Shown here: piece after piece, positions 1 through 64,000 of the stretch
How the letters are laid out: each line of letters starts with the position of its first letter
How positions within the stretch are numbered: position 1 is the stretch's first letter
NCBI GenBank assembly: GCA_018830645.1
Contig: JAHJSA010000069.1
Coordinates: forward strand, 55,279 to 119,278
DNA length: 64,000 nt
Direction: 5' to 3'
From: Actinomycetota bacterium
GTDB lineage: Bacteria > Actinomycetota > Thermoleophilia > RBG-16-64-13
Position numbers and translations under genes: made by a program
The notes under the pieces: generated by a model
The model's database searches: none
What the model saw: the letters and a program-made list of their open reading frames with translations, nothing else
What the model was told of the DNA's origin: nothing

Positions 1-204
1 GACCGTCCTCGCCGGCGATCTCGCGTTCGAGTTGGTCGAGGGGCGGCAGGAGCGACGCGAGGCTCACCATGAGCGGGGGCAACTCGAGTTCGACGACCCG
101 CCACATCTCTTGAACATCGATGCTGTCGTGCCTTCGCGGGTGTATTGCGCTGTCCGCTCGGCCGCCTCGAGGATCTGGGCAAGATAGACCCGTTGGTCCT
201 TCAT
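1..204 (-). CDS. hepT: HepT (DUF86) toxin of a HepT/MNT toxin-antitoxin pair; 5' part only, gene continues off the window
   Basis: Minus-strand translation from the ATG at 204-202 gives MKDQRVYLAQILEAAERTAQYTREG..., a typical HepT N-terminus. The start overlaps the upstream MNT stop (TGATG). No ORF-track entry because it is partial. Confidence 0.55.
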
Positions 205-560
205 CACAGCGGCACGGCTTCCCGCACGATCTTTCGCCGGAGCAGCCAGCAGATGCCTTGTTCGGTGACGACGTCGACATCCCGGCCGAGCAACTCCTCG
301 AGTTCGGCTATCATCGCGATACGATCCAGAAGGCCATGTTCGTCATCGAAATCGACGAGCAGATCGACATCACTGTTTTCCGTTTCCTCCCCGCGCGAGT
401 GGGAACCGAACACGCGCACGTTCTTGGCGCCGTGGGAGGCGGCGATGTTGATGATCTCGGCGCGGCGCGCCTTCAGCAGACTATCTGGAGACACAGAGGC
501 CACCACTTCGGTTCGATCACGATTCCAGGCATCTCGCGCCACCGCACCGTGAGGCGCCAC
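204..560 (-). CDS. mntA: MNT-type nucleotidyltransferase antitoxin
   Basis: 118 aa with GSHSRGEETENSDVDLLV (the GS-x9-DxD polymerase-beta-like NTase motif). Immediately upstream of and overlapping the HepT gene. Confidence 0.75.
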   Translation of the reverse strand: MAPHGAVARDAWNRDRTEVVASVSPDSLLKARRAEIINIAASHGAKNVRVFGSHSRGEETENSDVDLLVDFDDEHGLLDRIAMIAELEELLGRDVDVVTEQGICWLLRRKIVREAVPL

Positions 561-629
561 CAGCAGCCCGTCTTCTCACCCATTGTAGCGACAGAACCGT
601 CACCCGGCAAAACGCCGAACCCGCGAACA

Positions 630-1811
630 TCATCCACCCGGTCCCGCCGCCCGGACCCTCTCCGCGAGCGCCACGAGCACGGCATCCCGCCGATCTTCCA
701 GTGGCTGCGCGGGGTCGACCGTTTCCTCGCCCACGCCCGCGATCCCCGCGACGAGCGGCATGAGCCGCGGGCCCGCCACGTACCGCCGCGTCCTCCCGGC
801 TCCGACCGCAGCGAGTAGGCCCGCCCCATCGAGACGGCCAAGGTCATTGGTTGCCGTGGCTGTGGAGACATCGGCCAGGTCGCGGTAGTACCGGTTGCCG
901 ACATCACGCCCCATGAACGCGTCATACAACGCATTCGCCAAGCGAGGCTCCGCACGAAGCTCGTGCCGCACGAGTTCCTCGAGAGTGAGCCACAGATAGC
1001 GTTCGGTCGACAGGCGCAGGGACAACGCTTCCACTTGGAGGGTCTGAGCCCGCACGTGGGCCTCAACGAACGCGGTGACGTCGGTGTCGGGATCCCACTC
1101 GGAACCCAGGCAAGTGAAGGCGGCGTAATAGTCCTCGCGGTGGCGCCCCCACCACTCTTCAAGGCTCGTGAACTCCGGACCCTTGAAGCCGCCGCGGTGC
1201 ATGGCCAATGACGAGAGGATCCGCGCGGTGCGACCGTTCCCGTCCGAAAATGGATGGATGCCCGCGAGCCTGACGTGGACCAGCGCCGCGACCGTCGGCG
1301 CGGGGATTTCTCGGGGCGACTGGGCCCACTGCGCGAGTTCGGCGAGCAGCGCCGGGACCGCTTCCGGTGGAGGCGGCAGATACACAGCCCGTCGCGCCGC
1401 CGGGTCGACCAAGCGGTTCTGACCGGTCCGAACACGACCGGCACCATGGGAGTAGTCGCCGGCCATCACTCGGTAGTGGATGCCGAGAACGAGCTCTGAT
1501 TGCCACTGGAAATGGGGATCGTCGGCGCGCCGCAGGACGAAGTTCATCGCGTCGCGATAGCCTTCCACCAGGCCCGCGTCCTCGACCGACACAGACCTGG
1601 GCCGGTCACCCGCAAGGATACGCCTCACCTCGTCCACTGTGACCGCCACTCCCTCCATGGACGTGGACGCCGCCACCGCCTCAGCCTCGAGTTCCCGCCG
1701 GGTTCGTCCGCGCCAGACACGAAGCCGTGGTTGGGCATCGAGCCTCGCCCGGAGGTCGCCCAGGCGATCGAGATCGCGGAGGACTCCTGCGGTCACCCTG
1801 AACTTGTACAC
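630..1811 (-). CDS. Fic family protein (putative AMPylase)
   Basis: 393 aa containing HPFSDGNGRTAR, the Fic HPFx(D/E)GNGR motif. GTG start preceded by AGGAGA. Confidence 0.8.
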   Translation of the reverse strand: MYKFRVTAGVLRDLDRLGDLRARLDAQPRLRVWRGRTRRELEAEAVAASTSMEGVAVTVDEVRRILAGDRPRSVSVEDAGLVEGYRDAMNFVLRRADDPHFQWQSELVLGIHYRVMAGDYSHGAGRVRTGQNRLVDPAARRAVYLPPPPEAVPALLAELAQWAQSPREIPAPTVAALVHVRLAGIHPFSDGNGRTARILSSLAMHRGGFKGPEFTSLEEWWGRHREDYYAAFTCLGSEWDPDTDVTAFVEAHVRAQTLQVEALSLRLSTERYLWLTLEELVRHELRAEPRLANALYDAFMGRDVGNRYYRDLADVSTATATNDLGRLDGAGLLAAVGAGRTRRYVAGPRLMPLVAGIAGVGEETVDPAQPLEDRRDAVLVALAERVRAAGPGG

Positions 1812-1817
1812 GATCTA

Positions 1818-1845
1818 TCTCCTAATCTCCTAGTAATTTAGGAGA
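1818..1845. promoter_or_regulatory. Low-GC inverted/direct repeat (TCTCCTAA TCTCCTAG taat TTAGGAGA) covering the Fic ribosome-binding site
   Basis: Seen directly: the arm tctcctaa (1818-1825) is the reverse complement of ttaggaga (1838-1845). A nested tctccta/taggaga pair and an AT-rich spacer sit in an otherwise GC-rich region. Confidence 0.35.
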
Positions 1846-1866
1846 TTATACGCCGCGGAGGCTCTG

Positions 1867-2198
1867 ATTCCTGCCGGAGCTTCAGCACAAGCCCAAGGAA
1901 CAAGCACGGGAAAGCCTCTCGGATGCCATAGCCCTCATTCTGGAGGATCGCCAGGAGGACGGCCTCCGAGGAGTGCCTCCCTATGCTGAGCGCGAAACGA
2001 TCACGGTCGAGATCCGCGGCGCACCTTAAGCGCGGCGAACTGCGGCCCGACCTTGACAGCCATCTAGCCGTGGCATCCCTGGTGGGCTCACTGATATTCC
2101 TGCGGATCACCTCGACGCTGCCCGACAGCGGAGACGACCTCGCGGAACACCTGGTGGGTCAGCTGCTCGATGGGATGGGAGCACAGCAGTCCGACTAG
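1867..2198 (+). pseudogene. TetR-family regulator remnant: C-terminal ligand-binding part only, frameshifted, no HTH
   Basis: Two overlapping plus-strand frames read ...ESLSDAIALILEDRQEDGLRGV... and ...LAVASLVGSLIFLRITSTLPDSGDDLAEHLVGQLLDGM, resembling a TetR C-terminal domain. It is adjacent to and divergent from an MFS transporter. The N-terminal HTH is missing because the Fic gene lies where it would be. Confidence 0.3.
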
Positions 2199-2213
2199 GA
2201 CCGACGCGCCTCC

Positions 2214-3455
2214 TCACACCTGCTCCGCGGGCCTCCGGCGCACGTACCGCGCCTGCATCGTGATGGCGATAGCCGCAGGCACCAGAGCCACCCAGTACAC
2301 CCCGCTGAGCGATATCGAGGAAGCCAGGAAACCGCCTCCAATGGAACCGAGGGCGATCCCCATGTCGTACGCGAAAAAGAACGCCGCCATGGCCGCCCCC
2401 CTGCGGGCAGGCGCGACCCCGTGCACCGTCAGGGCCTGCAGACTCGGCTGGGAGGTGCCGTAGCCGACCCCGTAGACCGCTCCGGCCGCGAGGATGAACG
2501 CCAGGTTGTCGGCCAGCGCCAGGATGACGAGGCCGGCCGCGACCAAGACAAAGCCGAGGGTGGCGGTGCGAAGGTAGCCCCAGCGGTCGGCCAGGCGCCC
2601 GCTCAGCGGACGCACCACGGCGAGCACGATCGCGAACACCGCGAAGAACGGACCGACGTTGCCGATGCCGCGCTCGTGCCCGTAGAGGGCGATGAAGGCG
2701 AGGATGGGAGCGTAGGTCATGGTCAGCAGGAACACACCCGTCGCCGGCAGGAGCGAGGAACGCTCGAACAGCGTGCGCACGGATAGACGACCACCCCCGC
2801 GTTCCACCCGCGGAGCGCGGATGATTCCCGACAGCAGCAGAGCGACGGCCGTCAGTCCGGCGGCGAGAAGGAAGAGCGACGTGAAGTCGCCGTCGTCGGT
2901 GAGAGCGAGCCCGACGGCCGGGGCAATCGCCATAGGGAGCCCCATGGCCAGCGTGAAGTAGCCCATGGCCTCGCCCATCCGCGCACGAGGCGCGAGGTCG
3001 GAGGCGAGCGTGCCGCTCGCAGTGGTCTCCAGCCCGAAGCCGACGCCATGGACCAGCCGCAGCACAAGCAGGAAGCCGATCCCCGCCACCCACTCGTGGG
3101 CGAGTATGGACAGGAGGGTCACGATCAGGCCGATGAAGAGGATGGCGCGACGCCCGTACGTGTCGAGGGCCCATCCCGTCACCGGCCGGACGACCATGGC
3201 GGCGAACGTGAAGAACCCCAGCACCAGGCCGGCGGAAGCCTCGTCCCCGCCAAGGTCCACCGCGAAGAGAGGCAACGCGGGCAGCAGCAGGTAGACCCCG
3301 AAGAAGTAGAGCAACTGGGATCCGAGCAGGAACACGAAGTCGCGCGTCCAGAGCGGCAGGCGCGGTGATGCGTCGGGCGCCCCGACATCCGAGGGCACAA
3401 AAGGCGTGACGGGACTCAGGTCGGGAACGGCCGACTCGGGGGTGTTCGAGGACAT
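2214..3455 (-). CDS. MFS transporter
   Basis: 413 aa with 12 predicted TM segments and MFS-like motifs (GxLaDrxGrR-like GWALDTYGRRAIL). Confidence 0.85.
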   Translation of the reverse strand: MSSNTPESAVPDLSPVTPFVPSDVGAPDASPRLPLWTRDFVFLLGSQLLYFFGVYLLLPALPLFAVDLGGDEASAGLVLGFFTFAAMVVRPVTGWALDTYGRRAILFIGLIVTLLSILAHEWVAGIGFLLVLRLVHGVGFGLETTASGTLASDLAPRARMGEAMGYFTLAMGLPMAIAPAVGLALTDDGDFTSLFLLAAGLTAVALLLSGIIRAPRVERGGGRLSVRTLFERSSLLPATGVFLLTMTYAPILAFIALYGHERGIGNVGPFFAVFAIVLAVVRPLSGRLADRWGYLRTATLGFVLVAAGLVILALADNLAFILAAGAVYGVGYGTSQPSLQALTVHGVAPARRGAAMAAFFFAYDMGIALGSIGGGFLASSISLSGVYWVALVPAAIAITMQARYVRRRPAEQV

Positions 3456-3580
3456 CGGGGGATTCTATCCCAACACTTCGGGGCGCGGGCCGTCGCCGTG
3501 TTCGAAGGCCGGGGGCCGATCGCGCGCCGGGTCTCCCTGCGGTCGAGGCCCGAGGAATCGGAGGGCGACCGCCCTCCGGC

Positions 3581-4162
3581 TCACTTCAGCTTGCCCGCCT
3601 GCTCCAAGGCCAGCAATACCCTGGTATCCGGCCTGGGATCCGGACCGCGAAAGAAGTCCGCTCCTGGGTAGCCGAGCTCGATTCGGATCAGAGGATCGTC
3701 ATCCGACACCAGCGTGGTCTCGATCACGACTCCGTCGAAGCTCAGAGAGGAGTACGATGCCCAGAAGGCGCCGGCGTAGATGGGTTGACCATCGACGCAG
3801 ACCGCGAAGGACTTCCCGTTCACAGGGACAACCAGGCCGCGTATCGCTTCGACCCCGGACGCGGTCAGGTCGATCTCGTGGGTCTCCCACGCGTAGAAGA
3901 CCACATCGTCGCCCGTGAGGAGAGGAGAGTCCTGCAGTTCCAGATGGCTCAGCGCGGCGAGTCGATCGGGCGGAACGTCTCCCGCGAGCAGGTAGATGGC
4001 GAACCCGTCGGCAGCGCCGGCCGGCTGCTGGGCCGTCGTCGGGACGGTCGTGGGTTCGGTGGGTGTCGGGTTGCAGCCGACGAGGGTGAGAAGGACCAAG
4101 CCGATGACGACCCGGGCGGAGGCGGCCATCCAACCTGTTCTCCCGGTCGAGCAGCCGATCAT
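3581..4162 (-). CDS. Putative lipoprotein (hypothetical)
   Basis: 193 aa with an N-terminal signal peptide and an LVGC lipobox followed by a Thr/Pro-rich linker. Confidence 0.5.
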   Translation of the reverse strand: MIGCSTGRTGWMAASARVVIGLVLLTLVGCNPTPTEPTTVPTTAQQPAGAADGFAIYLLAGDVPPDRLAALSHLELQDSPLLTGDDVVFYAWETHEIDLTASGVEAIRGLVVPVNGKSFAVCVDGQPIYAGAFWASYSSLSFDGVVIETTLVSDDDPLIRIELGYPGADFFRGPDPRPDTRVLLALEQAGKLK

Positions 4163-4193
4163 TCGTCGACCTCCCCTGGGGCTCTGCGCCGGG

Positions 4194-6386
4194 TCAACCC
4201 CCGCGCATGCTGAGCGAGATGCGCTTCCGCTGGAGGTCCACGGAGAGCACCGTCACCATGACCGGCTGCTGCACGGCCACCACCTCAGACGGGTCGCGGA
4301 CGAACCGGTCGGCTAACTGGCTGATGTGCACGAGACCGTCCTGGTGTACGCCCACGTCGACGAAGGCGCCGAACGCGGTGACGTTGGTCACGATACCGGG
4401 CAGGCGCATGCCCTCCTCCAGATCCTCCAGCGACTCGACCCCGTCCGCGAAGCGGAACACCTCGAAGGCCCGGCGCGGATCGCGGCCGGGCTTCTCCAGC
4501 TCGGCCAAGATGTCGCGCAGAGTGGGAAGACCCACCGCGTTGCTGACGTAGCGGGCCGGATCGATGCGGGCGCGGAGTCCGGCGTCGCGGAGCAGGTCGG
4601 CCACCTTGACGCCCAGGTCCGCGGCCATGGCCTTGACCACGGGGTAGCTCTCGGGATGCACGGCGCTCGCGTCGAGGGGTTCCGCGCCCTCGCGCACGCG
4701 CAGGAAGCCGGCGGCCTGCTCGAAGGCCTTGGGCCCGAGGCGTGGCACCTTCTTGAGCTGAGCGCGCGAGCGAAACGGTCCCTCCTCGTCGCGGAACGCC
4801 ACGATGTTGGCGGCCAGCTGTGGACCGAGTCCTGAGACGTGGCTGAGCAGCGACGGGCTGGCGGTGTTCACCTCGACCCCCACCCGGTTTACTGCGGTGC
4901 CCACGACGTCGTCGAGGCTGCGGCGGAGGGCGGCTTGGTCGACATCGTGCTGGTACTGCCCCACCCCGATGGACTTGGGGTCGATCTTCACCAGTTCGGC
5001 CAGAGGATCCTGGAGGCGACGGCCGATGGACACCGAGCCGCGCACGGTGATGTCGTGGTCGGGCAGCTCCTCGCGGGCAACCTCCGAAGCCGAGTAGATG
5101 GACGCCCCGCTCTCGTTCACCATGACCACCACGACGTCGCGCCCGAGGCCGAGATCCAAGACGAAAGCCTCTGTCTCCCGCCCGGCGGTGCCGTTGCCCA
5201 CGGCCACGGCTTCCACCCCGAAGCGCGACACGAGGCCGCGGACGGTCTCCCCCGCCTGCGTCCGGGCGCCCTTCGACTGGTGGGGCTGCACGTTGTCGTG
5301 GTGCAGGAGCTTGCCCTGCGGGTCGAGCACGGTGACCTTGCAGCCGGTGCGGAACCCCGGGTCGATAGCCAGCACCGTCTTGCCGCCCAGAGGTGGGGCC
5401 AGCAGCAGTTCGGCCAAGTTGGAGGCGAAGACGCGGATGGCCTCCTCGTCCGCACGAGCCTTCAATTCGGCGCGGGCCTCGTTCTCCATGGACGGGCCCA
5501 GCAGCCGCTTGAAGGCGTCTCGCAAGGCCACGCGCACTTCCTCGGCGGCGGCAGTGGCGCCGGCAGAACTGGCGGTACCCGAGCCGGCCCCGGGCGACCG
5601 CAGATAGCGGCCCTCAAGCAGGGCAAGGACCTTCTCCTCCGGAACGTCCACAACCACGCGCAGGACGCCCTCGGACTCGCCGCGGAACAGCGCCAACACC
5701 CGATGCGAAGGAGCCCGGGCGGCGGGCTCTTCCCACTCGAAGTAGTCGCGGAACTTGGCGCCGGGCTCCTCCTGGCCCTTGGCCACCCGGCTACGCAGCA
5801 CGGCCTCTCGCTCGTAGAGCGCCCGCGTGCGGCTGCGCACCTCGGCGTCCTCGGTGGCGGTCTCGGCGATGATGTCGCGGGCGCCGGCGAGGGCTTCTTC
5901 TACGCCGGGGACATCCTTCTCGGCGTCGACGAAGGCCTCCGCGGCGGTCGCTGGGTCGAACTCCGCGTCGCCGGTGGCGGCGGCAGTGAGGAGGAGCGCG
6001 GCGAGCGGCTCCAACCCCCGTTCGCGGGCGGCGGCCGCACGAGTGCGGCGCTTGGGCCGGAAGGGCAAGTAGTGGTCTTCGAGCTCCACCATGGTGGCGG
6101 CTCCGCGCACCGCCGCTTCCAGTTCCGGAGTGAGCAGTTCGCGTTCGCCCAGCGAGCCCAGGATGGACTCCCGCCGCTTCTCGAGCTCCTCGAGGCGGGC
6201 CAGCCGATCGCGGACCGCGGCGATCTGCACCTCGTCAAGGGAGCCGGTGGCCTCCTTGCGGTAGCGCGCGATGAAAGGCACCGTGGCACCGCCCGCGAGC
6301 AGTTCGGCCACGGACTCGGTCTGCGCCGGTCGCAGGGCGAGTTCAGCGGCGACCTTCTGGGTGAGGGGTGTGGTAGGAACGCTCAT
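4194..6386 (-). CDS. tex: Tex transcription accessory protein (YqgF/HhH/S1 domains)
   Basis: ATVPFIARYRKEATGSLDEVQI at the N-terminus and a C-terminal S1 domain. Start chosen at MSVPTT by alignment to the Tex N-terminus; the ORF track extends to 6425. Confidence 0.85.
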   Translation of the reverse strand: MSVPTTPLTQKVAAELALRPAQTESVAELLAGGATVPFIARYRKEATGSLDEVQIAAVRDRLARLEELEKRRESILGSLGERELLTPELEAAVRGAATMVELEDHYLPFRPKRRTRAAAARERGLEPLAALLLTAAATGDAEFDPATAAEAFVDAEKDVPGVEEALAGARDIIAETATEDAEVRSRTRALYEREAVLRSRVAKGQEEPGAKFRDYFEWEEPAARAPSHRVLALFRGESEGVLRVVVDVPEEKVLALLEGRYLRSPGAGSGTASSAGATAAAEEVRVALRDAFKRLLGPSMENEARAELKARADEEAIRVFASNLAELLLAPPLGGKTVLAIDPGFRTGCKVTVLDPQGKLLHHDNVQPHQSKGARTQAGETVRGLVSRFGVEAVAVGNGTAGRETEAFVLDLGLGRDVVVVMVNESGASIYSASEVAREELPDHDITVRGSVSIGRRLQDPLAELVKIDPKSIGVGQYQHDVDQAALRRSLDDVVGTAVNRVGVEVNTASPSLLSHVSGLGPQLAANIVAFRDEEGPFRSRAQLKKVPRLGPKAFEQAAGFLRVREGAEPLDASAVHPESYPVVKAMAADLGVKVADLLRDAGLRARIDPARYVSNAVGLPTLRDILAELEKPGRDPRRAFEVFRFADGVESLEDLEEGMRLPGIVTNVTAFGAFVDVGVHQDGLVHISQLADRFVRDPSEVVAVQQPVMVTVLSVDLQRKRISLSMRGG

Positions 6387-6474
6387 CGGTCGGGGTAGGT
6401 TCGCAGACCCGGGCGGTGGAGACAAGGGGGCGCGAGCGGCGAGGTTGGCGGGAGGACGGGCGCGCGGACGGACA

Positions 6475-6906
6475 CTAGCCGTCCAGATACCTCACCACAG
6501 ACTCGGCGAAGCGGTTGAAGTCGTCAAGACGACGAGCGTTCCGATCGAGTTCAACGATGTCCAAAGCGACGTACTCGTGCTGCAAGATGCTGCGGAAGCC
6601 TGCCAAGGGGGCTAATTCGAGGGCGAAGTCTCGGGCCAGCACTCCGTGCTCGCCAAGCTTCTCGAGCACTTCTCGGTAGGAGCCCGGCAGACCCCACCCC
6701 TCGGCCGCCACGATGTGGCCGCCGATGTCGAGCACGGTCTGGATGGCGAGGTACAGGCACCGCTCGACGGCACGTCGCCGCACCGTGTTCTCAGGTGCCG
6801 CCAAGGCCTCCGCATCGGCGGGTAGGGCGTCGTGCAGTTCGCCCAGAACCCTGCTCAGCGCATCGAGTCTCGCATAGATCAAGCTCTCATCGAGCAACGA
6901 GCTCAC
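6475..6906 (-). CDS. hepT: HepT (DUF86) toxin, second copy
   Basis: 143 aa with FRSILQHEYVALD, the Rx4HxY HepT motif. Overlaps the upstream MNT gene by 20 nt. Confidence 0.7.
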   Translation of the reverse strand: MSSLLDESLIYARLDALSRVLGELHDALPADAEALAAPENTVRRRAVERCLYLAIQTVLDIGGHIVAAEGWGLPGSYREVLEKLGEHGVLARDFALELAPLAGFRSILQHEYVALDIVELDRNARRLDDFNRFAESVVRYLDG

Positions 6907-7540
6907 CTCCCAGGATGCGGTCCCGCAGCGCCTTGTTGTAGGTACGCTCGAGGGGCAGATAGTCGAGATACCGCTGGAATACGCCGACCTCGAAGCGGAT
7001 CCTGCGTGGATCGCCTGCCCCTACGGCGATCAGGCCGTCGCGCACGACCGCGAAGGCGAGTGCCGACGGCGCGGTGTTGAGGATCACGACGTCTACCCTC
7101 GGCACCCGCAGGGCCACCGGTAACCGAGAGGTCAACTCGGCGAGCCGGGAATCGGCACCCCCATCGGGAGACATGCTTCCCCGAATTCCAGCCGAGCACC
7201 GATCCAGCAAGAGAGCGACATCGACATCGCTCAACGGTCCAGCCAAGCCGGTGGCCTTCGACCCGAACAGATAGGCCGCGACTATCCCGTCTTGCCCGGC
7301 GCAGAAGGCCCGCAGGCGATCGACCAGGATCTCGACCGGCACCTCGGATCGGGCCGGACCCGACTCCGCGCGGCCGCGGGCCGGCGCGGGCGCTGGCTCG
7401 AGTTCGACCCCTTCGGTCCGAAGCCATGCTTTCAGGGCTTCGCGGATCACCCCACTACGAGAGTAGTGACCCGACCGAGCGTGAGCGTCCACGGCGGACA
7501 CCAGCTCAGGAGGCATGGTGATGTTCAACCGACGATCCAT
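6887..7540 (-). CDS. Ribbon-helix-helix (CopG-like) domain fused to an MNT nucleotidyltransferase antitoxin
   Basis: N-terminal MDRRLNITMPPELVSAVDAHARSGHYSRSGVIREALKAWL looks like an RHH domain. It is followed by GSKATGLAGPLSDVDVALL, the MNT NTase motif. Start taken at MDRR (ORF track extends to 7594). Confidence 0.7.
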   Translation of the reverse strand: MDRRLNITMPPELVSAVDAHARSGHYSRSGVIREALKAWLRTEGVELEPAPAPARGRAESGPARSEVPVEILVDRLRAFCAGQDGIVAAYLFGSKATGLAGPLSDVDVALLLDRCSAGIRGSMSPDGGADSRLAELTSRLPVALRVPRVDVVILNTAPSALAFAVVRDGLIAVGAGDPRRIRFEVGVFQRYLDYLPLERTYNKALRDRILGGELVAR

Positions 7541-7577
7541 ATCAGCCCCAGTATGGTTGACGATAGCATTGGAAACA

Positions 7578-7604
7578 ACACACTGCGTGTACATTGCGTG
7601 TGTA
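7578..7604. promoter_or_regulatory. Putative RHH operator: TGCGTGT direct repeat inside an imperfect palindrome ACACACTGCGTGTACATTGCGTGTGT
   Basis: Seen directly, 38-64 nt upstream of the RHH-MNT start at 7540 and adjacent to the divergent HIBADH-like gene. Confidence 0.3.
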
Positions 7605-7714
7605 TCTCGGAATCGCCTGGCAAGGTGGAGCCGTCGCGGGGCGACGCACGATAGTATGGTGGTCGGCTTGGTTCTCGCGCCCGGAACGCTGACGACCTTC
7701 AGGGAGATACGTAC

Positions 7715-8626
7715 GTGGACCTACCTCGCATCGGATTCATCGGCCTCGGGATCATGGGCACACCCATGGCCGGCCACCTCGCCCGAGCGGGCTACCCGCT
7801 CAGCGTGCACGACGTAGACCCCGCGAAGCCGGAGGCGGTGGCCGCCGAACATCCGAGCGTACGGATCGCGCCCGACGCCCGCTCGGTCGCCCAGGCGGCC
7901 GACATCGTCATCACCATGCTGCCCTCCGGCGAGTACGTGCACGAGGTGGCGCTCGGAGACGCCGGTCTGATCGAAGGCTTCGCTCCGGGTTCGCTGCTGC
8001 TCGACACCTCCTCCTGCGAACCCTGGCTGACAGTGAGGACAGCCGCCGCCCTCGCCGGGGTGGGCGTGGACATGGTTGACGCCCCGGTCTCCGGCGCCCT
8101 GGCGGGGGCGCGCGCGGCGGAGCTCGTCTTCATGGTGGGCGGTGGCGCGGAGGCGGTGGGGCGTGTCACGCCTCTCCTCGACCTCTTGGGGAAGCAGTCA
8201 TTCCACCTCGGCCCGGTCGGCGCCGGCCACGCGATGAAGTGCATCAACAACCTGATCACGGCCACGACCTTCATGGCGACGGCCGAGGGTCTCACCATCG
8301 GCGCCCGCTTCGGTTTGGACCCCGATGTCATGACCGACGTTCTGAACGTCTCCACAGGCATGTCGTGGATAAGCCAGACCCACATCAAGCAACGCATCAC
8401 CAGCCGTGCCTTCGACGATCCGTTCAAGCTCGCGTTGATGGTGAAGGACGTGGGGATCGCCCTGGAGTTGGCAAAGCGCGAAAAACTGCCGCTGCCCCTG
8501 TCCGAAGGCGGCCACACGCTGTGGGAGGCGGCCGGGCGCTCCGCTGAAGAAGGGGCCAGCATCAGCGAGATGGTGCGCTGGCTCGAGCGCGAGACCGGCA
8601 CGCAGATCGGGGGGACTACACCGTGA
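7715..8626 (+). CDS. NAD(P)-dependent oxidoreductase, 3-hydroxyisobutyrate dehydrogenase / 2-hydroxy-3-oxopropionate reductase family
   Basis: N-terminal GFIGLGIMGTPMAGHL Rossmann motif and HIBADH-like body. GTGA-coupled to the next gene. Confidence 0.8.
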   Translation: MDLPRIGFIGLGIMGTPMAGHLARAGYPLSVHDVDPAKPEAVAAEHPSVRIAPDARSVAQAADIVITMLPSGEYVHEVALGDAGLIEGFAPGSLLLDTSSCEPWLTVRTAAALAGVGVDMVDAPVSGALAGARAAELVFMVGGGAEAVGRVTPLLDLLGKQSFHLGPVGAGHAMKCINNLITATTFMATAEGLTIGARFGLDPDVMTDVLNVSTGMSWISQTHIKQRITSRAFDDPFKLALMVKDVGIALELAKREKLPLPLSEGGHTLWEAAGRSAEEGASISEMVRWLERETGTQIGGTTP

Positions 8627-9756
8627 GATTCGATCTACCCACGAGCTGGCGTCACGGTCGGGGGTTCGCCTCCCAGACCGCCGAGGTGCTCCGCGAACTG
8701 GGGTGCTCTCGCACCTTGCTGGTCACCGACCGACTGCTGGTAGAAGCAGGGGTGGTCGCTCCGGTGACCGGTTCGCTGGATTCTCAAGACATCGAGTACG
8801 TGGTGTGCGACGAGGTCACCACCGAGCCGACTGTCGCCCTATTCGAAGGCCTCGTCAGGACGTGGGATCTCGCCGGATTCGATTCGGTGCTCGCCGTAGG
8901 CGGAGGGAGCGTGATCGACGCGGCCAAGGGGTTGGCGGTAGTCGCACAGTTCGGCGGTCACATCCGCGACTACGCAGGGTTCGGCACTGTTCCCGCCCCG
9001 CTCGGCTGGAAGGTCGTAGCGGTTCCCACCACCGCCGGCACCGGCAGCGAGATCTCCGACGGCTCGGTGTGGATCGACGAGGCCAGGCACACGAAGTTCC
9101 TCGTGCTGAGCACCCTCATCTGCCCCACCGTGGCGATCACCGATCCCTTGATGACCCGCTCCATGCCCCCGCACATCACCGCCAACAGCGGTATCGACGC
9201 TCTGACCCACGCGATCGAGTCGTACCTGTCGGTGGACGCCAGCGTGGCGACCGAGCCGTTCTCGCTGCGCGCCATAGAGCTGATCGCAGGCGGTCTGAAG
9301 CGCGCCCACGCCGACGGCGACGACCTCGATGCGCGCGAGGCGGTGCAACTCGGCTCCACCATGGCCATGATGGCCGGGATGAACGCCCACATGGGGCTCT
9401 GTCACGCCCTGGCCATGCCTCTATGCGGGCTCTATCCCCTCCCCCACAGCGAGGCCTGCGGCCTGGTGCTGCCCCACGTGCTGGAGTTCAACGCCGCGGC
9501 GGTCGGCGCCAAGGTGACCGACGTCTTCCGGGCTCTTGGTATGGACGACGGTGACGATACGGACGCGTCCCCATACGAACGTCTGGAGCGATTCGTGAGG
9601 GAACTCGGCCTGAACGCGAGTTTGGGCGCACTCGGCTACCTCGAAGAGCACCTAGAGGTCATCGTCCGCGAGACTCGGAACAGCGTGCAGTTTCGCTTCA
9701 ATCCGCGGGAGGCCTCCGATGAGGATCTGGCTCGGCTGGTGGACCGACTGATCTGA
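8623..9756 (+). CDS. Iron-containing (group III) alcohol dehydrogenase
   Basis: GGGSVIDAAK and later metal-binding His motifs (HAIESYLS, HMGLCHALA) typical of Fe-ADH. Confidence 0.85.
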   Translation: MRFDLPTSWRHGRGFASQTAEVLRELGCSRTLLVTDRLLVEAGVVAPVTGSLDSQDIEYVVCDEVTTEPTVALFEGLVRTWDLAGFDSVLAVGGGSVIDAAKGLAVVAQFGGHIRDYAGFGTVPAPLGWKVVAVPTTAGTGSEISDGSVWIDEARHTKFLVLSTLICPTVAITDPLMTRSMPPHITANSGIDALTHAIESYLSVDASVATEPFSLRAIELIAGGLKRAHADGDDLDAREAVQLGSTMAMMAGMNAHMGLCHALAMPLCGLYPLPHSEACGLVLPHVLEFNAAAVGAKVTDVFRALGMDDGDDTDASPYERLERFVRELGLNASLGALGYLEEHLEVIVRETRNSVQFRFNPREASDEDLARLVDRLI

Positions 9757-9888
9757 GCTCCAAGGACGCACCTCCGGCGCCTCCCCCAACCTCGGACGGT
9801 TCGATCTGTCGCCACAGAGGTAGGTAGAAGAGGCGTACCCCGCGGCGCACCCCGTGGCGCACCACGAAACGCGATCCGAGAGGGACTC

Positions 9889-10053
9889 ATGGCCGACATC
9901 GAGATCTACACGAAGGAATGGTGCCCCTACTGCGCCCGCGCGAAGGTGCTCCTTCGCTCCAAGGGACTCGAGTACCGCGAGATCGATGTCACCGCCGGAG
10001 GTGAAGCGCACCTGAGACCGCCAGGACCGCGCCGCCTCCGCGAAGGCTGCTAG
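9889..10053 (+). pseudogene. Truncated glutaredoxin (CPYC active site present, C-terminal half missing)
   Basis: Translation MADIEIYTKEWCPYCARAKVLLRSKGLEYREIDVT... then diverges and stops at 54 aa. No other frame restores the conserved TVPQIFI/GG region. Ends 11 nt before the CPA2 antiporter start. Confidence 0.45.
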
Positions 10054-10064
10054 ACTCAGTCCCC

Positions 10065-12065
10065 ATGGGACTCTCACTTCTCACCGACATAGTCGCGATC
10101 CTCGGCGCCGCCGTCGTGGTTGCCTTCGTCTTCGCACGGCTGAAGCTGCCCGTGATCGTGGGGCTGTTCGTCGCCGGCATGGCCATCGGGCCGGACGGGC
10201 TCGGACTGGTCTCCGACGCGCACGAACTAGAGGCAGCCGCGGAGATCGGCGTTGTGCTGCTGCTCTTCGCCATCGGTATCGAGTTCTCGCTGCGCGAGCT
10301 GGTGTCGATCAAGGACATCGTGCTGGTGGGGGGGTCGCTGCAGATCGGGCTGACGGCACTGGCAGGGTTCGCGGTCTCCATGGCGCTCGGCCGCACCATG
10401 ACGGAGGCGGTGTTCCTCGGTTTCCTGATGGCGCTCAGCAGCACCGCCATCGTCCTCAAGACCTTGCAGCAACGTGCGGAGATAGACGCGCCGCACGGCA
10501 GGGGCGCCCTCGGGGTGCTCATCTTTCAGGACATCATGGTCGTGCCGCTCACCCTCCTGGTGCCACTCCTGGCCGGCGACGTCGCCATGTCGGGCTCGCC
10601 CCTCACCCTGATCACCAAGATCGTGGGCGTGGTGATCGCCGTCGTGGTGGGAGCCCGGTGGGTGGTGCCCTGGATCCTGCGGGAGGTGGCGCGCCTCGGG
10701 AGTCCCGAGGTGTTCCTCATCGCGGTGCTCGTTATCGGACTCGGGGTGGCGGCGGCCGCCGGGCACATCGGTCTGTCGATGGCGCTGGGGGCGTTCGTAG
10801 CAGGACTGGTCATCTCCGAATCGGAGTACGCACACCAGGTGCTCGGCAACGTGCTCCCCTTCCGCGACGTGCTCCTAAGCTTCTTCTTCGTGTCGGTGGG
10901 GATGCTGCTCGACGTTTCCTTCCTCGCCGACAACTGGTGGATCCTGCTGTTGGCCGCTCCAGTGGTCATGTTCGGGAAGACGCTGTTGGCCACAGTGGCG
11001 ATCCTGGTCCTGCGCTACCCGCTGCGCACCGCGCTGCTCACCGGCCTGTCGCTCGCCCAGGTGGGAGAGTTCGCCTTCGTGCTCGCCGCCGTTGGCGCCC
11101 AGTCGGGCGTCCTGGTCGACGAGGTGCGTCAGGGGTTCCTCGCGGTGTCGGTGCTGTCGATGGCGGCGACGCCATTCCTGATCGCCTATAAAGACAAGAT
11201 CGCCGAGATGGTGCTCAGACTGCCGATCCCCCAGGTAGTTCGCCAGGGCGGACGCGCAGAGACCGAAGCTCACGCTACACCGCTGCGCGACCACCTGGTG
11301 ATCATCGGCTTCGGCCTCAACGGGAGGAACCTGGCGAGAGCAGCGGCCGGAGCGAAGATCCCCTACGCCATCATCGAGCTGAACCCCCGCTCGGTGAGCA
11401 GTGCACAGCAGGCCGGAGAACCCATGTACTTCGGAGACGCCACCAGTGAGGCGGTGCTCGAGAAGATCGGCGTACCCTACGCACGCGTGGTCGCCGTGGT
11501 TATCAGCGACCCGGTGGCGACCCGCCGGATCGTCGCCCTGGTGCGCCGCCTCTGCCCCGACGCCTATCTGATCACCCGCACTCGCTACGTCTCGGAAGTA
11601 CCGCTCCTCATGGAGTTGGGCGCCAGCGAGGTTGTGCCCGAGGAGTTCGAGACGGCGGTGGAGATCTTCACGAGCACACTGCAACAGTACCTTGTGCCGC
11701 TCGCCGAGATCGAGCAGGCGGCCGCCGATATTCGCGCCGACGGGTACGGGTTCCTGCGCCTGCCACCTGATGAAGCTCGACCCTGGAGGAAGATCGAATC
11801 GGCGCTGCCGGGAGTCGAGGTGTCGACGTTGCAGGTGAGCGCCGGGGTCGAGGCGGTCGACCGCACACTGGTGGAACTCGACCTGCGCCGACGGCACGGG
11901 GTCACGCTGCTCGCGCTCAGCCGCCGGGGTGACCTCATACCCAACCCCGTCGGCGAGACCCGCTTCGAGGAAGGCGACGTGGTGGTGTTGCTCGGCCAGT
12001 CGGAGGACGTGGTGCGCGCCCGCACCCTCTTCGCGCCGTGCGCGGGCGGAGCCGACATCTGCTAG
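10065..12065 (+). CDS. CPA2 family monovalent cation:proton antiporter with C-terminal RCK (TrkA-N/TrkA-C) domains, KefB/KefC-like
   Basis: 666 aa with about 12 TM segments, then GFGLNGRNLA Rossmann-like TrkA-N and a TrkA-C domain. Confidence 0.85.
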   Translation: MGLSLLTDIVAILGAAVVVAFVFARLKLPVIVGLFVAGMAIGPDGLGLVSDAHELEAAAEIGVVLLLFAIGIEFSLRELVSIKDIVLVGGSLQIGLTALAGFAVSMALGRTMTEAVFLGFLMALSSTAIVLKTLQQRAEIDAPHGRGALGVLIFQDIMVVPLTLLVPLLAGDVAMSGSPLTLITKIVGVVIAVVVGARWVVPWILREVARLGSPEVFLIAVLVIGLGVAAAAGHIGLSMALGAFVAGLVISESEYAHQVLGNVLPFRDVLLSFFFVSVGMLLDVSFLADNWWILLLAAPVVMFGKTLLATVAILVLRYPLRTALLTGLSLAQVGEFAFVLAAVGAQSGVLVDEVRQGFLAVSVLSMAATPFLIAYKDKIAEMVLRLPIPQVVRQGGRAETEAHATPLRDHLVIIGFGLNGRNLARAAAGAKIPYAIIELNPRSVSSAQQAGEPMYFGDATSEAVLEKIGVPYARVVAVVISDPVATRRIVALVRRLCPDAYLITRTRYVSEVPLLMELGASEVVPEEFETAVEIFTSTLQQYLVPLAEIEQAAADIRADGYGFLRLPPDEARPWRKIESALPGVEVSTLQVSAGVEAVDRTLVELDLRRRHGVTLLALSRRGDLIPNPVGETRFEEGDVVVLLGQSEDVVRARTLFAPCAGGADIC

Positions 12066-12152
12066 TTCACCGCCGGGCGGCGCCGCACCGCCGGCGGAGC
12101 CGACGTCCGCTGGCGCTCCTCCGGGCCGCGCCACGCCACGAAGGCGCTCACC

Positions 12153-12869
12153 TCAGTCGCCCTTGCCGTTCCCCCGGATCGCCTCGCGGCGGCTCTCGAT
12201 CAATTCCAGGCGCGGGATGATCGTTTCCAGGTAGTCGGTGATCAGAGCCAGCCGCTCCGACTCACGTCGGGATTCGAGCAGCCGCTGTTTGAGGGAGAGT
12301 CCGAGGTCAAGATCGACGGCGATCCGAAACGAGCGCTGGGTCTGGTCACGGCCGTCGTCGTCTTCCGCATCGAATGGCGCTTCCTCATCACCCGGCGACA
12401 CCGGTTCGTCGCCAAGGCTTGGGTCGTCCCCGCGCGCGGCCCCCAGTCGCCTGAGCAGCTCATCTAGGAGAGCCGGAGCATCCAGGGCGTCGGCCTCGGC
12501 GGTGCCGGCCGGCTCGGGCTCCTCGGTGGGCTCCTCTTCGAGATACTCCACGGCGGCGCTCATCGGCTCTTGGTCCGCATCTTCGGGAGTGTCGATCGCC
12601 AGGATGCGGAACGGAGCCTCCCCGCGAACCACGATGTTCGAGCGCCCGTCGGGGAACTCCTCGAGTACGGCTACCAGCCGCGCCAGACAGCCTACGGCGG
12701 CAACGCCGTCACCCAGACGGAGAACCACTCCAAAGGGCTCCCTCGTCTCCACGCACCGGGCAACGAGGTTCTTGTATCGCTCCTCGAAGATGTGGAGCGG
12801 TAGAAGCTCCCCGGGCAGGAGTACGAGCTGGAGAGGAAAGAGCGGGAGTCGGTCGGGCAAGGGGTCCAT
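12153..12869 (-). CDS. Lon protease N-terminal (substrate-binding) domain protein
   Basis: LPLFPLQLVLLPGELLPLHIFEERY matches the LON N-terminal domain consensus. No ATPase or protease domain. Acidic C-terminal half. Confidence 0.6.
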   Translation of the reverse strand: MDPLPDRLPLFPLQLVLLPGELLPLHIFEERYKNLVARCVETREPFGVVLRLGDGVAAVGCLARLVAVLEEFPDGRSNIVVRGEAPFRILAIDTPEDADQEPMSAAVEYLEEEPTEEPEPAGTAEADALDAPALLDELLRRLGAARGDDPSLGDEPVSPGDEEAPFDAEDDDGRDQTQRSFRIAVDLDLGLSLKQRLLESRRESERLALITDYLETIIPRLELIESRREAIRGNGKGD

Positions 12870-13036
12870 GGTCTGCCACGTACCCCGGCTGCGCCGGTTC
12901 ACACACCCACCGCCGCGAAGGTGTCACGCGCAGGCTCGCCCGCGCCGGTGGCATCGTGCCGTGCGTCCACGCCCTCCGCGTGGACCCGCCGACGGCACGG
13001 TGCCGTCCGCCCGGCGACGACGGCGTCACGTCGTCC

Positions 13037-13804
13037 TCAGTCACCCGACGTCGACGCCCCGCTCTCCTCGAGATTCCGCCGCCGCCTGAAGTTGAGCGCC
13101 TCGATGCCCAGGGCGAACGCTATGGCGAAGTAGATGTACTCTCGCTCGATGTGCCGACCAAAACCGTCCATGAAGAGCATGACGCCGATCAGCAGCAGGA
13201 AGCTCAGCGCAAGGATCTTGACGCTCGGATGATCGGTGATGAAGCGCGAGAGCGGTGGGGCGTAGAACATCATCACCCCGATGGCCGCAGCGATCGCGAT
13301 CACGATGATGACGATCTGCGATGTGAGACCCACGGCCGTGAGGACCGAATCGATGGCGAAGATGATGTCGATCACCAGGATCATCGCGATGACCCCCGCG
13401 AACGATACGCGCGGCTTGGCCACGGCGAGCTGATGGGTCTTGACCTCGGTGGTCTCGAATATCTCGCGCACCGCCTTGTATACGAGGAACAATCCACCTG
13501 AGATCAACACGAAGTCGGCCAGGCTGAAGTCATGGCCGACGACGGCGAAGAGAGGTTCCTCGAGCTTGAGAAGGAACGAGATCCCAATGACGAGCGCCAC
13601 CCGCCCGAAGAGTGCCAGCCCAAGGCCGAGGCGCTGCGCACGGGGACGCTGTTCCTCAGGAAGGCCCTCCGTGACGATGGCTATGAAGATGACGTTGTCG
13701 ATGCCGAGCACTATCTCGAGCACCAACAGCGTGAGCAACGCCACCAGACTCTCGGCGGTGAAGGGCCCTTCGAACACAACGGACCTCCGTCTGCTATCGG
13801 GCAT
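13037..13804 (-). CDS. TerC family integral membrane protein
   Basis: 255 aa, multi-TM, with the paired GIDNVIFIAIV / AIDSVLTAV TerC motifs. Confidence 0.85.
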   Translation of the reverse strand: MPDSRRRSVVFEGPFTAESLVALLTLLVLEIVLGIDNVIFIAIVTEGLPEEQRPRAQRLGLGLALFGRVALVIGISFLLKLEEPLFAVVGHDFSLADFVLISGGLFLVYKAVREIFETTEVKTHQLAVAKPRVSFAGVIAMILVIDIIFAIDSVLTAVGLTSQIVIIVIAIAAAIGVMMFYAPPLSRFITDHPSVKILALSFLLLIGVMLFMDGFGRHIEREYIYFAIAFALGIEALNFRRRRNLEESGASTSGD

Positions 13805-13855
13805 CTACGGTCGGGCGCCGCGCCGCTCGAGCCGGCGCGCGCCCGCGAGACGAAG

Positions 13856-14032
13856 TCAGGAAGGCTGCCAGAAGCATCGTTTCGGTGACACGATCTCGCC
13901 GGACTTCTTGAGGTCGGCCATGGCTTTGTCGACCAGTTTGCGGTCGAGTCCGGTGAGCTCCACCAGCTTGCCCGCGTTGACCGGCTCGCCGGCCTGTTTC
14001 ATCGCTTCCAAGACCTGCTGCAGGGGTTCCAC
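13856..14032 (-). CDS. Small putative winged-helix DNA-binding protein (59 aa)
   Basis: GTG start with a strong GGAGGAAAG RBS. MEPLQQVLEAMKQAGEPVNAGKLVELTGLDRKLVDKAMADLKKSGEIV resembles a compact wHTH. Not in the ORF track as a separate entry. Confidence 0.4.
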   Translation of the reverse strand: MEPLQQVLEAMKQAGEPVNAGKLVELTGLDRKLVDKAMADLKKSGEIVSPKRCFWQPS

Positions 14033-14289
14033 TGTCTTTCCTCCGTGTGACTTGGCGCCGTTCGTGCCCGGAGCATACCCAGCGAACGCCGAAGAAGCAC
14101 ATTCCGGTCTCTGCGCGGCACCGGCGCTCGCCCTACTCGATCTCTTCGGGTAGCAACGGCCGCAGCAAGAGCGAGTAGACCTCGGCCCCGCTCTTCCAGA
14201 GAGTGAGCGTGTCGGCCTGCACCAGCAAGGGGCGGAGGGTCTCGAGGTCGGCACCGAGCCAACTGGCTGGGTCGGCAAGCTTCGAGCAG

Positions 14290-16068
14290 CTAGAGGCGCT
14301 CCACCCGCCGCGAGAGTTCTTCGAACTCACGGGCGGAATCGGCGAGGTGCCTCTGCATCTGGTCGAGCCGTTCCCGCTCCGAACGGACGAACCGAGTGTA
14401 GGGCGCGACCGCCTCCCGGATACGGAAGGCGCTCCGCTCGATCTCCTGGTCGAACGAAACGGTGAGCATGCGCATGAGCTCGTCGCGCAGCTCCCCGATC
14501 TTCTCCGACAGCTCGCTCTTGGCCTTTCGACGTCGGTTCGGGAGTACGAACAGCCCGAGTGTGGCCATGGTGCCGGCGGCGAGGGCGCCGGTCACGTCCA
14601 CGAGTTGCGTCGTCGCCAGGAGCGTGATCACGGCCCCCAGGCCGAGTGCGCCCACCTCCAGCACCGCGATGCCGGCCACGGCGCTCTGAACGGAGTCGGC
14701 CAGGCGGGTCGACTCGAGGTCACGGTCGTAGCCGTCGATGGTGCGTTGCGCGGCGCGGCCGACCGTGTCGAGGAGCTGGCGGCGATCGTAGTCGAAGCTG
14801 CCTATCTCGCCGATCACCCGATCGGGGTGGTTGGACCGGCGGCGACTCAGGTGCTCGCCCACAGCCTGCCACTGGCGCAACTCGGCGCTGATGACCCAGT
14901 CGATGATCTCCTCCACCTTCTTCTCGATCTGCTTGGGAGCGTCGGCGATCACCTTGCGCTCGAACTCCCCCTTGATCTTCGACTTGTTGATCAGGTCGAA
15001 CGTGCGCGTGATGCGGATGGTCTCCTCGAAGAACTCGTTGCCGCGCTTCTCGAACTCGTGGAGCACGTTGTCGACATCGGTGAGGCGGAAGCGGAACTCC
15101 CGCGTGAGGTCTTCCTGATAGAGGTCGAGCTGACGCTCGATGTCGTCGAGCGCGGTGAAGTCGCCCTTGAGCAGCTCGATGCGCCCCTCCACCGCCTCGG
15201 TGTAGCGCCGGTTCAGGCTCAGGCCTACCCCGAGCGGATTGAGGAGCTTCAATCGGACGCGCTCGGTCTCGTCGAGCGTCTCGACCACATACTCTTCGAG
15301 GGCGGGGAAACGACTACGGGCCATGCGGTCCGCGTCGGGGCGCGCCGAGGCGCTCTCGCCGCCCTCACCGCTCTCGCCGCTACCGCCTTCGAGCTTCGCC
15401 TCGAGCGCGAGCCGCGACGACACCGCGAACACCACCGGCGCGAAGCCGAGAAGGCGGTCGGCGTTCTCGACGATGAAACGCTCGATCTCGGCGATCTCGT
15501 CGTCGCCTCTCAGGATGTCGACCTTGTTGACCACGAACACGATCTTCTTGCCCCACTCGCGGATCGCCTCGATGAAGCGGCGCTCGCTCTCGGTGAACGG
15601 ACGGTCGGCCGAGGTGACGAAGAGCACCAGGTCGGACCGGGGCACGAACTTCTGCGTTATGGCCTCGTGGTCCCGATCGAGGGCGTTCGTGCCCGGGGTG
15701 TCGACGATCTGCACCTGGCGCAGCAACTCCACCGGAGCGGCGATCCGCACCACCCCGTCAGCACCGTCGTCGCGGGCCACGATGGGCCCATACGAGAGTG
15801 CGTGGATTCGCGTGGTCGTGGGCGTGACCCCCTGTTCGAGCAGGTCGCTGCCCAAGAGGGCATTGATGAAGGTGCTCTTGCCGGCGTTGAACTCCCCTGC
15901 CACGACAACCAGGAAGAGTTCGTCGAGCTGGTGGATCGAGGCCTCGAGCGTGGCCTGATCGTCGCGGGCGGCCTCGAACCGGGCCAGCGCCACCTGGAGT
16001 GCCGCGAGCAGACGCCGCACCTCAGCGAGGAGCTGCTCGTGACTATGAGTGAGTATCTTCTTCAGCAC
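14290..16068 (-). CDS. Bacterial dynamin-like GTPase
   Basis: GEFNAGKST (G1), DTPG (G3) and NKVD (G4) motifs, plus a long helical C-terminal region. Confidence 0.8.
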   Translation of the reverse strand: MLKKILTHSHEQLLAEVRRLLAALQVALARFEAARDDQATLEASIHQLDELFLVVVAGEFNAGKSTFINALLGSDLLEQGVTPTTTRIHALSYGPIVARDDGADGVVRIAAPVELLRQVQIVDTPGTNALDRDHEAITQKFVPRSDLVLFVTSADRPFTESERRFIEAIREWGKKIVFVVNKVDILRGDDEIAEIERFIVENADRLLGFAPVVFAVSSRLALEAKLEGGSGESGEGGESASARPDADRMARSRFPALEEYVVETLDETERVRLKLLNPLGVGLSLNRRYTEAVEGRIELLKGDFTALDDIERQLDLYQEDLTREFRFRLTDVDNVLHEFEKRGNEFFEETIRITRTFDLINKSKIKGEFERKVIADAPKQIEKKVEEIIDWVISAELRQWQAVGEHLSRRRSNHPDRVIGEIGSFDYDRRQLLDTVGRAAQRTIDGYDRDLESTRLADSVQSAVAGIAVLEVGALGLGAVITLLATTQLVDVTGALAAGTMATLGLFVLPNRRRKAKSELSEKIGELRDELMRMLTVSFDQEIERSAFRIREAVAPYTRFVRSERERLDQMQRHLADSAREFEELSRRVERL

Positions 16069-16114
16069 CAGAGAGCTTCCAGGTCGATGGGGTCATCAGG
16101 GCGAAACGATACCA

Positions 16115-16191
16115 CGCCGCCCGCGTAGCGCCGCCCGGCACCATTCGCCCCCGTAGCGTCCTCTCAGGGCGCCGCCCGCGTAGCGCCGCCC
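16115..16191. repeat. Perfect 22-bp direct repeat CGCCGCCCGCGTAGCGCCGCCC, two copies 55 bp apart
   Basis: Seen directly at 16115-16136 and 16170-16191. It lies in the intergenic region upstream of the dynamin-like gene. Confidence 0.6.
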
Positions 16192-16233
16192 TCACAGAGC
16201 CGGACCTCGCGGTTGTGCCGCGGGGCAGGAGCC

Positions 16234-16716
16234 CTAGATCCCGTCCACACCGCTGCGCACGAGTTCCTGGAACACGACGGGGTCCAGCACGTAGGCCAAC
16301 GCCAAGGTACCCACAAGGATGTTCACCGAGAGCCAGCGCGTGTAGCGGCCGCGTGTGCGTACCAACAAGATCATGGCACACACGGCCATCACCGCGGGTC
16401 CCACGAGCTTGATGTCGCCGATGGGCACCTGGTAGCCCGCAACCGTGCGCTCAGAGGCCCCGAGGAACGCCGCCAGATCGAAACTCACCCCGAAGATCAC
16501 CAAGACGAACTCGAGAACGAGCGCCGCGAGAAGCGTGCGTGACGCCCAGCGGGTGGTCTCCCCCTCGGTGCGATAGACCTGGTAGAGCACGCTGCCCGTG
16601 AGGGCGAGGAGCAGTACCAGCGGACTCTTCGCCAGCAGCCCGATCAGGGCACCCAGCACAACAATGATCGAAAGGACGAGGCATATCTTCGCGGCATGCT
16701 TCGTCGGTTTGGCCAA
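16234..16716 (-). CDS. Hypothetical integral membrane protein (4-5 TM)
   Basis: Hydrophobic ORF. Start is ambiguous: TTG at 16716 preceded by a G10 tract, or ATG at 16842 (ORF track), which places the G10 tract inside the CDS. Confidence 0.45.
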   Translation of the reverse strand: MAKPTKHAAKICLVLSIIVVLGALIGLLAKSPLVLLLALTGSVLYQVYRTEGETTRWASRTLLAALVLEFVLVIFGVSFDLAAFLGASERTVAGYQVPIGDIKLVGPAVMAVCAMILLVRTRGRYTRWLSVNILVGTLALAYVLDPVVFQELVRSGVDGI

Positions 16717-16721
16717 TGGAT

Positions 16722-16731
16722 CCCCCCCCCC
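16722..16731. repeat. C10/G10 homopolymer tract
   Basis: Seen directly. It is at the 5' end of the membrane-protein gene, either within its coding region or immediately upstream as a G-rich RBS. Confidence 0.6.
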
Positions 16732-16861
16732 TCGAGCGTGATCTCGACGATCGGCGACATCGCCCGACCGCCCCCAGTTCGCACAGCCTACCACCCACTC
16801 GCAGGACTCGAAGCTCCCTTCCAAGGAACTCAAGACTTTCAAAGCCCCGGCAGCCCGGCAC

Positions 16862-16928
16862 GCGATCCCCTATGCCCGGGCAATCTCCTATGCCCCGGCG
16901 GTCCACAATGCGATCCCCTTTGCCCCGG
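16862..16928. repeat. Three degenerate ~19-bp direct repeats (GCGATCCCCTATGCCCGG / CAATCTCCTATGCCCCGG / GCGATCCCCTTTGCCCCGG) upstream of the MIP channel gene
   Basis: Seen directly. Possible transcription-factor binding sites in the promoter region. Confidence 0.35.
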
Positions 16929-17063
16929 TAGCCCTTCGTGATATCCTTTCGTACAGATAGCTGACCACGTCACCTAGCGGAGTAGGTGGCGCTACCAGAG
17001 CGGCCATCGCACCATAGGTGCTTGCGGGGCAAGAGCGGTCCGGACCGGGGACGAGGTGACCTG

Positions 17064-17858
17064 ATGACGAGCGTTCGCGCTTACTTGGCAGAGTTCATTG
17101 GTACGTTCGCCCTCGTACTCGCGGGCGCGGGAGCCATCATGGCGGGCGCGAAGACCGGCTCTCCGGACCACCTCGGCATCGCACTGACGTTCGGCCTGAC
17201 CGTCATGGTGGTGGTCTACGCTCTGGGTCACGTATCGGGCGCCCATATCAACCCCGCGGTGACCATCGCCTTCGCGGCGATCGGCCACTTCCCGTGGCGG
17301 CGAGTGCCCGGATATGTGGGTGCCCAGTCCGCCGGCGCGATCACGGCTGCCGCCCTGCTCCGGATGGCCATGGGTCCGATCGCCGGAATGGGAGCGACGG
17401 TCCCAACGGTGGCTCCGACGAACGCTCTGATCCTGGAAGCCGCGCTCACGGGCATACTGATGGTCGTGATCGTCTCGGTGGCAACGGATGCGCGCGCGGT
17501 GGGGGGCATCGCGGGTGCCGCCATCGGCGCCACGGTGGGGCTCGCGGCCCTGTGGGCGGGACCGCTCACCGGGGCCTCTATGAACCCCGCGCGCTCACTC
17601 GGGCCCGCTCTGGTCAGCGGCGATCTCGGTTCGCTCTTGATCTACCTAATAGGGCCTGTCGTGGGCGCACTCGCAGGGGGTGTTGCATACCAGGTCTTGG
17701 CCGGGAGGAAGGCTGCCCCAGGACTTGAGACGATCGCCGATCTCGTGCGCGCTCAAGCGGGCCCGCACACGGGCCGGATGAGTCGGATGAGTCGGAGGGG
17801 CCGACCGCGGTCGAGCCGCCCCGCGCAGGCGGGTTCGACCGACTCCAGGCGGCTCTAG
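17064..17858 (+). CDS. MIP family channel (aquaporin/glycerol facilitator) with an Arg/Ser-rich C-terminal tail
   Basis: Two NPA boxes (HINPAVTIA, MNPARSL). Start taken at MTSV (ORF track from 16986). Confidence 0.8.
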   Translation: MTSVRAYLAEFIGTFALVLAGAGAIMAGAKTGSPDHLGIALTFGLTVMVVVYALGHVSGAHINPAVTIAFAAIGHFPWRRVPGYVGAQSAGAITAAALLRMAMGPIAGMGATVPTVAPTNALILEAALTGILMVVIVSVATDARAVGGIAGAAIGATVGLAALWAGPLTGASMNPARSLGPALVSGDLGSLLIYLIGPVVGALAGGVAYQVLAGRKAAPGLETIADLVRAQAGPHTGRMSRMSRRGRPRSSRPAQAGSTDSRRL

Positions 17859-18343
17859 CCGCTTTCCCCGCCTACGCGGCCTTCACCGCTCTCACCGGCT
17901 TCACTTCTTCCGCCGCTCTCGCCGTCGCGCCTCAGCTCTTCGAAGTCTTCCAGGAACGCCTGGATGGCGTCGCGGTGGTCCCTCAGAGTCTCCGCCCATC
18001 GATCCAGGCAGGCATCACCCAGGTTCGTAAGGCTATAGAGGCGCCGGGCCGGCCCTCCCCCTTCGGTATCCCACTCGGAGGTGACCAGGTTGAAGCGCTC
18101 CATCCTACGCAAGGTGCGGTACAGACCTCCCGAGTCCGGACCTGTCTCACCGCCGAGGGGCATGGAGCGAAGACGTTCCGCCATGTCGTAGCCGCTCAGG
18201 CACTCGCGTTCCGCGATGGCGAGTAAGGCGGCGGGTGAGGTGAACTTCCCGATGTTCTTCCCGGTGCAGGCGCAATCGTCAAGATCACAGACCTCTTCGG
18301 CCCCTGGCTCAGCCGACTCCTGCATGTGGGCTTCGTCACTCAT
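17855..18343 (-). CDS. PadR-like transcriptional regulator with Gly/Glu/Ser-rich C-terminal repeats
   Basis: LLAIAERECLSGYDMAERL...GGLYRTLRRMERFNLVTSEW...RRLYSLTNLG has the PadR wHTH pattern. Its 3' end overlaps the convergent MIP gene by 4 nt. Confidence 0.55.
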   Translation of the reverse strand: MSDEAHMQESAEPGAEEVCDLDDCACTGKNIGKFTSPAALLAIAERECLSGYDMAERLRSMPLGGETGPDSGGLYRTLRRMERFNLVTSEWDTEGGGPARRLYSLTNLGDACLDRWAETLRDHRDAIQAFLEDFEELRRDGESGGRSEAGESGEGRVGGESG

Positions 18344-18472
18344 GGCACCGGTCTCCCGAACACGTCTTGCGCCGCCTCTTGGTATCTTAGCGCACGCGGG
18401 GAGTGGCCTCCCGAGCAACCTTCTCAGACACCGCCTCCTCCCTTCCGCTGGGAGCCGATGACCGATGGTCGG

Positions 18473-19756
18473 TCAAGTAACCTTGGACGTCGGAGGCAAG
18501 ACCACCACCGCGTTGCGACCTCTCGCTTTGGCCTGAAGGAGCGCTTCGTCAGCGAGTCGAAGGGCGCCGTCCACATCGTTCGCCCCACATTCCGCGGCCG
18601 CAACGCCCACGCTCACCGTGACGGGTATCTCCCCTTTGCCCGTCGCGACTGAGGTGCGCGAGACGGAGGCACGAAGCCTCTCGGCGACCACCCCGGCTGT
18701 TACCAGCGAGGTCTCCGGCAGGAGCATGAGGAACTCCTCACCTCCATAGCGCCCGGCCAGGTCGTACGAACGCACGCAGGTGGCGAGCCGCCGGGCTACT
18801 TCGCGGAGCACCTCATCACCCACCTCGCGACCGTATTCGTCGTTCACGAGCTTGAAGCGATCCACGTCTGCGAGGACCACGCCGAGGGTGCCGGCGAGCG
18901 GTCGGTCCGCCAAGCGTTTCATGCGGTTGCACTCCTCGACAGCACGATCGTAGATCGCCCCCCGGTTGCTGAGGCCTGTGAGGTAGTCGGTCCCCGATTG
19001 TGACATGAGCTGCCACTGGAGCGCTTCAGATCGGCGGGTCGCCCGCGAAAGGACGTAGAACGAGACCGAGAACACGAGCACCAGAACCACCAGAACCACC
19101 AGGATGGTGTAGGCGAGCACTCTCCAGAGATCGCGGATCGGCTCGGTGACGTCTTGGTAGATCTCGAACGAACCGACCACCTCTCCCTGCTGGTTGAAGA
19201 TCGGAACGTAGGTCTCGACCACGTCGCGATCGAACCTGGTCTCCTCCTGGAGGTCGATGACCTCGTCCTCGTTCTCGAGCTTCGAGTCGATCATCCCTGC
19301 GAGCGCTCGAGCCAGCCGCTCGTTGCCCTCGTCGACGATGCCGATTATCTTCGCATCGGTGCTGTACACGATGCGTGCTTCGGAGTCGTAGACCTTGATC
19401 TTGACGATGTCGAAGGGCTCGATGAGGGGCTCGAGCTGCGCGTCGAGTCGAAGGGTGTCGTCTCCGGTCACGTCCAGCACCAGACGCCTCCCCGGACCCT
19501 CCGACAGAAGGTCTTCTGAGTGACTCACGACGATCGCCCTGCTCAGACGTGCCGCCAGATCCTCGGCATCGGCGATGACGTAGTCGGAGTACACGCGGAA
19601 GACCCCCAGCGAAACAAGCAGCAAGATGGCCACACCACCGACGACGAACACCCAGATCGAGAGACGCATGACCCGCGCCGCCGAGGACTTCCGCAGCAAG
19701 ATGGCTGGAGCGTCGGGGATAGACCCCTGCGAAACCGTCTTCTGATCCGCGCTCAA
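18473..19756 (-). CDS. Membrane-anchored diguanylate cyclase (GGDEF)
   Basis: N-terminal TM/periplasmic sensor region and a C-terminal GGDEF domain with RYGGEEF. Confidence 0.8.
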   Translation of the reverse strand: MSADQKTVSQGSIPDAPAILLRKSSAARVMRLSIWVFVVGGVAILLLVSLGVFRVYSDYVIADAEDLAARLSRAIVVSHSEDLLSEGPGRRLVLDVTGDDTLRLDAQLEPLIEPFDIVKIKVYDSEARIVYSTDAKIIGIVDEGNERLARALAGMIDSKLENEDEVIDLQEETRFDRDVVETYVPIFNQQGEVVGSFEIYQDVTEPIRDLWRVLAYTILVVLVVLVLVFSVSFYVLSRATRRSEALQWQLMSQSGTDYLTGLSNRGAIYDRAVEECNRMKRLADRPLAGTLGVVLADVDRFKLVNDEYGREVGDEVLREVARRLATCVRSYDLAGRYGGEEFLMLLPETSLVTAGVVAERLRASVSRTSVATGKGEIPVTVSVGVAAAECGANDVDGALRLADEALLQAKARGRNAVVVLPPTSKVT

Positions 19757-19921
19757 CGTTTCACGAACCTCCGCGAAGCGGACGATGCCCGTACTGAGCC
19801 TGAAACTGTAAGACTCATAGTATCGTTATTGAACACCCCGAGCCAAAGTCAGGCAGACCCGCATCCGCCGGGGCGGGCGGTCTGTGACCGGGGAGCGACA
19901 CACGCCCACTCCGGTTCGGCC

Positions 19922-19989
19922 TCTTGACTTCCAATCGCGAATGCTCTACTCTTCATTACGTAGTACTATGCATTGTGTGTTAGTGCTCT
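19922..19989. promoter_or_regulatory. Divergent promoter region with -35-like TTGACT and an AT-rich palindromic stretch (CATTACGTAGTACTATGCATTG) upstream of the PadR gene
   Basis: Seen directly. Low-GC island between the GGDEF and PadR starts. The palindromic ATGCAT/AGTACT elements are candidate PadR operators. Confidence 0.3.
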
Positions 19990-20367
19990 ATGCGCGGTAC
20001 GAAGAAGCGTGAAGGAGGCTCGAGGGTGGACAGCTTCTCCTCCTGGGTGGCCCAACTGCGAAAGGGGGTGGTCGAGCTGCTCGTACTGCGCCTCCTCGCG
20101 GCCCGAGGCCCTCTGCACGGTTATGCCATCTCCCGCCACCTGCAGGAATTGGGCGAGACCGTGGCAGGCGAGAGCACCGTGTACCCCGTACTCAAGCGGC
20201 TCGAGGCCGAGAGCCTGGTGACCGGCGCCTGGATCCAGGAGGGTGAGGCGCCCCCGCGCAAAGACTACGAAGTGACCGAGGCCGGGCGGGAGTTCTTGGT
20301 GAAGGCCTCGGAGCAATGGCAGACACTCGACGGCGCACTCAGACTTCTCGAGGAGGAGACGCGATGA
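19990..20367 (+). CDS. PadR family transcriptional regulator
   Basis: VELLVLRLLAARGPLHGYAISRHLQELGETVAGESTVYPVLKRLEAESLV is a canonical PadR wHTH. Confidence 0.75.
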   Translation: MRGTKKREGGSRVDSFSSWVAQLRKGVVELLVLRLLAARGPLHGYAISRHLQELGETVAGESTVYPVLKRLEAESLVTGAWIQEGEAPPRKDYEVTEAGREFLVKASEQWQTLDGALRLLEEETR

Positions 20368-21476
20368 AGCCCGCCCACGACAACCACGCCAAGAGCTCCA
20401 CGGGCGCCCGCGTCGACGACTACCTCGCGCGACTCGAAGAAGCGCTCGAGCTTCTCGGCCCCACCGAAGCAGCCGACACTCGCGCGGAATTGGGCTCGTA
20501 CCTCGCGGAGGCCGCTCGGGACGGCCGAGTCGACGAGGTGCTCGGTACGATGGGGGCCCCGGAATCGTTCGCCGCGGGCATCCTCTCCGAGCGGGGGATG
20601 CTCGCCACACCCGGCCCCTTGCCGAGTCCGAGCGGCGCCCGCATCGCCGTGGCCGCCATCGTGGATGTGATAGTCGCGATCGCACCTCTGGCGCTGGGGC
20701 TGCCCCTCGCCTTCCTGATGCCGGCACAGTCCATGTACGCGGGCGCGACCGCGCTCAACTGGATAGGGCTCGTCATCGCGATCGGTATCCTGGTCATTAC
20801 CGTCGGCATCTGGCCCTGGTACTACTGGCGCTCCCGAAACCGTCCGGGACGCAACCAGAGCGTCGGGAGGAACGTCGCGGGGCTTCGCACGGTCCGGGCG
20901 GGCGGCGAAGTGCGCGTTGTGCGCGCGAGTGACATGCCGCGCGGGCGGCGAGGGATGACACGGGCGGGAGCCGTCATCAGGTTCCTCGTGGCGTTCTGGA
21001 TCGTGGGAGGCGTGGCGTACGCAATGGTCTACTCCTACGCTCAAGACCGTCAGAGTCCCCCGGACCTCGTCCTTCAAGTCGTAGCCCAAGACGTCGGGAG
21101 CGCGGTCGGAGTGACCACGCAACTCACCGCGGCTGTCATGGAGGCGGTCTCCGCGGGGCGCGCCACGACCGAAGCTCCTCCCGATCTGCTGGAAGACGCA
21201 GCGGTCGAGACGTATCTGGAGCTCCTCGGATCGGCGATCGACAACTCGGCCCGCACCTACGAGATCACCTGGGTGTCGGAGGCGACCTACGTGGAGCCGG
21301 ATTCGCCTCTCCTTTCCGACGCCACGTTCCTGGTCGAGGCGCTCGAGCGCGGCGGCGAGAACCAGGCTTGGCGTTTCACCGTGCGCAAGGACACGGAGGT
21401 CATGGATGACGGCACGTCCAGCGTCACGTCATATCAGATCTCGCACATCCAGATCGGGGAGAGATGGGCGCCGTGA
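20364..21476 (+). CDS. Membrane protein with DUF1700-like N-terminal domain and RDD-like TM region (PadR-associated sensor/anchor)
   Basis: ATGA-coupled to the PadR gene. N-terminus YLARLEEALELLGPTEAADTRAELGSYLAEAARDG matches the DUF1700 pattern. TM helices and a WYYWRSRN...GLRTVRAGG RDD-like segment follow. Confidence 0.55.
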   Translation: MKPAHDNHAKSSTGARVDDYLARLEEALELLGPTEAADTRAELGSYLAEAARDGRVDEVLGTMGAPESFAAGILSERGMLATPGPLPSPSGARIAVAAIVDVIVAIAPLALGLPLAFLMPAQSMYAGATALNWIGLVIAIGILVITVGIWPWYYWRSRNRPGRNQSVGRNVAGLRTVRAGGEVRVVRASDMPRGRRGMTRAGAVIRFLVAFWIVGGVAYAMVYSYAQDRQSPPDLVLQVVAQDVGSAVGVTTQLTAAVMEAVSAGRATTEAPPDLLEDAAVETYLELLGSAIDNSARTYEITWVSEATYVEPDSPLLSDATFLVEALERGGENQAWRFTVRKDTEVMDDGTSSVTSYQISHIQIGERWAP

Positions 21477-22642
21477 GGAAGCCGCCGCCGGGTATCACCC
21501 CGCCCCCATCTCCCGACTTCGACCGGCTCGTGGACCGCACGGGCACGGCCAGTCTGAAGTGGGGCCTCTACGGGCAAGACGTGCTCCCGCTCTGGGTGGC
21601 CGACATGGACTTCGAGGCTCCCGCACCGGTGATTGAAGCCGTTGAGACCTTCGCGGCCCACGGCGTCTACGGCTATGCGCGCATGCCCGACTCGCTGCTC
21701 GAGGCGATCACGACGTATCTCGCGACGGAATACTCCTGGCCGGTGCACCCCGACTGGATCGTGTACACCCCGGGCGTGGTGCCCGCCCTGAACGTGGTCT
21801 GCCGAGCCTACGCTGGGCTCGGCGAGGGCGTCATGACGCTCACCCCGGCCTATCCCCCCTTCCTCGAGGCACCGCCGAACCAGGAGCGCCACCTCCAGAC
21901 CGTGTCCGCGCGGTTGGACGAGGAGGGTCGTTGGCGCATGCCGCTCGAGAAGATGGAGCGGGTCGTGGATCCATCGACACGCGTGCTGCTCTTCTGCCAC
22001 CCCCACAACCCTCTCGGGCGGGCCTGGGAGCGGGCGGAGCTCGAGCTGGTGGTGGATTTTTGCCGCCGGCACGACCTCGTGCTCTGCTCCGACGAGATCC
22101 ACTGCGACCTGTTGCTCGACCCCGTGGAACACGTTCCCGCCACCCTGATCGGTCCCGATGCCGAGGCTTTCACGGTCACCCTGATGTCGCCCAGCAAGTC
22201 CTTCAACGTGCCCGGCCTCAACTTCGCCTACGCGGTCATCCCCGACGCCCGACTCCGGCAGGCCTTCAAGCAGGCGGCCAGGGGCCTCTTCTCGTTGCCA
22301 GGATGCTTCTCGGTGGTGGTGGCCGAAGCCTGCTACCGCCAGGGCGATCCCTGGCTCTCGGCGCTACTCGAATACCTGCGGGTCAATCGCGACCTGGTGG
22401 AGGAATGGGCCGCCGGCCTGGGCTCCGGGGTCACCACGACTCACGTGGAAGCCACCTATCTGGCGTGGCTCGACGTGCACGCACTGGGATCGAAAGACCC
22501 CGCGGCCGACTGCGTAGCGGCCGGAGTGGGGCTTTCCGACGGCAGGGCGTTCGGCACACCCGGGTTCCTACGGCTGAACTTCGGGTGCCCGCGCAGCACG
22601 TTGGTGGAAGCGCTGAGACGCCTGGACGGCGTTCTGGGCTAG
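21464..22642 (+). CDS. PatB/MalY-type aminotransferase class I/II (cystathionine beta-lyase-like C-S lyase)
   Basis: DRTGTASLKWG, LWVADMDF and SPSKSFNVPGL motifs characteristic of MalY/PatB. Confidence 0.8.
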   Translation: MGAVRKPPPGITPPPSPDFDRLVDRTGTASLKWGLYGQDVLPLWVADMDFEAPAPVIEAVETFAAHGVYGYARMPDSLLEAITTYLATEYSWPVHPDWIVYTPGVVPALNVVCRAYAGLGEGVMTLTPAYPPFLEAPPNQERHLQTVSARLDEEGRWRMPLEKMERVVDPSTRVLLFCHPHNPLGRAWERAELELVVDFCRRHDLVLCSDEIHCDLLLDPVEHVPATLIGPDAEAFTVTLMSPSKSFNVPGLNFAYAVIPDARLRQAFKQAARGLFSLPGCFSVVVAEACYRQGDPWLSALLEYLRVNRDLVEEWAAGLGSGVTTTHVEATYLAWLDVHALGSKDPAADCVAAGVGLSDGRAFGTPGFLRLNFGCPRSTLVEALRRLDGVLG

Positions 22643-22721
22643 TGTCCGCCGGAGCGCCGGTAGGCCGCGCGTCCCGCCGGCGAGACCGCGCCGAAGGGGC
22701 GGCCGCTGCTGCGGTGACGCG

Positions 22722-22798
22722 GGCGCCCTCAGGCCTCGATGCCGCCCTCAGGCCTCGGCGCCGCCCTCAGGCCTCGAGCCGCCTCAGCCCTCGATGCC
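22722..22798. repeat. Four degenerate tandem copies of an 18-19 bp unit (GCCGCCCTCAGGCCTCGR) reiterating the 3' end and stop codon of panE
   Basis: Seen directly. The last unit is the actual panE terminus (..GIEG*). Three more copies, each containing TCA (TGA on the minus strand), extend into the convergent intergenic space. Confidence 0.6.
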
Positions 22799-23782
22799 GG
22801 ACTCTTCCGGATAGAGCCCTCGCACGCGGGCGTGCAGGCGGGCCAAGCCGAGAAGTGTGTGGATGTTCGGCGTGGGGACCCCGACCTTGCAGGCGATCTC
22901 GGATACCACGGTCACCAGGGCGTCGAGTTCCACCGCCTTCCCCGCCTCGACATCACGCAGCATCGAAGTCTTGAACGCCCCGAGTTGTCGGGTGAGCGCA
23001 TTCCGCTCCTCCCCGGTCTGCGAGATAGGACACCCGATCCTATCGCCGATCGCCGAGGCTTCGGCCATGACGTCGAGACAGAAGCGGTTCACAAACGGAT
23101 CGTCGAGGATCCGGTCACAGGTGGACCCGGTGAGAGCCGAGATGGGGTTCATCGTCATGTTGCCCCAGAGCTTGTACCAGATCTCGGACTGGATGGAGGG
23201 CACAACCCGGGTTTCAAGGCCGGCGCCCACAAGCACGTCCGCAACCGCCCGCACCCGTTCCGAATCGCGGCCGGAGGGCTCCCCGATCATGACCAGGTTG
23301 CCCGCCACGTGACGCACCAGCCCGGGTTCGACCACGGCGCAACTCATGTGCACAACGCCTCCCAGGACGTGACGGGTCGCGATCGCCTCGGCGATCGCCC
23401 CCCCCGGGTCGACGGCCTCGAGACGCGTGCCCTCGAACTCGCCGCCGAAACCGTCGAAGAACCACCAAGGCACGCCGTTCATGGCGGTGAGTACCACCGT
23501 CTCCGGGCCGATGAGCGGAGCCATGCGCTCCGCGACGTCTCTCATCGCGGTGGCCTTCACCGAGACCACGACGAGGTCCTGCACACCGAGATCGCCGGGA
23601 TCGTTCGACGCTGCCACCTCCACCGTATGCAGGTCGTCGCCCAACTGCAGACGCCAGCCCTTCTGGCGCAGGGCGGCCAACGTGCCCCCACGGGCCACGG
23701 CGCTGACTTCGTTGCCCGCCAAGGCCAGACGTACGCCGAGATGCCCGCCGATCGCGCCCGCTCCGTACACGCAAACCTTCAC
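22784..23782 (-). CDS. panE: 2-dehydropantoate 2-reductase (ketopantoate reductase)
   Basis: N-terminal VYGAGAIGGHLG Rossmann motif and the KPR fold. 332 aa. Confidence 0.8.
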   Translation of the reverse strand: MKVCVYGAGAIGGHLGVRLALAGNEVSAVARGGTLAALRQKGWRLQLGDDLHTVEVAASNDPGDLGVQDLVVVSVKATAMRDVAERMAPLIGPETVVLTAMNGVPWWFFDGFGGEFEGTRLEAVDPGGAIAEAIATRHVLGGVVHMSCAVVEPGLVRHVAGNLVMIGEPSGRDSERVRAVADVLVGAGLETRVVPSIQSEIWYKLWGNMTMNPISALTGSTCDRILDDPFVNRFCLDVMAEASAIGDRIGCPISQTGEERNALTRQLGAFKTSMLRDVEAGKAVELDALVTVVSEIACKVGVPTPNIHTLLGLARLHARVRGLYPEESGIEG

Positions 23783-23853
23783 GGTGCCTCCTGTCCGATG
23801 CCGGCGTCGAGTATATCGGGGCGCTCCGACGACCGCGACGCGGAAGAGCGTGC

Positions 23854-24897
23854 CTAGCCCTCAATCTCACGTACAGCTTCGATGAAAGCCTCGATGTTAG
23901 CCCGGGGCGTGAAGTCCACATCGTAGGCCGGGGACAGCACCAGGCCCGCCGGTCCGACTTCCGCGACGCTCCGTGCCACCTGGCGCCGGATCTCCTCGGG
24001 AGTGCCGGTGTCCCACGATGCAGCGGTGCCCACGGTGCCCCAGAAGGCCGGGCGCGGCCCGAGGGTGCGTCTGATCGCGGCTGCGTCCATGCAGTCCGGA
24101 GCCAGCGGATTCAGTACATCCACTCCGATCTCCACGAGTTCGGGCAGCAGGCGCGTGAAATCACCGTCGGAGTGATAGAACACCCGGACTTCCGGTCGCA
24201 CCTGCGTGGTCGTGTCGATCAGCTGGACCATCCGCGGCTTGAAGAAGCGCTGCCACGTGGCTGGGCTGATGAGCATACCGTGCGATCCGGCGACATCGTC
24301 GTCGAGCAGGAGCACATCCACGCCCGCTTCGACGATCGCCACGCAGTTGCGCAACGACATCGAAGCTAGTTGATCCAGCAGGTAGTCGACGAGGGCAGGG
24401 CGCTCCAGGAGATCGGTCATGAAGCGTTGGAACCCGCGCAGCCGATATGCCGACTCGAAGAGCTCTCCACCCAGATGTGGCGGGGCCCCGGCCACGGCCA
24501 GTCCACGGTCGTGAAGGCGGCGTACGTCGTCGGCGAGGCCCTCACGGCGCCGCGGGTCGGCGAGGCCGGCCGCGATCCGTTCCACGAACTCCCCTATAGC
24601 GCCGCCCCGAGCCAGTGGATGCACGCCGGGGTGCTCTGGGTGGTAGCCCCACTCCTCGTAGACCCGTAGTTGAGCCACGCTGCCCACGTGGACGTCCCGA
24701 GGAAGCGAATCGAGATACGAGAAGAAGTCCTCCTGGTCCGGCGAAGGATCGAACTCCACGAAGCGCACGTCGGTGTCGAAGAGCTCGTCGCCGTCGCGGG
24801 CGCCGAACAGCGGTTGCTGGAAGAACCCCAGTGCACACGGGATGCTGTCGGGCCGGTCGCCCGCCAGAGCGGTGAGTACTCGTTCTCGAGGAGTCAC
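23854..24897 (-). CDS. Uroporphyrinogen decarboxylase (URO-D) family protein, possibly MtaA/CmuA-like methyltransferase-type
   Basis: 347 aa with URO-D-like TIM-barrel signatures (e.g. FYHSDGDFTRLLPELVEIGVDVLNP). Confidence 0.65.
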   Translation of the reverse strand: MTPRERVLTALAGDRPDSIPCALGFFQQPLFGARDGDELFDTDVRFVEFDPSPDQEDFFSYLDSLPRDVHVGSVAQLRVYEEWGYHPEHPGVHPLARGGAIGEFVERIAAGLADPRRREGLADDVRRLHDRGLAVAGAPPHLGGELFESAYRLRGFQRFMTDLLERPALVDYLLDQLASMSLRNCVAIVEAGVDVLLLDDDVAGSHGMLISPATWQRFFKPRMVQLIDTTTQVRPEVRVFYHSDGDFTRLLPELVEIGVDVLNPLAPDCMDAAAIRRTLGPRPAFWGTVGTAASWDTGTPEEIRRQVARSVAEVGPAGLVLSPAYDVDFTPRANIEAFIEAVREIEG

Positions 24898-25029
24898 CGG
24901 GCGTTACCTCCTCTCAGGCGATGCGCCGGAATCAGCCAAGCGCCGGCAACGAAGCCGGCGGGCCCGCGAGCCGGCAGCGACCGACTCTCGGGTGCGACGC
25001 GCCGGTCTTCCGGTTGCGGCTCACCCGAC

Positions 25030-25944
25030 TCACGACTCCCGCGCGCCGCGCTTCGTCTCGAGTTCGTCGATGGTCTTCGGCCGGCTGTCCTTGAGCAGTC
25101 GCGAGAGCGCACGATCGGCGAGTACGCGGCCACCAGTCTGGCACCGGGGACAATAGTTGCTCTCGCTATCAGCGTACACGATTCGCTGCACGGGTGTGCC
25201 GCAGACCGGGCAGGGAAGCCGGTAGCGCCCGTGAACCGCCATCTCGGGGCGGAACGCGGTGACCTTCTCGGGGAAGTCCTCCCCCATCTCACGTATCAAG
25301 AACTGAGTCCACTCGGAGAGCACGGTCAGGGTGGCCTCGCGGAGTCGCGTGAACTCCTCGTCGGTCAGCCCATCGGTCTGCTTGAAGGGAGAAAGACCCG
25401 CCCGATGCAGGATCTCGTCGGAGTACGCGTTTCCGATGCCGCTCACGATCCGCGGGTCCGTGAGCGCACGCTTCAGGGTGTGGTTCTCGCGGCCCAAGGC
25501 GGCCCGGAACTGCACCGCCGGAGCCGACATCACCTCGATACCGCCCGGGTCCAGCGCGCTCAGGCCGTCGCGGCCGACCGCCACGTGCAGCGAGGCGCGC
25601 CTCTTCTTCCCCGCCTCGGTGAGAAGCAGCGTACCGCCGGGGAAGTAGAAGGCGGCCAAACCCCGGCCGCGGGGGACGGCGGCGTCCGGCTCCTTCCAGT
25701 GGAGGCGACCCGCGATCATGAGGTGGATCACGAGGAACAACTCGGAGTCCCCGCCCAAGCCGATCACTATGCGCTTCCCTAGCCGCTCGAGGCCTGTCAC
25801 GCTGCGACCTATCGCCGATTCCAAAGGAGGCTCGAAGGTCCGTAAGAGGAACGGGTTCACCAGCGTGACACGGAGAAGCTCCACCCCCAGAACGCGCGGG
25901 CGGAGAGCGGCGAGATAGGCTTCCAGATCTGGGAGTTCCGGCAT
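25030..25944 (-). CDS. Formamidopyrimidine-DNA glycosylase family (Fpg/Nei)
   Basis: N-terminal MPELPDLE and a C-terminal zinc finger CPVCGTPV...CPRC. Confidence 0.8.
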   Translation of the reverse strand: MPELPDLEAYLAALRPRVLGVELLRVTLVNPFLLRTFEPPLESAIGRSVTGLERLGKRIVIGLGGDSELFLVIHLMIAGRLHWKEPDAAVPRGRGLAAFYFPGGTLLLTEAGKKRRASLHVAVGRDGLSALDPGGIEVMSAPAVQFRAALGRENHTLKRALTDPRIVSGIGNAYSDEILHRAGLSPFKQTDGLTDEEFTRLREATLTVLSEWTQFLIREMGEDFPEKVTAFRPEMAVHGRYRLPCPVCGTPVQRIVYADSESNYCPRCQTGGRVLADRALSRLLKDSRPKTIDELETKRGARES

Positions 25945-25959
25945 GATGGTCTCGGCGGC

Positions 25960-26625
25960 CTACACGCCAAGGAGGCCCATGATCTCCGATAACGACGCGA
26001 GGTAGTGATCGGGCGGCGCGGCAGCGAGCGCCTCGCGCGTGCTCTCGCCGCCCTCGATGATAGCCACGGCCACCCCCGCGTCGCGCGCCGCGGCGACATC
26101 GGTGCGGCTGTCTCCCACGAAGAGCGCCTCCCCGGGCGCGACCCCGAGGATGTCGAGTGCGCGGCGAAGGCCATCACCGTCGGGCTTCATGAAACGCACA
26201 TCGTCGCGACTCAGCACCAGGTCGAACCACGGACGGATGCCGAGATCCTCGATGGCGGCGCCCAATGCCCGCCGGCCGATATTGCTCACCACACCCACGT
26301 GGAATCCGGCACGACCCAGCGCTTCAAGGGTCTCGGCCGCGCCCTCACGGAGTTGCCAGCGCGACAGCGCGTCGAGGTCGTACGCGTCGTACACAGCATC
26401 GAGCGCCGCGTGGAGCACCGCCTCGTCGGCGGGCGCCTCGGGAGTGCGCAGTGCCAGGTTCCACATGCCCGAGTAGCTCTCGCCGGCGAAGGCGTCGGGA
26501 GAGAACCCCAAGGCCTCGTAGCCCCGGCGAAGCTCCGCCTCGCCCTCCTCGAGGCGCCACTCGAAGCTCACCAGCGTGCCCTCCATGTCGAACAGTGCTG
26601 CGCGAACGGTCGTCTCGGCCGTCAT
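25960..26625 (-). CDS. HAD-superfamily hydrolase (subfamily IA)
   Basis: LFDMEGTL motif I, S/T motif II and K...GDSRTD motifs III/IV. Confidence 0.7.
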   Translation of the reverse strand: MTAETTVRAALFDMEGTLVSFEWRLEEGEAELRRGYEALGFSPDAFAGESYSGMWNLALRTPEAPADEAVLHAALDAVYDAYDLDALSRWQLREGAAETLEALGRAGFHVGVVSNIGRRALGAAIEDLGIRPWFDLVLSRDDVRFMKPDGDGLRRALDILGVAPGEALFVGDSRTDVAAARDAGVAVAIIEGGESTREALAAAPPDHYLASLSEIMGLLGV

Positions 26626-26673
26626 CGTGCCGCCTTCCTTGTGTCCGCAGCCGGCGCCCCCCGAAGTGCCCGC

Positions 26674-27408
26674 CTAGAGCTGATCGGCGCTGAACGTATC
26701 GCCTTGCGACATATCCCCTGTATCGAGGCCTTTGCGGAACCAGCGGACCCTCTGCTCCGAGGTGCCGTGGGTGAACGAGTCGGGCACCACGCGCCCGGTG
26801 GCTTCCTTCTGAAGCCGGTCGTCGCCGATTACGCTCGCCGCCTGCAGGGCCTCATCGATGTCGCCGGGTTCGAGCACCTGCCAGTTCTCTTGCGCATGAT
26901 AGGCCCACACTCCGGCCAGGAAGTCCGCCTGCAGCTCGAGACGCACCAGATACTGGTTGTACTCGGTCTCGCTCACCTGACTGCGAAGTTCGCTCACCTG
27001 CTCACTGATGCCCAGAAGGTTCTGGACGTGGTGCCCCACCTCATGGGCCACCACGTACGCCTGGGCGAAGTCACCGGGAGCGGCGTGACGTCTGCGCAGC
27101 TCGTCGTAGAGGCGCGGCTCCTGGTACGTGCGCCCCTCTTCCTCGAAGAGCTGCTGCCACACCTCCTCGGTGTCGGCGAGCACCACCCCGATGAAGTCGG
27201 CCAACTCCTGCTCCTCGGCAGTGGGCGCCGCCACTTGCTGCGACGACACCCCTCCCTGGGTGAGCAACTGGGCGGGGTTCCCGCCGAGCAGCAGGAACAA
27301 CACCGCCAAGATGATCGACCCCACGCCGCCACCCAACGCCAGACCGCCCCGCCGCGTGCCGCGGCGATCCTCCACGTTCTGGCTCGTGCGTCTGCCTCTC
27401 CATTTCAT
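26674..27408 (-). CDS. YpfJ-family putative neutral zinc metallopeptidase
   Basis: N-terminal TM segment and AHEVGHHVQN, a HExxH-type zinc site. Start taken at MKWRGRR. Confidence 0.7.
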   Translation of the reverse strand: MKWRGRRTSQNVEDRRGTRRGGLALGGGVGSIILAVLFLLLGGNPAQLLTQGGVSSQQVAAPTAEEQELADFIGVVLADTEEVWQQLFEEEGRTYQEPRLYDELRRRHAAPGDFAQAYVVAHEVGHHVQNLLGISEQVSELRSQVSETEYNQYLVRLELQADFLAGVWAYHAQENWQVLEPGDIDEALQAASVIGDDRLQKEATGRVVPDSFTHGTSEQRVRWFRKGLDTGDMSQGDTFSADQL

Positions 27409-27637
27409 ACATGCCCCGGTCGTGGGAAGGTGCCCGGATACGGCGACTCGACGCACCTGTCGCGTCGGCCGGTCCGAATCCCGATTACCCGCCGTCCGTC
27501 ACTCCAAACACCCGTTGCCCGGGTCGGTGGCCCGCGTGCGACAACGCCCATCACCGGTCGCACTACGAGGCACGGCGCGGGTCGCGCCCCAGCCCCGTAC
27601 GAGGTGCCATCGCGTGTGACACGGTATCATTCACCCC

Positions 27638-28435
27638 ATGTCTCACGTAGAAGACCCGCCCCTGGCCCGGTGGACCGAAGCTGCCCGGAGCAGGCGCTCG
27701 AGAAGAGTGTACCTACCCGGGCGGCCGATCGCGGGAGCCGAAGCAGAGGCGCTCACCCAGTTCTGCGCGACGTACTCACCCTTCCCCGGGGCACGTGCCA
27801 TCGTGCTGGCCGAGGCACCGCCCGAGATCTTCACGGGCTGGCTGCTCGGCGTCTATGGAAAGGTATCCTCACCGTCGGCCCTCGTGTTCGTGGGCGACAG
27901 AAGGCTTCCCGATGCGGCCGCCCGAACAGGCTACACGGCCGAAGGCGCGGCGCTGGAAGCGACGGCCTTGGGATTCTCCACCTGCTGGATCGGAGGAGGT
28001 GTCCGCCGCCGCGAAGTGATGTGGATGCTGGGTCTTGAAGAGCACGAACACGTCTATTCGATCTCGGCCCTTGGATACTCCCACGAAGACAAGACCCTCG
28101 GCGAACGGGCCACGGCGGGCATGGCCCGGGCGGGTAGTCGGCGCTCCCTGGAGGCCATCGCGCCCGGTAGCGAGTTCTGGCCGGAGTGGGTCAAGTCCGG
28201 GCTCGAACTCGTGCGAGTGGCTCCTTCGGCCACGAACCGTCAGCCCTGGCGCTTCGCGCTGGAGGGGAGGTCCGTGCGCCTGTTCTTCGAGGGCCGAGAC
28301 ACCCCGGTGATCTCAAAGCGCCTCGACTGCGGCATCGCCATGCTGCATTTCGAGCTCGGTGCCCGTTCGGCTGGAGTCGAAGGTCGTTGGGAACTCCTCG
28401 AAGGCAACGACGTGGCACGCTGGACATCGACCTAG
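27638..28435 (+). CDS. Nitroreductase-family protein
   Basis: RRSRRVY near the N-terminus and APSATNRQPWRF near the C-terminus resemble the FMN-binding nitroreductase fold. Confidence 0.55.
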   Translation: MSHVEDPPLARWTEAARSRRSRRVYLPGRPIAGAEAEALTQFCATYSPFPGARAIVLAEAPPEIFTGWLLGVYGKVSSPSALVFVGDRRLPDAAARTGYTAEGAALEATALGFSTCWIGGGVRRREVMWMLGLEEHEHVYSISALGYSHEDKTLGERATAGMARAGSRRSLEAIAPGSEFWPEWVKSGLELVRVAPSATNRQPWRFALEGRSVRLFFEGRDTPVISKRLDCGIAMLHFELGARSAGVEGRWELLEGNDVARWTST

Positions 28436-28478
28436 CGCTGCACCGCCAGACGGCCCAGTGCCGCGCCGACCCCGGGGC

Positions 28479-30032
28479 CTAGCGCTGCACCACCCGAAGG
28501 GTCGCGAGTGTCGTGTCGTGCGGTCCGTGCACCGACAGGCCCAGTAGCGCCGCCTCCTTCAGATAGGCCGCCACCTCGGCCGTTATCCGCTCCCCGGGCG
28601 CCAGCACGGGTATGCCGGGTGGATACGGGATAACCATCTCACCGCTCACTTCGCCGACCGCCTCATCGAGGAGCACGGTCCTGGTGGTCGCGAAGAAGGC
28701 GTCGCGGGGACTCATCGCGGGGGTGACGGGGAGAGGCTCGACGAGACCTGTGGGCACGACGAGTCCGAGTGACTCGGCGGGGCCGGCGGGATCGGCGGGT
28801 CCGGGTGGGGCCGGCCGCGCCGCGCGTCCTTCCGCGTTGAGGCGTTCCCCAAGATCCGCGGCGGCGGACTCTGCCACCAGCTGAAGCGCCGCCACAAGCC
28901 GATCGATCGATTCGTCCGAGTCTCCGAAGGTGACGTTCAACACGACGTTGCGCGGGTCGGCCGCCTCCACCGCCACCTTGGATTCTCGCCGCAGACGCAT
29001 CTCCAGCTCGTATCCGGTGAGCCCGAGCGCCGCAGCCGACACCGTGAGCCGTACCGGGTCGAAATCACAGACGCCGGCTGCCGTCTTCGCGGGGGCGCTG
29101 AGCACGGTCATCCCCTCGATCTGGCCGATCTCCGAGCGGGCGCGGGCCGCTAGAGCCAGGGCATCCGACCACAGCCTCTCCCCGTCGGCCACCATCTGCG
29201 CCCGTGCACTGTCGATGGAGGCCAGGATCGGAGCCAGCGGACTCGTGGTCTGGAGCATTCTCACCATGGCACGCAGTCGGTCGGTGTCGACACGCCCCCG
29301 ACACGCCAGCACGATCGAGGCCTGCGACAACCCGCTCAGCAGCTTGTGCACGCTCGTCACGGACGCGTCCGCTCCGGCCGTCATCGCGTCCACGGGGAGC
29401 TTCGAGCAGAACCGAAGGTGCGCTCCCCAGGCTTGGTCTACGATCAGCGGGATCCCGGCGGCGTGCGCATGCTCCGCGAGCGCCTCAACATCCGCACAGA
29501 AACCGTTGTAGCTGGGCGATGTGACGAACACCGCCTTCGCGTCCGGATGAGCGTCAAGAGCCGCCAGCACCCCACGGGTGGGCACGTTGGCCGCGACGCC
29601 CCATCCGAGGTGTACGGTGGGTTCCACATAGACGGGGTGGGCGCCCGAGAAGATCAGCCCGGCGAGCAAGGACTTGTGCGAGTTCCGCGGCACGATGATC
29701 ATGTCCCCCGGCCCGGCGACTGCGAGCACCAATGCCTGCACTCCGCTGGTCGACCCATTGACCAGGAAGTGGGCGATGTCCGCACCCCAAGCCTGGGCCG
29801 CCAGCGTTTCCGCGCGGGCCAGCAGGCCCCTGGATTCCTGCGTGTCCTCGAGACCGTTGGCGATGCCGAAGTCCGCCTCGAGCATGCGCCGACCCACAGC
29901 CTCGACCAGATCCGCGGGAGCACCCGCCCCAAGCTTGTGCCCCGGAGTGTGGAACGCCGCCATCGCGGATGCCCGGTACTCGAGCAGGGCATCCGTCAAT
30001 GGGGTCTCGTCCTGTGCGGTCCGATCGAACAT
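28479..30032 (-). CDS. Orn/Lys/Arg decarboxylase family PLP enzyme (Bacillus SpeA-like arginine decarboxylase)
   Basis: HTPGHKLG N-terminal motif and SVHKLL, the PLP-lysine region. 517 aa. Confidence 0.8.
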   Translation of the reverse strand: MFDRTAQDETPLTDALLEYRASAMAAFHTPGHKLGAGAPADLVEAVGRRMLEADFGIANGLEDTQESRGLLARAETLAAQAWGADIAHFLVNGSTSGVQALVLAVAGPGDMIIVPRNSHKSLLAGLIFSGAHPVYVEPTVHLGWGVAANVPTRGVLAALDAHPDAKAVFVTSPSYNGFCADVEALAEHAHAAGIPLIVDQAWGAHLRFCSKLPVDAMTAGADASVTSVHKLLSGLSQASIVLACRGRVDTDRLRAMVRMLQTTSPLAPILASIDSARAQMVADGERLWSDALALAARARSEIGQIEGMTVLSAPAKTAAGVCDFDPVRLTVSAAALGLTGYELEMRLRRESKVAVEAADPRNVVLNVTFGDSDESIDRLVAALQLVAESAAADLGERLNAEGRAARPAPPGPADPAGPAESLGLVVPTGLVEPLPVTPAMSPRDAFFATTRTVLLDEAVGEVSGEMVIPYPPGIPVLAPGERITAEVAAYLKEAALLGLSVHGPHDTTLATLRVVQR

Positions 30033-30059
30033 CCACCTATTCTGGCAGGTTATTGGGCG

Positions 30060-31370
30060 TCAGCCCAAGCTGGGCCCGCGCTGCAACGCGTAGTTGACGA
30101 AGCGAGAGCCGAGCTGCTCGCTGGCCAACAGGCGGTCGGCGGCGGGCAGGGACGTCAACACGCCCACTACCTGGCCGATGAACCTGTTGCCCCTGCTGGA
30201 GCCTTCGTCCACGATCAGATCGGCGAGCCGCCCCTTCTCGAGGCAGCTCCGCACCACTCGCTCGAGCGTGTTCACCGGGATTTTGGGCTGCTCCGCGCGT
30301 CTGACCATACGCATGGCATCCCGGCGGCACGCTCCCGCGCACACACCGCATCCGATGCACCGCTCCGCATCGACACTCGACACGAGTGCACTCCGCGGGG
30401 ACGCTTCGACGTACTGCGGTCGCATGACGATGGCGCCGATGGGGCAGGCCTTCGCGCAGCGGCCGCAGCCAGAACAGGCTTTGTCATCGGACTCCGCCTG
30501 GAAACCGCTCGGCACGACCGCCGGTAGGTCGTACCGGCGGATCGCCGATAGCTGCGCACAACAACACGCGCAGCAACTGCAGATGTAGGTGGGCCGCTCC
30601 TGCACGTTGTCGGCGATGTGCACAAGCCCAAGTTCCCGAGCCTGCACCAGCAGATCCAAAGCCTCGGTCCGCTCCACAGCACGCCCGAACCCCCGCCTGA
30701 TCACGTAGTCGGCCCCTCCGTTGAGGGTGAGGCAGATATCCGCGGGCCGGTCGCAGGCGTGCCCGAGGTGCTGGGCCTTGTGGCGGCAGTAGCAGATGGA
30801 CACAGCGTGATGGGCGGCGGCGCCCACCACCTCCGAGGCGCGCTCCCAGTCGAGTACCTCGGGCAGGTCGGCGGCAGCCACCCCGCTCTCGTGCACCAGC
30901 GTACGCCCGACCACCGTCCTGCTGCCAAAGACCTCACGGGCGAAGGAGTCGTCGCCGGCGGTGTAGGCGTCGAGCGCGCGGGCCATGCGCTCTTTCGGGA
31001 TAGAGTCCTGGGCACGCATCATGGAGAACTCGAAGAAGCCCACCACCGGCGGCGCCAGCAGGTACGAGGTGTCGCGCCGGCCTCGACCCGGGATGTCCAT
31101 GACGACACCCTTGTCGGCGAGCGCTTCGAGACGGGGTTCGAGTTCGCCCACTGCCATCCCCATGCGGCCCGCAAGAGCCGACGCCGTGATGGGCAGCAGG
31201 GGCATGCGCGACGCCACAGCCGCCTCCTCGGGCGTGAACAGTATCTCGAGGATCTCGCGCCAGCCCGCGCGGGCAGCCTCATCGTCCGGCTCGGGCATGG
31301 CGACAGGACCATGCTGAAGCCTATCGGCGAGCGCGCGGTATTCTTCGTTCAGATGGCCGATGTGCCCCAT
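30060..31370 (-). CDS. Fe-S protein, paralog A: winged-helix-like N-terminal domain + Cys-rich CCG-like segment + two [4Fe-4S] ferredoxin motifs
   Basis: SICYCRHK...GHACD...ICL, CSCCACCCAQ, CSGCGRCAKACP and CIGCGVCAGAC. Clearly paralogous to 33070..34185. Confidence 0.7.
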   Translation of the reverse strand: MGHIGHLNEEYRALADRLQHGPVAMPEPDDEAARAGWREILEILFTPEEAAVASRMPLLPITASALAGRMGMAVGELEPRLEALADKGVVMDIPGRGRRDTSYLLAPPVVGFFEFSMMRAQDSIPKERMARALDAYTAGDDSFAREVFGSRTVVGRTLVHESGVAAADLPEVLDWERASEVVGAAAHHAVSICYCRHKAQHLGHACDRPADICLTLNGGADYVIRRGFGRAVERTEALDLLVQARELGLVHIADNVQERPTYICSCCACCCAQLSAIRRYDLPAVVPSGFQAESDDKACSGCGRCAKACPIGAIVMRPQYVEASPRSALVSSVDAERCIGCGVCAGACRRDAMRMVRRAEQPKIPVNTLERVVRSCLEKGRLADLIVDEGSSRGNRFIGQVVGVLTSLPAADRLLASEQLGSRFVNYALQRGPSLG

Positions 31371-31398
31371 GAACCCCTCCGAACCTGAGTGAGCATGG

Positions 31399-31704
31399 TC
31401 ATCTTGACTGTATCAGAACTGCTCTTGCGCCCCGGTCGCCTCGATGCTTGTTGAGAGCGATGAAGCGGAAGAGCGTATCGCCGCCGTCGCCCAAAGACAC
31501 CCCGAACGCCCCGGCGCCCAACGCTGCCGTCGACAGCAGCAAGAACACCGACACGTAGTGGAACACTGCGTGCATCACCTTGCGGGCGACCTCGTCGAAC
31601 GACGCGGCCAGCATCGGCAACAGATAGAGCTTGCGACCGATCACGAAGTGCCCGACGGTGGTGAACGCCGCCACTGCCGCCGCGACCAACAACAACCAAT
31701 TCAT
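31399..31704 (-). CDS. Small hypothetical membrane protein (2-3 TM)
   Basis: 101-aa hydrophobic ORF lying between qor and Fe-S paralog A on the same strand. Confidence 0.35.
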   Translation of the reverse strand: MNWLLLVAAAVAAFTTVGHFVIGRKLYLLPMLAASFDEVARKVMHAVFHYVSVFLLLSTAALGAGAFGVSLGDGGDTLFRFIALNKHRGDRGARAVLIQSR

Positions 31705-31887
31705 CTTGTTCCCCCTGAGACATGGATTCGCCCACTACGCCCGCAGTCGACCGACCGGGGGAAGATGCTCCTGGATCCACCCAGCCGACGAAAGCCGCAG
31801 AGGTACCAGTGGAGCGCCCTTCTCGGACGGAAACGCGTCGCCAGACCAGGCAGGCCGGGGAAGCCCGGTCCGCGTGCGCCGAACCCA

Positions 31888-32862
31888 CTACTCCCGAGTG
31901 TCGAGCACCAGCTTGCCTATGGTCTTCCGGCCTTCGAGGGCACGGTGCGCTTCCGCGGCCTCGGCCAACGGGAACACGCCACCCACGCGAACCGAGAGTC
32001 CGCCCTCCGCCGCCCACGTCAGGATGCTGCCCGCACGCTCCAACAGGTCTTCCCGCGAGACGACGTGATGAAAGAGCGTGGGGCGTTGGAGGAAGAGCGA
32101 TCCTTTGGCGCTGAGGAGCTGGGGATCGAACGGAGCGACCGGACCGCTCGACTGGCCGAAGACGATCATGGAACCCCGCAGCGCGAGGCAGTCGAGTCCC
32201 TTCTCGAACGTGTCCCGCCCGACCCCGTCGTACACCACCTGGACCCCGGCGCCGGCGGTGAGGCGATGGATCTCACCTACGAAGTCCTGCTCGGTGTAGA
32301 TGATCACCTCGTCGGCGCCGGCCTGGCGCGCGACCTGTGCCTTCTCCTCGGTGGAGACGGTGCCCACGACCCGGGCACCGGCATGACGCGCCATCTGGCA
32401 CAAGAGGAGGCCGACGCCCCCGGCGGCGGCGTGCACCAGGCAGGTGTCACCGGGCTTGAGCGGGTACGAGGAGTGGGTGAGGTAGTGGGCGGTCATGCCC
32501 TGCAACATGGCTGCGGCGGCGGTGACCAGGTCCAGTCCTTCCGGAACCGGCACCAGACGATCTGCCGGGGCGAACACATGCGTGGCATACGACCCCGGCA
32601 GCCCGGACCAGGCCACCCGGTCCCCCACCCCTACGAGGTCCACCCCCGGGCCGACGGCCTCGACCACCCCGGCACCCTCAAGACCCAATGACACCGGCAA
32701 GGCGGCGGGATACCGGCCCGTGCGGTGATACACGTCGATGAAGTTGACCCCGGCCGCTTCCACCCGCACCAATGCTTCGCCCTGCAAGGGTTCACGGCTG
32801 GGTAGTTCTTCAAGCCGCATCACCTCTGCACCACCGTGTTCCGCGGCTCGGACCGCCCTCAT
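31888..32862 (-). CDS. qor: NADPH:quinone oxidoreductase (zinc-type ADH superfamily, Qor/zeta-crystallin-like)
   Basis: AGVNFIDV and GAAGGVGLLLCQMA motifs. 324 aa. Confidence 0.8.
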   Translation of the reverse strand: MRAVRAAEHGGAEVMRLEELPSREPLQGEALVRVEAAGVNFIDVYHRTGRYPAALPVSLGLEGAGVVEAVGPGVDLVGVGDRVAWSGLPGSYATHVFAPADRLVPVPEGLDLVTAAAAMLQGMTAHYLTHSSYPLKPGDTCLVHAAAGGVGLLLCQMARHAGARVVGTVSTEEKAQVARQAGADEVIIYTEQDFVGEIHRLTAGAGVQVVYDGVGRDTFEKGLDCLALRGSMIVFGQSSGPVAPFDPQLLSAKGSLFLQRPTLFHHVVSREDLLERAGSILTWAAEGGLSVRVGGVFPLAEAAEAHRALEGRKTIGKLVLDTRE

Positions 32863-33069
32863 GCCGACACCTCCGTCATCCCGCCGCGTGCCGCGGCTCG
32901 CTTCCGCACGACCGCCCGCACCTTCCGGCGAGCCGTACGACCCCGGCTACCATCGTATCGGGCCGGGCACGAGCGCGCGACCCCGCTGAGCCGCGCATGT
33001 CGCCCACCGAACACCACTTCGGTATGATGGGATGCGTCGATTGAACCCGCGCAGCTTGGAGGCGAACAC

Positions 33070-34185
33070 GTGGAGGACTCGACGATTCACACGACTCACG
33101 AGCGCCTGGCAAAGCACCTCGCCGCCCTGGGCATGGGCCTCCCGGCAACGGCGGACCTCGTGGAAATCCTCCAACGTCTGCTGACCCAGGACGAAGCTGA
33201 GCTCCTGCTGGCCTTGCCCACCAACATCGCGCCCCTTCAGGTGGCTACCGTGGAGCAGATCGCGGCGGCGGCGGGAGTCGACCAGCCTGACGAGATCGAG
33301 GTGGCTCTCGATCGCCTCCTCGCTCGCGGCCTCCTGTATTCTGGCCGCACACTGTCGGGCGAGCGCGGGTACGCCCTGCTGCAGGCGGGCTTCGGGTTCC
33401 CTCAGACGTTCTTCTGGGCGGGCGAGGAATCCGACGAGGCACGCGAGATGGCCGCGATGGTGTCGAAATACGCCAACCGACACGTCCTGCGCGAGATGTA
33501 CGCGGCGACACCCACGAAGGCCTACCGCTACGTGCCGCTCGACCTGTCTCTCACAGCCGACCAGCAGGCGGTGTATCCGCAACATGCGATGGACGGAGTG
33601 CTCGACAGGGCTCGCACCTTCGCCGTGGCGCACTGCCCTTGCCGAGTGGCCGTCGGCCTTCGGGGCCACGCGTGCGAGCATCCGCTCGAAGTGTGCCTCA
33701 AGTTCGACGAGTTGGCCGACTACGTAGTGGAGCGCGGTCTCGCCCGCAGCATCACCCGCGAAGAAGCTCGCGGGATCGTGCGCGCGTCGGCGGAAGCCGG
33801 ACTCGTGCACTTCGTGGACAACGCTCTCGGCGACGTCAAGCACAACTGCAACTGCTGCGGCGACGCGTGCTGGAACGTGGGTACGATACGCCGCCGGAAG
33901 ATCCCGCGCGACTCGCTGATGGCAACCTACTTCCTGCGCACGACGACCCGGGAGACGTGCAGCTCCTGTGGCATGTGCGCCGAGGTGTGCCCGGTCCACG
34001 CCGTCGACGTGGAGTCGGGAGAACCGGACGTCGATCTCGATTGGTGCATAGGCTGTGGTGTCTGCGTCACCCGGTGCGCGGACGGGGCGGCCGGTCTCGC
34101 CCTTCGCACCGACCTCGCCCACGAGCCGCCCCCCGATTTCGCCGCGCTCCATCGCACGATCCTCGGCGAGAAGAGCGAGGCATAG
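33070..34185 (+). CDS. Fe-S protein, paralog B (same architecture as 30060..31370)
   Basis: HCPCRVAVGLRGHACEHPLEVCL, CNCCGDACW (CCG-like), CSSCGMCAEVCP and CIGCGVCVTRC. Confidence 0.7.
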   Translation: MEDSTIHTTHERLAKHLAALGMGLPATADLVEILQRLLTQDEAELLLALPTNIAPLQVATVEQIAAAAGVDQPDEIEVALDRLLARGLLYSGRTLSGERGYALLQAGFGFPQTFFWAGEESDEAREMAAMVSKYANRHVLREMYAATPTKAYRYVPLDLSLTADQQAVYPQHAMDGVLDRARTFAVAHCPCRVAVGLRGHACEHPLEVCLKFDELADYVVERGLARSITREEARGIVRASAEAGLVHFVDNALGDVKHNCNCCGDACWNVGTIRRRKIPRDSLMATYFLRTTTRETCSSCGMCAEVCPVHAVDVESGEPDVDLDWCIGCGVCVTRCADGAAGLALRTDLAHEPPPDFAALHRTILGEKSEA

Positions 34186-34366
34186 CGAGAGCGACGGCGA
34201 GGACGACCGCGGGGGCGCGCGAGGGGCGCGAGGCGCTGCGCTTGAACGCCCCAGCGCCGCCTGACCAGTTTGTCGCACCCGCCACCTGGGCATACAGACG
34301 TGGCCGCGAAGCGTCCGCTCGCGGCCACAGACAACGTGACAGAGGGACACCCGGAGGTGCCGGAAG

Positions 34367-34606
34367 ATGGAAGAACTCGTGAAGCTCGTGACGGAGAAGA
34401 CATGGATCTCGGACGACATGGCCCGCAAAGCCGTCCAAGTGGTACTCGGCTTCCTGAAGGACAAGTTGCCGGCCCCCATAGCCGGCCAGATCGACGGCCA
34501 GATCGACGGCCTGATCAGCGGCGGAGCAGGCGGAGCAGGCGGAGCAGCCGGAGGCGCGATGGACAGCGTGACCAAGGGGCTCGGCGGCCTACTGGGCAAG
34601 GACTGA
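34367..34606 (+). CDS. Small conserved hypothetical protein with a Gly-rich C-terminus
   Basis: 79 aa. N-terminus MEELVKLVTEKTWISDDMARKAVQVVLGFLKDKLP looks like a conserved small-protein family. Preceded by GGAGG. Confidence 0.45.
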   Translation: MEELVKLVTEKTWISDDMARKAVQVVLGFLKDKLPAPIAGQIDGQIDGLISGGAGGAGGAAGGAMDSVTKGLGGLLGKD

Positions 34607-34625
34607 GACCACTCCTCGCGACAAC

Positions 34626-34859
34626 ATGCCGACGCCCTGGGGCGATCCGCCCAGACTCGAAGAACTCGAAACTCGGCTGGACGAGGTGGAGCGCGGCCTG
34701 CCGGGGATCCTCGCCCTATCGGACAAGGCGGGCCTCTACCTGCGTAGGGAGCTCGATTCTCTCCGAGCTGAGTCACGATTGCAGGTGGAACGCTGGACAC
34801 GAGTCACGGAGAGAGCCGACGCCCTGATCGCGGCGCTCGACGACCCGCCACCGAGTTGA
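34626..34859 (+). CDS. Hypothetical small coiled-coil protein
   Basis: ORF only. 77 aa. Confidence 0.2.
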   Translation: MPTPWGDPPRLEELETRLDEVERGLPGILALSDKAGLYLRRELDSLRAESRLQVERWTRVTERADALIAALDDPPPS

Positions 34860-35092
34860 CACCTCCCATGGGCGGGCAGGCCAGGTTTGGGCGCCCGGCC
34901 GTGTGCAGGTTCAGTGCGGGTTCACACCCGACGCGATTCGTCGGTGTGCGCACATACACTTGCCACGTTTCAGAGATTTCGGTAGCTTCGCGGAAGGATC
35001 CGCACAGGTTCACCGAAGGATCCATGTAGCTTCACCGAAGCCTCCGTCCGCGCGGTGCCTTCGGAGCCACGATCACAAACCCCAGGAGCGGA

Positions 35093-36343
35093 GTGACAAG
35101 AATGGACCTGAGCGACCTGCGTGTGAACGGCGAGCGGCTTCGGGCGAGCCTCGAAGAGATGGCCAAGATCGGGGCGACACCGGGTGGAGGCGTGCAGCGC
35201 CTCACCCTCTCCGACGAGGACAAACGCGCCCGAGACCTCTTCGTCGGCCGGCTCGAAGAGATCGACCTCGAGGTCACGGTGGACGAGATGGGCAACATCT
35301 TCGGCCGCCGCCCCGGCAAGAACGACGAACTGCCGCCGGTCTTCAGCGGGTCGCACATCGACTCCCAGCCGAAGGGTGGCCGTTTCGACGGCATCCTGGG
35401 CGTGATGGGCGCCCTCGAAGTGATGCGCACGCTGCACGAGAACAACGTGCAGACCGAGCGACCCGTGCTCATCGTCGATTGGACCAACGAAGAGGGCTCC
35501 CGCTTTGCGCCCGCCATGGTGGCTTCGGGCGTATGGGCCGGCAAGCTCGATCGTGACTGGGCATATTCGCGCACCGACCGTGATGGCAAGGTCTTCGGCG
35601 AGGAACTCGAGCGCATCGGCTACAAAGGCTCAGCACCGGCAAAGGCCTGGCCGTTCCATGCCTACTACGAGCTGCACATCGAACAGGGCCCGGTCTTGGA
35701 GTCGATCGGGAAGACCATCGGTATCCCCAAGGGCATCCTCTGCCTGCACTGGTACGACGTGTACATCGAGGGCAAGGCCAACCAGGTGGGCCCCACGCCG
35801 ATGGAGGGCCGGAACGACGCGCTCTGCGCCGCCGCCGAGATGATCCTTGCGGTGCAATCGGTGCCGGCCCGCATGGGCGGCAACATGGTCGCCACGGTGG
35901 GTGAGATCCAGAACTATCCGAACTCGCGGAACATCATCCCCGACGGCGTTCACTTCACGGTGGACATCCGGTCCTGGGACGACCACCTGGCTATCAACGC
36001 GTGGGAGCAGCTCAAGATCGACTTCCAGGCTGCCGCCGGCAAGAACGGTTGCCCGATCCGCTTCGAAGAGACTTGGCGCGTGGAGCACACCCCCTTCGCC
36101 GAGAAGCTGGTGGGGCTCCTGGCGCAGAAGGCCGAAGCCCTCGGCTACTCCTCCCACCACATGGTCAGCGGCGCCGGCCACGACGCGAGCTACATGAACA
36201 TGCTGGGCGACGCGGCTATGATCTTCATCCCCAGCATCGGAGGACGGAGCCACGTCGAGGTGGAGAACAGCACGTGGGAAGACTGTGAATCGGGAGCCAA
36301 CGTGCTTCTGCACTGCATGATCGAGTCGGCGAACGAGGTGTAG
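35093..36343 (+). CDS. M20-family Zn-dependent amidohydrolase (allantoate amidohydrolase / N-carbamoyl-amino-acid hydrolase type)
   Basis: GSHIDSQPKGG and other M20 metal-ligand motifs. 416 aa. Confidence 0.8.
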   Translation: MTRMDLSDLRVNGERLRASLEEMAKIGATPGGGVQRLTLSDEDKRARDLFVGRLEEIDLEVTVDEMGNIFGRRPGKNDELPPVFSGSHIDSQPKGGRFDGILGVMGALEVMRTLHENNVQTERPVLIVDWTNEEGSRFAPAMVASGVWAGKLDRDWAYSRTDRDGKVFGEELERIGYKGSAPAKAWPFHAYYELHIEQGPVLESIGKTIGIPKGILCLHWYDVYIEGKANQVGPTPMEGRNDALCAAAEMILAVQSVPARMGGNMVATVGEIQNYPNSRNIIPDGVHFTVDIRSWDDHLAINAWEQLKIDFQAAAGKNGCPIRFEETWRVEHTPFAEKLVGLLAQKAEALGYSSHHMVSGAGHDASYMNMLGDAAMIFIPSIGGRSHVEVENSTWEDCESGANVLLHCMIESANEV

Positions 36344-36504
36344 CCCTCACTATTCCTCACACTCCGGCACGAAAGGGAGGCATACGGGCCGCCAACTTGT
36401 ATGCCTCTTCTTCATGATGATGTGATGGGATAGCCGCGAGCGTTTCCTGGGTATACCGGGAGCCACACCGCACACAAGATGCCACATACAAGGGGGGGCT
36501 GGCC

Positions 36505-36954
36505 ATGAGCGCAGGCGGCACGACCAAGGTGGAGCGGATCCTGGAAGAGAAGGGCCGCACCGTCCACACGATCGAAGCTGACCGCACCGTCTTCGAGGCT
36601 CTGGAGGTCATGGCCGAGCACGAGATCGGCGCCCTCATCGTCCTCGACGAAGAGCAGATCGTGGGCGTCCTCACCGAGCGCGACTACGCCCGCAAGGTCA
36701 TCCTCGCCGGACTCTCCTCCCCCCGCACCGAGGTGCGCCAGGTCATGGCCTCCCCGGTGGTCTACGCGACGCTCGACGAGACCACCGAAGAGTGCATGGC
36801 CGTGATGGCCGACAAGCACATCAGATACCTTCCGGTGCTCGACGGCGAAGACCGGCTGGTGGGAGTCATCTCCATCGGCGACTTGGTCAAAGCCTCCATC
36901 GCCGAGAAGGAGTTTGTGATCAGCCAGCTGGAGAAGTACATCACCGGGTACTGA
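36505..36954 (+). CDS. CBS-domain pair protein
   Basis: Two CBS motifs (GALIVLDEEQIVGVLTERD; RYLPVLDGEDRLVGVISIGD). Confidence 0.8.
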   Translation: MSAGGTTKVERILEEKGRTVHTIEADRTVFEALEVMAEHEIGALIVLDEEQIVGVLTERDYARKVILAGLSSPRTEVRQVMASPVVYATLDETTEECMAVMADKHIRYLPVLDGEDRLVGVISIGDLVKASIAEKEFVISQLEKYITGY

Positions 36955-37069
36955 GGCCGCCGCCCTGCATGGTGGGCGCTCCGCCGAGGACGCCCACTCC
37001 GCGGACAATCTGGACGAAGATCGACCTCCACGGTTGACTTGACCTCACTGTTGTATATCCACTCATCCC

Positions 37070-37570
37070 ATGGAACGCCCCGAACTCGCCATCGCCCCCC
37101 ATTGCGTAGCCGCTCGGCTGCGCCTCCTCAACCGAGCGGTGACCGGCATCTACGATCGAGCGTTGCGGGCCCACGGTCTGAAGACCAGCCAACTGAACGT
37201 GCTCGTGGCTGTGGCGACGCTCGGCCGGCCGGAGCCCGGCGACATCGCACGACTCCTCCACATCGCTCCCTCTACTCTCAGCCGGAACGCTGAGCGGATG
37301 CGCGCGGCGGGCTGGCTCGACATCGCGGCGGGGAAGGACGGGCGCTCGCAGACGCTTTCCCTCACTGCAGGGGGAGCTGAACTCCTGAACGCAGCGCTAC
37401 CCGCGTGGGAGCAGGCCCAGGAAGAAGCCGAGGCCCTGCTCGGCGAGGCGACCACCTACGCCGTCCTCCAGGCAGGAGACCGCCTGTTGGCGGCCGGCTA
37501 TGCCCAGACCGTCGGCATCCCCACAAGACCTTCGAACACGAAAACCACCGACAAAGGACGGATAGCATGA
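37070..37570 (+). CDS. MarR family transcriptional regulator
   Basis: LKTSQLNVLVAVATLGRPEPGDIARLLHIAPSTLSRNAERM is a MarR wHTH. ATGA-coupled to the downstream gene. Confidence 0.8.
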   Translation: MERPELAIAPHCVAARLRLLNRAVTGIYDRALRAHGLKTSQLNVLVAVATLGRPEPGDIARLLHIAPSTLSRNAERMRAAGWLDIAAGKDGRSQTLSLTAGGAELLNAALPAWEQAQEEAEALLGEATTYAVLQAGDRLLAAGYAQTVGIPTRPSNTKTTDKGRIA

Positions 37571-38933
37571 ACCTTGAGGACCACCCCACAGTCCGCTGGT
37601 TCCGCGAGCAGAAGGCCGCTGGCGAAGCCACGGCCACGTCGCAGGAAGACGGAGGAGTGGCCCAAGCGCTCACCCTCGAAGCCGCCCGGCTTCGGGCGAT
37701 CTGCCTGGAGGCAGGCGCCGACGCGCCGGTTTCGTCGAGATCGACCGCCCGGCGCTGGCAGGCCAGCGGGCGGGGCTTCTCGACGCCTTCCCCGGCACCC
37801 GCACCCTCGTCGGGCTGGTCTACCGCCTGAACAGGGGGAGTCTCAGGTCGACCAAGCACTCGAACGCCGGCCTCGAGTTCAAGCAGGCCTGGGATCACGC
37901 GAACCGCGCAGGGCGGGCGGCAGTCAAAAGACTCGGCGCCGAGGGCATCCCCGCGCTGAACGCCCCCGCGGGCTTCCCCTTCGACACCGAGGGCTGGCCC
38001 GGTGCTATCTGGTTCACTGCCGACAAGATCGTCGCCGAGGAGGCCGGGCACGGCAAGATGGGGAAGCACCGCTGCGTCATCCACCCCACCTTCGGCGGCG
38101 CCGTGGTGCTGAGCACGCTGCTGATCGCCGCCGAAGTCGATGCCTACGGCCAACCCCTCGACTTCGACCCCTGCCTTGATTGCGGGCTCTGCAACGGCGT
38201 GTGCCCCACCGGTGCCATCGCCAAAGACGGCGCCTTCGACTTCGTGAGCTGTTACGCCCACAACTACCGCGAGCGACTTGGAGGCTTCCAGAGTTGGGTG
38301 GAGAGTGTCGTGGCCTCTTCGAGCGTCAAGGACTACCGCAAGCGGGTGAGCGACCCGGAGACGGTCTCGATGTGGCAGAACCTCTCGATCGGCGCACAGA
38401 CGAAGTGTGACAAGTGCATGGCCGTCTGCCCGGCCGGCGAAGCCGCCATCGGCGAGTACCTCCCCGACCGCAAAGGCTACACCGAGCAAGTAGCTCATCG
38501 CCTGCATGACCGCGACGAGACCGTCTTCGTAGTGCCTGGTTCAGACGCCGAAGCCTACGTGACGAAGCGCTTCCCCGAAAAGCGTGTGAAGCGCGTCTCG
38601 AGCGGTATCCACCCGCAGTCCGCGGCAGGATTCATCGAAAACCTGCCCCTGGTGTTCCAGAGCGGGCAGTCGGCCGGGCTCGACACCACCTACCACTTCA
38701 CCTTCACCGGCGCCGAACAACTCGAAGCGACAGTCGTGATCCGCGACGGCCGGCTTGAATCCCAGCGAGGCCACGCCGGCACTCCCGACCTGCACGTGAC
38801 CGCCGACGCCGAGACCGGGGTGTCGTTCCTTGCCAAGGAGACCAGCCTGCCCAAAGCTCTCGCCACCCGCAAACTGAAGATCAAGGGGTCGCCCAAACTG
38901 ATGATGTCGTTCGCCCGCTGCTTCCCGCTCTAG
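37567..38933 (+). pseudogene. QueG-like cobalamin/[4Fe-4S] reductase (DUF1730 + ferredoxin motifs) fused to a C-terminal SCP2 sterol-carrier domain; -1 frameshift near 37717-37727 in this sequence
   Basis: Frame 0: MNLEDHPTVRWF...RLRAICLEAGADA. Frame +2 continues ...AGFVEIDRPALAG...GHGKMGKHRCVIHPTFGG...CLDCGLCNGVCPTGAI...CDKCMAVCPAG... then an SCP2-like tail (KLKIKGSPKLMMSFARCFPL). Confidence 0.6.
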
Positions 38934-38995
38934 ATCCAGGCGGGAGGCGGGCACGGCTCAGCTGAGCAGGGCCGCCGATCTCCCGACAGCTGTCG

Positions 38996-40156
38996 TCAGT
39001 GCCCGGCGTCCGCCCAGAAGTCGCGGGCCGGTCGCAGTGCGCCGTAGCCGAGGGCGTCGTCCATCTTCACGAGAGCGCGATTCAAGAACGCGCTCCGTCT
39101 GCGGACAAGGACGCGGGCCGCGTCGTGTATGACGCCCAGAGCCTTGTTGAAAGGGCACACCCTGATGCAGGTGGCGCAATCCATGCGGTTCTTGGCCCAG
39201 TAGCCGAAGCACTTCTCGGCGTCGACGTACCACTTGCGCGGGCCCGACTGATTGGAGATGTTCGGGCCTTCCGTAGTCATGGGGCCGGTGGGTATGGCCC
39301 GCGAAGGGCAGCGTTCCGCGCACTTCTCGCACGACTCGCAGAACTCCACCACGCCGAAGGAGCGGTACTTGTCATGCGCCAGGGGAAGGTCTGTCAACAC
39401 CTTGCACAGCCGCACCCGGGGGCCGAACTCAGGCGTGACAAGCACACCCATGCGGCTCCATTCCCCCAGCCCCGCGGCCATGGCTAGGGGGACGCTGAGC
39501 ACCGTATCGTTGCCACAGGGCAGAGCCCGGTAGCCCAGGCCACGGATGAACGAGGCCACCAGATTCGCCGTGAAGGCCATCTTGGAGTAGCCGAGCCCGG
39601 TGGCCGCGCCCCCCACGCCCGTCGGAGCCGATCGGATGCCCTCGTAGTCCATGGCCACGGCTATGACGACGGCGTTGTCGATGCCCTCGGGCACCTCGAA
39701 GGGGCGATGCTCGCGCTCGAGCAGGTCGAACTCGTGGGAGTATACCCAGTTCGGATGGAGGGCGCAGATGCCCACGAGATCCGCGCCTACGAACCGCGCC
39801 ACCCGTTTCACCACAGTACTCATGCCTTCCGGGGTGTCCTCCACCGGGGGGCCGGCCTCCAGGTACGGGAGCATCTTGGGGTGCACGGCATCCCACGAAT
39901 ACAGGCCGTGGTTGCTGCGGGAGTTGCCGCAGGCGGCAGACCACTCCAGACTCCACGTGCCGTTCCGGAACGCGTAATCGAGACGCTGGAACCCAGGCTT
40001 CTTCTGATAGACGATGTCGCGGTAGAAGCGCTCCGCATCGGCATGGATGGCCTCATCCCACACGCTGCGCTTGAACATCTCGTTCTTCTGATCGAAACGG
40101 GAGTCCGCGACTGGGAACGGCGGAGATTCGGGAGGGTCGGGGTGCTGCTGCATCAT
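38996..40156 (-). CDS. RdhA-like (reductive dehalogenase / QueG superfamily) cobalamin-dependent Fe-S reductase; cytoplasmic, no TAT signal
   Basis: About 110 aa precede VKRVARFVGADLVGICALHPNWVYSH. Motifs FCESCEKCAERCP and C-x10-CATCIRVCPFNK follow. No RRxFLK twin-arginine motif and no adjacent rdhB. Confidence 0.65.
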   Translation of the reverse strand: MMQQHPDPPESPPFPVADSRFDQKNEMFKRSVWDEAIHADAERFYRDIVYQKKPGFQRLDYAFRNGTWSLEWSAACGNSRSNHGLYSWDAVHPKMLPYLEAGPPVEDTPEGMSTVVKRVARFVGADLVGICALHPNWVYSHEFDLLEREHRPFEVPEGIDNAVVIAVAMDYEGIRSAPTGVGGAATGLGYSKMAFTANLVASFIRGLGYRALPCGNDTVLSVPLAMAAGLGEWSRMGVLVTPEFGPRVRLCKVLTDLPLAHDKYRSFGVVEFCESCEKCAERCPSRAIPTGPMTTEGPNISNQSGPRKWYVDAEKCFGYWAKNRMDCATCIRVCPFNKALGVIHDAARVLVRRRSAFLNRALVKMDDALGYGALRPARDFWADAGH

Positions 40157-40307
40157 GCGCAGGGGCCGATCTTCGCCCTCGGGTAGCGGCGCTCAGTCAC
40201 AAGGACACCCCTTCCTCTTCGATCGCCCACGGTCTTCGAGTCCAACATGATACGTGATGGATCGTCTGATGGAGGGCTTGGACGCGGGTGTGCGTCCCAG
40301 CGGACCG

Positions 40308-40901
40308 TCATCCCGAGATCGTCACGCCTACGAAGTAGGGGCCGTGCCGGTCTTCTCGCGGGATGAGTCCGAACCCGTGCCGCATGGCGCGCCGGTTCGG
40401 GTCGATCAGCTTCTCCTTGGGCCCCTCGAAGAAGTGCCCGAGTTCCGCCTGAAGGGCCTTGAGCGGCAACACACCGGTGGCCGCGGCCAGCGCTCCCACC
40501 ATGACGACGTTGGCCATCTTCTCGGTGCCCAGTTTGGCGGCCACCTCCACCGCCGGCACGTAGAACACGTCGATATCGGTGCGGTGGGAGCGTTCTGGCA
40601 CGAGGGTCGAGTTCACCAGCAACACACCGTGCGGCACCACCCGCGGCTCGAACTTCTCGAAGCTCGGGGTGTTCATGGCCACCGCGACGTGGGGCCGGGC
40701 GACGATGGGCGAGGCGATGTCGCCGGTGGAGATCACCACCGTGCAGTTGGCCGTGCCTCCGCGCTGCTCCGGCCCATACGACGGCATCCACGTCACATGC
40801 AGGCCGGCGTCCATGGCCGTGTACGCCAGGAGCTGGCCCATCACCATGACCCCCTGGCCGCCAAAACCGGCGATGATGATCTCCAGACGCCGTCCGAGCA
40901 T
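40308..40901 (-). CDS. korC: 2-oxoacid:ferredoxin oxidoreductase gamma subunit
   Basis: IIIAGFGGQGVMVMGQLLA, the Por/Kor gamma motif. ATGA-coupled to korB. Confidence 0.8.
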   Translation of the reverse strand: MLGRRLEIIIAGFGGQGVMVMGQLLAYTAMDAGLHVTWMPSYGPEQRGGTANCTVVISTGDIASPIVARPHVAVAMNTPSFEKFEPRVVPHGVLLVNSTLVPERSHRTDIDVFYVPAVEVAAKLGTEKMANVVMVGALAAATGVLPLKALQAELGHFFEGPKEKLIDPNRRAMRHGFGLIPREDRHGPYFVGVTISG

Positions 40902-41890
40902 CAGTCCTCGTCTTCCGCGTCGTCGTGATCGGACGGGCGGTACTCCTCCCCGTCCACCGAGACCCAGCGGCCCCCGCGGCGCCCGAAGGGATGCACGCGG
41001 CGCGTGCGCCTGCCGAGTTCGTCCTCGGTGGCCTGGGTCACGGTCTCGTAACGGAAGCCGTGCATGTAGTCCTCACGGAAGGCCGTGGGCGGTTGCTGCA
41101 CCAGGTGGGCGAGGTGCACGGGTTCACGATCCTTGATCACCCCGAGCGGGTAGTAGGCCGACACCGTCTCGTCTATCCAGCGCATCGCGTCGACCGGCTT
41201 CATGCCCCAGTTCGTGGGGCACGGCGAAAGGAACTCCACCAGGCTGAACCCTTTCCCCTCCAGCTGGTACGTGAACGCCTTGCGCACAGCGCGATAAGCC
41301 ACTTTGATGTTCTCCGGATGAGTCACCGAGACCCGCTCCAGGTACACGGCGCCGTCGAGGGTGGCGAGCATCTCGGCTACCCGTATCGGATGCCCTTGGG
41401 TCGTGGGGTCGCGGCCCTCGGGGCTCGTCTCGGACCGCTGCCCGACGAGGGTGGTGGGCGCCATCTGGCCGCCGGTCATGCCGTACACGCAGTTGTTCAC
41501 GTAGATGACGGTGATGTTCTCCGAGCGCGCCGCCGCGTGCACGATCTCGGCGGTGCCGATGGCGGCCAGGTCGCCGTCGCCCTGGTATGTGAACACCACC
41601 AGGTCTGGTCGGGCCCGCTTGACGCCCGTGGCGGCCGCGGGAGCCCGGCCGTGCGGCACCTCCTGGAAGTCCACGTCGAGGTAGTTGTAGATCAGGATGG
41701 CGCAGCCCACGCCGGCCACGCCCACCGTCCGCTCGCGCACACCGAGTTCGTCGAGCGCGTTGGCCACGAGCCGGTGGATCAGACCGTGCCCGCACCCCGG
41801 GCAGTAGTGTGTGGTGGCGCATGCCCACGATCCGGGATGCTGCACCACCACGGGGGCGGTCTGCAGAGACGGTCCCGCGGGAGCAGTCAT
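40901..41890 (-). CDS. korB: 2-oxoacid:ferredoxin oxidoreductase beta subunit (TPP-binding)
   Basis: WCPGCGHG and GDGD...N TPP motifs. Start taken at MTAPAG, overlapping the korA stop (ORF track extends to 42019). Confidence 0.85.
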
Positions 41891-43029
41891 GAGGCGCCGC
41901 CCTTCCTGGGGGCCGCTCCCGTAGCCGGCAGCTCCTCCGCCACGTTCCTGATAGCCTCCAGCACCTCGAGCGGTGCGGGGATGGTGCCGCCCGACCGTCC
42001 GAAGAAGCTCACCGGACAACGGCCCTCGACGGCGAGCCGCACGTCTTCGACCATCTGACCGGCGGACAGCTCCACCACCAAGATGTGCTCGATCCCCCGC
42101 TGCTGGACCACTTCGCGAAGCGCGTCGTAGGGATACGGATAGACGGTGATAGGCCTGAACAGCCCCACCGGGATGTCTCGCTCCTCAGCAAGTTCCATGG
42201 CGTGGTAGGCGACCCGGGCACTCGTGCCGTATGCGACCAGCAGGATCCTCGCTCCCTCGAGAGCGTACGTCTTCCAACGCACCTCCGCCTGCTCGATGCG
42301 GCGGTACTTCTCCTGCAGCGACCGGTTGTGCTCCTCCAACTCCGCGGGGTCGAGGTAGAGGCTCTTGACCACCCGCTTGGGTCTGCCGGACGCGCCGGTC
42401 GTGGCCCACTCCGGCTCCTGCAACGACGCGGGGTCGATGGCTCTCGTGAAGGTGACGGGCTCCATCATCTGCCCGAGCACGCCGTCGGCCAGCAACAGCA
42501 CGGGGATCCGGTAGGCCTCGGCTAGAGAGAACGCGTCGAAGGTAAGGTCGACCATCTCTTGGAGGTTGGCCGGCACGAGCACGATGACCCGGAAGTCCCC
42601 GTGCCCCAGCCCACGGGTGGCCTGGAAGTAGTCGGACTGACTCGGCTGGATGCCGCCCAGTCCCGGCCCCACGCGCATGATGTTCACGATCAGGCAGGGC
42701 ACTTCGGCCGCGGCCAGGAACGAGACCCCCTCCGACATGAGGCTGATACCGGGGCTCGAGCTGGCGGTCATGGCGCGCATGCCGGTGCCCGCCGCGCCGA
42801 ACACCATGTTGATCGCCGCCACCTCGGACTCGGGCTGTACGAACGTGCCACCCTCCACCTGCATCCAGCGGGCCATGTACGAGGTGATCTCGCTGGCGGG
42901 GGTGATGGGGTAGCCGAAGTAGGCCCGGCAGCCGGCCTTCAGGGCGGCCTCGGCCAGAGCCTCGTTGCCCTTCATGAGCACGCGCTCGCCCAGTGGCACG
43001 TGGGGTTCTCCCAAGACCTCAGTCACCAC
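41887..43029 (-). CDS. korA: 2-oxoacid:ferredoxin oxidoreductase alpha subunit
   Basis: [30 protein letters not shown], the typical alpha-subunit N-terminus. Confidence 0.85.
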
Positions 43030-43429
43030 GCCTACCTTCGTCCTCTCGGCCCGATACGTCGATGTTCAAGGCACTACTCTCCGAGCCGTCCAGGCGACCG
43101 GCGGCGCCCTCCACGCCGGTGACGTCTCCATCGAGGCGGATCGCCGCATCGGGGCACATGAGTTCACAGTAACGGCAGCGCACGCACCAGAAGGAGAAGT
43201 TGTACTCGAAGCGCTCTTCGTCGACATCGGGCGCGGTCTCCGCCGGGCGCTGAGCATCGACGGCTGCCTCGGCAGCCGTCTCGGGATGCGCGGGATGGTA
43301 TCCGGACACGTTGAGGTGCTCATCGATGCGCAGATGGCCGAACGGGCAGAACTCGACACACAAGCCGCAACCTTTGCATCGGTCTTCATCGACCACCGGA
43401 GCATATGACCGCGGCCGATCTGCAGTCAC
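43019..43429 (-). CDS. korD: 2-oxoacid:ferredoxin oxidoreductase delta subunit (2x[4Fe-4S] ferredoxin)
   Basis: [12 protein letters not shown] and [12 protein letters not shown] motifs. First gene of the kor block. Confidence 0.75.
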
Positions 43430-43461
43430 CTTAGAGCTCCTTCGCTCGGATCATCGGCCGT

Positions 43462-44604
43462 TCACCTTGTGACCTTACCAGGGAGAAGATACGGGTAGCG
43501 CCGGCGAAGGACACGATGCAACAGGCGATCTATTTTGCGGAAAGCGAGGTACACCCTCCATACGCGGGCGTCCTCTCGGTAGTACGAACGGACTTCCTCC
43601 GCGGAGATGGGCTCGAGCTGTCCGAGCGACTCCGGCGTCTCGCCGGTCCCATGAGGCCCCACCCGCTCCTGGAGGAACTCGTTGATCACCTCCAAGGCGA
43701 CCGGCACGAGATCCGGCCGCTGCTCCTTGATGAGGTTAGCGGCGAGGTCGATCATGACCCGCCTCACGTCGTAGTAGCGCTCGAGCACGTCGGCCAGCAT
43801 GAGCCGGCGGATGATCCACACAAGGAACGACGGTGCGCTGCGCAAGAAGAGTTCAGGGTCGAGCTGCTCCACGCCGAACCTGCGCATGAGAGGGGTGCTC
43901 GTGTCGATGTAGCGAAGCCGCGGAGCGCCGTTCCCGGCGTGCCCCACCACCACCCAATTAGAGATCTGTGCGTCGAACCCCACCTCGAGCCTGCCCCGGT
44001 TCCGACGGTTGAAGGCGAACACCCTCCAGGTTTCATCCACCACCGCTCGGAGAAGGATCCGCGCGTCGGCAGACCCCATGCCCCGTATCACCTCATGACC
44101 TGTCGTCAGCGCCGCGAACCTTTCTTGGACGATGTACAGGACGATGGGCTCCCCGTGTCGGCCGACATCGGATGACGCCCGTTCAAGGCCCAACCACACC
44201 AGATCACTCTCCGCCACGTCCACGCCCGCCTCCTCGCGGAGTATCGCCACGTAGTCTCGATGCAGCACCTCATATGAGGTGGCTTCCGCCCGTGAGCGGA
44301 ACATCGGCATGCGCTTGTAGGCTGCGGCGTCCACCGCTGCTTCGAAACCGTCCGAGCCCACCGGATCGGCACCGGGTTCGCCGCCGCTGTCGCCGGGTTC
44401 GCCGCCGCTGTCGCCGGGATCGCCGCCGCTGTCGCCGGCCACGGACCCGTCGGGGCGACGGTCCGCGAAGATCTCGAACACCGTTGTTATCTCGCCGTGC
44501 CCGAGGATGCGGGCCGGCATATGGCTCCGCTCCGGCCGACGCAGGTCGAGACCGCGCTCGAAGCGCTCGAGCAGTTCCGCGTCCGCTCTCACGGTTTCCG
44601 GCAC
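43462..44604 (-). CDS. Conserved hypothetical protein with an internal (GDSGGEP)3 repeat
   Basis: 380-aa ORF between the class III aminotransferase (4-nt gap) and korD (32-nt gap). No recognisable catalytic motif. Confidence 0.5.
   Translation of the reverse strand: MPETVRADAELLERFERGLDLRRPERSHMPARILGHGEITTVFEIFADRRPDGSVAGDSGGDPGDSGGEPGDSGGEPGADPVGSDGFEAAVDAAAYKRMPMFRSRAEATSYEVLHRDYVAILREEAGVDVAESDLVWLGLERASSDVGRHGEPIVLYIVQERFAALTTGHEVIRGMGSADARILLRAVVDETWRVFAFNRRNRGRLEVGFDAQISNWVVVGHAGNGAPRLRYIDTSTPLMRRFGVEQLDPELFLRSAPSFLVWIIRRLMLADVLERYYDVRRVMIDLAANLIKEQRPDLVPVALEVINEFLQERVGPHGTGETPESLGQLEPISAEEVRSYYREDARVWRVYLAFRKIDRLLHRVLRRRYPYLLPGKVTR
44373..44435. repeat. Three tandem copies of a 21-bp unit (CCGGGTTCGCCGCCGCTGTCG) inside the 43462..44604 CDS
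   Basis: Seen directly. Two perfect copies plus one with a single mismatch. Encodes GDSGGEP repeats on the minus strand. Confidence 0.7.
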
Positions 44605-44607
44605 CTG

Positions 44608-45879
44608 TCAGCCGCCCCGTCTGCCGCCGACGATCGCCTCCAGCGCGGTGAGCGCAGTGTCCAGGCGGTCAAGGATCTCATCTGCCAAGGCCGGCTCGAT
44701 CGTAAGGGGCGGGAGGAACTGCACCACGCTCGGGTCGTGGTACGCGTATATCGCGAGAAGTCCTGAGTCGAATGCCGTCTTCGACAGAAGGGGACCGAAC
44801 GCCGGGTCGGTGAGTTCCAGACCGAGCATGAGCCCAACGCCTCTCGACCCGGCCAGCACACCCGGGTGCGCGTCGCGCAGTTCGCCGAAGCCCGCCGAGA
44901 ACCTGGCGCCCATGCTCCGAACGTGAGCGAGGAACGCGGGTTCAGATGATAGCTCGAGCACGCGCGCGGCGACCGGGCAGCCCAGTTCGGCGCCCCCAAA
45001 GGTGGATATGTGAAGGAAAGGATCGTCGTGGAACACACTGTCGAGTTCCCGCCGGAATACGGTGGCGGTGAGCGGGAACACGCCGCCGGAGAGACCCTTG
45101 CCGAGCACCATGAGGTCCGGCGTCACCCCGTAGTGATCCACACCCCACAGCCGGCCGGTGCGGCCGAGGCCGGTCTGGACCTCGTCGATGATGAGCAATG
45201 CGCCGGCAGCGTCGCACAGCCAACGGACCTGCTCCAAGTAGCCGTCTGGGGGCACCACGATGCCCAACGTCGCCGGAATGGTCTCGAGGAGCACTGCCGC
45301 CACATGCGGCCCGAGGGCCGCAGCCATGGCGTCGGCATCCCCGAACTCCACCTGCTTGAAGCCGGGCGCAGCCGGTCCGAAGGGGGCCCTGAACTTCTCG
45401 TCGCCGGCTGCCAGGGCCAGCCCGGTGTGCCCGTGATATCCGCCGCGGGCACTCACGATGCCCGAGCGTCCGGTGAAGGCGCGCGCCACCTTGATGGCCA
45501 GGTCGACCGCCTCCCCCCCGCCTACCCCGAACACGGTGTACGCGAGGTCGCCGGGCGTCAGCTCGGCGAGACTCTCGGCCAGGGCGGCCCTCTGGGGGCT
45601 GATGAGGTGGTGATTGCCGATGTCGAGTTCGTCGAGCGCTGTGCGGAGAGCGGCGATGCAGTCCGGATGCCGGTGGCCGAGGTTGAACACGCCCCCGTTA
45701 CAGTGGCAGTCGATAAGACGCCGTTCGCCTTCCACGTCCCAGAGAAAAGCTCCCTCACGCCTCCCAAGCGCAAAATCCATACCTGCTCGCTCGAAGAAGG
45801 CGACCTTGCCCGAAGAGACGTGTTCAGCGAAGAGGGCGAACACCTCGGCTCTCAATCGTTCCCCCGGCATCCGCACCAT
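44608..45879 (-). CDS. Class III (omega/GABA/acetylornithine-type) PLP aminotransferase
   Basis: LIIDEVQTGLGRTGRLWG and other class III motifs. Start taken at MVRMPGE (ORF track extends to 45960). Confidence 0.8.
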   Translation of the reverse strand: MVRMPGERLRAEVFALFAEHVSSGKVAFFERAGMDFALGRREGAFLWDVEGERRLIDCHCNGGVFNLGHRHPDCIAALRTALDELDIGNHHLISPQRAALAESLAELTPGDLAYTVFGVGGGEAVDLAIKVARAFTGRSGIVSARGGYHGHTGLALAAGDEKFRAPFGPAAPGFKQVEFGDADAMAAALGPHVAAVLLETIPATLGIVVPPDGYLEQVRWLCDAAGALLIIDEVQTGLGRTGRLWGVDHYGVTPDLMVLGKGLSGGVFPLTATVFRRELDSVFHDDPFLHISTFGGAELGCPVAARVLELSSEPAFLAHVRSMGARFSAGFGELRDAHPGVLAGSRGVGLMLGLELTDPAFGPLLSKTAFDSGLLAIYAYHDPSVVQFLPPLTIEPALADEILDRLDTALTALEAIVGGRRGG

Positions 45880-46344
45880 CCCTCCCGTCTCGCCGCAGCC
45901 TGCACCTCTTGACTGTACTTCGCGCCATAGGCGCACCGCAACCCGGGACGACCCTCGCATACCGACCGGCTCAGGCGCCGGAACGAGTCAAGGTGCCCGG
46001 GGGCGACGGTGCACGACGCTGAATTGCCCCCGTTCCCGTGTGCATGTACAGCGTTGCGCGAGAGCGCTTCGAGGCTCACAATCGTGATGGGCCGAACCCG
46101 GGCGCCGGGTCGGCGTACAGTGCGATCGGGAGCCGACAGCGGTTCATCCCGTGTGGACTCTGACAAGCGGACCCACCTTCGGGTGGCCCGCGCACAATGA
46201 CTGATCGAGGTCGCACCCCTAGAATCGGGAGAACAGGGCGCCACGATTGAAGAACACGACTGAAGAAACCCGCGAGCCACTCACCCGCTCGAGGGAACAG
46301 CCGCCCGAGGGGCGGGACGAAACGCGTTCGACTGGAGGCGAGGA

Positions 46345-47706
46345 ATGCAGGAGTACGTCGCATCGGTGTTGGCACAGGTCAAAGCCAAGAACCCGGCAGA
46401 GCCCGAGTTCCACCAAGCGGTGGAGGAGGTCCTCGAGTCGCTTGAACCCGTGCTCGAGCGTCACCCGGAGTACCGCGCCGGCAAGATCCTCGAACGCATC
46501 GTCGAGCCCGAACGCGTAATCATCTTCCGCATCCCCTGGGTCGACGACCAAGGGCTGGTGCAGGTGAACCGAGGCTTCCGCATCGAGATGAACAGCGCCA
46601 TCGGCCCCTACAAGGGCGGACTGCGCTTCCACCCCTCGGTGAACCTGGGCATCTTGAAGTTCCTGGCCTTCGAGCAGGTGTTCAAGAATTCCCTCACCAC
46701 TCTGCCCATGGGCGGGGGCAAGGGTGGCTCCGACTTCGACCCGAAGGGCAAGAGCGACAACGAGGTCATGCGTTTCTGCCAGAGCCTTATGACCGAGCTC
46801 TTCCGCCACATCGGCCCCAATACCGACGTGCCGGCCGGCGACATCGGTGTGGGCGGTCGCGAGATCGGCTACATGTTCGGACAGTACAAGCGCCTGCGCA
46901 ACGAGTTCACGGGCGTGCTTACCGGCAAGGGCATCAACTGGGGCGGTTCGCTCGTCCGCCCCGAAGCCACCGGCTACGGCACGATCTACTTCGCCCAAAA
47001 CATGATGGGCACCAGGGGCGAGACCCTCGAAGGCAAAACCTGCTTGGTGTCCGGCTCGGGCAACGTGGCCCAATTCGCCACCCAGAAGCTCATCGAACTC
47101 GGCGCGAAGCCGGTGACCCTCTCCGACTCCAACGGCTACATCTACGACGAAGCCGGCATCGACGAGGAGAGGCTCGCCTTCGTCATGGACCTCAAGAACA
47201 AGCGCCGCGGTCGCATCAAGGAGTACGTCGAGAAGTACCCGTCGGCTGTGTATACCGAAGTGGAGCTGGGCGCCGAGGTGAACCCCATGTGGGATCACGC
47301 CGCTGACTGCGCCTTCCCCTGCGCGACTCAGAACGAGATCAGCGGGACCGACGCGGCCAACCTGGTGAAGAACGGCGTGCACTTGGTGAGCGAGGGGGCG
47401 AACATGCCCACCATGCCTGACGGCGTCTCCCAGTTCCTCGACGCCGGCATCCTCTACGGACCGGGGAAAGCCTCCAACGCCGGTGGCGTCGCCGTGTCGG
47501 GCCTCGAGATGACGCAGAACAGCATGCGGCTCAACTGGACCCGTGAAGAGGTCGATCAACACCTGCACCGCATCATGCATGACGTCCACGCCTCGTGCGT
47601 ACGAGCCGCCGACATGTACGGCACCCCCGGCAACTACGTGAACGGCGCCAACATCGCCGGCTTCCTCAAGGTCGCCAACAGCATGCTCGACCAGGGCGTG
47701 GTATAG
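46345..47706 (+). CDS. gdhA: NADP-specific glutamate dehydrogenase
   Basis: GGGKGGSDFDPKGKSD, the Glu/Leu/Phe/Val dehydrogenase active-site signature. 453 aa. Confidence 0.9.
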   Translation: MQEYVASVLAQVKAKNPAEPEFHQAVEEVLESLEPVLERHPEYRAGKILERIVEPERVIIFRIPWVDDQGLVQVNRGFRIEMNSAIGPYKGGLRFHPSVNLGILKFLAFEQVFKNSLTTLPMGGGKGGSDFDPKGKSDNEVMRFCQSLMTELFRHIGPNTDVPAGDIGVGGREIGYMFGQYKRLRNEFTGVLTGKGINWGGSLVRPEATGYGTIYFAQNMMGTRGETLEGKTCLVSGSGNVAQFATQKLIELGAKPVTLSDSNGYIYDEAGIDEERLAFVMDLKNKRRGRIKEYVEKYPSAVYTEVELGAEVNPMWDHAADCAFPCATQNEISGTDAANLVKNGVHLVSEGANMPTMPDGVSQFLDAGILYGPGKASNAGGVAVSGLEMTQNSMRLNWTREEVDQHLHRIMHDVHASCVRAADMYGTPGNYVNGANIAGFLKVANSMLDQGVV

Positions 47707-47727
47707 GCTGAAGTGCAGTTACCTGCG

Positions 47728-47762
47728 GATCGGCGGCGCCGCATGGCGCCGCCGATCTCTTT
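47728..47762 (+). terminator. Rho-independent terminator of gdhA
   Basis: Perfect 13-bp stem GATCGGCGGCGCC / GGCGCCGCCGATC with a GCAT loop, followed by TCTTT. Confidence 0.6.
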
Positions 47763-47950
47763 GACGTCCACCGTAGTCCAATAGACGCCCCGTGAACCAC
47801 CCCGCCGGCGCCCGCACGGCTGCGACCGACCGCCCGCCGATCCGCCGAGTCGCACCGTCCGGGGGCTCCGACTCTTGGTATCCTGTTCGGGTAGACGGGG
47901 GCCGCTCAAGGTGGGCGAAGCCCGCCCCGATCGCCGCACAGGGGAGTCCC

Positions 47951-50920
47951 ATGCCTTCGATCCACGACCTGCTCACCGATCTCAGCAATCGCAGCCGCTT
48001 CCAGGACTTCGAGGTCCTGATGTCCTCCCGCGTGGAGAACATCATCCTGGTCTCGAGCCTCTACGATAAGTTCATCCTCCAGGAAGACGGGCAGCTGAGC
48101 GAAGTGATCCTGGGCGAGTTCCTCGACCTACACCTGCACCACACCACCGGGCTCACGCACGTGGCCACGGGCACGGAAGCCCTCGAGTTGGCCCGCTCCA
48201 ACAAGACGTTCAACCTGATCATCACCGCGATCAACGTGGGCGACATGAACGCGGTCGAGCTGGCTGAGAAGGCCCGCGAAGCAGGGCTGGACGTGCCCAT
48301 CATCGTGCTGGCGTACGACGGCGGCGAGCTCTCCGACTTCATCAATCGGCACGACGTCTCCAAGATCGACAAGTTGTTCCTCTGGCAGGGCGACGTGCGG
48401 ATCCTGCTCGCGATCATCAAGCACGTCGAAGACAGGATGAACGTCGAGCACGATACGCAGGTCGCCGGTGTGCAGGTGATCCTCGTGGTCGAGGACAGCA
48501 TCCGCTACTACTCTTCGTTCCTGCCCATGATCTTCACGGAGCTGATCCGCTACTCGCAGCGGCTGATCCCCGGTGGCATGAACATCGCCCACAAGATCCT
48601 CCGCATGCGGGCGCGGCCCAAGATACTCCTCTGCACCACGTTCGAAGAGGCGTGGGACATGTTCACGCGCTACCAGCAAGACGTTCTGGGCATCATCTCC
48701 GACATCGAGTTCCCGCGGAACGGGGAGCTTGACCCGGAAGCCGGCGTGGAGTTCGCCAGCCGCGTGCGCGAGCTGTGGCCGGATGTGTCGATCGTGCTCC
48801 AGTCGGGCCGCCCGGAGAACGAAGCCCTGGCCAAGCAGGTGGGGGCCTCCTTCCTCCTCAAGGGTTCGGTCACGCTTCTGCAGGACCTGCGTCGGGTCAT
48901 GATCGAGCAGTTCTCGTTCGGCGACTTCGTGTTCCGCTCCCCCGACGGCGCAGAGATCGACCGTGCCGGCGATCTGCGCACGCTGGCGGAGAAGCTACAC
49001 ACGGTCCCGGTGGAGAGCACGGCCTTCCACGCTGAACGGAACCACTTCTCACGCTGGCTGAAGGCCCGCACCGAGTTCGCACTCGCCCATCGGCTGCGGC
49101 CCCGGAGGATCAGCGACTACGACACCCCCGAGGAGATGAAAGCAGCCCTCATCGAGACGATCGAGGAGTACCGTCGCGAACAGGGACGCACCATCATCGC
49201 CGACTTCGACCACCGCAGTTTCGACACGACGAGCTCTTTCAGTCGCATAGGCGGCGGGTCGCTCGGCGGGAAAGCGCGGGCACTGGCCTTCGTCCGGCAT
49301 CTTCTGAGCGCCGTCGACATGCACTCACGTTTCCCCGGAGTGCAGGTGTCGGTTCCGCCTTCGGTGGTGTTGGGCACCGACGTGTTCGACCAGTTCCTCG
49401 ACCGCAACGACCTGCGCGACTTCGCCATCCGCTCCACGGACACCGACGAGGTACGCAGAAGATTCCTCGCGGCACCGCTGCCCCACGAGGTCACACGCGA
49501 TCTCGTCTCGTTCCTCGAATTGATCACGTATCCGCTCGCGGTGCGCTCGTCCAGCCTGCTGGAAGACTCGCAGTATCAACCGCTTGCGGGCGTCTACGAG
49601 ACTTACATGCTGCCGAACAACCACCCGGACACGCGTCAACGCCTCCACCACCTCGAGGCCTCCATCAAGAACGTCTACGCGTCGACGTTCTCCACGCACG
49701 CCAAGAGCTACCTCGCCGCCACGCCATACCGTCTGGAAGAGGAGAAGATGGCGGTGATCGTGCAGAAGGTCGCGGGCGCCCCCCACGAGGAGCGCTTCTA
49801 TCCGGAGATCTCAGGAGTGGCCCGCTCCTACAACTTCTATCCCACCGACCCCGTGAAGGCTGAGGACGGCGTGGCCGTCGTGGCCCTTGGGTTGGGTCGG
49901 ACGGTGGTGCGCGGAGAACGGGCGCACAGCTTCTGCCCCAAGTACCCCCGACATCAACTGATCACGGGCAGTCTCGACGACACACTGCGCAACTCCCAGC
50001 GTTCGTTCTGGGCGATCGAGCTCGGCCCCCCGAGCGACGACGCCTCCCCCGATGTGTGGGAGAAGCAGTTCGACCTTGAGGCGGCCGAAGCCGACGGGAC
50101 TCTTGCCCACGTCGGCTCGACCTACTCCCCGGAGAACGAGGCCCTCTACGACGGCATCTCGCGCGACGGTGTGCGCGTGGTGAACTTCGCTCCGCTCCTG
50201 AAATTCGACCTGTTCCCGCTCGCGGGCATCATCGACCTTCTCCTCGACGTAGGCGCCCAAGGCATGGGCATGCCGGTGGAGATCGAGTTCGCGGCGAACC
50301 TCACCGTCGCCCCAGGTTCACCCAAGGAGTTCGCCTTCCTACAGATGAGGCCCATGGGGCTCTCTCGAGAGACGGAAGAGCTCACCATCGAGGATATCCA
50401 CAGCGACCGGGTGCTCTGCCACAGCAGCAGCACCTTGGGCAACGGGCGGCTCGACGGCATCCACGACGTGCTCATGGTGGACGTCGACCACTTCGACCGC
50501 TCGCGTAGCGCCGAAGCGGCCCGTGAGGTCGCCCGGTTCAACTCGAGACTCGCCCGGAACGGCACCCGCTACATCCTCATCGGAGTGGGACGCTGGGGCT
50601 CGGCCGACCCCTGGCTGGGCATCCCCGTGACGTGGGATGAGATAGCGAACGCCAAGGTGATAGTCGAGTCGGAGCTGAGAGACATCGCCGTCACGCCGTC
50701 GCAGGGCAGCCACTTCTTCCAGAACCTCACGTCGTTCCGAGTGGGCTACTTCACCGTCAACCCGGAGTCGGGCGACGGGCACGTCGACTGGGAATGGCTC
50801 GCCCGCCAAGAAGCGGTCGAGGAGGGCGAGTTCGTACGCCATCTGCACTTCACGGAGCCGCTCGAAGTCACCATGAACGGCGCGAAGCGGGAAGGGATCA
50901 TTCTGAAGCCCTCGACGTAA
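47951..50920 (+). CDS. Multidomain protein: two N-terminal receiver-like domains + PPDK_N (PEP/pyruvate dikinase nucleotide-binding, ATP-grasp-like) domain; no phosphohistidine or PEP-utilising domains
   Basis: VILVVEDS in the REC-like segment. SFSRIGGGSLGGKARALAFV and later regions match the pyruvate phosphate dikinase N-terminal domain. Start taken at MPSIHDL. Confidence 0.6.
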   Translation: MPSIHDLLTDLSNRSRFQDFEVLMSSRVENIILVSSLYDKFILQEDGQLSEVILGEFLDLHLHHTTGLTHVATGTEALELARSNKTFNLIITAINVGDMNAVELAEKAREAGLDVPIIVLAYDGGELSDFINRHDVSKIDKLFLWQGDVRILLAIIKHVEDRMNVEHDTQVAGVQVILVVEDSIRYYSSFLPMIFTELIRYSQRLIPGGMNIAHKILRMRARPKILLCTTFEEAWDMFTRYQQDVLGIISDIEFPRNGELDPEAGVEFASRVRELWPDVSIVLQSGRPENEALAKQVGASFLLKGSVTLLQDLRRVMIEQFSFGDFVFRSPDGAEIDRAGDLRTLAEKLHTVPVESTAFHAERNHFSRWLKARTEFALAHRLRPRRISDYDTPEEMKAALIETIEEYRREQGRTIIADFDHRSFDTTSSFSRIGGGSLGGKARALAFVRHLLSAVDMHSRFPGVQVSVPPSVVLGTDVFDQFLDRNDLRDFAIRSTDTDEVRRRFLAAPLPHEVTRDLVSFLELITYPLAVRSSSLLEDSQYQPLAGVYETYMLPNNHPDTRQRLHHLEASIKNVYASTFSTHAKSYLAATPYRLEEEKMAVIVQKVAGAPHEERFYPEISGVARSYNFYPTDPVKAEDGVAVVALGLGRTVVRGERAHSFCPKYPRHQLITGSLDDTLRNSQRSFWAIELGPPSDDASPDVWEKQFDLEAAEADGTLAHVGSTYSPENEALYDGISRDGVRVVNFAPLLKFDLFPLAGIIDLLLDVGAQGMGMPVEIEFAANLTVAPGSPKEFAFLQMRPMGLSRETEELTIEDIHSDRVLCHSSSTLGNGRLDGIHDVLMVDVDHFDRSRSAEAAREVARFNSRLARNGTRYILIGVGRWGSADPWLGIPVTWDEIANAKVIVESELRDIAVTPSQGSHFFQNLTSFRVGYFTVNPESGDGHVDWEWLARQEAVEEGEFVRHLHFTEPLEVTMNGAKREGIILKPST

Positions 50921-51007
50921 CATGTGGCTCCAGAGAGAGCTCGGGAACAGAAGCGCCCGCCGAAGACGGCGAGGCGCAGGTGCCACAGGAAACGCAAGGA
51001 GGGCTGT

Positions 51008-52267
51008 ATGTTCGAGGTAGTCAGAGCAGTTGCGGCGTTGCGGGACGAAGCGGAGACCGGCCACCTCGGGAGAATAGAGCGACTGCTCGACTTCGTGAGG
51101 GACAGCGGGCTCTATCCGCCGTTCCACACGGTGGAGAGCCGGATCAACGAACCCGAGTCGGTCATCGAGGGACGCCCCTACCTCATGTTCGGTGCGAACA
51201 ACTACCTCAGCCTGTCCGAGGACGAGGCCGTGAAGGCTGCGGCCATACGCGCGATCTCTCGCTATGGCATAGGCCCCGGTGGGTCTCGTCACATGAGCGG
51301 CACGGTGGATATCATCGTAGAACTGGAGAGGCGCCTCGCCGACCTCACCGGCATGGAAGCCTGCATGACTATCCCGACCGGCTACATGGCGAACGTGGGA
51401 GTCATACGTTCTCTCACCTGCGAGTTCGTCGGCCGCATGCCCTATTCCGACAGTGAGAGCGTCGTCTTCGTCGATGAGTACATCCACGGCTCCGTCAGCG
51501 ATGGCTGCCGCCTGGCCGGTGTACGCACGGTCCGCTACCGTCACAACAGTCTGGACGACCTCGAGCGTAGGCTGGAGCAGAACCGAGGCTACACCAACCG
51601 GGTGATCGTCACCGAGGGGGTGTTCTGCCTCGAAGGAGAGATCATCGACATCCCGGAGTACGTGGCGCTTGCCCGTGAGTGGGACGCGATGCTCCTGGTG
51701 GATGATGCTCATGCGATAGGCGTCCTCGGACCCCGAGGCGGGGGATCTCCCGACTATCACGACTGTGCCGACGGGATCGACCTGGTGGTCGGTAGCCTTG
51801 ACAAGGCTCTCGGCGGCACCGGCGGCTACATAGCCGGCAGCCGCACCCTCATCGATTACCTCTGGCTCACGCTGCGCTCGAACGTCCTCTCCTCGGCTCT
51901 GCCGTGTGGAATGGCCGGGGCCATGCTCGAAGTCCTCGACCGCGTGGAGACGGCGACCGACATCCGCGCCGAGTTGGCCTCCAAGGCACACTGGCTGCGC
52001 ACCACGCTTCGGGCTGAGGGGTTCACCGTGCTAGGCCCCCACGACATCCCCTCGGTGCCGCTGTTCATCGGCGACGAGGCGGAGGGGATCGCCTTCGCCT
52101 CCGGACTCCTCGAGTCGGGGATCTACTGCCCGCTGATGCGCTGGCCGGCCGTCCCGCCCGGACGTTGCCGCTTCCGACTGAGCATCATGGCGCGGCACGA
52201 GCAGCGACACTTGGATGCCCTCGTGGAGGCCTGTGTCACGGTGGGCCGGGACCTCGGGATCATCTAG
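51008..52267 (+). CDS. Alpha-oxoamine synthase family PLP enzyme (BioF / serine palmitoyltransferase / KBL-like)
   Basis: FGANNYLSLS, DDAHAIGVLG and GSLDKALGG (PLP-Lys) motifs. Confidence 0.8.
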   Translation: MFEVVRAVAALRDEAETGHLGRIERLLDFVRDSGLYPPFHTVESRINEPESVIEGRPYLMFGANNYLSLSEDEAVKAAAIRAISRYGIGPGGSRHMSGTVDIIVELERRLADLTGMEACMTIPTGYMANVGVIRSLTCEFVGRMPYSDSESVVFVDEYIHGSVSDGCRLAGVRTVRYRHNSLDDLERRLEQNRGYTNRVIVTEGVFCLEGEIIDIPEYVALAREWDAMLLVDDAHAIGVLGPRGGGSPDYHDCADGIDLVVGSLDKALGGTGGYIAGSRTLIDYLWLTLRSNVLSSALPCGMAGAMLEVLDRVETATDIRAELASKAHWLRTTLRAEGFTVLGPHDIPSVPLFIGDEAEGIAFASGLLESGIYCPLMRWPAVPPGRCRFRLSIMARHEQRHLDALVEACVTVGRDLGII

Positions 52268-52301
52268 GAGCACCGCTGGCGGAAACCGCTCAGGCCTACC
52301 C

Positions 52302-54998
52302 TCAAGCCACCGGAACGGCGCGCCCCGGGCCGAGGATGGAGTCGATCTTCCCCACGAGGTCAGCGGGTGAGAACGGCTTATCGATGAACTCGACCCCGGG
52401 GGGCAAGCCTCCGCGTTCGGTCAACCCGGTTCCGGCGTAGCCCGACATGAGGAGCAGGTGCGCGTCGTGCGACTGCGCCGCCAGGCACTCCACGAGTTCC
52501 CGGCCTCCCATGCGCGGCATGACGACATCGGAGAGGATCAGATCCACCTCGCCACACTCCTTGAGGATCTCGAGCGCCTCCTCGCCGTCTGCGGCCTCGA
52601 TCACCGTGTAGCCCTGTTGACGCAGTGTACGTGTGGCCAGACCGCGGACGGCCGCTTCATCTTCCACCACCATGATCCTGCCTACCCCCGCATTCGGCGT
52701 TCGCTGTTCGAGCGGAGCCTCTGGGATCACTTCGCCCATGGACAATGGTAGAAATACCTGGAAGAGCGCTCCTCGTCCCTCGTGCGAGTCGACTCTGATG
52801 CCGCCGCCGCTCTGGCTCACGATCCCGAAGACGGTAGCGAGACCCAGACCGGTGCCGGCTTCACCCTTAGTGGTGAAGAACGGCTCGAACACGTGGGCGC
52901 GGGTACGCTCGTCCATGCCGACGCCTGTGTCCGCTACCGTCGCGCGCACGTATCGGCCAACGGGGAGTCCCTCATGCGCGATGGGGTGGTCGGCGCTCAC
53001 CCACACCGATGAGGTCTCCAAGGTCAATCTGCCTCCGCGGGGCATCGCGTCTCTCGCATTGACCGTCAGGTTCATGAAGACCTGTTCGATCTGACTCGGG
53101 TCCGCTTCGACGAGCGGCAGCCGCTCCTCTAATCTCACGTTCACTTCGATGTGTTCGCCCACCAGGCGACCGAGGATCGGCTCAAGCCCCCGCACCACAT
53201 CGTTGAGATCGACCACCTTGGGTCGCATCACCTGGCGCCGTGAGAAGGCCAGCAACTGCCGGGTCAATGCGGCGGCACGCTGGGCGACGTTCCGTATCTC
53301 AAGCGCGTCCGCACGCCTGGGATCGTCGTCGTCGAGATCGCCGGCGAGCATGTCGGAGAAGCCGAGGATAGCCGTGAGGAAGTTGTTGAAGTCGTGGGCG
53401 ACACCTCCGGCCAACAGACCCACGGCCTCCATCCTCTGAGACTGCCGAGACCGCTCTTCGTTCCCCCGCTGCTCTGTCACGTCTTCGAGTATGCCCACGA
53501 TCTCGAGCGGGGTGCCTTTGTGACTCCGGGCCAGGGTCATGCTGTCGCGGATCCACCGGTAGGCTCCGTCCGGTCCTCGCAGCTGATAGTCCACCAAGTG
53601 TTTGCCCTTCTCGAAGACCGCGGTCATGTCATCGTAGGCATGACGATCGTTGGGGTGCACGTGGCGTTCCCAGAAGTCCTGGTCGGCGAGAAAGGCTGAA
53701 GCTGGGTATCCAAGCCGTTGCAGTGCGTTCGCACCCATGTAGGTCAAGTCGTAAGGGGCATTGGCCTCCGCCGTATACATCACCGCCGGGCTCAGATCCA
53801 TCAGATAGTCGGAGCGACGTTGCTGCTTCACAAGCTCTTCGTGTGCACTACGCAGCTTGAGCGTGCGATCGACCATGCGGCTCTCGAGCTCTGCCTTCGC
53901 CTCCAGGAGTTCATCTTCGATGCGTTTCCTTCGGGTGATGTCGCGCATGATGTGAACCCTGCCACGACACCTCCCGCGGCGGCCTCTCAGGTCACGCCGA
54001 TGCACCTCGAATACACTCGCCCCCGGTCCGGCTTGCCATTCCGGTGGACCCGCCGCGGCTTCGGCCTCCTGGGTGAGGATCGCACGCAGATCGGACACCG
54101 GTGCGAAGGACTCCTCCACGTGCCGACCGATGACATCTGAGATCGCCAATCCGGTCGCCTCACGGGCCGCAGGATTCATTTCTGCGACGCGGCCGATATC
54201 GTCTACCACGATCAACCCCTCGCCCATCTGCTCCACGACAAGCCTGTGCGCGATGGGGATCACATCAAGGAATCGGTGCCGATAGAAACTCACGAAGAGA
54301 ACGAGGGCCGAGAGCGAGAAGGCCATGGGCGCCGGATTCACATGGCTGACTCCGGTCAGGTACGTCAGATCGGCCAGAAGTGGCAGTGTGACGGCGAGCA
54401 CCAGCCCGAGCGCCTGCCTTTGATGCAGGCGGGGAGCGCGCGCGAACGTGTCCGCAAGAATCAGAAGCGCGAGGACCATGAGAAGGTACACGTAGGCCGT
54501 GTCCGTCCACCACCACAAGGTGCCTGTCACCACCAGGGTGGGCACGTTGGCGACCACCTCAAGCTCCAGGCCCCGCCAGAGAAGTCCGTGCAGCTCGTTC
54601 GTCCACCCGAGGAGCAGCGTGACTACCGGCACGATGGAGAGCAGAACTACGTTGCGCGCGGTGACGAGCCGGTCGCTTCCCACGTAAGCCAGTGCGAACA
54701 GCAAGGTCGCCGGCCCGAAGGGAGCCATACCGAGCAGCTCGACCTTGTACCAGAACACGGCGCTCTCGAGATCGAGCGCCCCAAGGCGCGCGGCCGTTGC
54801 CACCGACCAGACTACCGCCCCGAAGGCGAGCATTCCGAGTGCCAGCGCCCCGGGAGCTTGGCGGCGCCGCACGGCCATCACCCCCACCGCCGTGCCCAGC
54901 AGCGCCGCAGCCAGCAGCAAAGCCGCTTCGAGCATCATGCGTACGAGACCGCCACGTTCATCCGCTTCACCTCGAGTACGTTCGGCACCACGCTCCAT
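52302..54998 (-). CDS. Hybrid sensor histidine kinase: N-terminal multi-TM domain, PAS domains, HisKA/HATPase and C-terminal receiver
   Basis: HDFNN H-box, N/G1/G2 ATPase boxes, and MVVEDE...D receiver motifs. Start uncertain (ORF track extends to 55133). Confidence 0.75.
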   Translation of the reverse strand: MERGAERTRGEADERGGLVRMMLEAALLLAAALLGTAVGVMAVRRRQAPGALALGMLAFGAVVWSVATAARLGALDLESAVFWYKVELLGMAPFGPATLLFALAYVGSDRLVTARNVVLLSIVPVVTLLLGWTNELHGLLWRGLELEVVANVPTLVVTGTLWWWTDTAYVYLLMVLALLILADTFARAPRLHQRQALGLVLAVTLPLLADLTYLTGVSHVNPAPMAFSLSALVLFVSFYRHRFLDVIPIAHRLVVEQMGEGLIVVDDIGRVAEMNPAAREATGLAISDVIGRHVEESFAPVSDLRAILTQEAEAAAGPPEWQAGPGASVFEVHRRDLRGRRGRCRGRVHIMRDITRRKRIEDELLEAKAELESRMVDRTLKLRSAHEELVKQQRRSDYLMDLSPAVMYTAEANAPYDLTYMGANALQRLGYPASAFLADQDFWERHVHPNDRHAYDDMTAVFEKGKHLVDYQLRGPDGAYRWIRDSMTLARSHKGTPLEIVGILEDVTEQRGNEERSRQSQRMEAVGLLAGGVAHDFNNFLTAILGFSDMLAGDLDDDDPRRADALEIRNVAQRAAALTRQLLAFSRRQVMRPKVVDLNDVVRGLEPILGRLVGEHIEVNVRLEERLPLVEADPSQIEQVFMNLTVNARDAMPRGGRLTLETSSVWVSADHPIAHEGLPVGRYVRATVADTGVGMDERTRAHVFEPFFTTKGEAGTGLGLATVFGIVSQSGGGIRVDSHEGRGALFQVFLPLSMGEVIPEAPLEQRTPNAGVGRIMVVEDEAAVRGLATRTLRQQGYTVIEAADGEEALEILKECGEVDLILSDVVMPRMGGRELVECLAAQSHDAHLLLMSGYAGTGLTERGGLPPGVEFIDKPFSPADLVGKIDSILGPGRAVPVA

Positions 54999-55147
54999 TC
55001 CTCCTTCAGGAAGATATCGGCACAATAGGCGGTCGGCCTGAAGGATGGTGAGACGCGTCCGGTGGTTTAGTCCGCCATGCGGGGCGGGCATCCATGACTG
55101 AAGAGACACCGCTGAGATCGTCAGCGCCAACACATAGGAGTCGGATC

Positions 55148-55402
55148 ATGGATCAACCCCCCGTCAAGCTCTATGCTCTTAGCACCTGCGGCCACTGCAA
55201 GCACACGAAACAGCTTCTCGACGAGTGCAACGTCGTGTATGACTGCATTGATGTGGACAAATGCGATGCCGAGGAGCGTCAGGCGGTCCTTGACGAGGTG
55301 CGCGCGGTCAACCCCAACTGCTCGTTCCCCACCATCGTCATCGGCGACAAGGTGATCGTGGGCTACAAGGAGGCCGAGATCAAAGAGGCCTTGGGGCTGT
55401 GA
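55148..55402 (+). CDS. Glutaredoxin-like protein (CGHC active site, NrdH/YruB-like)
   Basis: VKLYALSTCGHCKHTKQLL in an 84-aa thioredoxin fold. GTGA-coupled to the next gene. Confidence 0.7.
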   Translation: MDQPPVKLYALSTCGHCKHTKQLLDECNVVYDCIDVDKCDAEERQAVLDEVRAVNPNCSFPTIVIGDKVIVGYKEAEIKEALGL

Positions 55403-55737
55403 GGAACGACGTCCGAGCCTTGTACGAGCGGCTTGGCCCTCTGCAGGAGAAGAAGGGCTACCCGTTCAACGCAGACGTGGAGACCGTGGAAAGCCTCCTC
55501 GAAGGCCTGCTTGTCAACAAGGAGCGCTACGGGTACATGAGTTGTCCGTGCCGCCTCGCGGTGGGCGACAGAGAACTCGACAAAGACATCATCTGTCCGT
55601 GCGACTATCGGGCGCCCGACGTAGAGGAGTACGGCGCGTGCTATTGCGCTCTCTACGTGTCGCCGGCCTGGAACGAGGGCTCCTTGCCCCGGGACACCGT
55701 ACCGGAGCGGCGCCCTATCGGGCGCCTTCCCTACTAG
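55399..55737 (+). CDS. Ferredoxin:thioredoxin reductase catalytic-subunit homolog (FtrC-like)
   Basis: CPCR...CPC...CYC spacing (YMSCPCRLAVGD...IICPCDY...YGACYCALYV) as in the FTR catalytic subunit. Confidence 0.7.
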   Translation: MRNDVRALYERLGPLQEKKGYPFNADVETVESLLEGLLVNKERYGYMSCPCRLAVGDRELDKDIICPCDYRAPDVEEYGACYCALYVSPAWNEGSLPRDTVPERRPIGRLPY

Positions 55738-55824
55738 GAGTCGGCCACCCGCCCGCGGCAAGGCGGTCGCGATCATCCGGCCGCTCGGGGCCCCGCCTGT
55801 CGGCGGGCGCCCCGGTCACGAAGA

Positions 55825-57021
55825 TCAGCCCGCCGCTTTCGCCTCCGCGTACGCCCATTCGATCCAGGGGAAGGCGGCCTCGAGATCGGAGGTCTCGACC
55901 GTGGCCCCGCCCCACAGCCTAAGTCCGGGAGGCGCGTCGCGATAGGCGCCCACGTCGAAGGCGGCGGCTTCAGCCTCGAGCAGCGAGGCGACCTTCTTCG
56001 CCACCTTCGCTTGGTCCTCCGCCGAGAGCCCCTCGAACCACGGGTCGACGATCTTGAGGCAGATCGACGTGCACGAGATGGTCGCGGGATCCTCCGCCAG
56101 GAAGTCGACCCACGGAGTGCGGGCCACCCAGCCGGACACAGCGGCGAGGTTACGCTCGCTGCGTTCGACGAGCCCCAACACACCGCCAACGCTCTCCGCC
56201 CACGTCAGGCCATCATGGGCGTCTTCCACGCAGAGCATGCTGGGAGTGTTGATCGTGTCCCCCTGGAAGATGGACTCGTTCAGCTTCCCACCCTTGACCA
56301 TGCGGAACACCTTGGGCATCGGCCACACGGGAGAGTAACTCTCGAGGCGTTCCACCGCCCGCGGGCTCAAGATCAGGACGCCGTGCGCGGCCTCACCGCC
56401 GAGGACCTTCTGCCAGGAGTAGGTGACCACATCGAGCTTGTCCCAGGGTAGGTGCATGGCGAACACCGCCGAGGTGGCGTCGCAGATGGTGAGGCCCTCC
56501 CGCTCGGCTGGGATCCAGTCGCCGTTCGGCAGGCGCACTCCCGAAGTGGTGCCGTTCCAGGTGAAGACCACGTCGCGCGAGAAGTCCACCTGCGTCAGAT
56601 CGGGGAGCTTCCCGTAGCCCGCGACGAACGTGCGCACGTCCGGCAGCTTCAGCTGCTTGACGATGTCGGTGACCCACCCCTCGCCGAAGCTCTCCCAGGC
56701 GCACACATCCACGCCTCGAGCGCCAAGGAGCGACCAGAGGGCCATCTCCACAGCCCCGGTGTCGGAGCCGGGGACGATGCCAAGCCGGTACCCCTCCGGA
56801 AGACCAAGCATCTCCTTGGAGCGCTCGATCAGGCTCTTCAAGCGGGCGCGCCCTTCCTTGGAGCGGTGCGAGCGGCCAACGTAGGCGTCGGATAGCACGG
56901 ACGGGTCCCATCCTGGTCGTTTTGCGCAGGGGCCAGATGAAAGATGCGGTCTGACTGGGCGCTCGGACGGCTTGTCCACGGCACTCACTCCTCTAGCTTC
57001 GGGATCCATCGACTCAAGCAT
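55825..57021 (-). CDS. serC: Phosphoserine aminotransferase
   Basis: [11 protein letters not shown], the signature of the actinobacterial/archaeal-type SerC, plus a PLP-lysine region. Confidence 0.8.
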
Positions 57022-57115
57022 TCAGGCCTTATGACACGAACCACCATCAGAACCGCAGCATATTCAGGAAGGCGGTTCCCGTCAACGCGAGTGCCGTACC
57101 CGGGTCAGGAACCGC

Positions 57116-59401
57116 TCAAGCGTCACCTCGCCGGATGATCCAACAGGAGTGCCCGCCCCTACCGCGCTGGAAATCGGGAGGCGTGGTCTTCTGAGTGACA
57201 TCTTCGGGGCGAAGGTCGGCCAAGGCCTCCGCGTCAAGCCGAAAGCGACGCCGGTTCGTGGAGAAGATCAGGGTGCCCGGCGAGGCGAGCAGGCGCGTGG
57301 TGGCGCGGATGAGATCCACATGGTCCCGCTGCACGTCGAGAGTCGCCTGCCCCATCTTGCTCGAATTCGAGAAGGTGGGTGGGTCCAAGAACACGAGGTC
57401 GTACGAAGCCGGCGGCTCACGTCTGATCCACTCGAGGCAGTCGGCACGGAGCAACCGATTCGCCGCTCCTGAAGCCAACCCGTTCAGCGCGAGATTCCGC
57501 GCAGCCCACTCCAGGTAGCGCGCGGATTGGTCCACCGACGTGGTGGTCGCGGCTCCTCCCGCCGCCGCGTAGACAGTCGCGGCGCCCGTGTACGAGAACA
57601 GGTTGAGGAATCGGGTGCCCCGCGCAAGGTCGCGGATCAACGCTCGGGTCATGCGGTGGTCGAGAAACAGGCCTGTGTCGAGCCGGGAGGTGAAGTCCAC
57701 CAGGAAGCGTAGACCTCCCTCCCCCACCTCGTGGAGCTCTGCGTGCTCGCTCAGGCGGCCGTATTGATCAGTGCCGCTCTGCTTTCGCCTCACCTTCAAG
57801 AAGATACGGTCCGCGGGGAAGTCGAGCACTTCCGCGACCGCCTCGATCACGTCGCGGAGCCGGGCCTGAGCTCGCCGTGGGTCCACCGTCGGGGGTGCCT
57901 GGTACTCCTGCACGTGCACGCGGTCTTCGTACACATCCACCGCGACGGCATATTCGGGCAGATCGGCGTCGTAGAGGCGGTAGCACGTGACCGCTTCACG
58001 CCGTGCCCACTTGCGAAGGTGCTTCTCGTTCTTGCGCAGGCGGTCCGCGAGCATCTGCCTGCCCGCGCTCCCTTTCGCCGCGACGCCTCCGCCTCCGGCG
58101 AAGCGTCCGGGCACCACGTCGAACAGCAGCAGCTTGACCGCGATGGCTCCGTTGTAGAGGGCGTAGGTCTTGTGAGCGCGGAGCCCCGTCCACAGACCCA
58201 GCTCGAGATCACTGGTGAGAACAGCCGCCCTCCAACCCAGGAACCCCTCACGGAGAGTGCGACCCAGTTCCGCGTACAGAGGGCCGAGGGTGTCTGAGCT
58301 GCCGAGACGCTCGCCGTAGGGCGGGTTGACCACCACGAGTCCCGGCGCGGCGCCAGCTGCGCCCATCTCCTCTCCGTCTTCCGCGGACCCACCGGCGCCC
58401 GCCTGCCCGCCGCCCGCCGCGCCGGACACGCCGCCATCTGCGTCGCCGCCGCCCGCCCGTTTCGACACGCCGACGGGAGGCCCTTCGAGGTGGGAAAGGT
58501 CACCCTCGCTGAACCGCACGGCTCCACGCAACCCCGCCCGCTCCGCGGCGGTCCGGGCGAGGCGGACGCTTCGACGATCGGAGTCGAACCCGTAGATGGG
58601 CGGTATCCGCGCTCGGCCCGCGTCGCGCCTTGTGCCTGCTTCGGCCAAGAGCCGCTCCCAAAGCGCGGCGTCGTGGCCTTTCCAACCCAGGAACCCCCAG
58701 TAGTCGCGGAGCAGTCCCGGGGCCACGTCGCCCGCCAGGAGTGCGGCCTCGATCGGCAGCGTACCCGAACCGCACATGGGGTCCACGAGCGGGCCGCCGC
58801 TGGCGGCGATGTCCGGCCAGCCCGCCCGCACCAGCACCGCCGCGGCGAGGCTCTCCTTCAGCGGTGCGGCCACCTGGGACCCCTGCTCGCGATAGCCGCG
58901 TCGGTGGAGGGCGGCACCCGACAGATCGAGGCTCACCATCGCAGTGTCATCCTGGGCATGCACGTTCACGCGCACACCGGGTCGCTCGAGGTCTATCGAG
59001 GGCCGGCCACCCGTGCGGTCGCGAAAGCGATCCACGATGGCGTCCTTCACCCTCAGGGCGGCGAAGTGCGTGTGGCTGAGCGGTGAGCGGACGACGGTGA
59101 CGTCAACAGCCACGGTGCCGGCCACGTCGAGATGGCGCTCCCACTCGAGAAGACGCACGCCCTCGTAGAGCGCGTCGGGATCGCCGGCAGGAACCTCGGC
59201 GAGAGGTAGCAGCACACGGCTGGCGAAGCGAGACCACAAGCACGCGCGGTACGCGGTCTCCAGCCCACCCGAGAATCGACAGCCCGCGCGGGCCTCCTTC
59301 ACGCCGGTCGCGCCGAGTGCGCGCAACTCGTCCACCAGTAGCGGCTCAAGTCCACGCGCCGCGGTCGCGAACAATCCAAGGGCGCCTGCCGTCACCGTCA
59401 T
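57116..59401 (-). CDS. rlmL: Bifunctional 23S rRNA methyltransferase RlmKL (m2G2445 / m7G2069)
   Basis: THUMP + N-terminal MTase (VDPMCGSGT, NPPYG) and C-terminal SAM-MTase (LFSYTGA, DPP). Contains a Gly-rich insertion. Confidence 0.85.
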   Translation of the reverse strand: MTVTAGALGLFATAARGLEPLLVDELRALGATGVKEARAGCRFSGGLETAYRACLWSRFASRVLLPLAEVPAGDPDALYEGVRLLEWERHLDVAGTVAVDVTVVRSPLSHTHFAALRVKDAIVDRFRDRTGGRPSIDLERPGVRVNVHAQDDTAMVSLDLSGAALHRRGYREQGSQVAAPLKESLAAAVLVRAGWPDIAASGGPLVDPMCGSGTLPIEAALLAGDVAPGLLRDYWGFLGWKGHDAALWERLLAEAGTRRDAGRARIPPIYGFDSDRRSVRLARTAAERAGLRGAVRFSEGDLSHLEGPPVGVSKRAGGGDADGGVSGAAGGGQAGAGGSAEDGEEMGAAGAAPGLVVVNPPYGERLGSSDTLGPLYAELGRTLREGFLGWRAAVLTSDLELGLWTGLRAHKTYALYNGAIAVKLLLFDVVPGRFAGGGGVAAKGSAGRQMLADRLRKNEKHLRKWARREAVTCYRLYDADLPEYAVAVDVYEDRVHVQEYQAPPTVDPRRAQARLRDVIEAVAEVLDFPADRIFLKVRRKQSGTDQYGRLSEHAELHEVGEGGLRFLVDFTSRLDTGLFLDHRMTRALIRDLARGTRFLNLFSYTGAATVYAAAGGAATTTSVDQSARYLEWAARNLALNGLASGAANRLLRADCLEWIRREPPASYDLVFLDPPTFSNSSKMGQATLDVQRDHVDLIRATTRLLASPGTLIFSTNRRRFRLDAEALADLRPEDVTQKTTPPDFQRGRGGHSCWIIRRGDA

Positions 59402-59725
59402 CTACTGCCTCCCTGACCCCTCTTCTCGTCCGGCGAGCCCCTGTCTCAAGCCCTTGTTCCCCTATGATACTCTGCAGACCCAAGGCCACGCGGGAGAGGG
59501 TTGGCGGTTCGGCCCGGCACACTCGGCGCTCCCTGGCTCATCGCGCGCGGCAACCTCCAGAACGACTGAGTGCCGGTGCTCGGACCACCTACCCGTTCGT
59601 GGCGTCGGTGGACAAGGTTCACGCGCTGGTCTGCAGGGGGATCTCCGGCGCTGGCTCCGGCCGGTTCTCCCGGGCGGAAGCTCCAAGCCGCACGCTGATA
59701 GATAGGATCGGCAAGGAGGGACCGA

Positions 59726-60148
59726 TTGGACAGGATCGAGTTCATCAGCAAGAACGACGGGATGATCCGCCAGTTCGGCATGCGGGTCGAGGAGGCCGGA
59801 GACGGGTACGCCAAGGTCTCGGTGGTCGTGGAAGACGCCTTCCTCAACCAGCACGGTGTTGCCCACGGAGCCCTGGTGTTCGCCCTTGCCGACGTGGCAT
59901 TCGCGATCGCCGTGAACTCCCTCACCGACGCCATGGGGGTACAGTGGAGTCTCAACATCCTGCGCGCCGCGCGGGCCGGCGAGACTCTCACGGCCGAGTG
60001 CTCCACGGTGCACCGCGGCTCGCGACTGTTCGTCGTGCACTACACGGTCACATCCAACAGCGGCAAACTCGTCGCCCAGGGACAGGCCACGGCGCTGCCG
60101 GTGGAGAACACCGCCATCAAGACCGGGGGCGACGCGCCCGCGGGGTGA
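59726..60148 (+). CDS. PaaI/YbgC-like hotdog-fold thioesterase
   Basis: HGGALVFALADVAFA region typical of PaaI-family thioesterases. 140 aa. Confidence 0.75.
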   Translation: MDRIEFISKNDGMIRQFGMRVEEAGDGYAKVSVVVEDAFLNQHGVAHGALVFALADVAFAIAVNSLTDAMGVQWSLNILRAARAGETLTAECSTVHRGSRLFVVHYTVTSNSGKLVAQGQATALPVENTAIKTGGDAPAG

Positions 60149-60380
60149 GGGCGACCACCTCCCACGGCAGATAGCCCTCCGACCGCACGACCGTGCCGCC
60201 TACTGTGGTGGTGGGCACGGTGGGAACCGCAGGCGCAGGCTCGCTCCACACCACGTGTATCTTATCGCCGAACTCATGGAGCAGCCGCGCGAGCGTTCCC
60301 TCGCGGAACGCGCTCCTTTCGGAAGCGGAGTAGTCCTGCACGGCGACGCGGCGCTCCAGGACTTCGATCACCACGACCAT
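60117..60380 (-). CDS. Hypothetical protein (87 aa)
   Basis: ORF only. 3' overlap with the PaaI gene. Confidence 0.2.
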   Translation of the reverse strand: MVVVIEVLERRVAVQDYSASERSAFREGTLARLLHEFGDKIHVVWSEPAPAVPTVPTTTVGGTVVRSEGYLPWEVVALTPRARRPRS

Positions 60381-60689
60381 GAGGTCATCCCTTCACCCGG
60401 CGGACGGAACTCGGAGCGGACCGCTCCCCAGAGCACCGTCCGCGCGCAGCTCTACGCGCCGTCTGTGCACGGCAGTCTACCGCATAGAAAGCATGCTCCC
60501 ATGGTAAGCTACATCCGATCACTGACCTGTTGGATCACTGGGTCGTGGGCGACGCCCGAACCGGCGGTTCCGCACCGTCGGCACGTCGAACGAGCCTCGC
60601 GTCGCCGGTAGCCTTCATCGGCCGACCGCGAGGCGCAGGAGCATCCTCGCCACACACCCATCTTACGAGTAGGAGGAGACCGGCGACGT

Positions 60690-63600
60690 ATGGCCACGCT
60701 CGGGATCGACATCGGCTGTATCAGTACGAAGATGGCGGTTGTGGGAGAGGAGTCGGACCGCGAGGCCTTCGCCCGACTCGCACACGACCACCCGCTGTTC
60801 CGCACTCCCCCGGCCTCAGCGGCCGCGGATGAGGGCTCGACGGGGGCGCCGCTCCTGGTGACCGAGTACCGCCGCATCACCGGTAGCCCCATCGAAAGCT
60901 CCCGTGGTCTGCTCTCCGAGGTGCTCGAAGCTCTACCTCCCGACTCCGTGTCGGGCATCAGGGCCACCGGCTCGGGTGCCAAGCTCATCGCGTCCGGTTT
61001 GGGCGCCGGCATCGAGAACGAGTTCAAGGCGATCGCGCGGGCCGTGGGCACGCTCCACCCAGAGGTAGCGTACGTCTTCGAGATGGGCGGCGAGACCTCG
61101 AAGTTCATTCAACTCGAGACAGACCCCGACACGGGTCGAGTGGGCATCGCCGACTACCAGACCAACGGGGACTGCGCGGCGGGCACCGGTTCGTTCATGG
61201 ATCAACAGGCGAACCGCCTGCTGTACGAGGTCGAGGACATAGGCGAGATCGTGTGCGGCGCCGGCAAGGCCGCCACCATCGCGGGCCGCTGCTCGGTGTT
61301 CGCGAAGTCCGACATGATCCACGCGCAACAGAAGGGTTACCAACCGCCCGAGGTCCTCAAAGGTCTCTGCAACGCTGTCATCCGCAACTACAAGGGCACG
61401 ATCGCCAAAGGCAAGCATGTCGACGGCAAAGTGGCCTTCATCGGTGGGGTCGCGGCGAACGAGGGGGCGGTCGAAGCCCTACTCGAAGCCTTCGAACTCC
61501 CGCGGGAGCGCCTCCTGATCCCACGTGACTACGCGTGGATGGGGGCCATCGGCGCTGCGCTCATCGAAGCGGATGAGGCGGCCGGCCGCGCTCCCATGGT
61601 GATCGACGTGCAAGACCTCGGCACTCTGCAGTCGGGTGGGCTCCCCATCTCCGATCCACTCAACATGGATCGCGTCATCCTTCTGCGCGACAGGGTGAAG
61701 CCGTACGAGCTTCCCGCCGAAGGCACGTTCGACGCGTATCTGGGTATCGACGTGGGCTCGGTGTCCACCAACCTCGTGGTGCTCGACGCCGACGGCGAGG
61801 TGGTCAAGGAGATCTACATCAAGACGGACGGCCGCCCGGTAGAAGTGGTCAACAGAGGTCTTGCTGAGATTCGCGACGAGCTCGGCGACAGGCTCGTGAT
61901 CAGGGGTGTGGGCACCACCGGCTCCGGGCGTGAGCTGATCGGGGAGTTGGCCGGAGCCGATACCGTGAACGATGAGATCACGGCCCACAAGACGGGCGCC
62001 ACGTTCATCGGGCGCAAGCTCATCGGCCGCATCCCCGACACCATCTTCGAGATCGGAGGGCAAGATTCGAAGTACATCAGCCTGCAGGACGGCGTCGTGG
62101 TGGACTTCGCCATGAACGAAGCCTGCGCCGCGGGCACGGGCTCGTTCCTCGAAGAGCAGGCCGAGAAGCTCGGCATCAGTATCATTGGCGAGTTCGCCGA
62201 ATTGGGCCTGGGCGCCCCCTCCCCCGTGCGACTCGGAGAGCGCTGCACGGTGTTCATGGAGCGCGACGTCAACTCGTATCTGCAGCGTGGGGCGGAGAAG
62301 GCGGATCTCGTGGCCGGCCTCGCCTACTCGATCGTCTACAACTACCTGAACCGCCTGGTCGGCACGCGTCACGTGGGCGACACCATCTACTTCCAGGGCG
62401 GCACCGCCTACAACGACGCCGTGGCCGCCGCGTTCAGCCAGGTGCTCGACAAGGAGATCATCGTACCGCCGCACAACGGCGTGGTGGGAGCCATCGGCAT
62501 GGGCCTGCTCGCCCGCGAGAAGATGTCGGCCACGGGCGACATCTCGCGCTTCCGGGGCTGGGACCTCGAACAGGTGGACTACACGATCCGCGAGTTCACG
62601 TGCAAGGGTTGCACCAACGAGTGCGACATCCGCCAGTTCACCATCGGCGACGAGAAGACCTACTGGGGCGACAAGTGCTCCGACCGGTACCGCAAACGGG
62701 CCAAGGTGGACAAGACCCCGGTGATACAAGACCTTCTCGCCTTCCGCGAGAAGGTGGCGTTCTCCTACATCGTCGACGACCAGAGCCAAGCGCCCGTTGA
62801 AGCTCGCAAGACCGACCGTGACGGGGCGCCCGACTTCTCCGGCATGGTGCGCACCGGCTCTGGCGCGCGCCTGGGCACCGTGGGGATCCCCCGCTCCATG
62901 TACACGTTCGACCGCCTACCCTTCTGGTCGGTGTTCTTCAAGGAGTGCGGCTTCGACGTACTCATCTCGGGTGAGACCGACAAGCACATCCGCGAGGCCG
63001 GGGTGGATCACTCGGTGGCCGAGCCGTGCTTCCCGATACGAGTGGCCCATGGGCACGTGTCGCAGCTCTTCGGGGGCGGCGCCGACACGGTGTTCATCCC
63101 GAACATCCTCAACGAGGAGACCGATCACCCCGAGATCGAATCCCACGCGTGCCCCTGGGGGCAGACCCTCCCCTGGGTCGTCCGGGCGGCTCCGCATCTC
63201 GAGCAGTACGCGGACCGTATGCTCACTCCCACCATCCACTTCCGTCGCGGGCCGCGCTATCTGAAGGAGTCTCTGGGGAAGTCGGTCAAGCAGTTCGGAG
63301 TCAGACAGAAGGTCGTCGACCACGCGGTCGACCGAGCCTACGAGGCCCAAGCCAGGTACAAGAACGCACTCGTGCAGGCCGGCAGCGACGCGCTCGCCGC
63401 CATCGAAGAGCAGGGAGAGATGGGGATCGTGCTCCTGGGACGCGGCTACAACGTGTACGACTCGGGCGTCAACATGGATATCCCCGCCAAGCTGCGCAAG
63501 TACTATGGGGTGAACGTGATCCCCCTGGACTTCCTGCCGCTCTGGGGAACGCCTACGCAGGATGTCGTGCCGAACATGTTCTGGAACTACGGACGGCGCA

Positions 63601-63869
63601 TGATCCAGGCCGCGAAGTTCGTGGCTGAGCGCCCATACCTTCACATCATCTACATCACGAATTTCAAGTGCGGCCCCGACTCGTACATCAAGCACTTCGT
63701 GCGGACGGCCTCGGCGCAGCCCTTCCTCACGCTGCAGTTCGACGAGCACACCAACGACGCCGGCGCGATGACCCGCTGCGAAGCCTACCTCGACAGCAAG
63801 GGGTTCCTGCGCTGGTGGACCCGCGACGCGCAGGCCGCCCAAGTGCCGGCAGTGGGAGAGAGAACGTGA
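60690..63869 (+). CDS. Fusion of two BadF/BadG/BcrA/BcrD (HgdC-type) ATPase 'activase' modules with a C-terminal dehydratase-like (DUF2229-type) domain
   Basis: Two ASKHA starts (GIDIGCISTK; GIDVGSVSTN). Cys pairs after each module for a bridging [4Fe-4S] cluster. About 400-aa C-terminal domain with conserved Cys/His. Confidence 0.8.
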   Translation: MATLGIDIGCISTKMAVVGEESDREAFARLAHDHPLFRTPPASAAADEGSTGAPLLVTEYRRITGSPIESSRGLLSEVLEALPPDSVSGIRATGSGAKLIASGLGAGIENEFKAIARAVGTLHPEVAYVFEMGGETSKFIQLETDPDTGRVGIADYQTNGDCAAGTGSFMDQQANRLLYEVEDIGEIVCGAGKAATIAGRCSVFAKSDMIHAQQKGYQPPEVLKGLCNAVIRNYKGTIAKGKHVDGKVAFIGGVAANEGAVEALLEAFELPRERLLIPRDYAWMGAIGAALIEADEAAGRAPMVIDVQDLGTLQSGGLPISDPLNMDRVILLRDRVKPYELPAEGTFDAYLGIDVGSVSTNLVVLDADGEVVKEIYIKTDGRPVEVVNRGLAEIRDELGDRLVIRGVGTTGSGRELIGELAGADTVNDEITAHKTGATFIGRKLIGRIPDTIFEIGGQDSKYISLQDGVVVDFAMNEACAAGTGSFLEEQAEKLGISIIGEFAELGLGAPSPVRLGERCTVFMERDVNSYLQRGAEKADLVAGLAYSIVYNYLNRLVGTRHVGDTIYFQGGTAYNDAVAAAFSQVLDKEIIVPPHNGVVGAIGMGLLAREKMSATGDISRFRGWDLEQVDYTIREFTCKGCTNECDIRQFTIGDEKTYWGDKCSDRYRKRAKVDKTPVIQDLLAFREKVAFSYIVDDQSQAPVEARKTDRDGAPDFSGMVRTGSGARLGTVGIPRSMYTFDRLPFWSVFFKECGFDVLISGETDKHIREAGVDHSVAEPCFPIRVAHGHVSQLFGGGADTVFIPNILNEETDHPEIESHACPWGQTLPWVVRAAPHLEQYADRMLTPTIHFRRGPRYLKESLGKSVKQFGVRQKVVDHAVDRAYEAQARYKNALVQAGSDALAAIEEQGEMGIVLLGRGYNVYDSGVNMDIPAKLRKYYGVNVIPLDFLPLWGTPTQDVVPNMFWNYGRRMIQAAKFVAERPYLHIIYITNFKCGPDSYIKHFVRTASAQPFLTLQFDEHTNDAGAMTRCEAYLDSKGFLRWWTRDAQAAQVPAVGERT

Positions 63870-64000
63870 GCACCGAGACCAAGGCCGCAGGCAACGGGAA
63901 GGCCACCCGGGAGCAGGCGGAGCGCGCATACATGGGCACGTCGGCGCCCAAGAGCCTCCGGAGCGCCGAGAGCAGCCCAATGGTGAGCGGTGAGATCGAC
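63866..64000 (+). CDS. Partial CDS, GTGA-coupled partner of the activase fusion (possibly the catalytic dehydratase / double-cubane-type subunit)
   Basis: GTG at 63866 overlaps the upstream stop. An open frame continues to the window end. Confidence 0.35.
   Translation, partial: MSTETKAAGNGKATREQAERAYMGTSAPKSLRSAESSPMVSGEID

Follow-up and report, generated by a model that had tools for sequence, protein, structure and literature searches.

Two Fe-S paralogs of a widespread family with a winged helix, an eight-cysteine domain and a ferredoxin domain in an actinobacterial genome

In a 64,000-nucleotide stretch of DNA from an Actinomycetota bacterium (GCA_018830645.1, JAHJSA010000069.1:55279-119278; hereafter the window), two genes for Fe-S proteins, referred to as A and B, lie on either side of a gene for a Qor-like dehydrogenase (Table 1). 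The arrangement raises the question of what kind of proteins A and B are and whether they work as a unit with the genes between them. A sequence-only reading had described them as a duplicated redox module with a heterodisulfide-reductase-like cysteine cluster, partnered with Qor and a membrane component and perhaps doubling as a regulator. It is upheld with respect to the Fe-S paralogs, the ferredoxin motifs and the winged-helix-like N-terminus, but not with respect to the CCG-like cluster, the Qor module and DNA binding. Paralog A is identical to MBU2602888.1 and paralog B to P0001, whose 90%-identity cluster includes P0393 (MBU2602891.1); both accessions are named '4Fe-4S binding protein'.

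Table 1. Features of the A/B locus (positions in the window)
Feature	Position	Strand	Description
Paralog A	30060..31370	-	436 aa; A-type wHTH / Cys8 / 2x[4Fe-4S], basic C-terminal helical extension
A, N-terminal helical and winged-helix domain	31047..31370	-	residues 1-108; collinear with B N-terminus
A, Cys8 domain	30495..30845	-	residues 176-292; C193, C195, C206, C213, C264-x-CC-x-CCC
A, 2x[4Fe-4S] ferredoxin domain	30300..30494	-	residues 293-357; C299/302/305/309 and C338/341/344/348
A, C-terminal extension	30063..30299	-	residues 358-436; conserved, basic, A-type only (alignment A2)
101-aa ORF	31399..31704	-	truncated copy of a ~126-aa hypothetical membrane-protein family
Qor-like medium-chain dehydrogenase/reductase	31888..32862	-	324 aa; Pfam ADH_N + ADH_zinc_N
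Divergent qor/B intergenic region	32863..33069		207 bp
Paralog B	33070..34185	+	371 aa; B-type wHTH / Cys8 / 2x[4Fe-4S]
B, N-terminal helices and winged helix	33070..33384	+	residues 1-105; H61-68, H73-85, hairpin 89-103
B, Cys8 domain	33580..33939	+	residues 171-290; C189, C191, C202, C209, C260, C262, C263, C267
B, 2x[4Fe-4S] ferredoxin domain	33940..34104	+	residues 291-345; C297/300/303/307 and C326/329/332/336

Domain architecture and distribution of the family

The two proteins are collinear with 28% identity (BLASTP, E = 2e-33) and have 16 cysteines in common that are invariant in both orthologous groups (alignments A1, A2, and A3), which confirms the shared motifs reported from the sequence alone. 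Their order is a central CxCR-x9/10-C-x6-C ... DN ... CxCC-x3-C, followed by two CxxCxxCxxxC motifs. The local duplication proposed earlier does not hold: low as their mutual identity is, A and B are yet ~55-70% identical to orthologs from other phyla. Judged by these sequence comparisons, they are anciently diverged members of one family, and local duplication is ruled out.

The C-terminal ferredoxin domain was assigned where two CxxCxxCxxxC(P) motifs stand ~20-35 residues apart and Pfam scores exceed the gathering threshold. In A, Fer4 scores 45.5 bits (cutoff 21.1; E = 5e-12) and Fer4_7 37.7 bits (cutoff 27; E = 3e-9); in B, Fer4 scores 28.7 bits (cutoff 21.1) and Fer4_9 29.6 bits (cutoff 27). 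All eight cysteines of the domain are invariant across orthologs, the PDB sequence matches of A are confined to the ferredoxin modules of FwdF, MvhB, and HdrA, and a fold search supports the ferredoxin (beta-alpha-beta)2 fold, so that the two motifs noted earlier are borne out by Pfam, PDB sequence, and fold searches. Compared with PFOR/OOR delta, the FwdF/MvhB polyferredoxins, and HdrA, the ferredoxin module makes up only ~15% of A and B, and nothing in those proteins corresponds to the ~290 residues ahead of it (winged helix, linker, and Cys8). They are also encoded in oxidoreductase operons, whereas the A and B genes stand alone.

The central domain, referred to as Cys8, is an alpha/beta domain of ~120 residues with eight invariant cysteines spaced CxC-x10-C-x6-C-x50-CxCC-x3-C, preceded by a conserved linker of ~65 residues. 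Its invariant non-cysteine residues are R196, D254, and N255 in A (alignments A2 and A3) and R192, D250, and N251 in B. Together with the linker, it forms the most conserved part of the proteins, with a mean pairwise identity of 65-72% versus 51-59% for the winged helix. Pfam and PDB sequence searches with the domain gave no match, no NCBIfam or Pfam model covers it, and neither a solved structure nor a detectably similar one was found. The comparison of predicted models likewise returned no known family or fold with similarity; this 'no known fold' result and the cluster stoichiometry are provisional because the AF2 models (pLDDT 75 for B) are cofactor-free and their CxCC loop is of low confidence (pLDDT 50-65).

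The central cysteines had been likened to the CCG domain of heterodisulfide reductase (PF02754), whose signature is CX31-39CCX35-36CXXC. The spacings in A and B differ from it, the PF02754 profile matches neither A nor B at E <= 0.1 and none of 21 central-domain sequences at E <= 10, and the modelled central domain does not show an HdrB-like fold; the assignment fails on all three counts. The CCG domains of HdrB, GlpC, LutA, and SdhE are, as in A and B, cysteine-rich with an adjacent CC and follow or accompany ferredoxin-type clusters, and the A/B domain, like the HdrB/GlpC type with its non-cubane [4Fe-4S] cluster, could plausibly hold an unusual cluster. The catalytic subunit of FTR (PF02943), which combines a [4Fe-4S] cluster with an active-site disulfide, was rejected as a relative: its CPC-x16-CPC-x8-CHC motif, profile match, and fold are all absent from A and B. 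The H-C-P-C-R, the further cysteines after it, and the C-L-K-F of B-type proteins loosely recall the CPCR and CHCMLF of FTR, and ferredoxin-dependent cluster/disulfide chemistry is conceivable.

Both types are found across Chloroflexota, Deltaproteobacteria, Firmicutes, Acidobacteriota, Planctomycetota, and Actinomycetota, each with >500 species representatives. Homologs of A number >1,700, the best 120 being full-length and 56-70% identical, and those of B >1,300, the best 120 being 54-70% identical over nearly their full length. Conservation of this order across phyla would be more usual for an enzyme than for a transcription factor. Cultured species with orthologs include Anaeromyxobacter oryzae (L030), Anaerospora hongkongensis (L043), and Desulforamulus aeronauticus (L045). 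A Cys8 profile search recovered 2,383 clusters at 50% identity; in the best 150 of these, Cys8 lies mostly at ~residues 155-290 of proteins of 350-440 aa with the layout of A and B, and the one informative fusion is with an SRPBCC domain (P0317). In databases the homologs are called '4Fe-4S binding protein' or given equally generic names, because only the last 60 residues are recognised. Nothing on the wHTH / Cys8 / 2x[4Fe-4S] architecture was found in full-text literature; a candidate paper, PMC10434189, is unrelated.

The N-terminal winged helix

The winged helix-turn-helix fold that had been suspected at the N-terminus is present, but the DNA binding suggested along with it is not supported, as the domain is acidic and lacks a conserved basic recognition helix. 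The mean net charge of the winged helix is -7.5 in B-type (range -13 to -3) and -3.3 in A-type, helix H3 in the recognition position carries -1.3 and -0.8, respectively, and the surface positions of H3 in B-type are mostly E/D or variable. No conserved basic/polar DNA-contacting recognition helix and wing were found in either type. In Pfam and NCBIfam, neither A nor B matches an HTH family at E <= 0.1. Among orthologs, weak Pfam matches occur to TrmB (best E = 1.7e-4) and Rrf2 (2e-4), with P0254 alone at the TrmB cutoff (25.7 versus 25.6 bits).

Searched against PDB sequences, the N-terminal profile matches best to the HTH of the siroheme decarboxylase NirDL (4ch7_A, E = 2.4e-5), and Pfam NirdL-like_HTH is matched by eight of 32 members. 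NirDL/AhbAB, with an Lrp/AsnC-type HTH within an enzyme, provides a precedent for a winged helix in an enzyme rather than a regulator, although only the ~55-residue HTH aligns, and NirDL lacks Fe-S clusters and has another kind of C-terminal domain. Other N-terminal Pfam matches are to winged helices that do not bind DNA, namely RPA_C, Rio2_N, and the O-methyltransferase dimerisation domain. Regulators of the Rrf2 (IscR, NsrR, and RsrR) and MarR/ArsR/TrmB families have basic DNA-contacting helices in contrast to the acidic domain of A and B, whose cross-phylum conservation is also far higher. Fe-S winged-helix regulators bind one cluster through three to four residue ligands beside the wHTH, whereas A and B have 16 cysteines and two extra domains. 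Most likely, the acidic winged helix has a structural role or docks a partner and does not bind DNA.

Gene neighbourhood

The local order of qor, a small membrane-protein ORF, and A on one strand with B divergent is as first described. The Qor-like protein scores 288 bits against NCBIfam NF008024 (NADPH:quinone reductase), below the 348-bit cutoff, and on this sequence evidence is best named a Qor-like MDR. The neighbouring genes in the window were searched by tblastn against 96 + 83 loci, and a close Qor homolog (69-71% identity) within 8 kb was confined to three loci of Thermoleophilia (L014, L015, and L017); weaker MDR matches occur elsewhere (44% in L043, 33% in L037, and weak in L020 and L155). 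B diverges from qor with A following in L015, while in L014 and L017 qor lies ahead of A. This co-occurrence check speaks against the proposed partnership with Qor, whose linkage is missing outside Thermoleophilia.

The proposed membrane component fares no better. The 101-aa ORF keeps two of about four TM helices, as two hydrophobic segments, and its alignment to the ~126-aa homologs diverges past residue 85, with the last ~40 residues missing. It stands with the Fe-S genes only in Thermoleophilia, and the Fe-S family is absent from the contexts of the ORF's homologs. Since qor linkage, A + B pairing, and the small membrane ORF are all restricted to Thermoleophilia relatives, the string is a lineage-specific neighbourhood, not a conserved module.

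No conserved neighbour was found in ~170 loci outside Thermoleophilia. By de novo ORF clustering, the top neighbour family occurs in at most seven of ~87 A-type and nine of 83 B-type loci, the most frequent families reflect clade-level synteny, and nothing recurred among the Pfam domains of 33 candidate same-strand partners. B-type genes show clade-level synteny with a beta-CASP RNase (nine loci) and a PF04199 cyclase (three loci), judged too narrow to interpret. SRPBCC/Polyketide_cyc2 proteins are fused or adjacent to family members, with no SRPBCC remnant between qor and A in the window; L014, L015, and L017 encode SRPBCC proteins. Single cases are a flavodoxin gene in the syntenic slot of B in L014 and two activator-less HGD-D dehydratase genes followed by an A-type gene in Krumholzibacteriia.

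In the qor/B intergenic region, one imperfect GC-rich palindrome is found in the window and is absent from the syntenic L015 (two sequences compared). No Rfam family lies in this region, and a scan for sigma-70-like promoters, uninformative for an actinobacterium of 67% GC, gave no match. Some homologs have long upstream regions, part of that in L001 being a PrkA gene fragment; a riboswitch or leader RNA was rejected, as the window, L001, and L002 gave only a tRNA when scanned with Rfam at the gathering threshold.

Possible roles of A and B

A and B belong to a large uncharacterised family, and there is an even chance, in our judgement, that they are soluble stand-alone Fe-S redox proteins, enzymatic and not regulatory, with four clusters and an undescribed cluster-binding domain. 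Electrons would enter or leave via the two ferredoxin-type clusters and be relayed onward by one or two further clusters, or by a cluster and redox-active cysteines, in the Cys8 domain, which as the most conserved part would be where a substrate or partner is reduced or oxidised. Among the loci surveyed and the best 150 representatives, no operon partner is conserved and no fusion recurs that would point to a substrate; weak hints of a redox-partner role come from the HGD-D adjacency, the SRPBCC fusion or adjacency, and the flavodoxin in the slot of B. A more speculative version, which we regard as possible though rather doubtful, would make Cys8 a previously undescribed Fe-S cluster-binding fold and the catalytic centre of widespread stand-alone ferredoxin-dependent reductases. 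Its unusual site might then hold two closely coupled cubanes, a single cluster of the non-cubane kind, or a cluster next to a redox-active pair of cysteines. The family might span thousands of bacterial lineages, aerobes as well as anaerobes, and comprise at least two functional subtypes of ancient origin, A and B.

It is unlikely that A and B are instead transcription factors sensing redox state, O2, or NO, in which four clusters control DNA binding by the winged helix, and just as unlikely that B regulates the divergent qor in the window. A winged-helix protein without genomic partners does also fit the profile of a transcription factor, and some orthologs reach or approach the TrmB threshold or weakly match Rrf2, but a strongly acidic domain with E/D or variable residues on the recognition helix argues against it, as does a cross-phylum identity of 55-70% that peaks in Cys8 and the linker, unusual for a transcription factor. 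To our knowledge, no Fe-S sensor (FNR, IscR, NsrR, SoxR, or Wbl) uses 16 cysteines or four clusters, and A and B, with up to four, would exceed any known one. Moreover, no palindrome is common to the qor/B regions of the window and L015, and qor adjoins a family gene in one lineage only.

A further, unlikely alternative is that A and B are non-enzymatic polyferredoxin-like carriers or adaptors, general low-potential electron hubs whose winged helix docks to varied partner enzymes. Up to four clusters in a row with the ferredoxin domain at one end would suit a carrier, as would the heterogeneous neighbours, the flavodoxin replacing B positionally, the A-type gene after the two HGD-D genes, and the SRPBCC fusion. 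However, flavodoxin and HGD-D were each observed only once, an identity of 65-72% across phyla in a non-ferredoxin domain and a 65-residue linker is rare for simple carriers, and invariant polar residues (the R of CxCR, the D-N pair, and R226) suggest a specific site. The original model joins A and B with Qor and the small membrane protein in a reductase module linked to quinone or thiol/disulfide chemistry and bearing a CCG-type non-cubane cluster; it is very improbable. Its gene order recurs in Thermoleophilia relatives, the neighbourhood is redox-rich (nitroreductase, Qor, flavodoxin, and NmrA in relatives), and CPC and CxCC are loosely reminiscent of FTR and Hdr chemistry, but the comparative data already largely refute it.

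If the stand-alone redox reading is right, a family of ~2,400 clusters at 50% identity goes by no more than '4Fe-4S binding protein'. Establishing its cofactor content and reaction would then bring the Fe-S repertoire a new cluster-binding domain and show what thousands of genes do in Chloroflexota, Myxococcota, Acidobacteriota, Actinomycetota, Firmicutes, and further phyla. Present evidence does not justify annotating these genes as Hdr/CCG-like, as Qor partners, or as transcription factors. The two types differ in their linkers, in the basic patch that follows CxCC, and in their C-terminal tails, and for this reason probably have different substrates or partners; the C-terminal extension of A-type proteins has a mean net charge of +5.2 and is absent from B.

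Domain architecture of A and B

The sequence-only observation on the two paralogous genes was confirmed, as A and B share collinear motifs along ~350 residues (BLASTP E = 2e-33, 28% identity) and the layout holds, with the qor-like gene, a small hydrophobic ORF, and A on the minus strand, a decarboxylase gene next, and B divergent. The window derives from an Actinobacteria MAG; its protein A is identical to MBU2602888.1, and B shares a 90%-identity cluster with MBU2602891.1. The 324-aa protein is MDR/Qor-like (NF008024, 288 bits, under the 348-bit cutoff; Pfam, NCBIfam), and a TM1586-type nitroreductase is also encoded in the neighbourhood (Pfam/NCBIfam).

Features of the window, of protein B and A, and of homolog loci (L numbers)
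Feature	Position	Strand	Length	Remark
Orn/Lys/Arg decarboxylase gene	28479..30032	-	517 aa	start 27 nt past A end; Pfam/NCBIfam
A	30060..31370	-	436 aa	ORF list
Small hydrophobic ORF	31399..31704	-	101 aa	between A and B
qor-like gene	31888..32862	-	324 aa	between A and B
qor/B intergenic region			207 bp	
B	33070..34185	+	371 aa	ORF list
Gly/Ala-rich ORF	34367..34606	+	79 aa	repeat
Further small ORF	34626..34859		77 aa	
B winged helix	H61-68, H73-85, hairpin 89-103			AF2 model
B central cysteines	C189-x-C191-R ... C202 ... C209; C260-x-C262-C263-x3-C267			
A central cysteines	C193-x-C195-R-H ... C206 ... C213; C264-x-CC-x-CCC			
L014 SRPBCC gene	5600-6112			upstream of A
L014 flavodoxin gene	1519-1962			at the window's B slot
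L015 SRPBCC gene	4208-4768			upstream of A
L017 SRPBCC gene	2745-3311			upstream of A
L009/L010 HGD-D genes	3488-5904			upstream of A-type gene
L001 RNase J gene	4068-5732			2.3 kb upstream of B-type gene
L001 PrkA fragment	7095-7916			uncalled

The AF2 model of B (pLDDT 75, pTM 0.68) consists of N-terminal helices and a winged helix, a conserved linker, an alpha/beta central domain with its cysteines at strand ends and helix starts, and a ferredoxin domain. The C-terminal 2x[4Fe-4S] ferredoxin domain is the sole part of A and of B recognised by Pfam/NCBIfam. A alone has an additional basic, conserved C-terminal extension. Sixteen cysteines are invariant in both orthologous groups (alignments A1 of B-type, A2 of A-type, and A3 of the central domain), eight in the central (Cys8) domain and eight in two CxxCxxCxxxC motifs, together with the CxCR arginine, a D-N pair, and some further positions. 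Conservation peaks in the Cys8 domain and linker (65-72% mean pairwise identity; winged helix 51-59%). A, B, and their relatives are classed as multi-cluster Fe-S proteins; the ferredoxin and winged-helix parts are of ordinary, already known kinds, and the Cys8 domain is the dominant and best-conserved part, which provisionally, on models that lack cofactors, matches no described family or fold.

An old and widespread family

More than 1,300 proteins were retrieved with B, the best 120 being 54-70% identical, near full length, and mostly ~366 aa; they come from Thermoleophilia, Chloroflexota, Dehalococcoidia, Deltaproteobacteria, Peptococcaceae, and Desulfomonilaceae. Similarly, A retrieved more than 1,700, the best 120 (~436 aa, 56-70% identical) from Polyangiaceae, Acidobacteria, Planctomycetes, Krumholzibacteriia, and others. 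The module had been read as duplicated; however, A and B represent two old, widespread orthologous groups with no local duplication, being 28% identical to each other versus 54-70% to relatives. Scanning species-representative genomes and metagenomes for the pattern gave more than 500 confirmed relatives, a lower bound, with Anaeromyxobacter oryzae, Anaerospora hongkongensis, and Desulforamulus aeronauticus among the cultured hosts. The A3 profile matched 2,383 clusters at 50% identity (1,385 of them with E <= 1e-10), and most of the 150 best have the same architecture; the only informative exception is the database member P0317 (509 aa), which has SRPBCC/Polyketide_cyc2 fused at its N-terminus. 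Database names are all generic, such as '4Fe-4S binding protein', and a literature search found no paper on this architecture. The family is large and uncharacterised throughout.

Possible roles of the family

The most economical reading, to which we give about an even chance, is that these are soluble Fe-S redox proteins which stand alone and carry several clusters. In this reading, the ferredoxin domain would pass electrons to or from a redox partner, the Cys8 domain would hold one or more additional clusters beside conserved polar residues, the place where a substrate or partner would react, and the acidic winged helix may be structural or serve in partner docking. Fe-S-sensing transcription factors seem unlikely. 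A winged helix is present in the AF2 model; the domain gave weak Pfam matches over 32 family members (TrmB in 12; Rrf2, NirDL-like HTH, and RPA_C in 8 each; Rio2_N and DprA_WH in 6 each; O-methyltransferase dimerisation domain in 3; FeoC in 2), and its best PDB sequence match is the HTH belonging to NirDL, an enzyme (E = 2.4e-5). The proposed DNA binding is disfavoured: the domain is acidic (mean net charge -7.5 in B-type, range -13 to -3, and -3.3 in A-type), the recognition-position helix carries a net negative charge and exposes E/D or variable residues, and the conserved positions are core hydrophobics and glycines, which argues, short of proof and as judged from sequence, against classical DNA binding. 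At the qor/B intergenic region, no Rfam family was matched upstream and no palindrome was common to the window and L015 (two sequences compared); a sigma-70 scan, uninformative at this GC content, gave no promoter.

A pure electron carrier or adaptor ranks next and is also improbable; the flavodoxin gene, encoding a low-potential carrier, at B's position in L014 hints weakly at an electron-transfer role for B. Very improbable is the Qor-linked module with a CCG-like cysteine cluster; the sequence-only interpretation as a whole is supported in part. The CCG-like reading is unsupported, since a PDB sequence search with the A3 profile gave only noise at E <= 10, no relevant Pfam family (CCG and FTR included) was matched at that threshold by any of the 21 profile members, and the cysteine spacing is unlike the CCG signature, with the caveat that the models lack cofactors. 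Qor co-occurrence was checked across genomes, and among the loci compared a close Qor homolog lies nearby only in the Thermoleophilia loci L014, L015, and L017, so that no conserved module emerges.

Genomic context and minor observations

The neighbourhood is syntenic in these three relatives. In L015, B and qor are divergent, and next come adenosine deaminase, SRPBCC, and A; L014 has qor, NmrA, SRPBCC, and A; L017 has qor, SRPBCC, and A, with nitroreductase further on. Window positions 26674..36343 and these loci form a redox-rich block (TM1586-type nitroreductase, A, Qor-like MDR, B or flavodoxin, and NmrA in relatives) whose intervening genes vary. Only L015 has both paralogs at one relative locus. 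Outside Thermoleophilia, nothing was conserved among the loci compared; de novo clustering found no neighbour family in more than 7 of ~87 A-type or 9 of 83 B-type loci, the larger clusters being synteny inside single clades, and 33 candidate same-strand partners, surveyed with Pfam, were heterogeneous.

The decarboxylase and small ORF never adjoin A in the relative loci compared, and the decarboxylase downstream of A is particular to this window. The small ORF, proposed as a membrane component, does group with hypothetical membrane proteins of ~126 aa, a family in which distant Shewanella members bear the name DUF423. It is a truncated copy: it diverges past residue 85 (FIALN), and the final ~40 residues, which form two predicted TM helices, are missing. 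The other reading frames show no remnant up to where A starts, 28 nt downstream, and no Fe-S family gene occurs in its homologs' contexts.

The M20 peptidase of L014 is 90% and its qor 68-70% identical to those of the window. Its flavodoxin gene sits between the M20-adjacent small ORF and qor, where the window has B and the 79-aa Gly-rich ORF (33070..34606; GQIDGQIDGLISGGAGGAGGAAGG), which has no Pfam/NCBIfam match and no homologs in 96 first-batch (mostly A-type) and 83 B-type loci. The 77-aa ORF is 40% identical to that 78-aa M20-adjacent ORF. The separate SRPBCC/Polyketide_cyc2 gene immediately upstream of A-type in three Thermoleophilia loci, fused in P0317, may constitute a Rosetta-stone link to a hydrophobic-ligand-binding protein; the window holds no SRPBCC remnant.

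In Krumholzibacteriia, two HGD-D genes (2-hydroxyacyl-CoA dehydratase/benzoyl-CoA reductase-type) lie directly upstream of A-type on the same strand, with no BcrAD/HgdC-type activator visible within 6 kb; in this single case, the A-type protein could be their electron donor. A PF04199 cyclase adjoins B-type in three loci. A beta-CASP/RMMBL metallo-beta-lactamase-fold RNase gene adjoins it in nine metagenome loci (L117, L118, L148, L164, L165, L168, L170, L171, L175) with SDR, UbiA, and peptidase MA as further common neighbours, probably one-clade synteny. In Peptococcaceae L001, which has an RNase J gene, part of the 1.1-kb 'intergenic' region upstream of B-type codes for a piece of a PrkA AAA domain (E = 6e-82), probably a pseudogene.

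Follow-up and report, generated by a model that had tools for sequence, protein, structure and literature searches.

Does a gene for a reductive dehalogenase (RdhA)-like protein that lies behind the genes of a four-subunit 2-oxoacid:ferredoxin oxidoreductase (OFOR) form one system with them, and is the QueG-like gene facing it a partner in that system? The question was raised by a locus within a 64,000-nt stretch of DNA (the window), which would belong to an uncultured anaerobic Thermoleophilia-like actinobacterium. A minus-strand string at 38996–45960 was found to encode an aminotransferase, a DUF6206 protein, OFOR delta, alpha, beta and gamma subunits and the RdhA-type protein, located as the preliminary description had claimed (the DUF6206 gene figuring there as a ~380-aa protein). 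That description proposed one dedicated korDABC-rdhA operon, in which a 2-oxoacid serves to reduce ferredoxin, ferredoxin drives the RdhA-type protein, and an SCP2-bearing QueG paralog acts on the same molecule, a lipophilic or halogenated one. We regard this as rather unlikely. It is more probable that a stand-alone cytoplasmic rdhA and an inactivated MarR/QueG-like-SCP2 pair sit in a variable island, the OFOR link being facultative. Loci of other genomes are designated below by L numbers.

The 386-aa product of rdhA (38996..40156, minus strand) scored 221.7 bits against the reductive dehalogenase model TIGR02486, above its cut-off of 160.35, and 50.6 bits against the QueG model, whose cut-off is 200. 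A phmmer search of the PDB returned PceA (4UQU, E 1e-69, 238 bits), NpRdhA (E 2e-33, 119 bits) and QueG (E 6e-8, 35 bits), placing the protein nearer to the respiratory type than to NpRdhA; its core is 46% identical to 4UQU across 228 aa. An AF2 model (pLDDT 84) matched PceA in Foldseek with an E-value of 1e-27 and a TM-score of 0.73–0.76. The signatures FVGADLVGI...WVYSH, CxxCxxCxxxCP and C-x10-CxxCxxxCP are all present. Residues Y190, N216 and R249 correspond to PceA Tyr246, Asn272 and Arg305, and these three, together with the eight cluster cysteines, are invariant across 40 homologs. Sequence and model both indicate a true RdhA-family member and not a QueG. The opposite case, a housekeeping queG for tRNA modification that adjoins central metabolism by coincidence, has a negligible probability: JGI does call some homologs "epoxyqueuosine reductase", but this identity is refuted by the model and PDB scores, by a Foldseek TM of ~0.4 for QueG versus 0.75 for PceA, and by the absence of a tRNA-binding HEAT domain from the 386-aa protein.

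The search for export and anchoring signals agreed with the earlier characterization of a TAT-less, rdhB-less B12/Fe-S reductase. A TAT RR motif is absent from the protein and was found in none of 40 homologs. The N-terminus is not hydrophobic (hydropathy −0.15), the open reading frame cannot be extended upstream, and the protein has no transmembrane helix. The flanking gaps, only 151 and 62 nt, hold no rdhB-sized ORF, and no rdhB-, rdhC- or rdhT-type gene adjoins rdhA or turns up among genes with Pfam annotation in the 21 kb around it. All these absences weigh against a membrane-associated, respiratory dehalogenase that conserves energy from organohalides; although the nearest solved relatives are respiratory PceAs, we consider such an enzyme highly improbable here. 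The protein shares with PceA the fold, the Tyr/Asn/Arg set and the cluster cysteines, and it lacks a TAT signal. It fits the "simplified cytosolic" class of RdhA-like proteins already known from metagenome surveys, of ~395 aa and present in Desulfobacterota and Chloroflexota (PMC12219181); two other papers describe cytoplasmic RdhAs as well (PMC6129605, PMC12090745).

What this cytoplasmic enzyme would do was considered together with its distant orthologs. Some 75 of them, at 44–74% identity, lie mostly beside solute importers, and at ~25 loci rdhA is directly downstream of Liv-type ABC or TRAP transporters. By sequence inspection, the neighbors in L026 were read as a putative 4-hydroxybenzoyl-CoA-reductase-like pair; probable old-yellow-enzyme-like genes neighbor the orthologs in L015, L050, L055 and L065. 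By homology and conserved residues, the protein would be a corrinoid/Fe-S enzyme to which ferredoxin or flavodoxin, as the low-potential carrier, supplies two electrons for the reductive removal of halogen from an imported organohalide, probably a carboxylated or aromatic one. Its role would be non-respiratory, that is catabolic, detoxifying or that of an electron sink.

Identity between phyla is, at 60–67%, very high for RdhAs, which are usually much more divergent. A single substrate could have been conserved, and it might be something other than an organohalide. QueG, for instance, reduces an epoxide, and the ~385-aa clade might likewise use the same corrinoid/Fe-S scaffold for another reduction, that of a common non-halogenated metabolite whose pathway the neighboring genes would mirror. 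In many genomes the gene does occur just once, in surroundings of a housekeeping kind (MurT/GatD, PurA/MnmG, znuABC), and no characterized member of the clade was found in the literature. However, the homologs compared all keep the Tyr that donates the proton in PceA, along with its Arg and Asn partners, the curated dehalogenase model is passed, nearly half of the core residues are those of a proven dehalogenase, and tandem paralogs, the usual pattern for rdhA, occur in L079, L074 and L032. We hold a non-dehalogenase function to be improbable.

The OFOR itself was confirmed as a four-subunit enzyme encoded directly upstream of rdhA on the same strand. Its delta subunit (43019..43429, minus strand) is a 2x[4Fe-4S] ferredoxin-like protein with matches to Fer4 families, PorD_KorD and OorD. 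The alpha subunit (41887..43029, minus strand) scored 512.3 bits against NF005507 (PRK07119), cut-off 399; NCBI names its homologs VorB. The TPP-binding beta subunit (40901..41890, minus strand; PF02775, PorB_KorB-type matches) ends in a charged C-terminal extension of ~45 aa, and gamma (40308..40901, minus strand) matches PF01558 POR with E 7.5e-39. Since the alpha subunit fits the VorB-type model, the "kor" label is unproven. Of the ATGA stop-start overlaps ascribed to these genes, only the one at alpha/beta holds; beta and gamma share a single nucleotide (TGATG), and delta/alpha hinges on the choice of start.

The substrate supply proposed for this OFOR, an amino-acid-derived 2-oxoacid made by the aminotransferase, was weakened. 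The class-III aminotransferase (44608..45960, minus strand; PF00202, E 1.6e-80), whose start is put at ~45870 by the gene caller, has omega-amine enzymes as its best models, the top NCBIfam one being putrescine aminotransferase at 316 bits, under the 612 cut-off. Class-III omega-amine transaminases turn amine substrates into aldehydes, not 2-oxoacids. The DUF6206 gene (43462..44604, minus strand; PF19709, E 7e-19) gave no NCBIfam match and no meaningful PDB match. Both are accessory genes, and among relatives only L001 has the two of them, which argues against a dedicated operon.

The spacer between korC, the gamma gene, and rdhA (40157..40307, minus strand) is 151 nt long and contains no terminator-like hairpin by site prediction (fold z-score +1.1). 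It does carry, 89 nt ahead of the ATG of rdhA, a conserved 16-nt element, TCCATCACGTATCATG (40246..40261, minus strand), a 5-4-5 inverted repeat (CATCA-CGTA-TCATG) that includes a −10-box-like hexamer, TATCAT. The element occurs once within the window. L002 has an exact copy, L084 has CCATGACGTATCATG, and L181 keeps a variant despite deletion of rdhA; a search of the regions preceding rdhA in other lineages did not find the element. Because it is conserved in relatives, the element suggests that rdhA has its own promoter, and it is a candidate promoter or operator; this counts against the dedicated operon. On the other side, co-transcription with the OFOR may be real in this genome, since no terminator separates the two same-strand genes and since in L001 korC and rdhA share an ATGA and make a true overlap operon.

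Gene order around the OFOR suggests a conserved catabolic backbone, which would run from glutamate dehydrogenase through the VorB-type OFOR to a CBS protein and an M20 hydrolase. The glutamate dehydrogenase gene (46345..47706, plus strand; ELFV_dehydrog), divergent from the minus-strand string, is 74–95% identical and syntenic in L001–L003, L181 and L183. On the far side of the island, the M20-family amidohydrolase gene (35093..36343, plus strand; Peptidase_M20) is 87–96% identical and syntenic in L001, L002, L084, L179, L180 and L181. The CBS-domain gene (36505..36954, plus strand; PF00571) flanks the island; it directly adjoins rdhA in L001, L003 and L179, and adjoins the island in L084 and L181. 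Between korC and the CBS gene the content varies. The korC-rdhA spacing is −4 nt in L001, 151 nt in the window, ~305 nt in L002, ~700 nt in L179, ~967 nt in L003 and 2.6 kb in L084, where three genes intervene and two of these run the opposite way. L181 retains the OFOR backbone, whereas rdhA and the QueG-like gene have been deleted, leaving remnants. Toxin-antitoxin-like genes occur in or beside the island in relatives.

The linkage of OFOR and rdhA thus holds in part: it is maintained in about six close Thermoleophilia-like MAGs with RdhA identity of at least 86%, and adjacency of the window type is absent from the ~75 distant orthologs. Three of the latter, in Desulfobacterota and one Firmicutes MAG, independently adjoin a different OFOR, of the PadEFGHI phenylglyoxylate dehydrogenase type. 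In L098 an HdrA/MvhD/HdrBC-like module is directly upstream of the ortholog, and in L182 and L183 a minimal QueG-like core gene precedes korD. These cases favor a functional connection, as does the fact that ferredoxin systems can drive catabolic RdhAs in vitro. The recurrence in three phyla and the QueG-like gene before korD hint that the link is more than accidental. As judged from gene order, however, the korC-CBS interval would be a variable island with two separate accessory modules in this genome, and OFOR and rdhA would be neighbors in it without forming a fixed system. The adjoining OFOR is a plausible local supply of reduced ferredoxin for the RdhA-type protein. Their coupling would be facultative, not dedicated, because rdhA appears to have its own control element and because other genes split the two in one relative, a secondary deletion has fused them in another, and a third has lost rdhA.

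The second module of the island lies tail to tail with rdhA, 62 nt away as previously reported. A GC-rich hairpin in the convergent spacer (38934..38995) is not statistically unusual (z = −0.8 and 0.1). The module is a bicistron on the plus strand, in which a MarR-family regulator gene (37070..37570; MarR_2, E 2.7e-9) overlaps by ATGA the start of a gene for a QueG-like core, 2x[4Fe-4S] and an SCP2 domain (37567..38933; PF02036, E 3e-9). Contrary to the first description, the latter is not intact: one nucleotide is missing near 37726. Three-frame translation showed a shift from frame 1 to frame 0 after codon ~54, leaving ORFs at 37567–37830 (87 aa) and 38058–38933 (291 aa), and the DNA alignment reads GACG-CGCC in the window versus AACGACGCC in the intact L084 gene. 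Once repaired, the sequence is covered over its full length (100%) by intact homologs of 444–459 aa. The same split is found in the ENA and Logan assemblies, mutually 100% identical across 8.8 kb; it could be a sequencing error, as the two assemblies may have reads in common.

Within the clade, L002 has a truncated QueG-like gene while L001, L003 and L179 lack it, and none of 80 metagenome loci of the QueG-like-SCP2 family has an RdhA neighbor. This speaks against the dedicated operon and against a paired paralog acting on the same substrate; the bicistron would be inactivated here and functionally unrelated to the adjoining rdhA. The AF2 model of a homolog (P0123) matches QueG, PceA, NpRdhA and alkylsulfatase SCP2 domains, which points to a QueG/RdhA-type fold. 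The coupling to MarR, noted from the start, holds at the family level: of 61 metagenome loci, 50 have a MarR homolog ahead of the QueG-like-SCP2 gene in the same orientation, and the pair appears to be a conserved, widespread two-gene regulator/reductase module.

The 386-aa product of the gene at 38996–40156 (minus strand) is an RdhA and not a QueG. It scored 221.7 bits against the RdhA model TIGR02486, above the curated NCBIfam cut-off of 160.35, whereas the QueG model TIGR00276 gave 50.6 bits, below its equivalog cut-off of 200. The match to the Pfam family PF13486 (Dehalogenase) was partial and C-terminal, and stayed below the gathering score (21.4 versus 24.3 bits); a precomputed match to this family is present in many close homologs. 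In a search of PDB sequences, the tetrachloroethene reductive dehalogenase PceA of Sulfurospirillum multivorans (E 1e-69) and PceA of the complex 8Q4H (E 2e-60) were retrieved, along with NpRdhA (E 2e-33) and QueG (E 6e-8). These scores exclude a housekeeping QueG, a possibility that the preliminary description had left standing. With PceA (PDB 4UQU), identity was 46% across a core of 228 aa, and the residues Thr242, Tyr246, Asn272 and Arg305 of PceA aligned with T186, Y190, N216 and R249. Alignment of 40 homologs showed Y190, N216, R249 and all eight cluster cysteines to be invariant, the two [4Fe-4S] motifs being C273/276/279/283-P and C316 + C327/330/334-P. An AF2 model of the protein (pLDDT 84) was compared by Foldseek to known structures, and matched PceA (E 1e-27, TM 0.73–0.76), NpRdhA (TM ~0.7) and QueG (TM ~0.4).

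The absence of a TAT signal and of a membrane anchor, proposed from the sequence, was confirmed. A twin-arginine (RR) motif was found in none of 40 homologs, the N-terminus is hydrophilic, and no upstream extension of the ORF is possible. There is no rdhB beside rdhA: the gene is separated by only 151 nt from the gene on one side and by 62 nt from the convergent gene on the other, and these neighbours encode an oxidoreductase gamma subunit and a QueG-like protein. Compared to PceA (4UQU, 8Q4H), the protein shares the corrinoid-binding core and the two [4Fe-4S] clusters, with equivalents of the catalytic residues kept, but it has neither TAT signal nor RdhB partner, is some 60–80 residues shorter N-terminally, and is predicted to be cytoplasmic and non-respiratory. 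It resembles NpRdhA/BhbA (PDB 4RAS, 6ZY1) in fold and in being TAT-less, cytoplasmic and non-respiratory, yet is only about 25–29% identical to them (119 bits), counts 386 aa against ~700 aa, lacks the fused NAD(P)H reductase domain, and occurs in an anaerobic context. The vestigial N-terminal cobalamin-like domain is also missing, the protein aligning only to residues 349–616 of 4RAS.

Its family is tightly conserved (373–405 aa), and the best 120 matches were all at least 60% identical. Keeping one genome per species left 96 loci with an rdhA ortholog. The majority came from Desulfobacterota; Chloroflexota, Actinomycetota, Acidobacteriota/Aminicenantes and Firmicutes were also represented, together with a few Proteobacteria and one Bathyarchaeia MAG. 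TAT-less cytoplasmic RdhA homologs are abundant in anoxic sediments, and cytoplasmic, RdhB-less homologs from sediments are on record (PMC6129605, PMC6737245, PMC12090745). A 2025 survey of cold-seep metagenomes described a "simplified cytosolic" RdhA-like type of ~395 aa in Desulfobacterota and Chloroflexota, without the vestigial domain of NpRdhA (PMC12219181). The window protein would fit this class, the equivalence being to the type as described in that survey: both are ~385–395 aa long and lack TAT signal, transmembrane helix, RdhB and vestigial domain, and most orthologs found here are likewise in Desulfobacterota and Chloroflexota. The host differs, being an Actinomycetota of Thermoleophilia type, which PMC12219181 does not mention, and so does the neighbouring VorB-type oxidoreductase. 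The window rdhA adds a new member, from an actinobacterium, to a short cytosolic class that had been noticed before. In the literature searched, we came across no member of the short type that has been characterised. Four tandem paralogs of the short type, 37–44% identical to the window protein, were seen in a Peptococcaceae MAG (L079, 302–6064). Organisms that dehalogenate typically carry rdhA in such multi-copy arrays.

The minus-strand gene string that leads to rdhA was recovered by ORF listing and by Pfam and NCBIfam scans. It starts with a class-III aminotransferase (44608–45960; PF00202, E 1.6e-80), whose best model, putrescine aminotransferase, was below cut-off, and a DUF6206 protein (43462–44604). 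A kinase-like nature of the latter was considered and found unsupported, a PDB sequence search giving only chance-level P450 matches. There follow the delta (43019–43429, two [4Fe-4S]), alpha (41887–43029, POR_N/PFOR_II), beta (40901–41890, TPP_enzyme_C) and gamma (40308–40901, POR) subunits of a 2-oxoacid:ferredoxin oxidoreductase (OFOR), which is complete with its four subunits encoded together, and then rdhA (TIGR02486). Junctions were read directly: alpha and beta overlap by ATGA, beta and gamma by 1 nt (TGATG). The name "kor" given to this operon was a guess that finds no support, because the alpha subunit scores above the cut-off of the VorB-type model PRK07119 (512 bits, cut-off 399) and fails the 2-oxoglutarate OorA/Kor models (228 versus 579); VorB is also the NCBI name of its homologs. 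The subunit and domain set is that of a VorB-type 2-ketoisovalerate/2-oxoacid OFOR. The window enzyme differs by a charged C-terminal tail on its beta subunit, and by adjoining GDH and, in this clade only, rdhA. The tail (window 40901–41035) is highly charged and ~45 residues long, and is not covered by the PorB/KorB-type models, the best match of which stops near residue 250 of the 329-aa subunit.

The linkage between OFOR and rdhA was surveyed by tblastn of the window proteins against 80 genome loci. The same OFOR was found beside rdhA only in L001, L002 and L003 (94%, 90% and 86% RdhA identity), and next to none of the orthologs that were at most 74% identical. Two further loci carry it near rdhA, L084 (87%) and L179 (86%), and all such loci are Thermoleophilia/Actinomycetes MAGs. 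The junction between korC, the gamma subunit gene, and rdhA varies widely. It is an ATGA overlap in L001, created by a ~130-nt deletion that also rewrote the last codons of korC, and measures 151 nt in the window, ~305 nt in L002, ~700 nt with a 126-aa ORF in L179, ~967 nt in L003, and 2.6 kb in L084, where it holds three genes, two of them on the opposite strand. Searching with the OFOR alpha subunit retrieved three sister genomes. In L181 (alpha 81% identical), the same backbone is present (PPDK-like response regulator and GDH, then korDABC, then CBS, M20 and flavodoxin genes), while rdhA, MarR and the QueG-like gene are all absent from it. What survives there is the leader of rdhA and a remnant of 18 residues from the N-terminus of the QueG-like protein; therefore rdhA and the QueG-like gene were deleted. 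Likewise without rdhA are L182 and L183, whose alpha subunits are 75% identical.

A dedicated OFOR-RdhA system, as had been suggested, is not borne out, since the adjacency is confined to a clade of at least 86% RdhA identity, the junction is plastic, and rdhA has been deleted in L181. There is no conserved OFOR-RdhA system. The OFOR belongs to core catabolism and only happens to lie at the edge of the island with rdhA, and the two are adjacent because this variable island, lying between korC and the CBS (36505–36954) and M20 hydrolase (35093–36343) genes, abuts the core operon. The window arrangement is a lineage-specific accident of the island, and of the two reductase genes in it only one is intact. 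In relatives, toxin-antitoxin-like genes occur in or beside the island. Among the mobile-looking genes there, those of DUF234 ATPase and HI1420 type lie inside it in L084 (10727–13052) and L181 (10951–13290), and in L179 a HEPN/nucleotidyltransferase pair (485–1222) interrupts the OFOR operon after the alpha gene and before the beta gene. Just past the CBS gene adjoining rdhA, L179 (5607–10092) and L003 carry four genes of a group-3-like cytoplasmic NiFe hydrogenase and a cNMP-binding protein.

Within the korC-rdhA spacer, a single-copy element of the window, TCCATCACGTATCATG, was noted at 40246–40261 (minus strand), 89 nt upstream of the rdhA ATG. The exact element is found in L002, 242 nt upstream of rdhA, and L084 has CCATGACGTATCATG 44 nt upstream; a variant survives in L181 despite the absence of rdhA. 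Around it, these four spacers are otherwise unalignable. The element is a 5-4-5 inverted repeat, a geometry known from FNR/CprK-type boxes, and contains TATCAT, which fits the actinobacterial -10 box pattern TANNNT. It was not found upstream of rdhA orthologs in other lineages, nor were 5-4-5 inverted repeats enriched there, L002 being the only case. Reading through the window ORFs revealed no apparent CRP/FNR-type regulator. A promoter and terminator scan of 36900–46400 gave nothing that exceeded the background from shuffled sequence, no site falling in the korC-rdhA gap, and no terminator was found between the two genes. RNA folds of the korC-rdhA and convergent spacers were not unusual, and no Rfam family matched the window above gathering score, so that no cobalamin riboswitch or leader RNA was detected near rdhA. 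Conservation of the element suggests that expression of rdhA normally depends on a site of its own, read-through from the OFOR being possible. In L001, the deletion that joined rdhA to korC also removed the element, and by this gene overlap rdhA has apparently become a member of the OFOR operon.

On the plus strand, convergent to rdhA, a MarR gene (37070–37570) overlaps by ATGA the start of a QueG-like gene (37567–38933) with a C-terminal SCP2 domain. The latter is broken. The frame opened at 37567 stops at 37830 and a second frame runs to 38933; alignment with the intact gene of L084 placed a 1-nt deletion at ~37726. After repair, the 455-aa sequence was covered over its full length by intact homologs of 444–459 aa, among ~3,000 matches that include Thermoleophilia, Desulfomonile and Alkalispirochaeta. 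The same split ORFs are called in two public assemblies; these are 100% identical over 8,766 bp and are therefore not independent evidence for the frameshift. A programmed frameshift at 37726 was ruled out, no slippery or shift-prone sequence being present. Gene loss fits instead: the same gene has decayed in L002 and in L181, where only the remnant is left, and is absent from L001, L003 and L179, being intact in L084 and L180. A C-terminal 291-aa ORF (window 38058–38933; two [4Fe-4S] and SCP2, starting MGKHRC) was left by two different lesions, the frameshift in the window and, in L002, where it is all that remains of the gene (11204–12079), a deletion that placed it 16 nt after the CBS stop codon. 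Its dN/dS between window and L002 is 0.12, similar to that of neighbouring genes. This value would reflect either recent losses or a function kept by the Fe-S and SCP2 half, and the half-protein may still be functional.

The coupling of a MarR regulator to a QueG-like reductase with SCP2, one of the initial claims, holds for the family; in the window the gene is broken. Of the 61 metagenome loci with enough flank, 50 have a MarR gene upstream in the same orientation, often abutting the reductase gene, and in Desulfomonile a TetR takes its place. The intact homolog P0123 scored 51 bits against TIGR00276 (cut-off 200); the best folds for its AlphaFold model (pLDDT 80) were QueG, PceA and NpRdhA, QueG being the best PDB match (E 9e-9), and its tail matched alkylsulfatase SCP2 domains. 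The family resembles QueG (PDB 5D08, 5D6S) in its core and first-cluster sequence and in its eight cysteines for two [4Fe-4S], all of them invariant. It differs from QueG in having an SCP2 lipid-binding domain in place of the tRNA-binding HEAT domain, and in being encoded with a MarR or TetR regulator. The window pair does not correspond to an RdhR-type MarR-regulated rdh operon, as the MarR gene runs towards rdhA from the opposite strand and is joined by overlap to the QueG-like gene, the conserved unit being this MarR and QueG-like pair. An RdhA-like neighbour was found in none of 80 metagenome loci of the family. This count, and the frameshift in the window, leave nothing to show that the two reductases act on a common lipid substrate; their pairing here is a local coincidence. 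A literature search for "epoxyqueuosine reductase" with SCP2 found no paper, and a broader one gave nothing relevant. The widespread MarR and QueG-like-SCP2 pair represents a third, unstudied architecture in the QueG/RdhA superfamily and merits biochemical attention.

In the sister lineage without rdhA, korD is preceded by the gene of a minimal QueG-like core protein of 256 aa, which has an enoyl-CoA hydratase gene on its other side and shares the orientation of korD (L182 3482–4252, L183 6828–7598). The protein scored 56 bits with the QueG model, matched QueG in PDB (E 1e-10), and is 28% identical to residues 42–291 of the SCP2 family, having no SCP2 domain itself. Its place before korD is a second, independent pairing of the OFOR with the QueG/RdhA superfamily.

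To survey the neighbours of rdhA orthologs, ORFs within 5 kb were clustered across the 80 loci and representatives were annotated. A Liv-type ABC transporter was present at 18 loci, often ending 0–240 nt upstream of rdhA on the same strand, and a TRAP DctPQM transporter at 10–13. Molybdopterin oxidoreductases (9 loci), class-III aminotransferases (7), short-chain dehydrogenases (6) and FAD-linked oxidases (5) were also found, and other contexts looked housekeeping. Operons for the phenylglyoxylate dehydrogenase PadEFGHI, whose alpha, epsilon and beta subunits exceed their cut-offs at 777, 556 and 731 bits, are divergent from rdhA in two Desulfobacterota MAGs (L010 4576–9334, L011 4826–9787). 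A PadE/F/G/I set lies downstream of rdhA on the same strand in a Firmicutes/Eubacteriales MAG (L015 1554–5016), and PadI-like beta subunits are 4–5 kb from rdhA in L009 and L026. Genes downstream of rdhA in L010 and L011 had been taken for PaaK and IorAB of an aromatic amino-acid cluster; inspection showed that they resemble PurA, MnmG and a LysE-type exporter, and therefore only PadEFGHI is relevant there. In L098 (2442–8134), genes of HdrA-like, MvhD(FlpD)-containing and HdrCB-like (CCG) type end 20 nt before an rdhA ortholog (67% identical) of the same orientation and might form another route of electron delivery. In other Actinomycetota, rdhA orthologs overlap the start of a different downstream gene, for an MscS-type channel in L081 (10001–12219, Thermoleophilia FR_37) and for a short-chain dehydrogenase in L093–L095 (L093 7001–8940). 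Operon partners of the clade change freely, and the contexts fit an enzyme of the cytoplasm whose substrates are imported and probably aromatic or carboxylated.

The idea that ferredoxin supplies the electrons received moderate, not strong support, as the low-potential redox module beside rdhA changes from genome to genome. RdhA could well draw on ferredoxin reduced by the OFOR, and in one relative the genes have become fused. Overall, the preliminary description was largely right in what it observed and partly right in its interpretation. The clade offers several leads: it is very conserved and keeps the catalytic residues of PceA, it is frequently paired with Liv-type ABC or TRAP importers and aryl-2-oxoacid metabolism, and in one actinobacterial lineage rdhA is fused to the OFOR operon. 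They narrow the search for substrates to imported halogenated organic acids, with OFOR ferredoxin as candidate donor.

A bolder reading, which we consider rather unlikely, is that OFOR and soluble RdhA form, in this Thermoleophilia-like lineage, a self-contained cytoplasmic redox loop feeding organohalide dehalogenation. Oxidative decarboxylation of a 2-oxoacid would deliver two low-potential electrons to the reductive dehalogenation of an imported organohalide, possibly a halogenated precursor of the same oxoacid, and the loop would serve as a fermentation-type, non-respiratory electron sink. It is clearest in L001, where korC and rdhA overlap by ATGA. To our knowledge, the phylum of the host has no known dehalogenators. 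The Pad OFORs beside rdhA, the QueG-like core of L182 and L183, and the MarR and QueG-like-SCP2 family could follow the same logic; if true, low-potential OFOR electrons would feed B12/Fe-S reductases acting on hydrophobic or aromatic substrates. The most useful outputs of the analysis are the transporter and aryl-oxoacid context of RdhA, the MarR and QueG-like-SCP2 bicistron, and the QueG-like core before korD.

Farther along the window (47792–50920), a 1042-aa protein has an unusual architecture, in which a PPDK_N (PEP-utilising) domain is joined to an N-terminus faintly resembling a response regulator, and is kept beside GDH in L181 and L183.

Follow-up and report, generated by a model that had tools for sequence, protein, structure and literature searches.

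The corrinoid fold common to RdhA and QueG has, to our knowledge, only two established activities, organohalide reduction and tRNA epoxide reduction. The RdhA branch is represented by structures of PceA (4UQU/8Q4H) and the catabolic NpRdhA (6ZXU), and in QueG the catalytic pair Asp134/His106 lies above the corrin. SCP2 modules of the YjcS/SdsA1 and UbiJ/UbiT type bind hydrophobic substrates for a catalytic partner, and acyl chains or acyl-CoA are ligands of SCP2 as well as of hotdog modules. The C-terminal part of B. subtilis QueG (Leu257-Leu385) is a HEAT-like domain that binds the tRNA anticodon stem-loop (PMC5175355).

Here we describe a locus in a 64,000-nucleotide stretch of DNA from an Actinomycetota bacterium (GCA_018830645.1, JAHJSA010000069.1:55279-119278), referred to below as the window. 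The locus encodes a predicted corrinoid/Fe-S reductase that ends in an SCP2 domain, and its reading frame is broken by the loss of one base. We consider it likely that the break is a real and recent inactivation of the reductase.

The reductase gene is split by the loss of one base

The start codon of the reductase gene overlaps the stop codon of an upstream MarR-family regulator as ATGA (Table 1). Frame 0 from this start reads MNLEDHPTVRWFREQKAAGE...LRAICLEAGAD (MNLEDHPTV...ICLEAGAD), after which the register is lost until a TGA is reached; frame +2 is open from 37578 to 38933. These translations agree with the initial annotation, which had placed the start at this ATG, coupled it to MarR and continued the protein in frame +2. 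Alignment of the DNA with an intact orthologue contains a single 1-nt gap (window GACG-CGCCGG, orthologue AACGACGCCGG; over a wider span, window GACG-CGCCGGTTTC, orthologue AACGACGCCGGTTTC). The missing base therefore falls between 37723 and 37724, inside the interval 37717-37727 in which a single-base loss had been proposed. Comparison with orthologues for continuity of the frame, the check suggested at that time, gave the same result, in that intact orthologues remain in one frame at the lesion and the window carries the 1-nt gap. The damaged codon 53 (G?C) is Asp in the family consensus and Ala in the nearest relative. As a consequence of the base lost after 37723, a product begun at the native start stops at 87 aa.

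The repaired product has 455 aa, and its alignment with homologues of ~445 aa covers 100% of it (E down to 1e-244), the nearest intact ones being 79, 77 and 77% identical. This full-length match shows that the long open frame +2 did not arise by chance from a high GC content (66.6% GC). No ATG, GTG or TTG was seen in frame +2 upstream of 38058 (37578-38058), and codons 54-164 are for this reason untranslatable without a frameshift. We also considered that translation might begin in frame +2 ahead of the lesion, at CTG or another non-canonical codon, and rejected this; such a start has no Shine-Dalgarno sequence and would lose the invariant H6 and P7. From the frameshift allele, only the 291-aa remnant composed of the ferredoxin domain and SCP2 could be translated, beginning at the ATG at 38058. 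In the structure model of an intact orthologue described below, residue 165 lies within the core sheet and is closely followed by the final two strands of the core (171-173 and 180-187), so that a product from 38058 would be without nearly the whole corrinoid-binding domain.

Table 1. Features of the reductase locus, with positions counted from the first nucleotide of the window.
Feature	Position	Strand	Remarks
MarR-family regulator, 166 aa	37070..37570	+	PF12802 MarR_2 37.5 bits; conserved N-terminal Cys C12
Reductase codons 1-52, original frame 0	37567..37722	+	Aligns with N-termini of intact homologues, including invariant H6, P7 and G50
87-aa ORF from native start (52 native + 35 out-of-frame residues)	37567..37830	+	TGA 37828-37830
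Frameshift site, codon 53 (G?C) minus one base	37723..37724	+	1-nt gap relative to intact orthologue L001
Codons 54-164 in frame +2, most of corrinoid-binding core	37725..38057	+	Without usable start codon
Residual 291-aa ORF: last two core strands, ferredoxin-like domain, linker, SCP2	38058..38933	+	Starts at M165
First [4Fe-4S] motif CLDCGLCNGVCP: C203, C206, C209, C213	38172..38207	+	Cys invariant in 118 homologues
Cys229, presumed 4th ligand of second cluster	38250..38252	+	Invariant; ligand role inferred from RdhA/QueG pattern
Second [4Fe-4S] motif CDKCMAVCP: C281, C284, C288	38406..38432	+	Cys invariant
SCP2 sterol-carrier-type domain	38673..38921	+	Pfam span; modelled fold begins near aa 350, about 38613
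Codon GGG = Gly 418 (W418G)	38817..38819	+	Trp in all 118 intact homologues
Convergent neighbour, 386-aa reductive-dehalogenase-family protein without Tat signal	38996..40156	-	TIGR02486 221.7 bits (cut-off 160)

The repaired protein combines an RdhA/QueG-type core with an SCP2 domain

A Pfam search with the repaired protein identified SCP2 (PF02036) at aa 370-452 with 36.5 bits, above the gathering cut-off of 21.3, together with ferredoxin-type cluster motifs; PF14864 (Alkyl_sulf_C) matched the C-terminal domain weakly. The PF02036 score upholds the earlier proposal that an SCP2 domain replaces the HEAT-like tail of QueG, and the domain also has the alpha/beta fold of this class. As a structure model we used the AlphaFold (AF2) prediction for the intact orthologue P0003, which is 77% identical to the repaired protein (pLDDT 85.9, pTM 0.80). 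Its likeness scores were 13.6 and below for SCP2 proteins, 12.7 for the SCP2-like domain of the YjcS sulfatase, 8.5 for UbiJ and about 9 for MMACHC/CblC.

Eight cysteines arranged as CxxCxxCxxxCP...C...CxxCxxxCP, the pattern of class-III cobalamin enzymes, are invariant in 118 homologues and all are present in the window. The domain order of that class, a nitroreductase-like corrinoid-binding core followed by a ferredoxin-like domain, was recovered with hhalign for P0003. The family profile aligned with the RdhA encoded next door at 95% probability over 259 columns (hhalign), and in a PDB profile search it matched QueG 5d6s with an E-value of 2.9e-8 (profile positions 143-225, QueG 162-242), in an alignment that extends past the Cys motif and covers the last part of the corrinoid core and the first cluster. 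Given the domain scores, the cysteine pattern and the structural and profile comparisons, we assign the protein to the RdhA/QueG class-III cobalamin superfamily as a member of neither named family. The initial annotation had called it a QueG-like reductase. That description holds for the RdhA/QueG-superfamily core and for the eight Cys in the two-cluster pattern, but it is too narrow. Of the 'DUF1730 GxDxxG core' the motif survives, as G-A-D-x-x-G-F-V is conserved in the family with G50 and G55 invariant, but the DUF1730 label was not reproduced, since neither Pfam nor NCBIfam lists a DUF1730 match to the repaired protein.

Distribution of the family, its regulators and a partner gene

A total of 2995 sequences, among 8000 candidates scored, match the family at E <= 1e-3, and there are 185 matches at E <= 1e-30 in a library of 50%-identity representatives. 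The family occurs mainly in Thermodesulfobacteriota and to some extent in Actinomycetota. Of the 49 family loci that we collected from species-representative genomes, most belong to Desulfomonilaceae, Syntrophaceae/Syntrophales, Desulfobacterales and Desulfatiglandales, and a few belong to Actinomycetota (Gaiellales/Thermoleophilia).

The only recurrent neighbours at these loci are same-strand regulators directly upstream of the enzyme: a homologous MarR (24/49 loci) or a TetR (11/49). A Cys at the start of MarR helix 1, corresponding to C12 in the window, is aligned in 24 of 25 regulators. Identification of the MarR as OhrR was rejected, as we obtained only generic MarR-type matches, all below cut-off; because the protein is not recognised as OhrR, the idea of a thiol sensor derives solely from the conserved Cys. 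One TetR resembles AcuR (178 bits, below cut-off). An AhpD/CMD-like neighbour in the TetR-type loci was without Pfam support and was dropped. Nine of the 49 loci encode SCP2-less enzymes of ~337 aa, and in all nine, as well as in 3 others, a 4HBT hotdog thioesterase gene lies directly upstream, between MarR and the enzyme.

Gene neighbourhood and a deletion in a sister lineage

The gene order M20 peptidase, CBS, MarR, reductase/SCP2, (convergent RdhA), 2-oxoacid:ferredoxin oxidoreductase is also found in the Thermoleophilia MAG GCA_054642435.1. The RdhA neighbour is syntenic in loci L001 and L009, which are close relatives only. Adjacency of RdhA as a trait of the family was rejected, as RdhA is not adjacent in the other family loci among the 49. 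When the whole window was scanned against Rfam, neither a riboswitch nor any other RNA was detected.

A sister lineage with ~86% nucleotide identity is represented by GCA_947085635.1 and, independently, by Logan ERR3478701 (L009/L010). It carries a clean deletion equivalent to positions 36960-38039 of the window (1.08 kb), with the junction at a 7-bp microhomology, GAGGCCG. MarR and codons 1-158 of the reductase were lost with it, and what remains is the same 291-aa ORF, whose ATG (equivalent to 38058) now lies 16 nt after the CBS stop. The window and the sister clade together form a divergent branch of the family, and the argument from invariant residues made below amounts to one substitution per lineage. 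In the window, codons 54-164 are free of stops, show no private changes where columns are conserved, and retain their match to homologues. The frameshift is therefore recent and independent of the sister deletion.

Probable inactivation of the reductase in this lineage

Three causes had been put forward for the broken frame: a sequencing or assembly indel, a recent pseudogenisation and programmed frameshifting. A further possibility, in which the frameshift is real and its product useful, deserves the most attention among the alternatives. Here the remnant would be expressed from 38058, and selection would have maintained it as a protein in its own right, such as an electron carrier that binds lipids. 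We regard this as unlikely; it would make the loss of the N-terminal catalytic core convergent between two sister lineages. Its appeal is that two independent lesions, the frameshift and the 1.08-kb deletion, spare exactly the same ORF, that GAGGAGG is found 14 nt upstream of the ATG at 38058, and that the sister ORF would be co-transcribed because of its close spacing to the CBS stop. However, M165 is kept in at least 90% of the 118 homologues, so this ATG was available by chance, and according to the P0003 model the remnant would start with two orphan strands. No clear natural stand-alone homologue was found. A 295-aa candidate, P0187, was rejected; it lies behind an overlapping upstream ORF in a long contig, suggesting another frameshifted copy.

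The substitution pattern bears on the same alternative. Between the window and the sister lineage the 291-aa ORF has a dN/dS of 0.118 at a dS of 0.385, near the values of neighbouring genes (0.06-0.23), and with two outgroups the changes on both branches are mostly synonymous (window 19 S / 5 N, sister 24 S / 9 N). The low ratio fits a very recent lesion and selection on the remnant equally well and cannot separate them. We estimate that the branch counts permit neutral evolution for only the last 11-14% or less of each branch, and if the lesions fill no more than this part a low dN/dS is expected in any case. In addition, each remnant has lost an otherwise invariant residue: the window carries W418G (Table 1) and the sister copy E236G, at a column invariant in 118 intact homologues. 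Private changes at invariant columns are present in 10/118 intact sequences, and the nominal p for one such substitution in each truncated copy is about 0.007. This is modest evidence that constraint on the truncated copies is relaxed.

It is highly improbable that the missing base is an artefact and that the gene is intact in the organism, even though the region is GC-rich (66.6%) and a single base is affected. The exact 87-aa frameshift product is predicted on 5 contigs. Four loci (L005-L008; ENA ERZ27247117, Logan SRR6514730, Logan SRR18052864 and ENA ERZ927988/ERR2191546) match the window with 100% identity over 3800, 3800, 1221 and 843 nt and have the same frameshift ORF. ERZ27247117 is the source contig itself (MEGAHIT k141, 135,927 bp) and may have been assembled from one of the runs just named, so we count at least 3 other runs. 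This support comes from assemblies made by different pipelines (MEGAHIT k141, MEGAHIT k127 and Logan), and the lesion site contains no homopolymer. As different runs and assemblers agree at such a site, an error is very unlikely, and an indel of sequencing or assembly is effectively excluded as the cause. A search of 5.8 billion clustered proteins gave no near-identical intact allele; a minority intact allele may exist in the population.

A programmed -1 ribosomal frameshift or transcriptional slippage that restores the full-length enzyme is scarcely credible: a -1 shift at codon 53 would yield the exact family sequence and a hairpin is possible a few nucleotides downstream of the lesion, but the 250-nt two-frame overlap scanned for slippery sites (37578-37830) lacks both an X XXY YYZ heptamer, whatever the phase, and homopolymers of 5 or more bases, the downstream fold is unremarkable (z -1.32; 22/200 shuffled sequences fold equally well), all short-read-sequenced orthologues are in a single frame at the lesion, and the sister lineage deleted the region outright.

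Recent pseudogenisation is thus the sole survivor of the three proposed causes, with the frameshift found on window-identical DNA and no signals for recoding. As far as the sequence allows us to judge, reductase activity is lost in this lineage and the decay of the locus is still at an early stage.

Proposed function of the intact family

Domain content and gene neighbourhood suggest that intact members of the family probably reduce a hydrophobic substrate. This substrate is possibly of acyl type, because the SCP2 and hotdog modules both bind such ligands. Judging from the fold and the domain content, a low-potential donor would feed electrons to the intact enzyme, and both [4Fe-4S] clusters would relay them to the corrinoid. 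Once reduced, the corrinoid would attack a C-X or epoxide-type C-O bond of the hydrophobic substrate, possibly an acyl chain, which the SCP2 domain would present to it. An adjacent ligand- or thiol-responsive repressor of the MarR or TetR type would control expression, with induction upon sensing of the substrate or a related stress.

A more ambitious joint reading, which we hold to be quite doubtful, would make the family a third functional branch of class-III cobalamin enzymes. Its members would be induced by stress or ligand under a Cys-MarR or an AcuR-like TetR, SCP2 or the partner hotdog thioesterase would deliver a lipid or acyl substrate (a lipid epoxide or a halogenated fatty acyl) to the corrinoid, and both N-terminal losses would have been selected for a stand-alone Fe-S/SCP2 protein.

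The local result, a pseudogenising one-base deletion, is ordinary. More notable is the family, in which an RdhA/QueG catalytic chassis is fused to a lipid-carrier domain and which is uncharacterised. We found no functional study of the reductase-SCP2 family in the literature, and no open-access paper or preprint in the library searched that links SCP2 or 'sterol carrier' to QueG, to reductive dehalogenase or to cobalamin and 4Fe-4S. Database names are generic ('SCP2 sterol-binding domain-containing protein', 'epoxyqueuosine reductase QueG/putative sterol carrier protein'). Knowing what the enzyme acts on would extend the range of reactions assigned to B12 enzymes, and it could be relevant to the anaerobic repair of lipids or the turnover of organohalides. 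The proteins of interest are the intact orthologues (e.g. P0003, P0028 of Desulfomonile, P0054) rather than the copy in the window.

Comparison with known systems

QueG (TIGR00276; PDB 5D08, 5D6S) resembles the family in being cytoplasmic, a single polypeptide and extended at the C-terminus by a substrate-recognition domain. The repaired protein scores 43.4 bits on TIGR00276, over aa 152-231 only, against a cut-off of 200, and the place of the HEAT-like tRNA-binding domain of QueG is taken in the reductase family by SCP2.

RdhA (TIGR02486, PF13486) has the same order of parts, a corrinoid-binding core followed by a ferredoxin-like domain with two [4Fe-4S] clusters and 8 Cys. On TIGR02486, however, the repaired protein reaches 21.4 bits against a cut-off of 160, and there is no match to PF13486 (cut-off 24.3). 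RdhA of the respiratory type has a Tat signal, whereas the N-terminus of the reductase, MNLEDHPTVRWFREQ, is without a twin-arginine motif, and the recurrent neighbour families of the 49 loci include no conserved small membrane protein that could be an rdhB-like anchor. The family instead has a highly conserved insert of ~50 residues between the cluster motifs, and it adds the C-terminal SCP2 domain.

With the C-terminal domain of the YjcS/SdsA1 alkyl/aryl-sulfatases and with UbiJ/UbiT the family shares PF02036 and, weakly, PF14864. Among SCP2 accessory modules we know of no counterpart to the invariant C-F-P tail at the C-terminus of the family, and the catalytic partner of the SCP2 domain is here a predicted corrinoid/Fe-S reductase instead.

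Conserved elements of the reductase-SCP2 enzyme and its SCP2-less relatives

Separating the two Fe-S motifs is an insert of roughly 50 residues (numbered on the repaired protein) whose conservation across the family is among the strongest of any part of the protein, with Y234, E236, G240, F241, W244, Y257, R258, E265, S268, W270 and Q271 conserved. Despite this conservation AlphaFold confidence is low within it (pLDDT <50 at 238-244 and 261-275), and the insert may be a lid or a substrate-binding element. At the extreme C-terminus, F449, C452, F453 and P454 are invariant among the 118 homologues aligned, an ending that is unusual for an SCP2 domain.

Family members of about 337 aa dispense with the SCP2 domain altogether (L051, L052, L054-L059 and L062). 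In this subfamily a 4HBT hotdog thioesterase gene always lies between the MarR and enzyme genes, as it also does at three further loci, L029, L033 and L036; its constancy in the subfamily suggests that alternative acyl-binding accessories, SCP2 or hotdog, serve the same reductase core.

Features discussed in this section, in window coordinates unless stated
Feature	Position	Strand	Basis or detail
436-aa protein, two-[4Fe-4S] domain near C-terminus	30060-31370	-	Pfam
Sister-lineage deletion junction	L009 3970-4005 (GCA_947085635.1) = 36952-36960 joined to 38037-38045		7-bp microhomology GAGGCCG
MarR Cys12 codon	37103-37105
Insert between Fe-S motifs, ~50 residues	38262-38405		aa 233-280
C-terminal tail F-A-[RK]-C-F-P	38919-38930		alignment A4, columns of residues 449-454
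Reductive-dehalogenase-family protein, 386 aa	38996-40156	-	TIGR02486, 221.7 bits vs cut-off 160

Truncated and split copies, and neighbouring genes

In the sister lineage, 1.08 kb has been deleted, with microhomology at the junction; MarR and codons 1-158 of the reductase-SCP2 gene are gone, and the remnant ORF is fused behind the CBS-domain gene. Two or three ORFs likewise make up each of the family members at L038, L049, L060 and L065, which lie on long contigs (from MFD MAGs and others like them); here the splits may be long-read indel errors and not real lesions.

The 386-aa RdhA-family gene is convergent with the frameshifted gene. Its product is short for RdhA and its N-terminus is not Tat-like; synteny is kept in two related MAGs, with a dN/dS of 0.077. 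For the 436-aa protein elsewhere in the window, Pfam gives no match beyond the two-[4Fe-4S] domain. Its counterparts of 308 and 401 aa occur in the same neighbourhood in L001, the intact orthologue locus, and L004, adjoining flavodoxin and a UbiE-type methyltransferase.

Where a MarR gene precedes a family member (the window, L012 and L014-L062), the regulators have in common a cysteine at the start of helix 1. Although these regulators do not score as OhrR, the position of the cysteine appears similar to that in the one-Cys sensors of the OhrR type.

Follow-up and report, generated by a model that had tools for sequence, protein, structure and literature searches.

An overlapping glutaredoxin-like and FTRc-like gene pair, a candidate ferredoxin-dependent disulfide reductase of an uncultured actinobacterium

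Ferredoxin:thioredoxin reductases (FTRs) and ferredoxin:disulfide reductases (FDRs) constitute one class of disulfide reductases with a [4Fe-4S] cluster, and methanoredoxin uses coenzyme M, as stated in a review (PMC7278568). The described system that lies closest to the locus reported here is the crystal structure 7PWE, released on 2022-10-05 under the title of a glutaredoxin/ferredoxin disulfide reductase fusion protein from Desulfotalea psychrophila Lsv54, a sulfate reducer of the Desulfobulbales. The FDR of Methanosarcina acetivorans (4TPU) is a protein of 173 aa in total with a C-terminal rubredoxin [1Fe-0S] domain; it is reportedly ferredoxin-dependent, carries a tyrosine at the active site in place of the FTR histidine, and is said to reduce Trx5 and methanoredoxin. 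The FTR of plants and cyanobacteria has a variable subunit, and its partner is thioredoxin f or m, not a protein of glutaredoxin fold. The FDR family, the Tyr-for-His active site and the association of FDR with a glutaredoxin-like protein, as a pair or as a fusion, are already known, and in the searchable literature we found no paper on the biochemistry of any split bacterial glutaredoxin/FDR pair or of 7PWE.

Here we describe a pair of overlapping genes in the window, that is, the whole stretch of 64,000 nucleotides of actinobacterial DNA that was analysed. The pair probably forms one operon for a two-component, ferredoxin-dependent disulfide reductase of the FDR type, whose immediate substrate would be the glutaredoxin-like operon partner. 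An earlier note on this DNA had already put forward the glutaredoxin-like protein and the FtrC homolog as a candidate ferredoxin:disulfide reductase, and sequence, fold and synteny support this proposal. Both open reading frames are as the note had described them, an 84-aa CGHC protein coupled through GTGA to a 112-aa protein with the pattern CPC...CPC...CYC, and the overlap is real (Table 1). The start at position 54999 that had been given for the unit is intergenic, not genic, and the pair itself occupies 55148-55737. Gene calling carried out independently on the 136-kb source contig (ENA ERZ27247117 k141_520897) gave exactly the same two genes. A longer frame of 102 aa from an ATG at 55094 exists as well, but the alignments with homologs begin at residue 1-6 of the 84-aa form and not earlier; this form begins MDQPPVKLYALSTCGHCK.

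Table 1. Positions of the gene pair, its signals and the oxidoreductase genes within the window
Feature	Position	Strand	Signals or basis
Glutaredoxin-like (methanoredoxin-like) gene, 84 aa	55148..55402	+	ATG 55148, TGA 55400-55402
FTRc-like (FDR) gene, 112 aa	55399..55737	+	GTG 55399, TAG 55735-55737
GTGA start/stop overlap of the glutaredoxin-like and FDR genes	55399..55402	+	direct sequence reading
AGGAG Shine-Dalgarno, 7 nt 5' of the glutaredoxin-like start codon	55136..55140	+	sequence; also kept in L001
Divergent intergenic region, 209 bp, hybrid histidine kinase / gene pair	54939..55147	.	gene calls
GC-rich inverted repeat, 17-nt arms, 82% complementary	55750..55809	.	repeat search
2-oxoacid:ferredoxin oxidoreductase (OFOR) alpha subunit (POR_N/PFOR_II)	41887-43029	-	Pfam domains
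OFOR beta subunit (TPP)	40901-42019	-	Pfam domains
OFOR 2x[4Fe-4S] delta-like subunit	43019-43429	-	Fe-S motif scan

The GTGA overlap would couple the translation of the two genes. The promoter or promoters of the pair and of the divergent kinase gene presumably lie within the spacer between them, in which the promoter scan found no match to the sigma-70 consensus and no Rfam family exceeded its threshold. A riboswitch or leader RNA 5' of the pair was discarded as a candidate, the Rfam matches at E<=1 being chance matches far below threshold. The alignment of this spacer with that of the closest locus (L001) was uninformative, the two genomes being too close. On the other side of the pair, the inverted repeat lies where the FDR and serC genes converge, within the 87 bp that separate them, and might represent a bidirectional terminator hairpin, judged from its sequence; it lacks a T-run and for this reason escaped the terminator scan.

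The assignment of the 112-aa protein rests in the first place on its match to the Pfam profile FeThRed_B (PF02943; E 1.3e-20, 73.9 bits against a cut-off of 22), the profile which the earlier note had proposed to search. Together with the Glutaredoxin match of the small protein given below, likewise far above the curated threshold, this score shows that the pair is not a chance pattern. In the PDB sequence search the protein matched residues 85-189 of 7PWE with an E value of 2.5e-37 and the M. acetivorans FDR 4TPU with 4.4e-33, whereas the classical FTR catalytic chains of Synechocystis and Arabidopsis reached only 5.5e-5 to 3e-3. The same order was found at the level of structure, since an AlphaFold2 model built with 25 homologs (mean pLDDT 80.2) was aligned by Foldseek to 7PWE with TM 0.78 (E 1e-10), to 4TPU with TM 0.70 (E 3e-7) and to classical FTRc with TM about 0.5. 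On the basis of this model the 112-aa protein is predicted to adopt the FTRc/FDR fold, and by its sequence it belongs to the FDR branch, not to the plant and cyanobacterial FTR branch.

The cysteines of the protein are arranged as C49-P-C51, C66-P-C68 and C81-Y-C83, and a conserved V-P-E-R-R-P motif is located at the C-terminus. The alignments place all six cysteines opposite those of Synechocystis FTRc, 7PWE and 4TPU, so that Cys55/57, Cys74/76 and Cys85/87 of the Synechocystis protein correspond to C49/51, C66/68 and C81/83, respectively (Synechocystis numbering counted along the 2PVG alignment with the offset to 1DJ7). The alignment of cysteine and histidine positions to FtrC and FDR, suggested previously as a check, thus held for all six cysteines, but not for the conserved histidine of FTR, which is absent. 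At the position of FTR His86 the protein has Tyr82; a tyrosine is found there also in 7PWE and 4TPU, whereas 2PVD and 2PVG have the histidine of a CHC motif. Since His86 is regularly replaced by tyrosine or phenylalanine in the FDR branch, this substitution places the protein among the FDRs and does not refute a redox role. C49, C66, C68 and C81 are the predicted ligands of a [4Fe-4S] cluster and C51-C83 is the predicted redox-active disulfide. This assignment, with C51 as the exposed interchange thiol, follows the established FTR structure reported by Dai et al. (2000 and 2007).

The membership of the protein in PF02943, and the name ferredoxin:thioredoxin reductase under which its relatives appear in public databases, could also suggest a classical FTR that acts on a canonical thioredoxin and controls enzymes of carbon metabolism as in cyanobacteria and chloroplasts. 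Synechocystis FTRc (1DJ7, 2PVG) indeed shares the Pfam family, the core fold and the cluster-ligand and redox-active cysteines with the window protein, but the identity amounts to 20-24% at an E value of about 1e-4, compared with 1e-37 to 1e-33 for the FDRs, and the exchange of His86 for tyrosine argues in the same direction. Moreover, the earlier statement that no variable subunit is present was confirmed for the 10 kb on each side, where the precomputed Pfam matches of the called genes contain no FeThRed_A, and the coupled partner is of glutaredoxin fold, its score against the Thioredoxin Pfam profile being 18 bits, under the cut-off of 23.5. A classical FTR function of the locus is therefore highly unlikely.

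The 84-aa protein matched the Pfam Glutaredoxin profile (PF00462) with an E value of 5e-14 (52.7 bits, cut-off 22.9). It carries the active site C14-G-H-C17 (codons 55187-55198), the cis-Pro motif F60-P61-T62 and the additional cysteines C27, C33, C39 and C58. Its best solved relative in the PDB sequence search is the Methanosarcina glutaredoxin 3NZN (E 4e-20), followed by the N-terminal 84 residues of 7PWE (E 3.5e-19) and the Methanosarcina glutaredoxin 5CAX (E 2e-17), which we take to be the methanoredoxin of M. acetivorans. Judged by the curated NCBIfam cut-offs, the protein is not a mycoredoxin (TIGR02200, 29.9 bits against 89.5), a Grx3 (TIGR02181, 36 bits against 90) or a member of the YruB family (TIGR02196, 57.2 bits against 88.55). 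The NrdH redoxin model (TIGR02194) gave a weak match with an E value of 2e-6. This match would be consistent with another reading, in which the pair is not a general disulfide reductase but a dedicated electron chain for one enzyme encoded elsewhere, such as a class III ribonucleotide reductase, a peroxiredoxin or a methionine-sulfoxide reductase. There is a precedent for this, since an NrdH-like/FDR pair of Methanosarcina barkeri reportedly serves the anaerobic class III ribonucleotide reductase (Wei et al., cited in PMC6262447). The NrdH score of 27.8 bits, however, lies far below the cut-off of 85.75, which argues against a dedicated chain and also against the small protein being a general NrdH partner, the finding by which the earlier note would have seen its proposal refuted.

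Compared with 7PWE, both window proteins are homologous over their full length, and the FDR part is 57% identical when aligned by structure. The order of glutaredoxin followed by FDR, the CPC/CPC/CYC cysteines and the lack of a variable subunit are the same, and neither system has a rubredoxin domain (in 7PWE, none in the aligned region). The two systems differ in that 7PWE is one fused chain whereas here the genes are separate and overlap, in the host, a member of the Desulfobulbales in one case and an actinobacterial MAG in the other, and in the active site of the partner, which is CGFC in 7PWE and CGHC in the window protein. Since the C-x-H-C site is unlike both this CGFC and the CVWC of the Methanosarcina partner 3NZN, the redox properties of the partner may differ as well. 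The M. acetivorans FDR shares with the window protein the six cysteines and the active-site tyrosine of the catalytic domain, but the rubredoxin domain has no counterpart here, as the window protein ends at residue 112 and FeThRed_B is the sole domain detected by Pfam. The rubredoxin domain defines an FDR sub-type only, because 7PWE is also without it in the aligned region. The reported reduction of methanoredoxin by the M. acetivorans FDR represents the same donor-acceptor relation as the one proposed for the window pair.

In the protein database 6670 clusters matched the 112-aa protein at E<=1e-5, most of them unnamed or labelled as ferredoxin-thioredoxin reductase catalytic subunit, and 642 representatives of a 50%-identity library did so at E<=1e-3. 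A scan with one genome per species yielded at least 555 loci, the best 80 of which were analysed. These best 80 belong in their majority to the Thermodesulfobacteriota, the others to Actinomycetota/Thermoleophilia/Gaiellales, Nitrospirota, Chloroflexota and further groups; the closest one comes from an uncultured actinobacterium MAG with an FDR that is 94% identical (L001). A separate glutaredoxin-like gene directly preceded the FDR gene, in the same orientation, in 72 of the best 80 of at least 555 loci, the two were fused in one (L054, Desulfopila), and the glutaredoxin-like gene was absent from the remaining seven. At almost every one of the 72 split loci, the stop codon of the first gene overlaps or adjoins the start codon of the second (ATGA, TGATG or TAATG). 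One of the relatives with the pair, Desulfacinum infernum (L011), can be cultivated. The split, translationally coupled pair is thus the dominant and highly conserved form across anaerobic bacteria, commoner than the fused form exemplified by 7PWE (72 against one in this sample). The previous description of such pairs as known from a few anaerobes understated their occurrence, given the coupled pair at these 72 loci in several phyla and a deposited crystal structure of the fused form.

The key residues are very strongly conserved. Among the best 80 of at least 555 loci, C14, C17 and P61 of the partner are invariant (100%), and 99% of the split partners have histidine as the third residue of the active site (C-x-H-C). 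In the reductase of the same loci, C49, C51, C66, C68 and C81 are 100% conserved together with R43, Y44 and G45, C83 is conserved in 99%, and the residues of the V-P-E-R-R-P motif in 96-100%. The position flanked by C81 and C83 is tyrosine (CYC) in 73 and phenylalanine (CFC) in six of these 80. Further fusions of the glutaredoxin-like protein and FDR were found in P0122 and P0127, and some distant members of the family are joined to MarR-type DNA-binding domains, in the order Grx-FDR-MarR or FDR-MarR (P0245, P0206). As the window pair is the split form of what is a single-chain protein elsewhere, the two products can be expected to work together (the Rosetta-stone argument).

Clustering of all open reading frames within 4 kb on each side of the best 80 of at least 555 loci revealed no conserved third gene that would name a target, and only neighbors restricted to certain lineages. 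These include a Prismane/CODH-family gene at 18, a DUF255 thioredoxin-domain protein at 11, sigma-54 activators at ten and an NqrF-like reductase at ten of the 80 loci. SOD is also among the lineage-varying neighbors of the pair. A ribonucleotide reductase was found neither among the annotated genes of the window nor among the neighbor clusters common to at least eight of the best 80 of at least 555 loci, and neighbors that change with the lineage (CODH, DUF255, NqrF-like, SOD) fit a general-purpose module. A chain dedicated to a single enzyme elsewhere is accordingly improbable.

The gene divergent from the pair encodes a hybrid histidine kinase, in which Pfam detected HisKA_7TM, two PAS domains, HisKA, HATPase_c and a receiver domain. 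The divergent arrangement and the PAS domains noticed earlier were confirmed, but the kinase, which had been taken to start at 55133, most likely starts at 54938, judged from the gene call on the source contig, and has 878 aa. Such an arrangement might suggest that the pair is a redox input to this 7TM-PAS kinase and reports the redox state of ferredoxin by reduction of a regulatory disulfide in the kinase. The two divergent units share a common 209-bp intergenic region, the same arrangement is present in L001, and the fusions with MarR domains indicate that regulatory uses of the module exist. However, the closest relative is the only one of the best 80 of at least 555 loci in which the kinase adjoins the pair, and at 94% identity of the FDR adjacency is uninformative. 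In the next-closest actinobacterial locus (L002, FDR 74% identical) serC and rlmL are still found downstream but there is no kinase, and no kinase lies beside the pair in any other of the best 80 of at least 555 loci. The redox-linked signalling that the divergent kinase had been thought to suggest therefore receives no comparative support, and an input to the kinase is very doubtful. The wider formulation, in which the module of this actinobacterial lineage would sense the redox poise of ferredoxin and feed into regulation through the kinase, and would not be a housekeeping reductase, appears equally far from likely; if it were true, it would represent ferredoxin-to-thiol-switch signalling outside photosynthetic organisms, parallel to the MarR fusions.

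With regard to the source of electrons, the window contains a 2-oxoacid:ferredoxin oxidoreductase operon (Table 1), which shows that the organism makes or uses low-potential ferredoxin. This operon had been proposed to supply the pair from 12 kb upstream. It is indeed present, 12-14 kb upstream, but the link is circumstantial, because the two lie 12-14 kb apart on opposite strands with unrelated genes between them. A stand-alone gene for a small ferredoxin or rubredoxin was not found near the pair, where the Fe-S motif scan detected only larger Fe-S proteins and the delta-like subunit of the oxidoreductase.

The proposal of a two-component FDR is based on homology, the conservation of the cysteines, the fold, the coupling of the genes, natural fusions and the wide conservation of the pair, all of which were observed. 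The binding of a cluster, ferredoxin as the donor and the partner as the immediate substrate are what we infer in this model. The 112-aa protein would bind one [4Fe-4S] cluster via C49, C66, C68 and C81, beside the disulfide C51-C83, and reduced ferredoxin would give it two single electrons in succession. As neither a rubredoxin domain nor a variable subunit is present, ferredoxin presumably docks directly on the 112-aa protein, probably on a homodimer. Since the rubredoxin domain is the proposed site of electron entry in the archaeal FDR and is absent here, the donor could also be one other than ferredoxin. Cleavage of the disulfide would proceed, as in FTR, via an intermediate bound to the cluster, with Tyr82 replacing the FTR histidine, and the exposed thiol of C51 would then attack the C14-C17 disulfide of the 84-aa partner. 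The reduced partner, in turn, may pass the electrons on to oxidized disulfides in proteins or to mixed ones that contain a low-molecular-weight thiol. Bacteria of the Actinomycetota are not known to make coenzyme M.

Since the principle has been established for the Methanosarcina FDR and the structure of a bacterial fusion has been deposited, the locus adds an occurrence at the level of the phylum, not a new mechanism. It extends the glutaredoxin/FDR system to an actinobacterium of Thermoleophilia-like affiliation, and thereby to a phylum that is not usually discussed in this context. If the pair works as proposed, it would provide this uncultured actinobacterium with an NADPH-independent route from low-potential ferredoxin, which could come for example from the 2-oxoacid:ferredoxin oxidoreductase, to thiol/disulfide homeostasis.

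Beyond its active-site pair, the glutaredoxin (Grx)-like protein encoded with the ferredoxin:disulfide reductase-type protein (FDR) carries two further conserved cysteines, C27 and C58, which are retained in 80% and 91%, respectively, of the aligned operon partners of the sampled loci, C58 lying directly ahead of the cis-Pro loop. These additional cysteines may form a second disulfide or a metal site. The third active-site residue, H16, is a histidine in 99% of the partners (C-x-H-C), and the CGHC motif of the window protein is identical to that of protein disulfide isomerase. In contrast, this histidine is absent from both the aligned Methanosarcina homolog (3NZN), which also lacks C58, and the Desulfotalea psychrophila Grx/FDR fusion (7PWE). 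The start codon of the Grx-like gene is covered by the 3' arm of an 18-nt inverted repeat (see table). In the mRNA leader, this repeat could block initiation of translation; alternatively, it could be a chance occurrence.

The sole NCBIfam match of the window FDR is NF041072 ("FtrB family double-selenoprotein"), and NF041212 ("Uxx-star" glutaredoxin-like selenoproteins) is among the better matches of the Grx-like protein. Since both components match selenoprotein families, selenocysteine versions of both exist elsewhere; the window proteins are all-Cys forms. Moreover, many fusion architectures contain the FDR domain (representative proteins P0245, P0206, P0243, P0217, P0157, and P0166), including Grx-FDR-MarR (341 aa), FDR-MarR, rubredoxin-Grx-FDR, Grx-FDR-DUF3422 (637 aa), and FDR-rubredoxin. 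The MarR fusions suggest that the module is wired directly to transcription control in some lineages.

Among the best 80 of at least 555 related loci, seven have an FDR gene without an adjoining glutaredoxin-like gene (L016, L033, L034, L041, L043, L073, and L075). Four of them (L041, L043, L073, and L075) share an alternative context with a HAD-family hydrolase gene upstream of the FDR gene, and in three of these (L041, L043, and L075) the downstream region holds a convergent gene for an N-terminally extended Fe/Mn superoxide-dismutase-like protein; Pfam confirmation of this context covers L073 and L043 only. In 18 loci of the same set of 80, the opposite strand carries, about 2 kb upstream, a Prismane/CO-dehydrogenase-family gene whose product has a CooS-like Cys motif at its N terminus; in 11 loci, a DUF255/YyaL thioredoxin-domain protein is encoded near the pair. 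Both proteins are possible lineage-specific clients of the Grx/FDR pair.

Positions of neighboring genes and of the inverted repeat (window positions unless a locus is named)
Feature	Position	Strand	Remarks
Fe-S protein	38058-38933	+	
Fe-S protein	38996-40156	-	
2-oxoacid:ferredoxin oxidoreductase cluster	40901-43429	-	
beta subunit	40901-42019	-	
alpha subunit	41887-43029	-	
delta-like subunit	43019-43429	-	2x[4Fe-4S]
PPDK_N (PEP/pyruvate-binding) protein	47951-50920 (L081 2553-5522)	+	989 aa; Pfam
Inverted repeat	55080-55097 / 55146-55163		arms 78% complementary, 48 nt apart; repeat search
BcrAD_BadFG + DUF2229 protein	60690-63869 (L081 15292-18471)	+	1059 aa; Pfam
Prismane/CO-dehydrogenase-family gene	L066:3135-5105	-	and 17 other Desulfobacterales loci
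DUF255/YyaL thioredoxin-domain protein	L058:2786-4741	+	and 10 others

The window also encodes a 2-oxoacid:ferredoxin oxidoreductase, for which a Pfam search of the next ORF (40153-40791) found no gamma-subunit match. One of the two Fe-S proteins combines a weak, below-threshold reductive-dehalogenase-family match with a 4Fe-4S double-cluster domain, and the other is a fusion of an N-terminal 4Fe-4S dicluster with an SCP2 domain. The PPDK_N protein shows a faint response-regulator receiver match, an unusual combination. The BcrAD_BadFG + DUF2229 gene is followed by a gene for a 456-aa protein with no match in Pfam. The BcrAD_BadFG + DUF2229 protein itself is similar to a 2-hydroxyacyl-CoA dehydratase or benzoyl-CoA reductase activator and constitutes a further marker of ferredoxin-based anaerobic metabolism.
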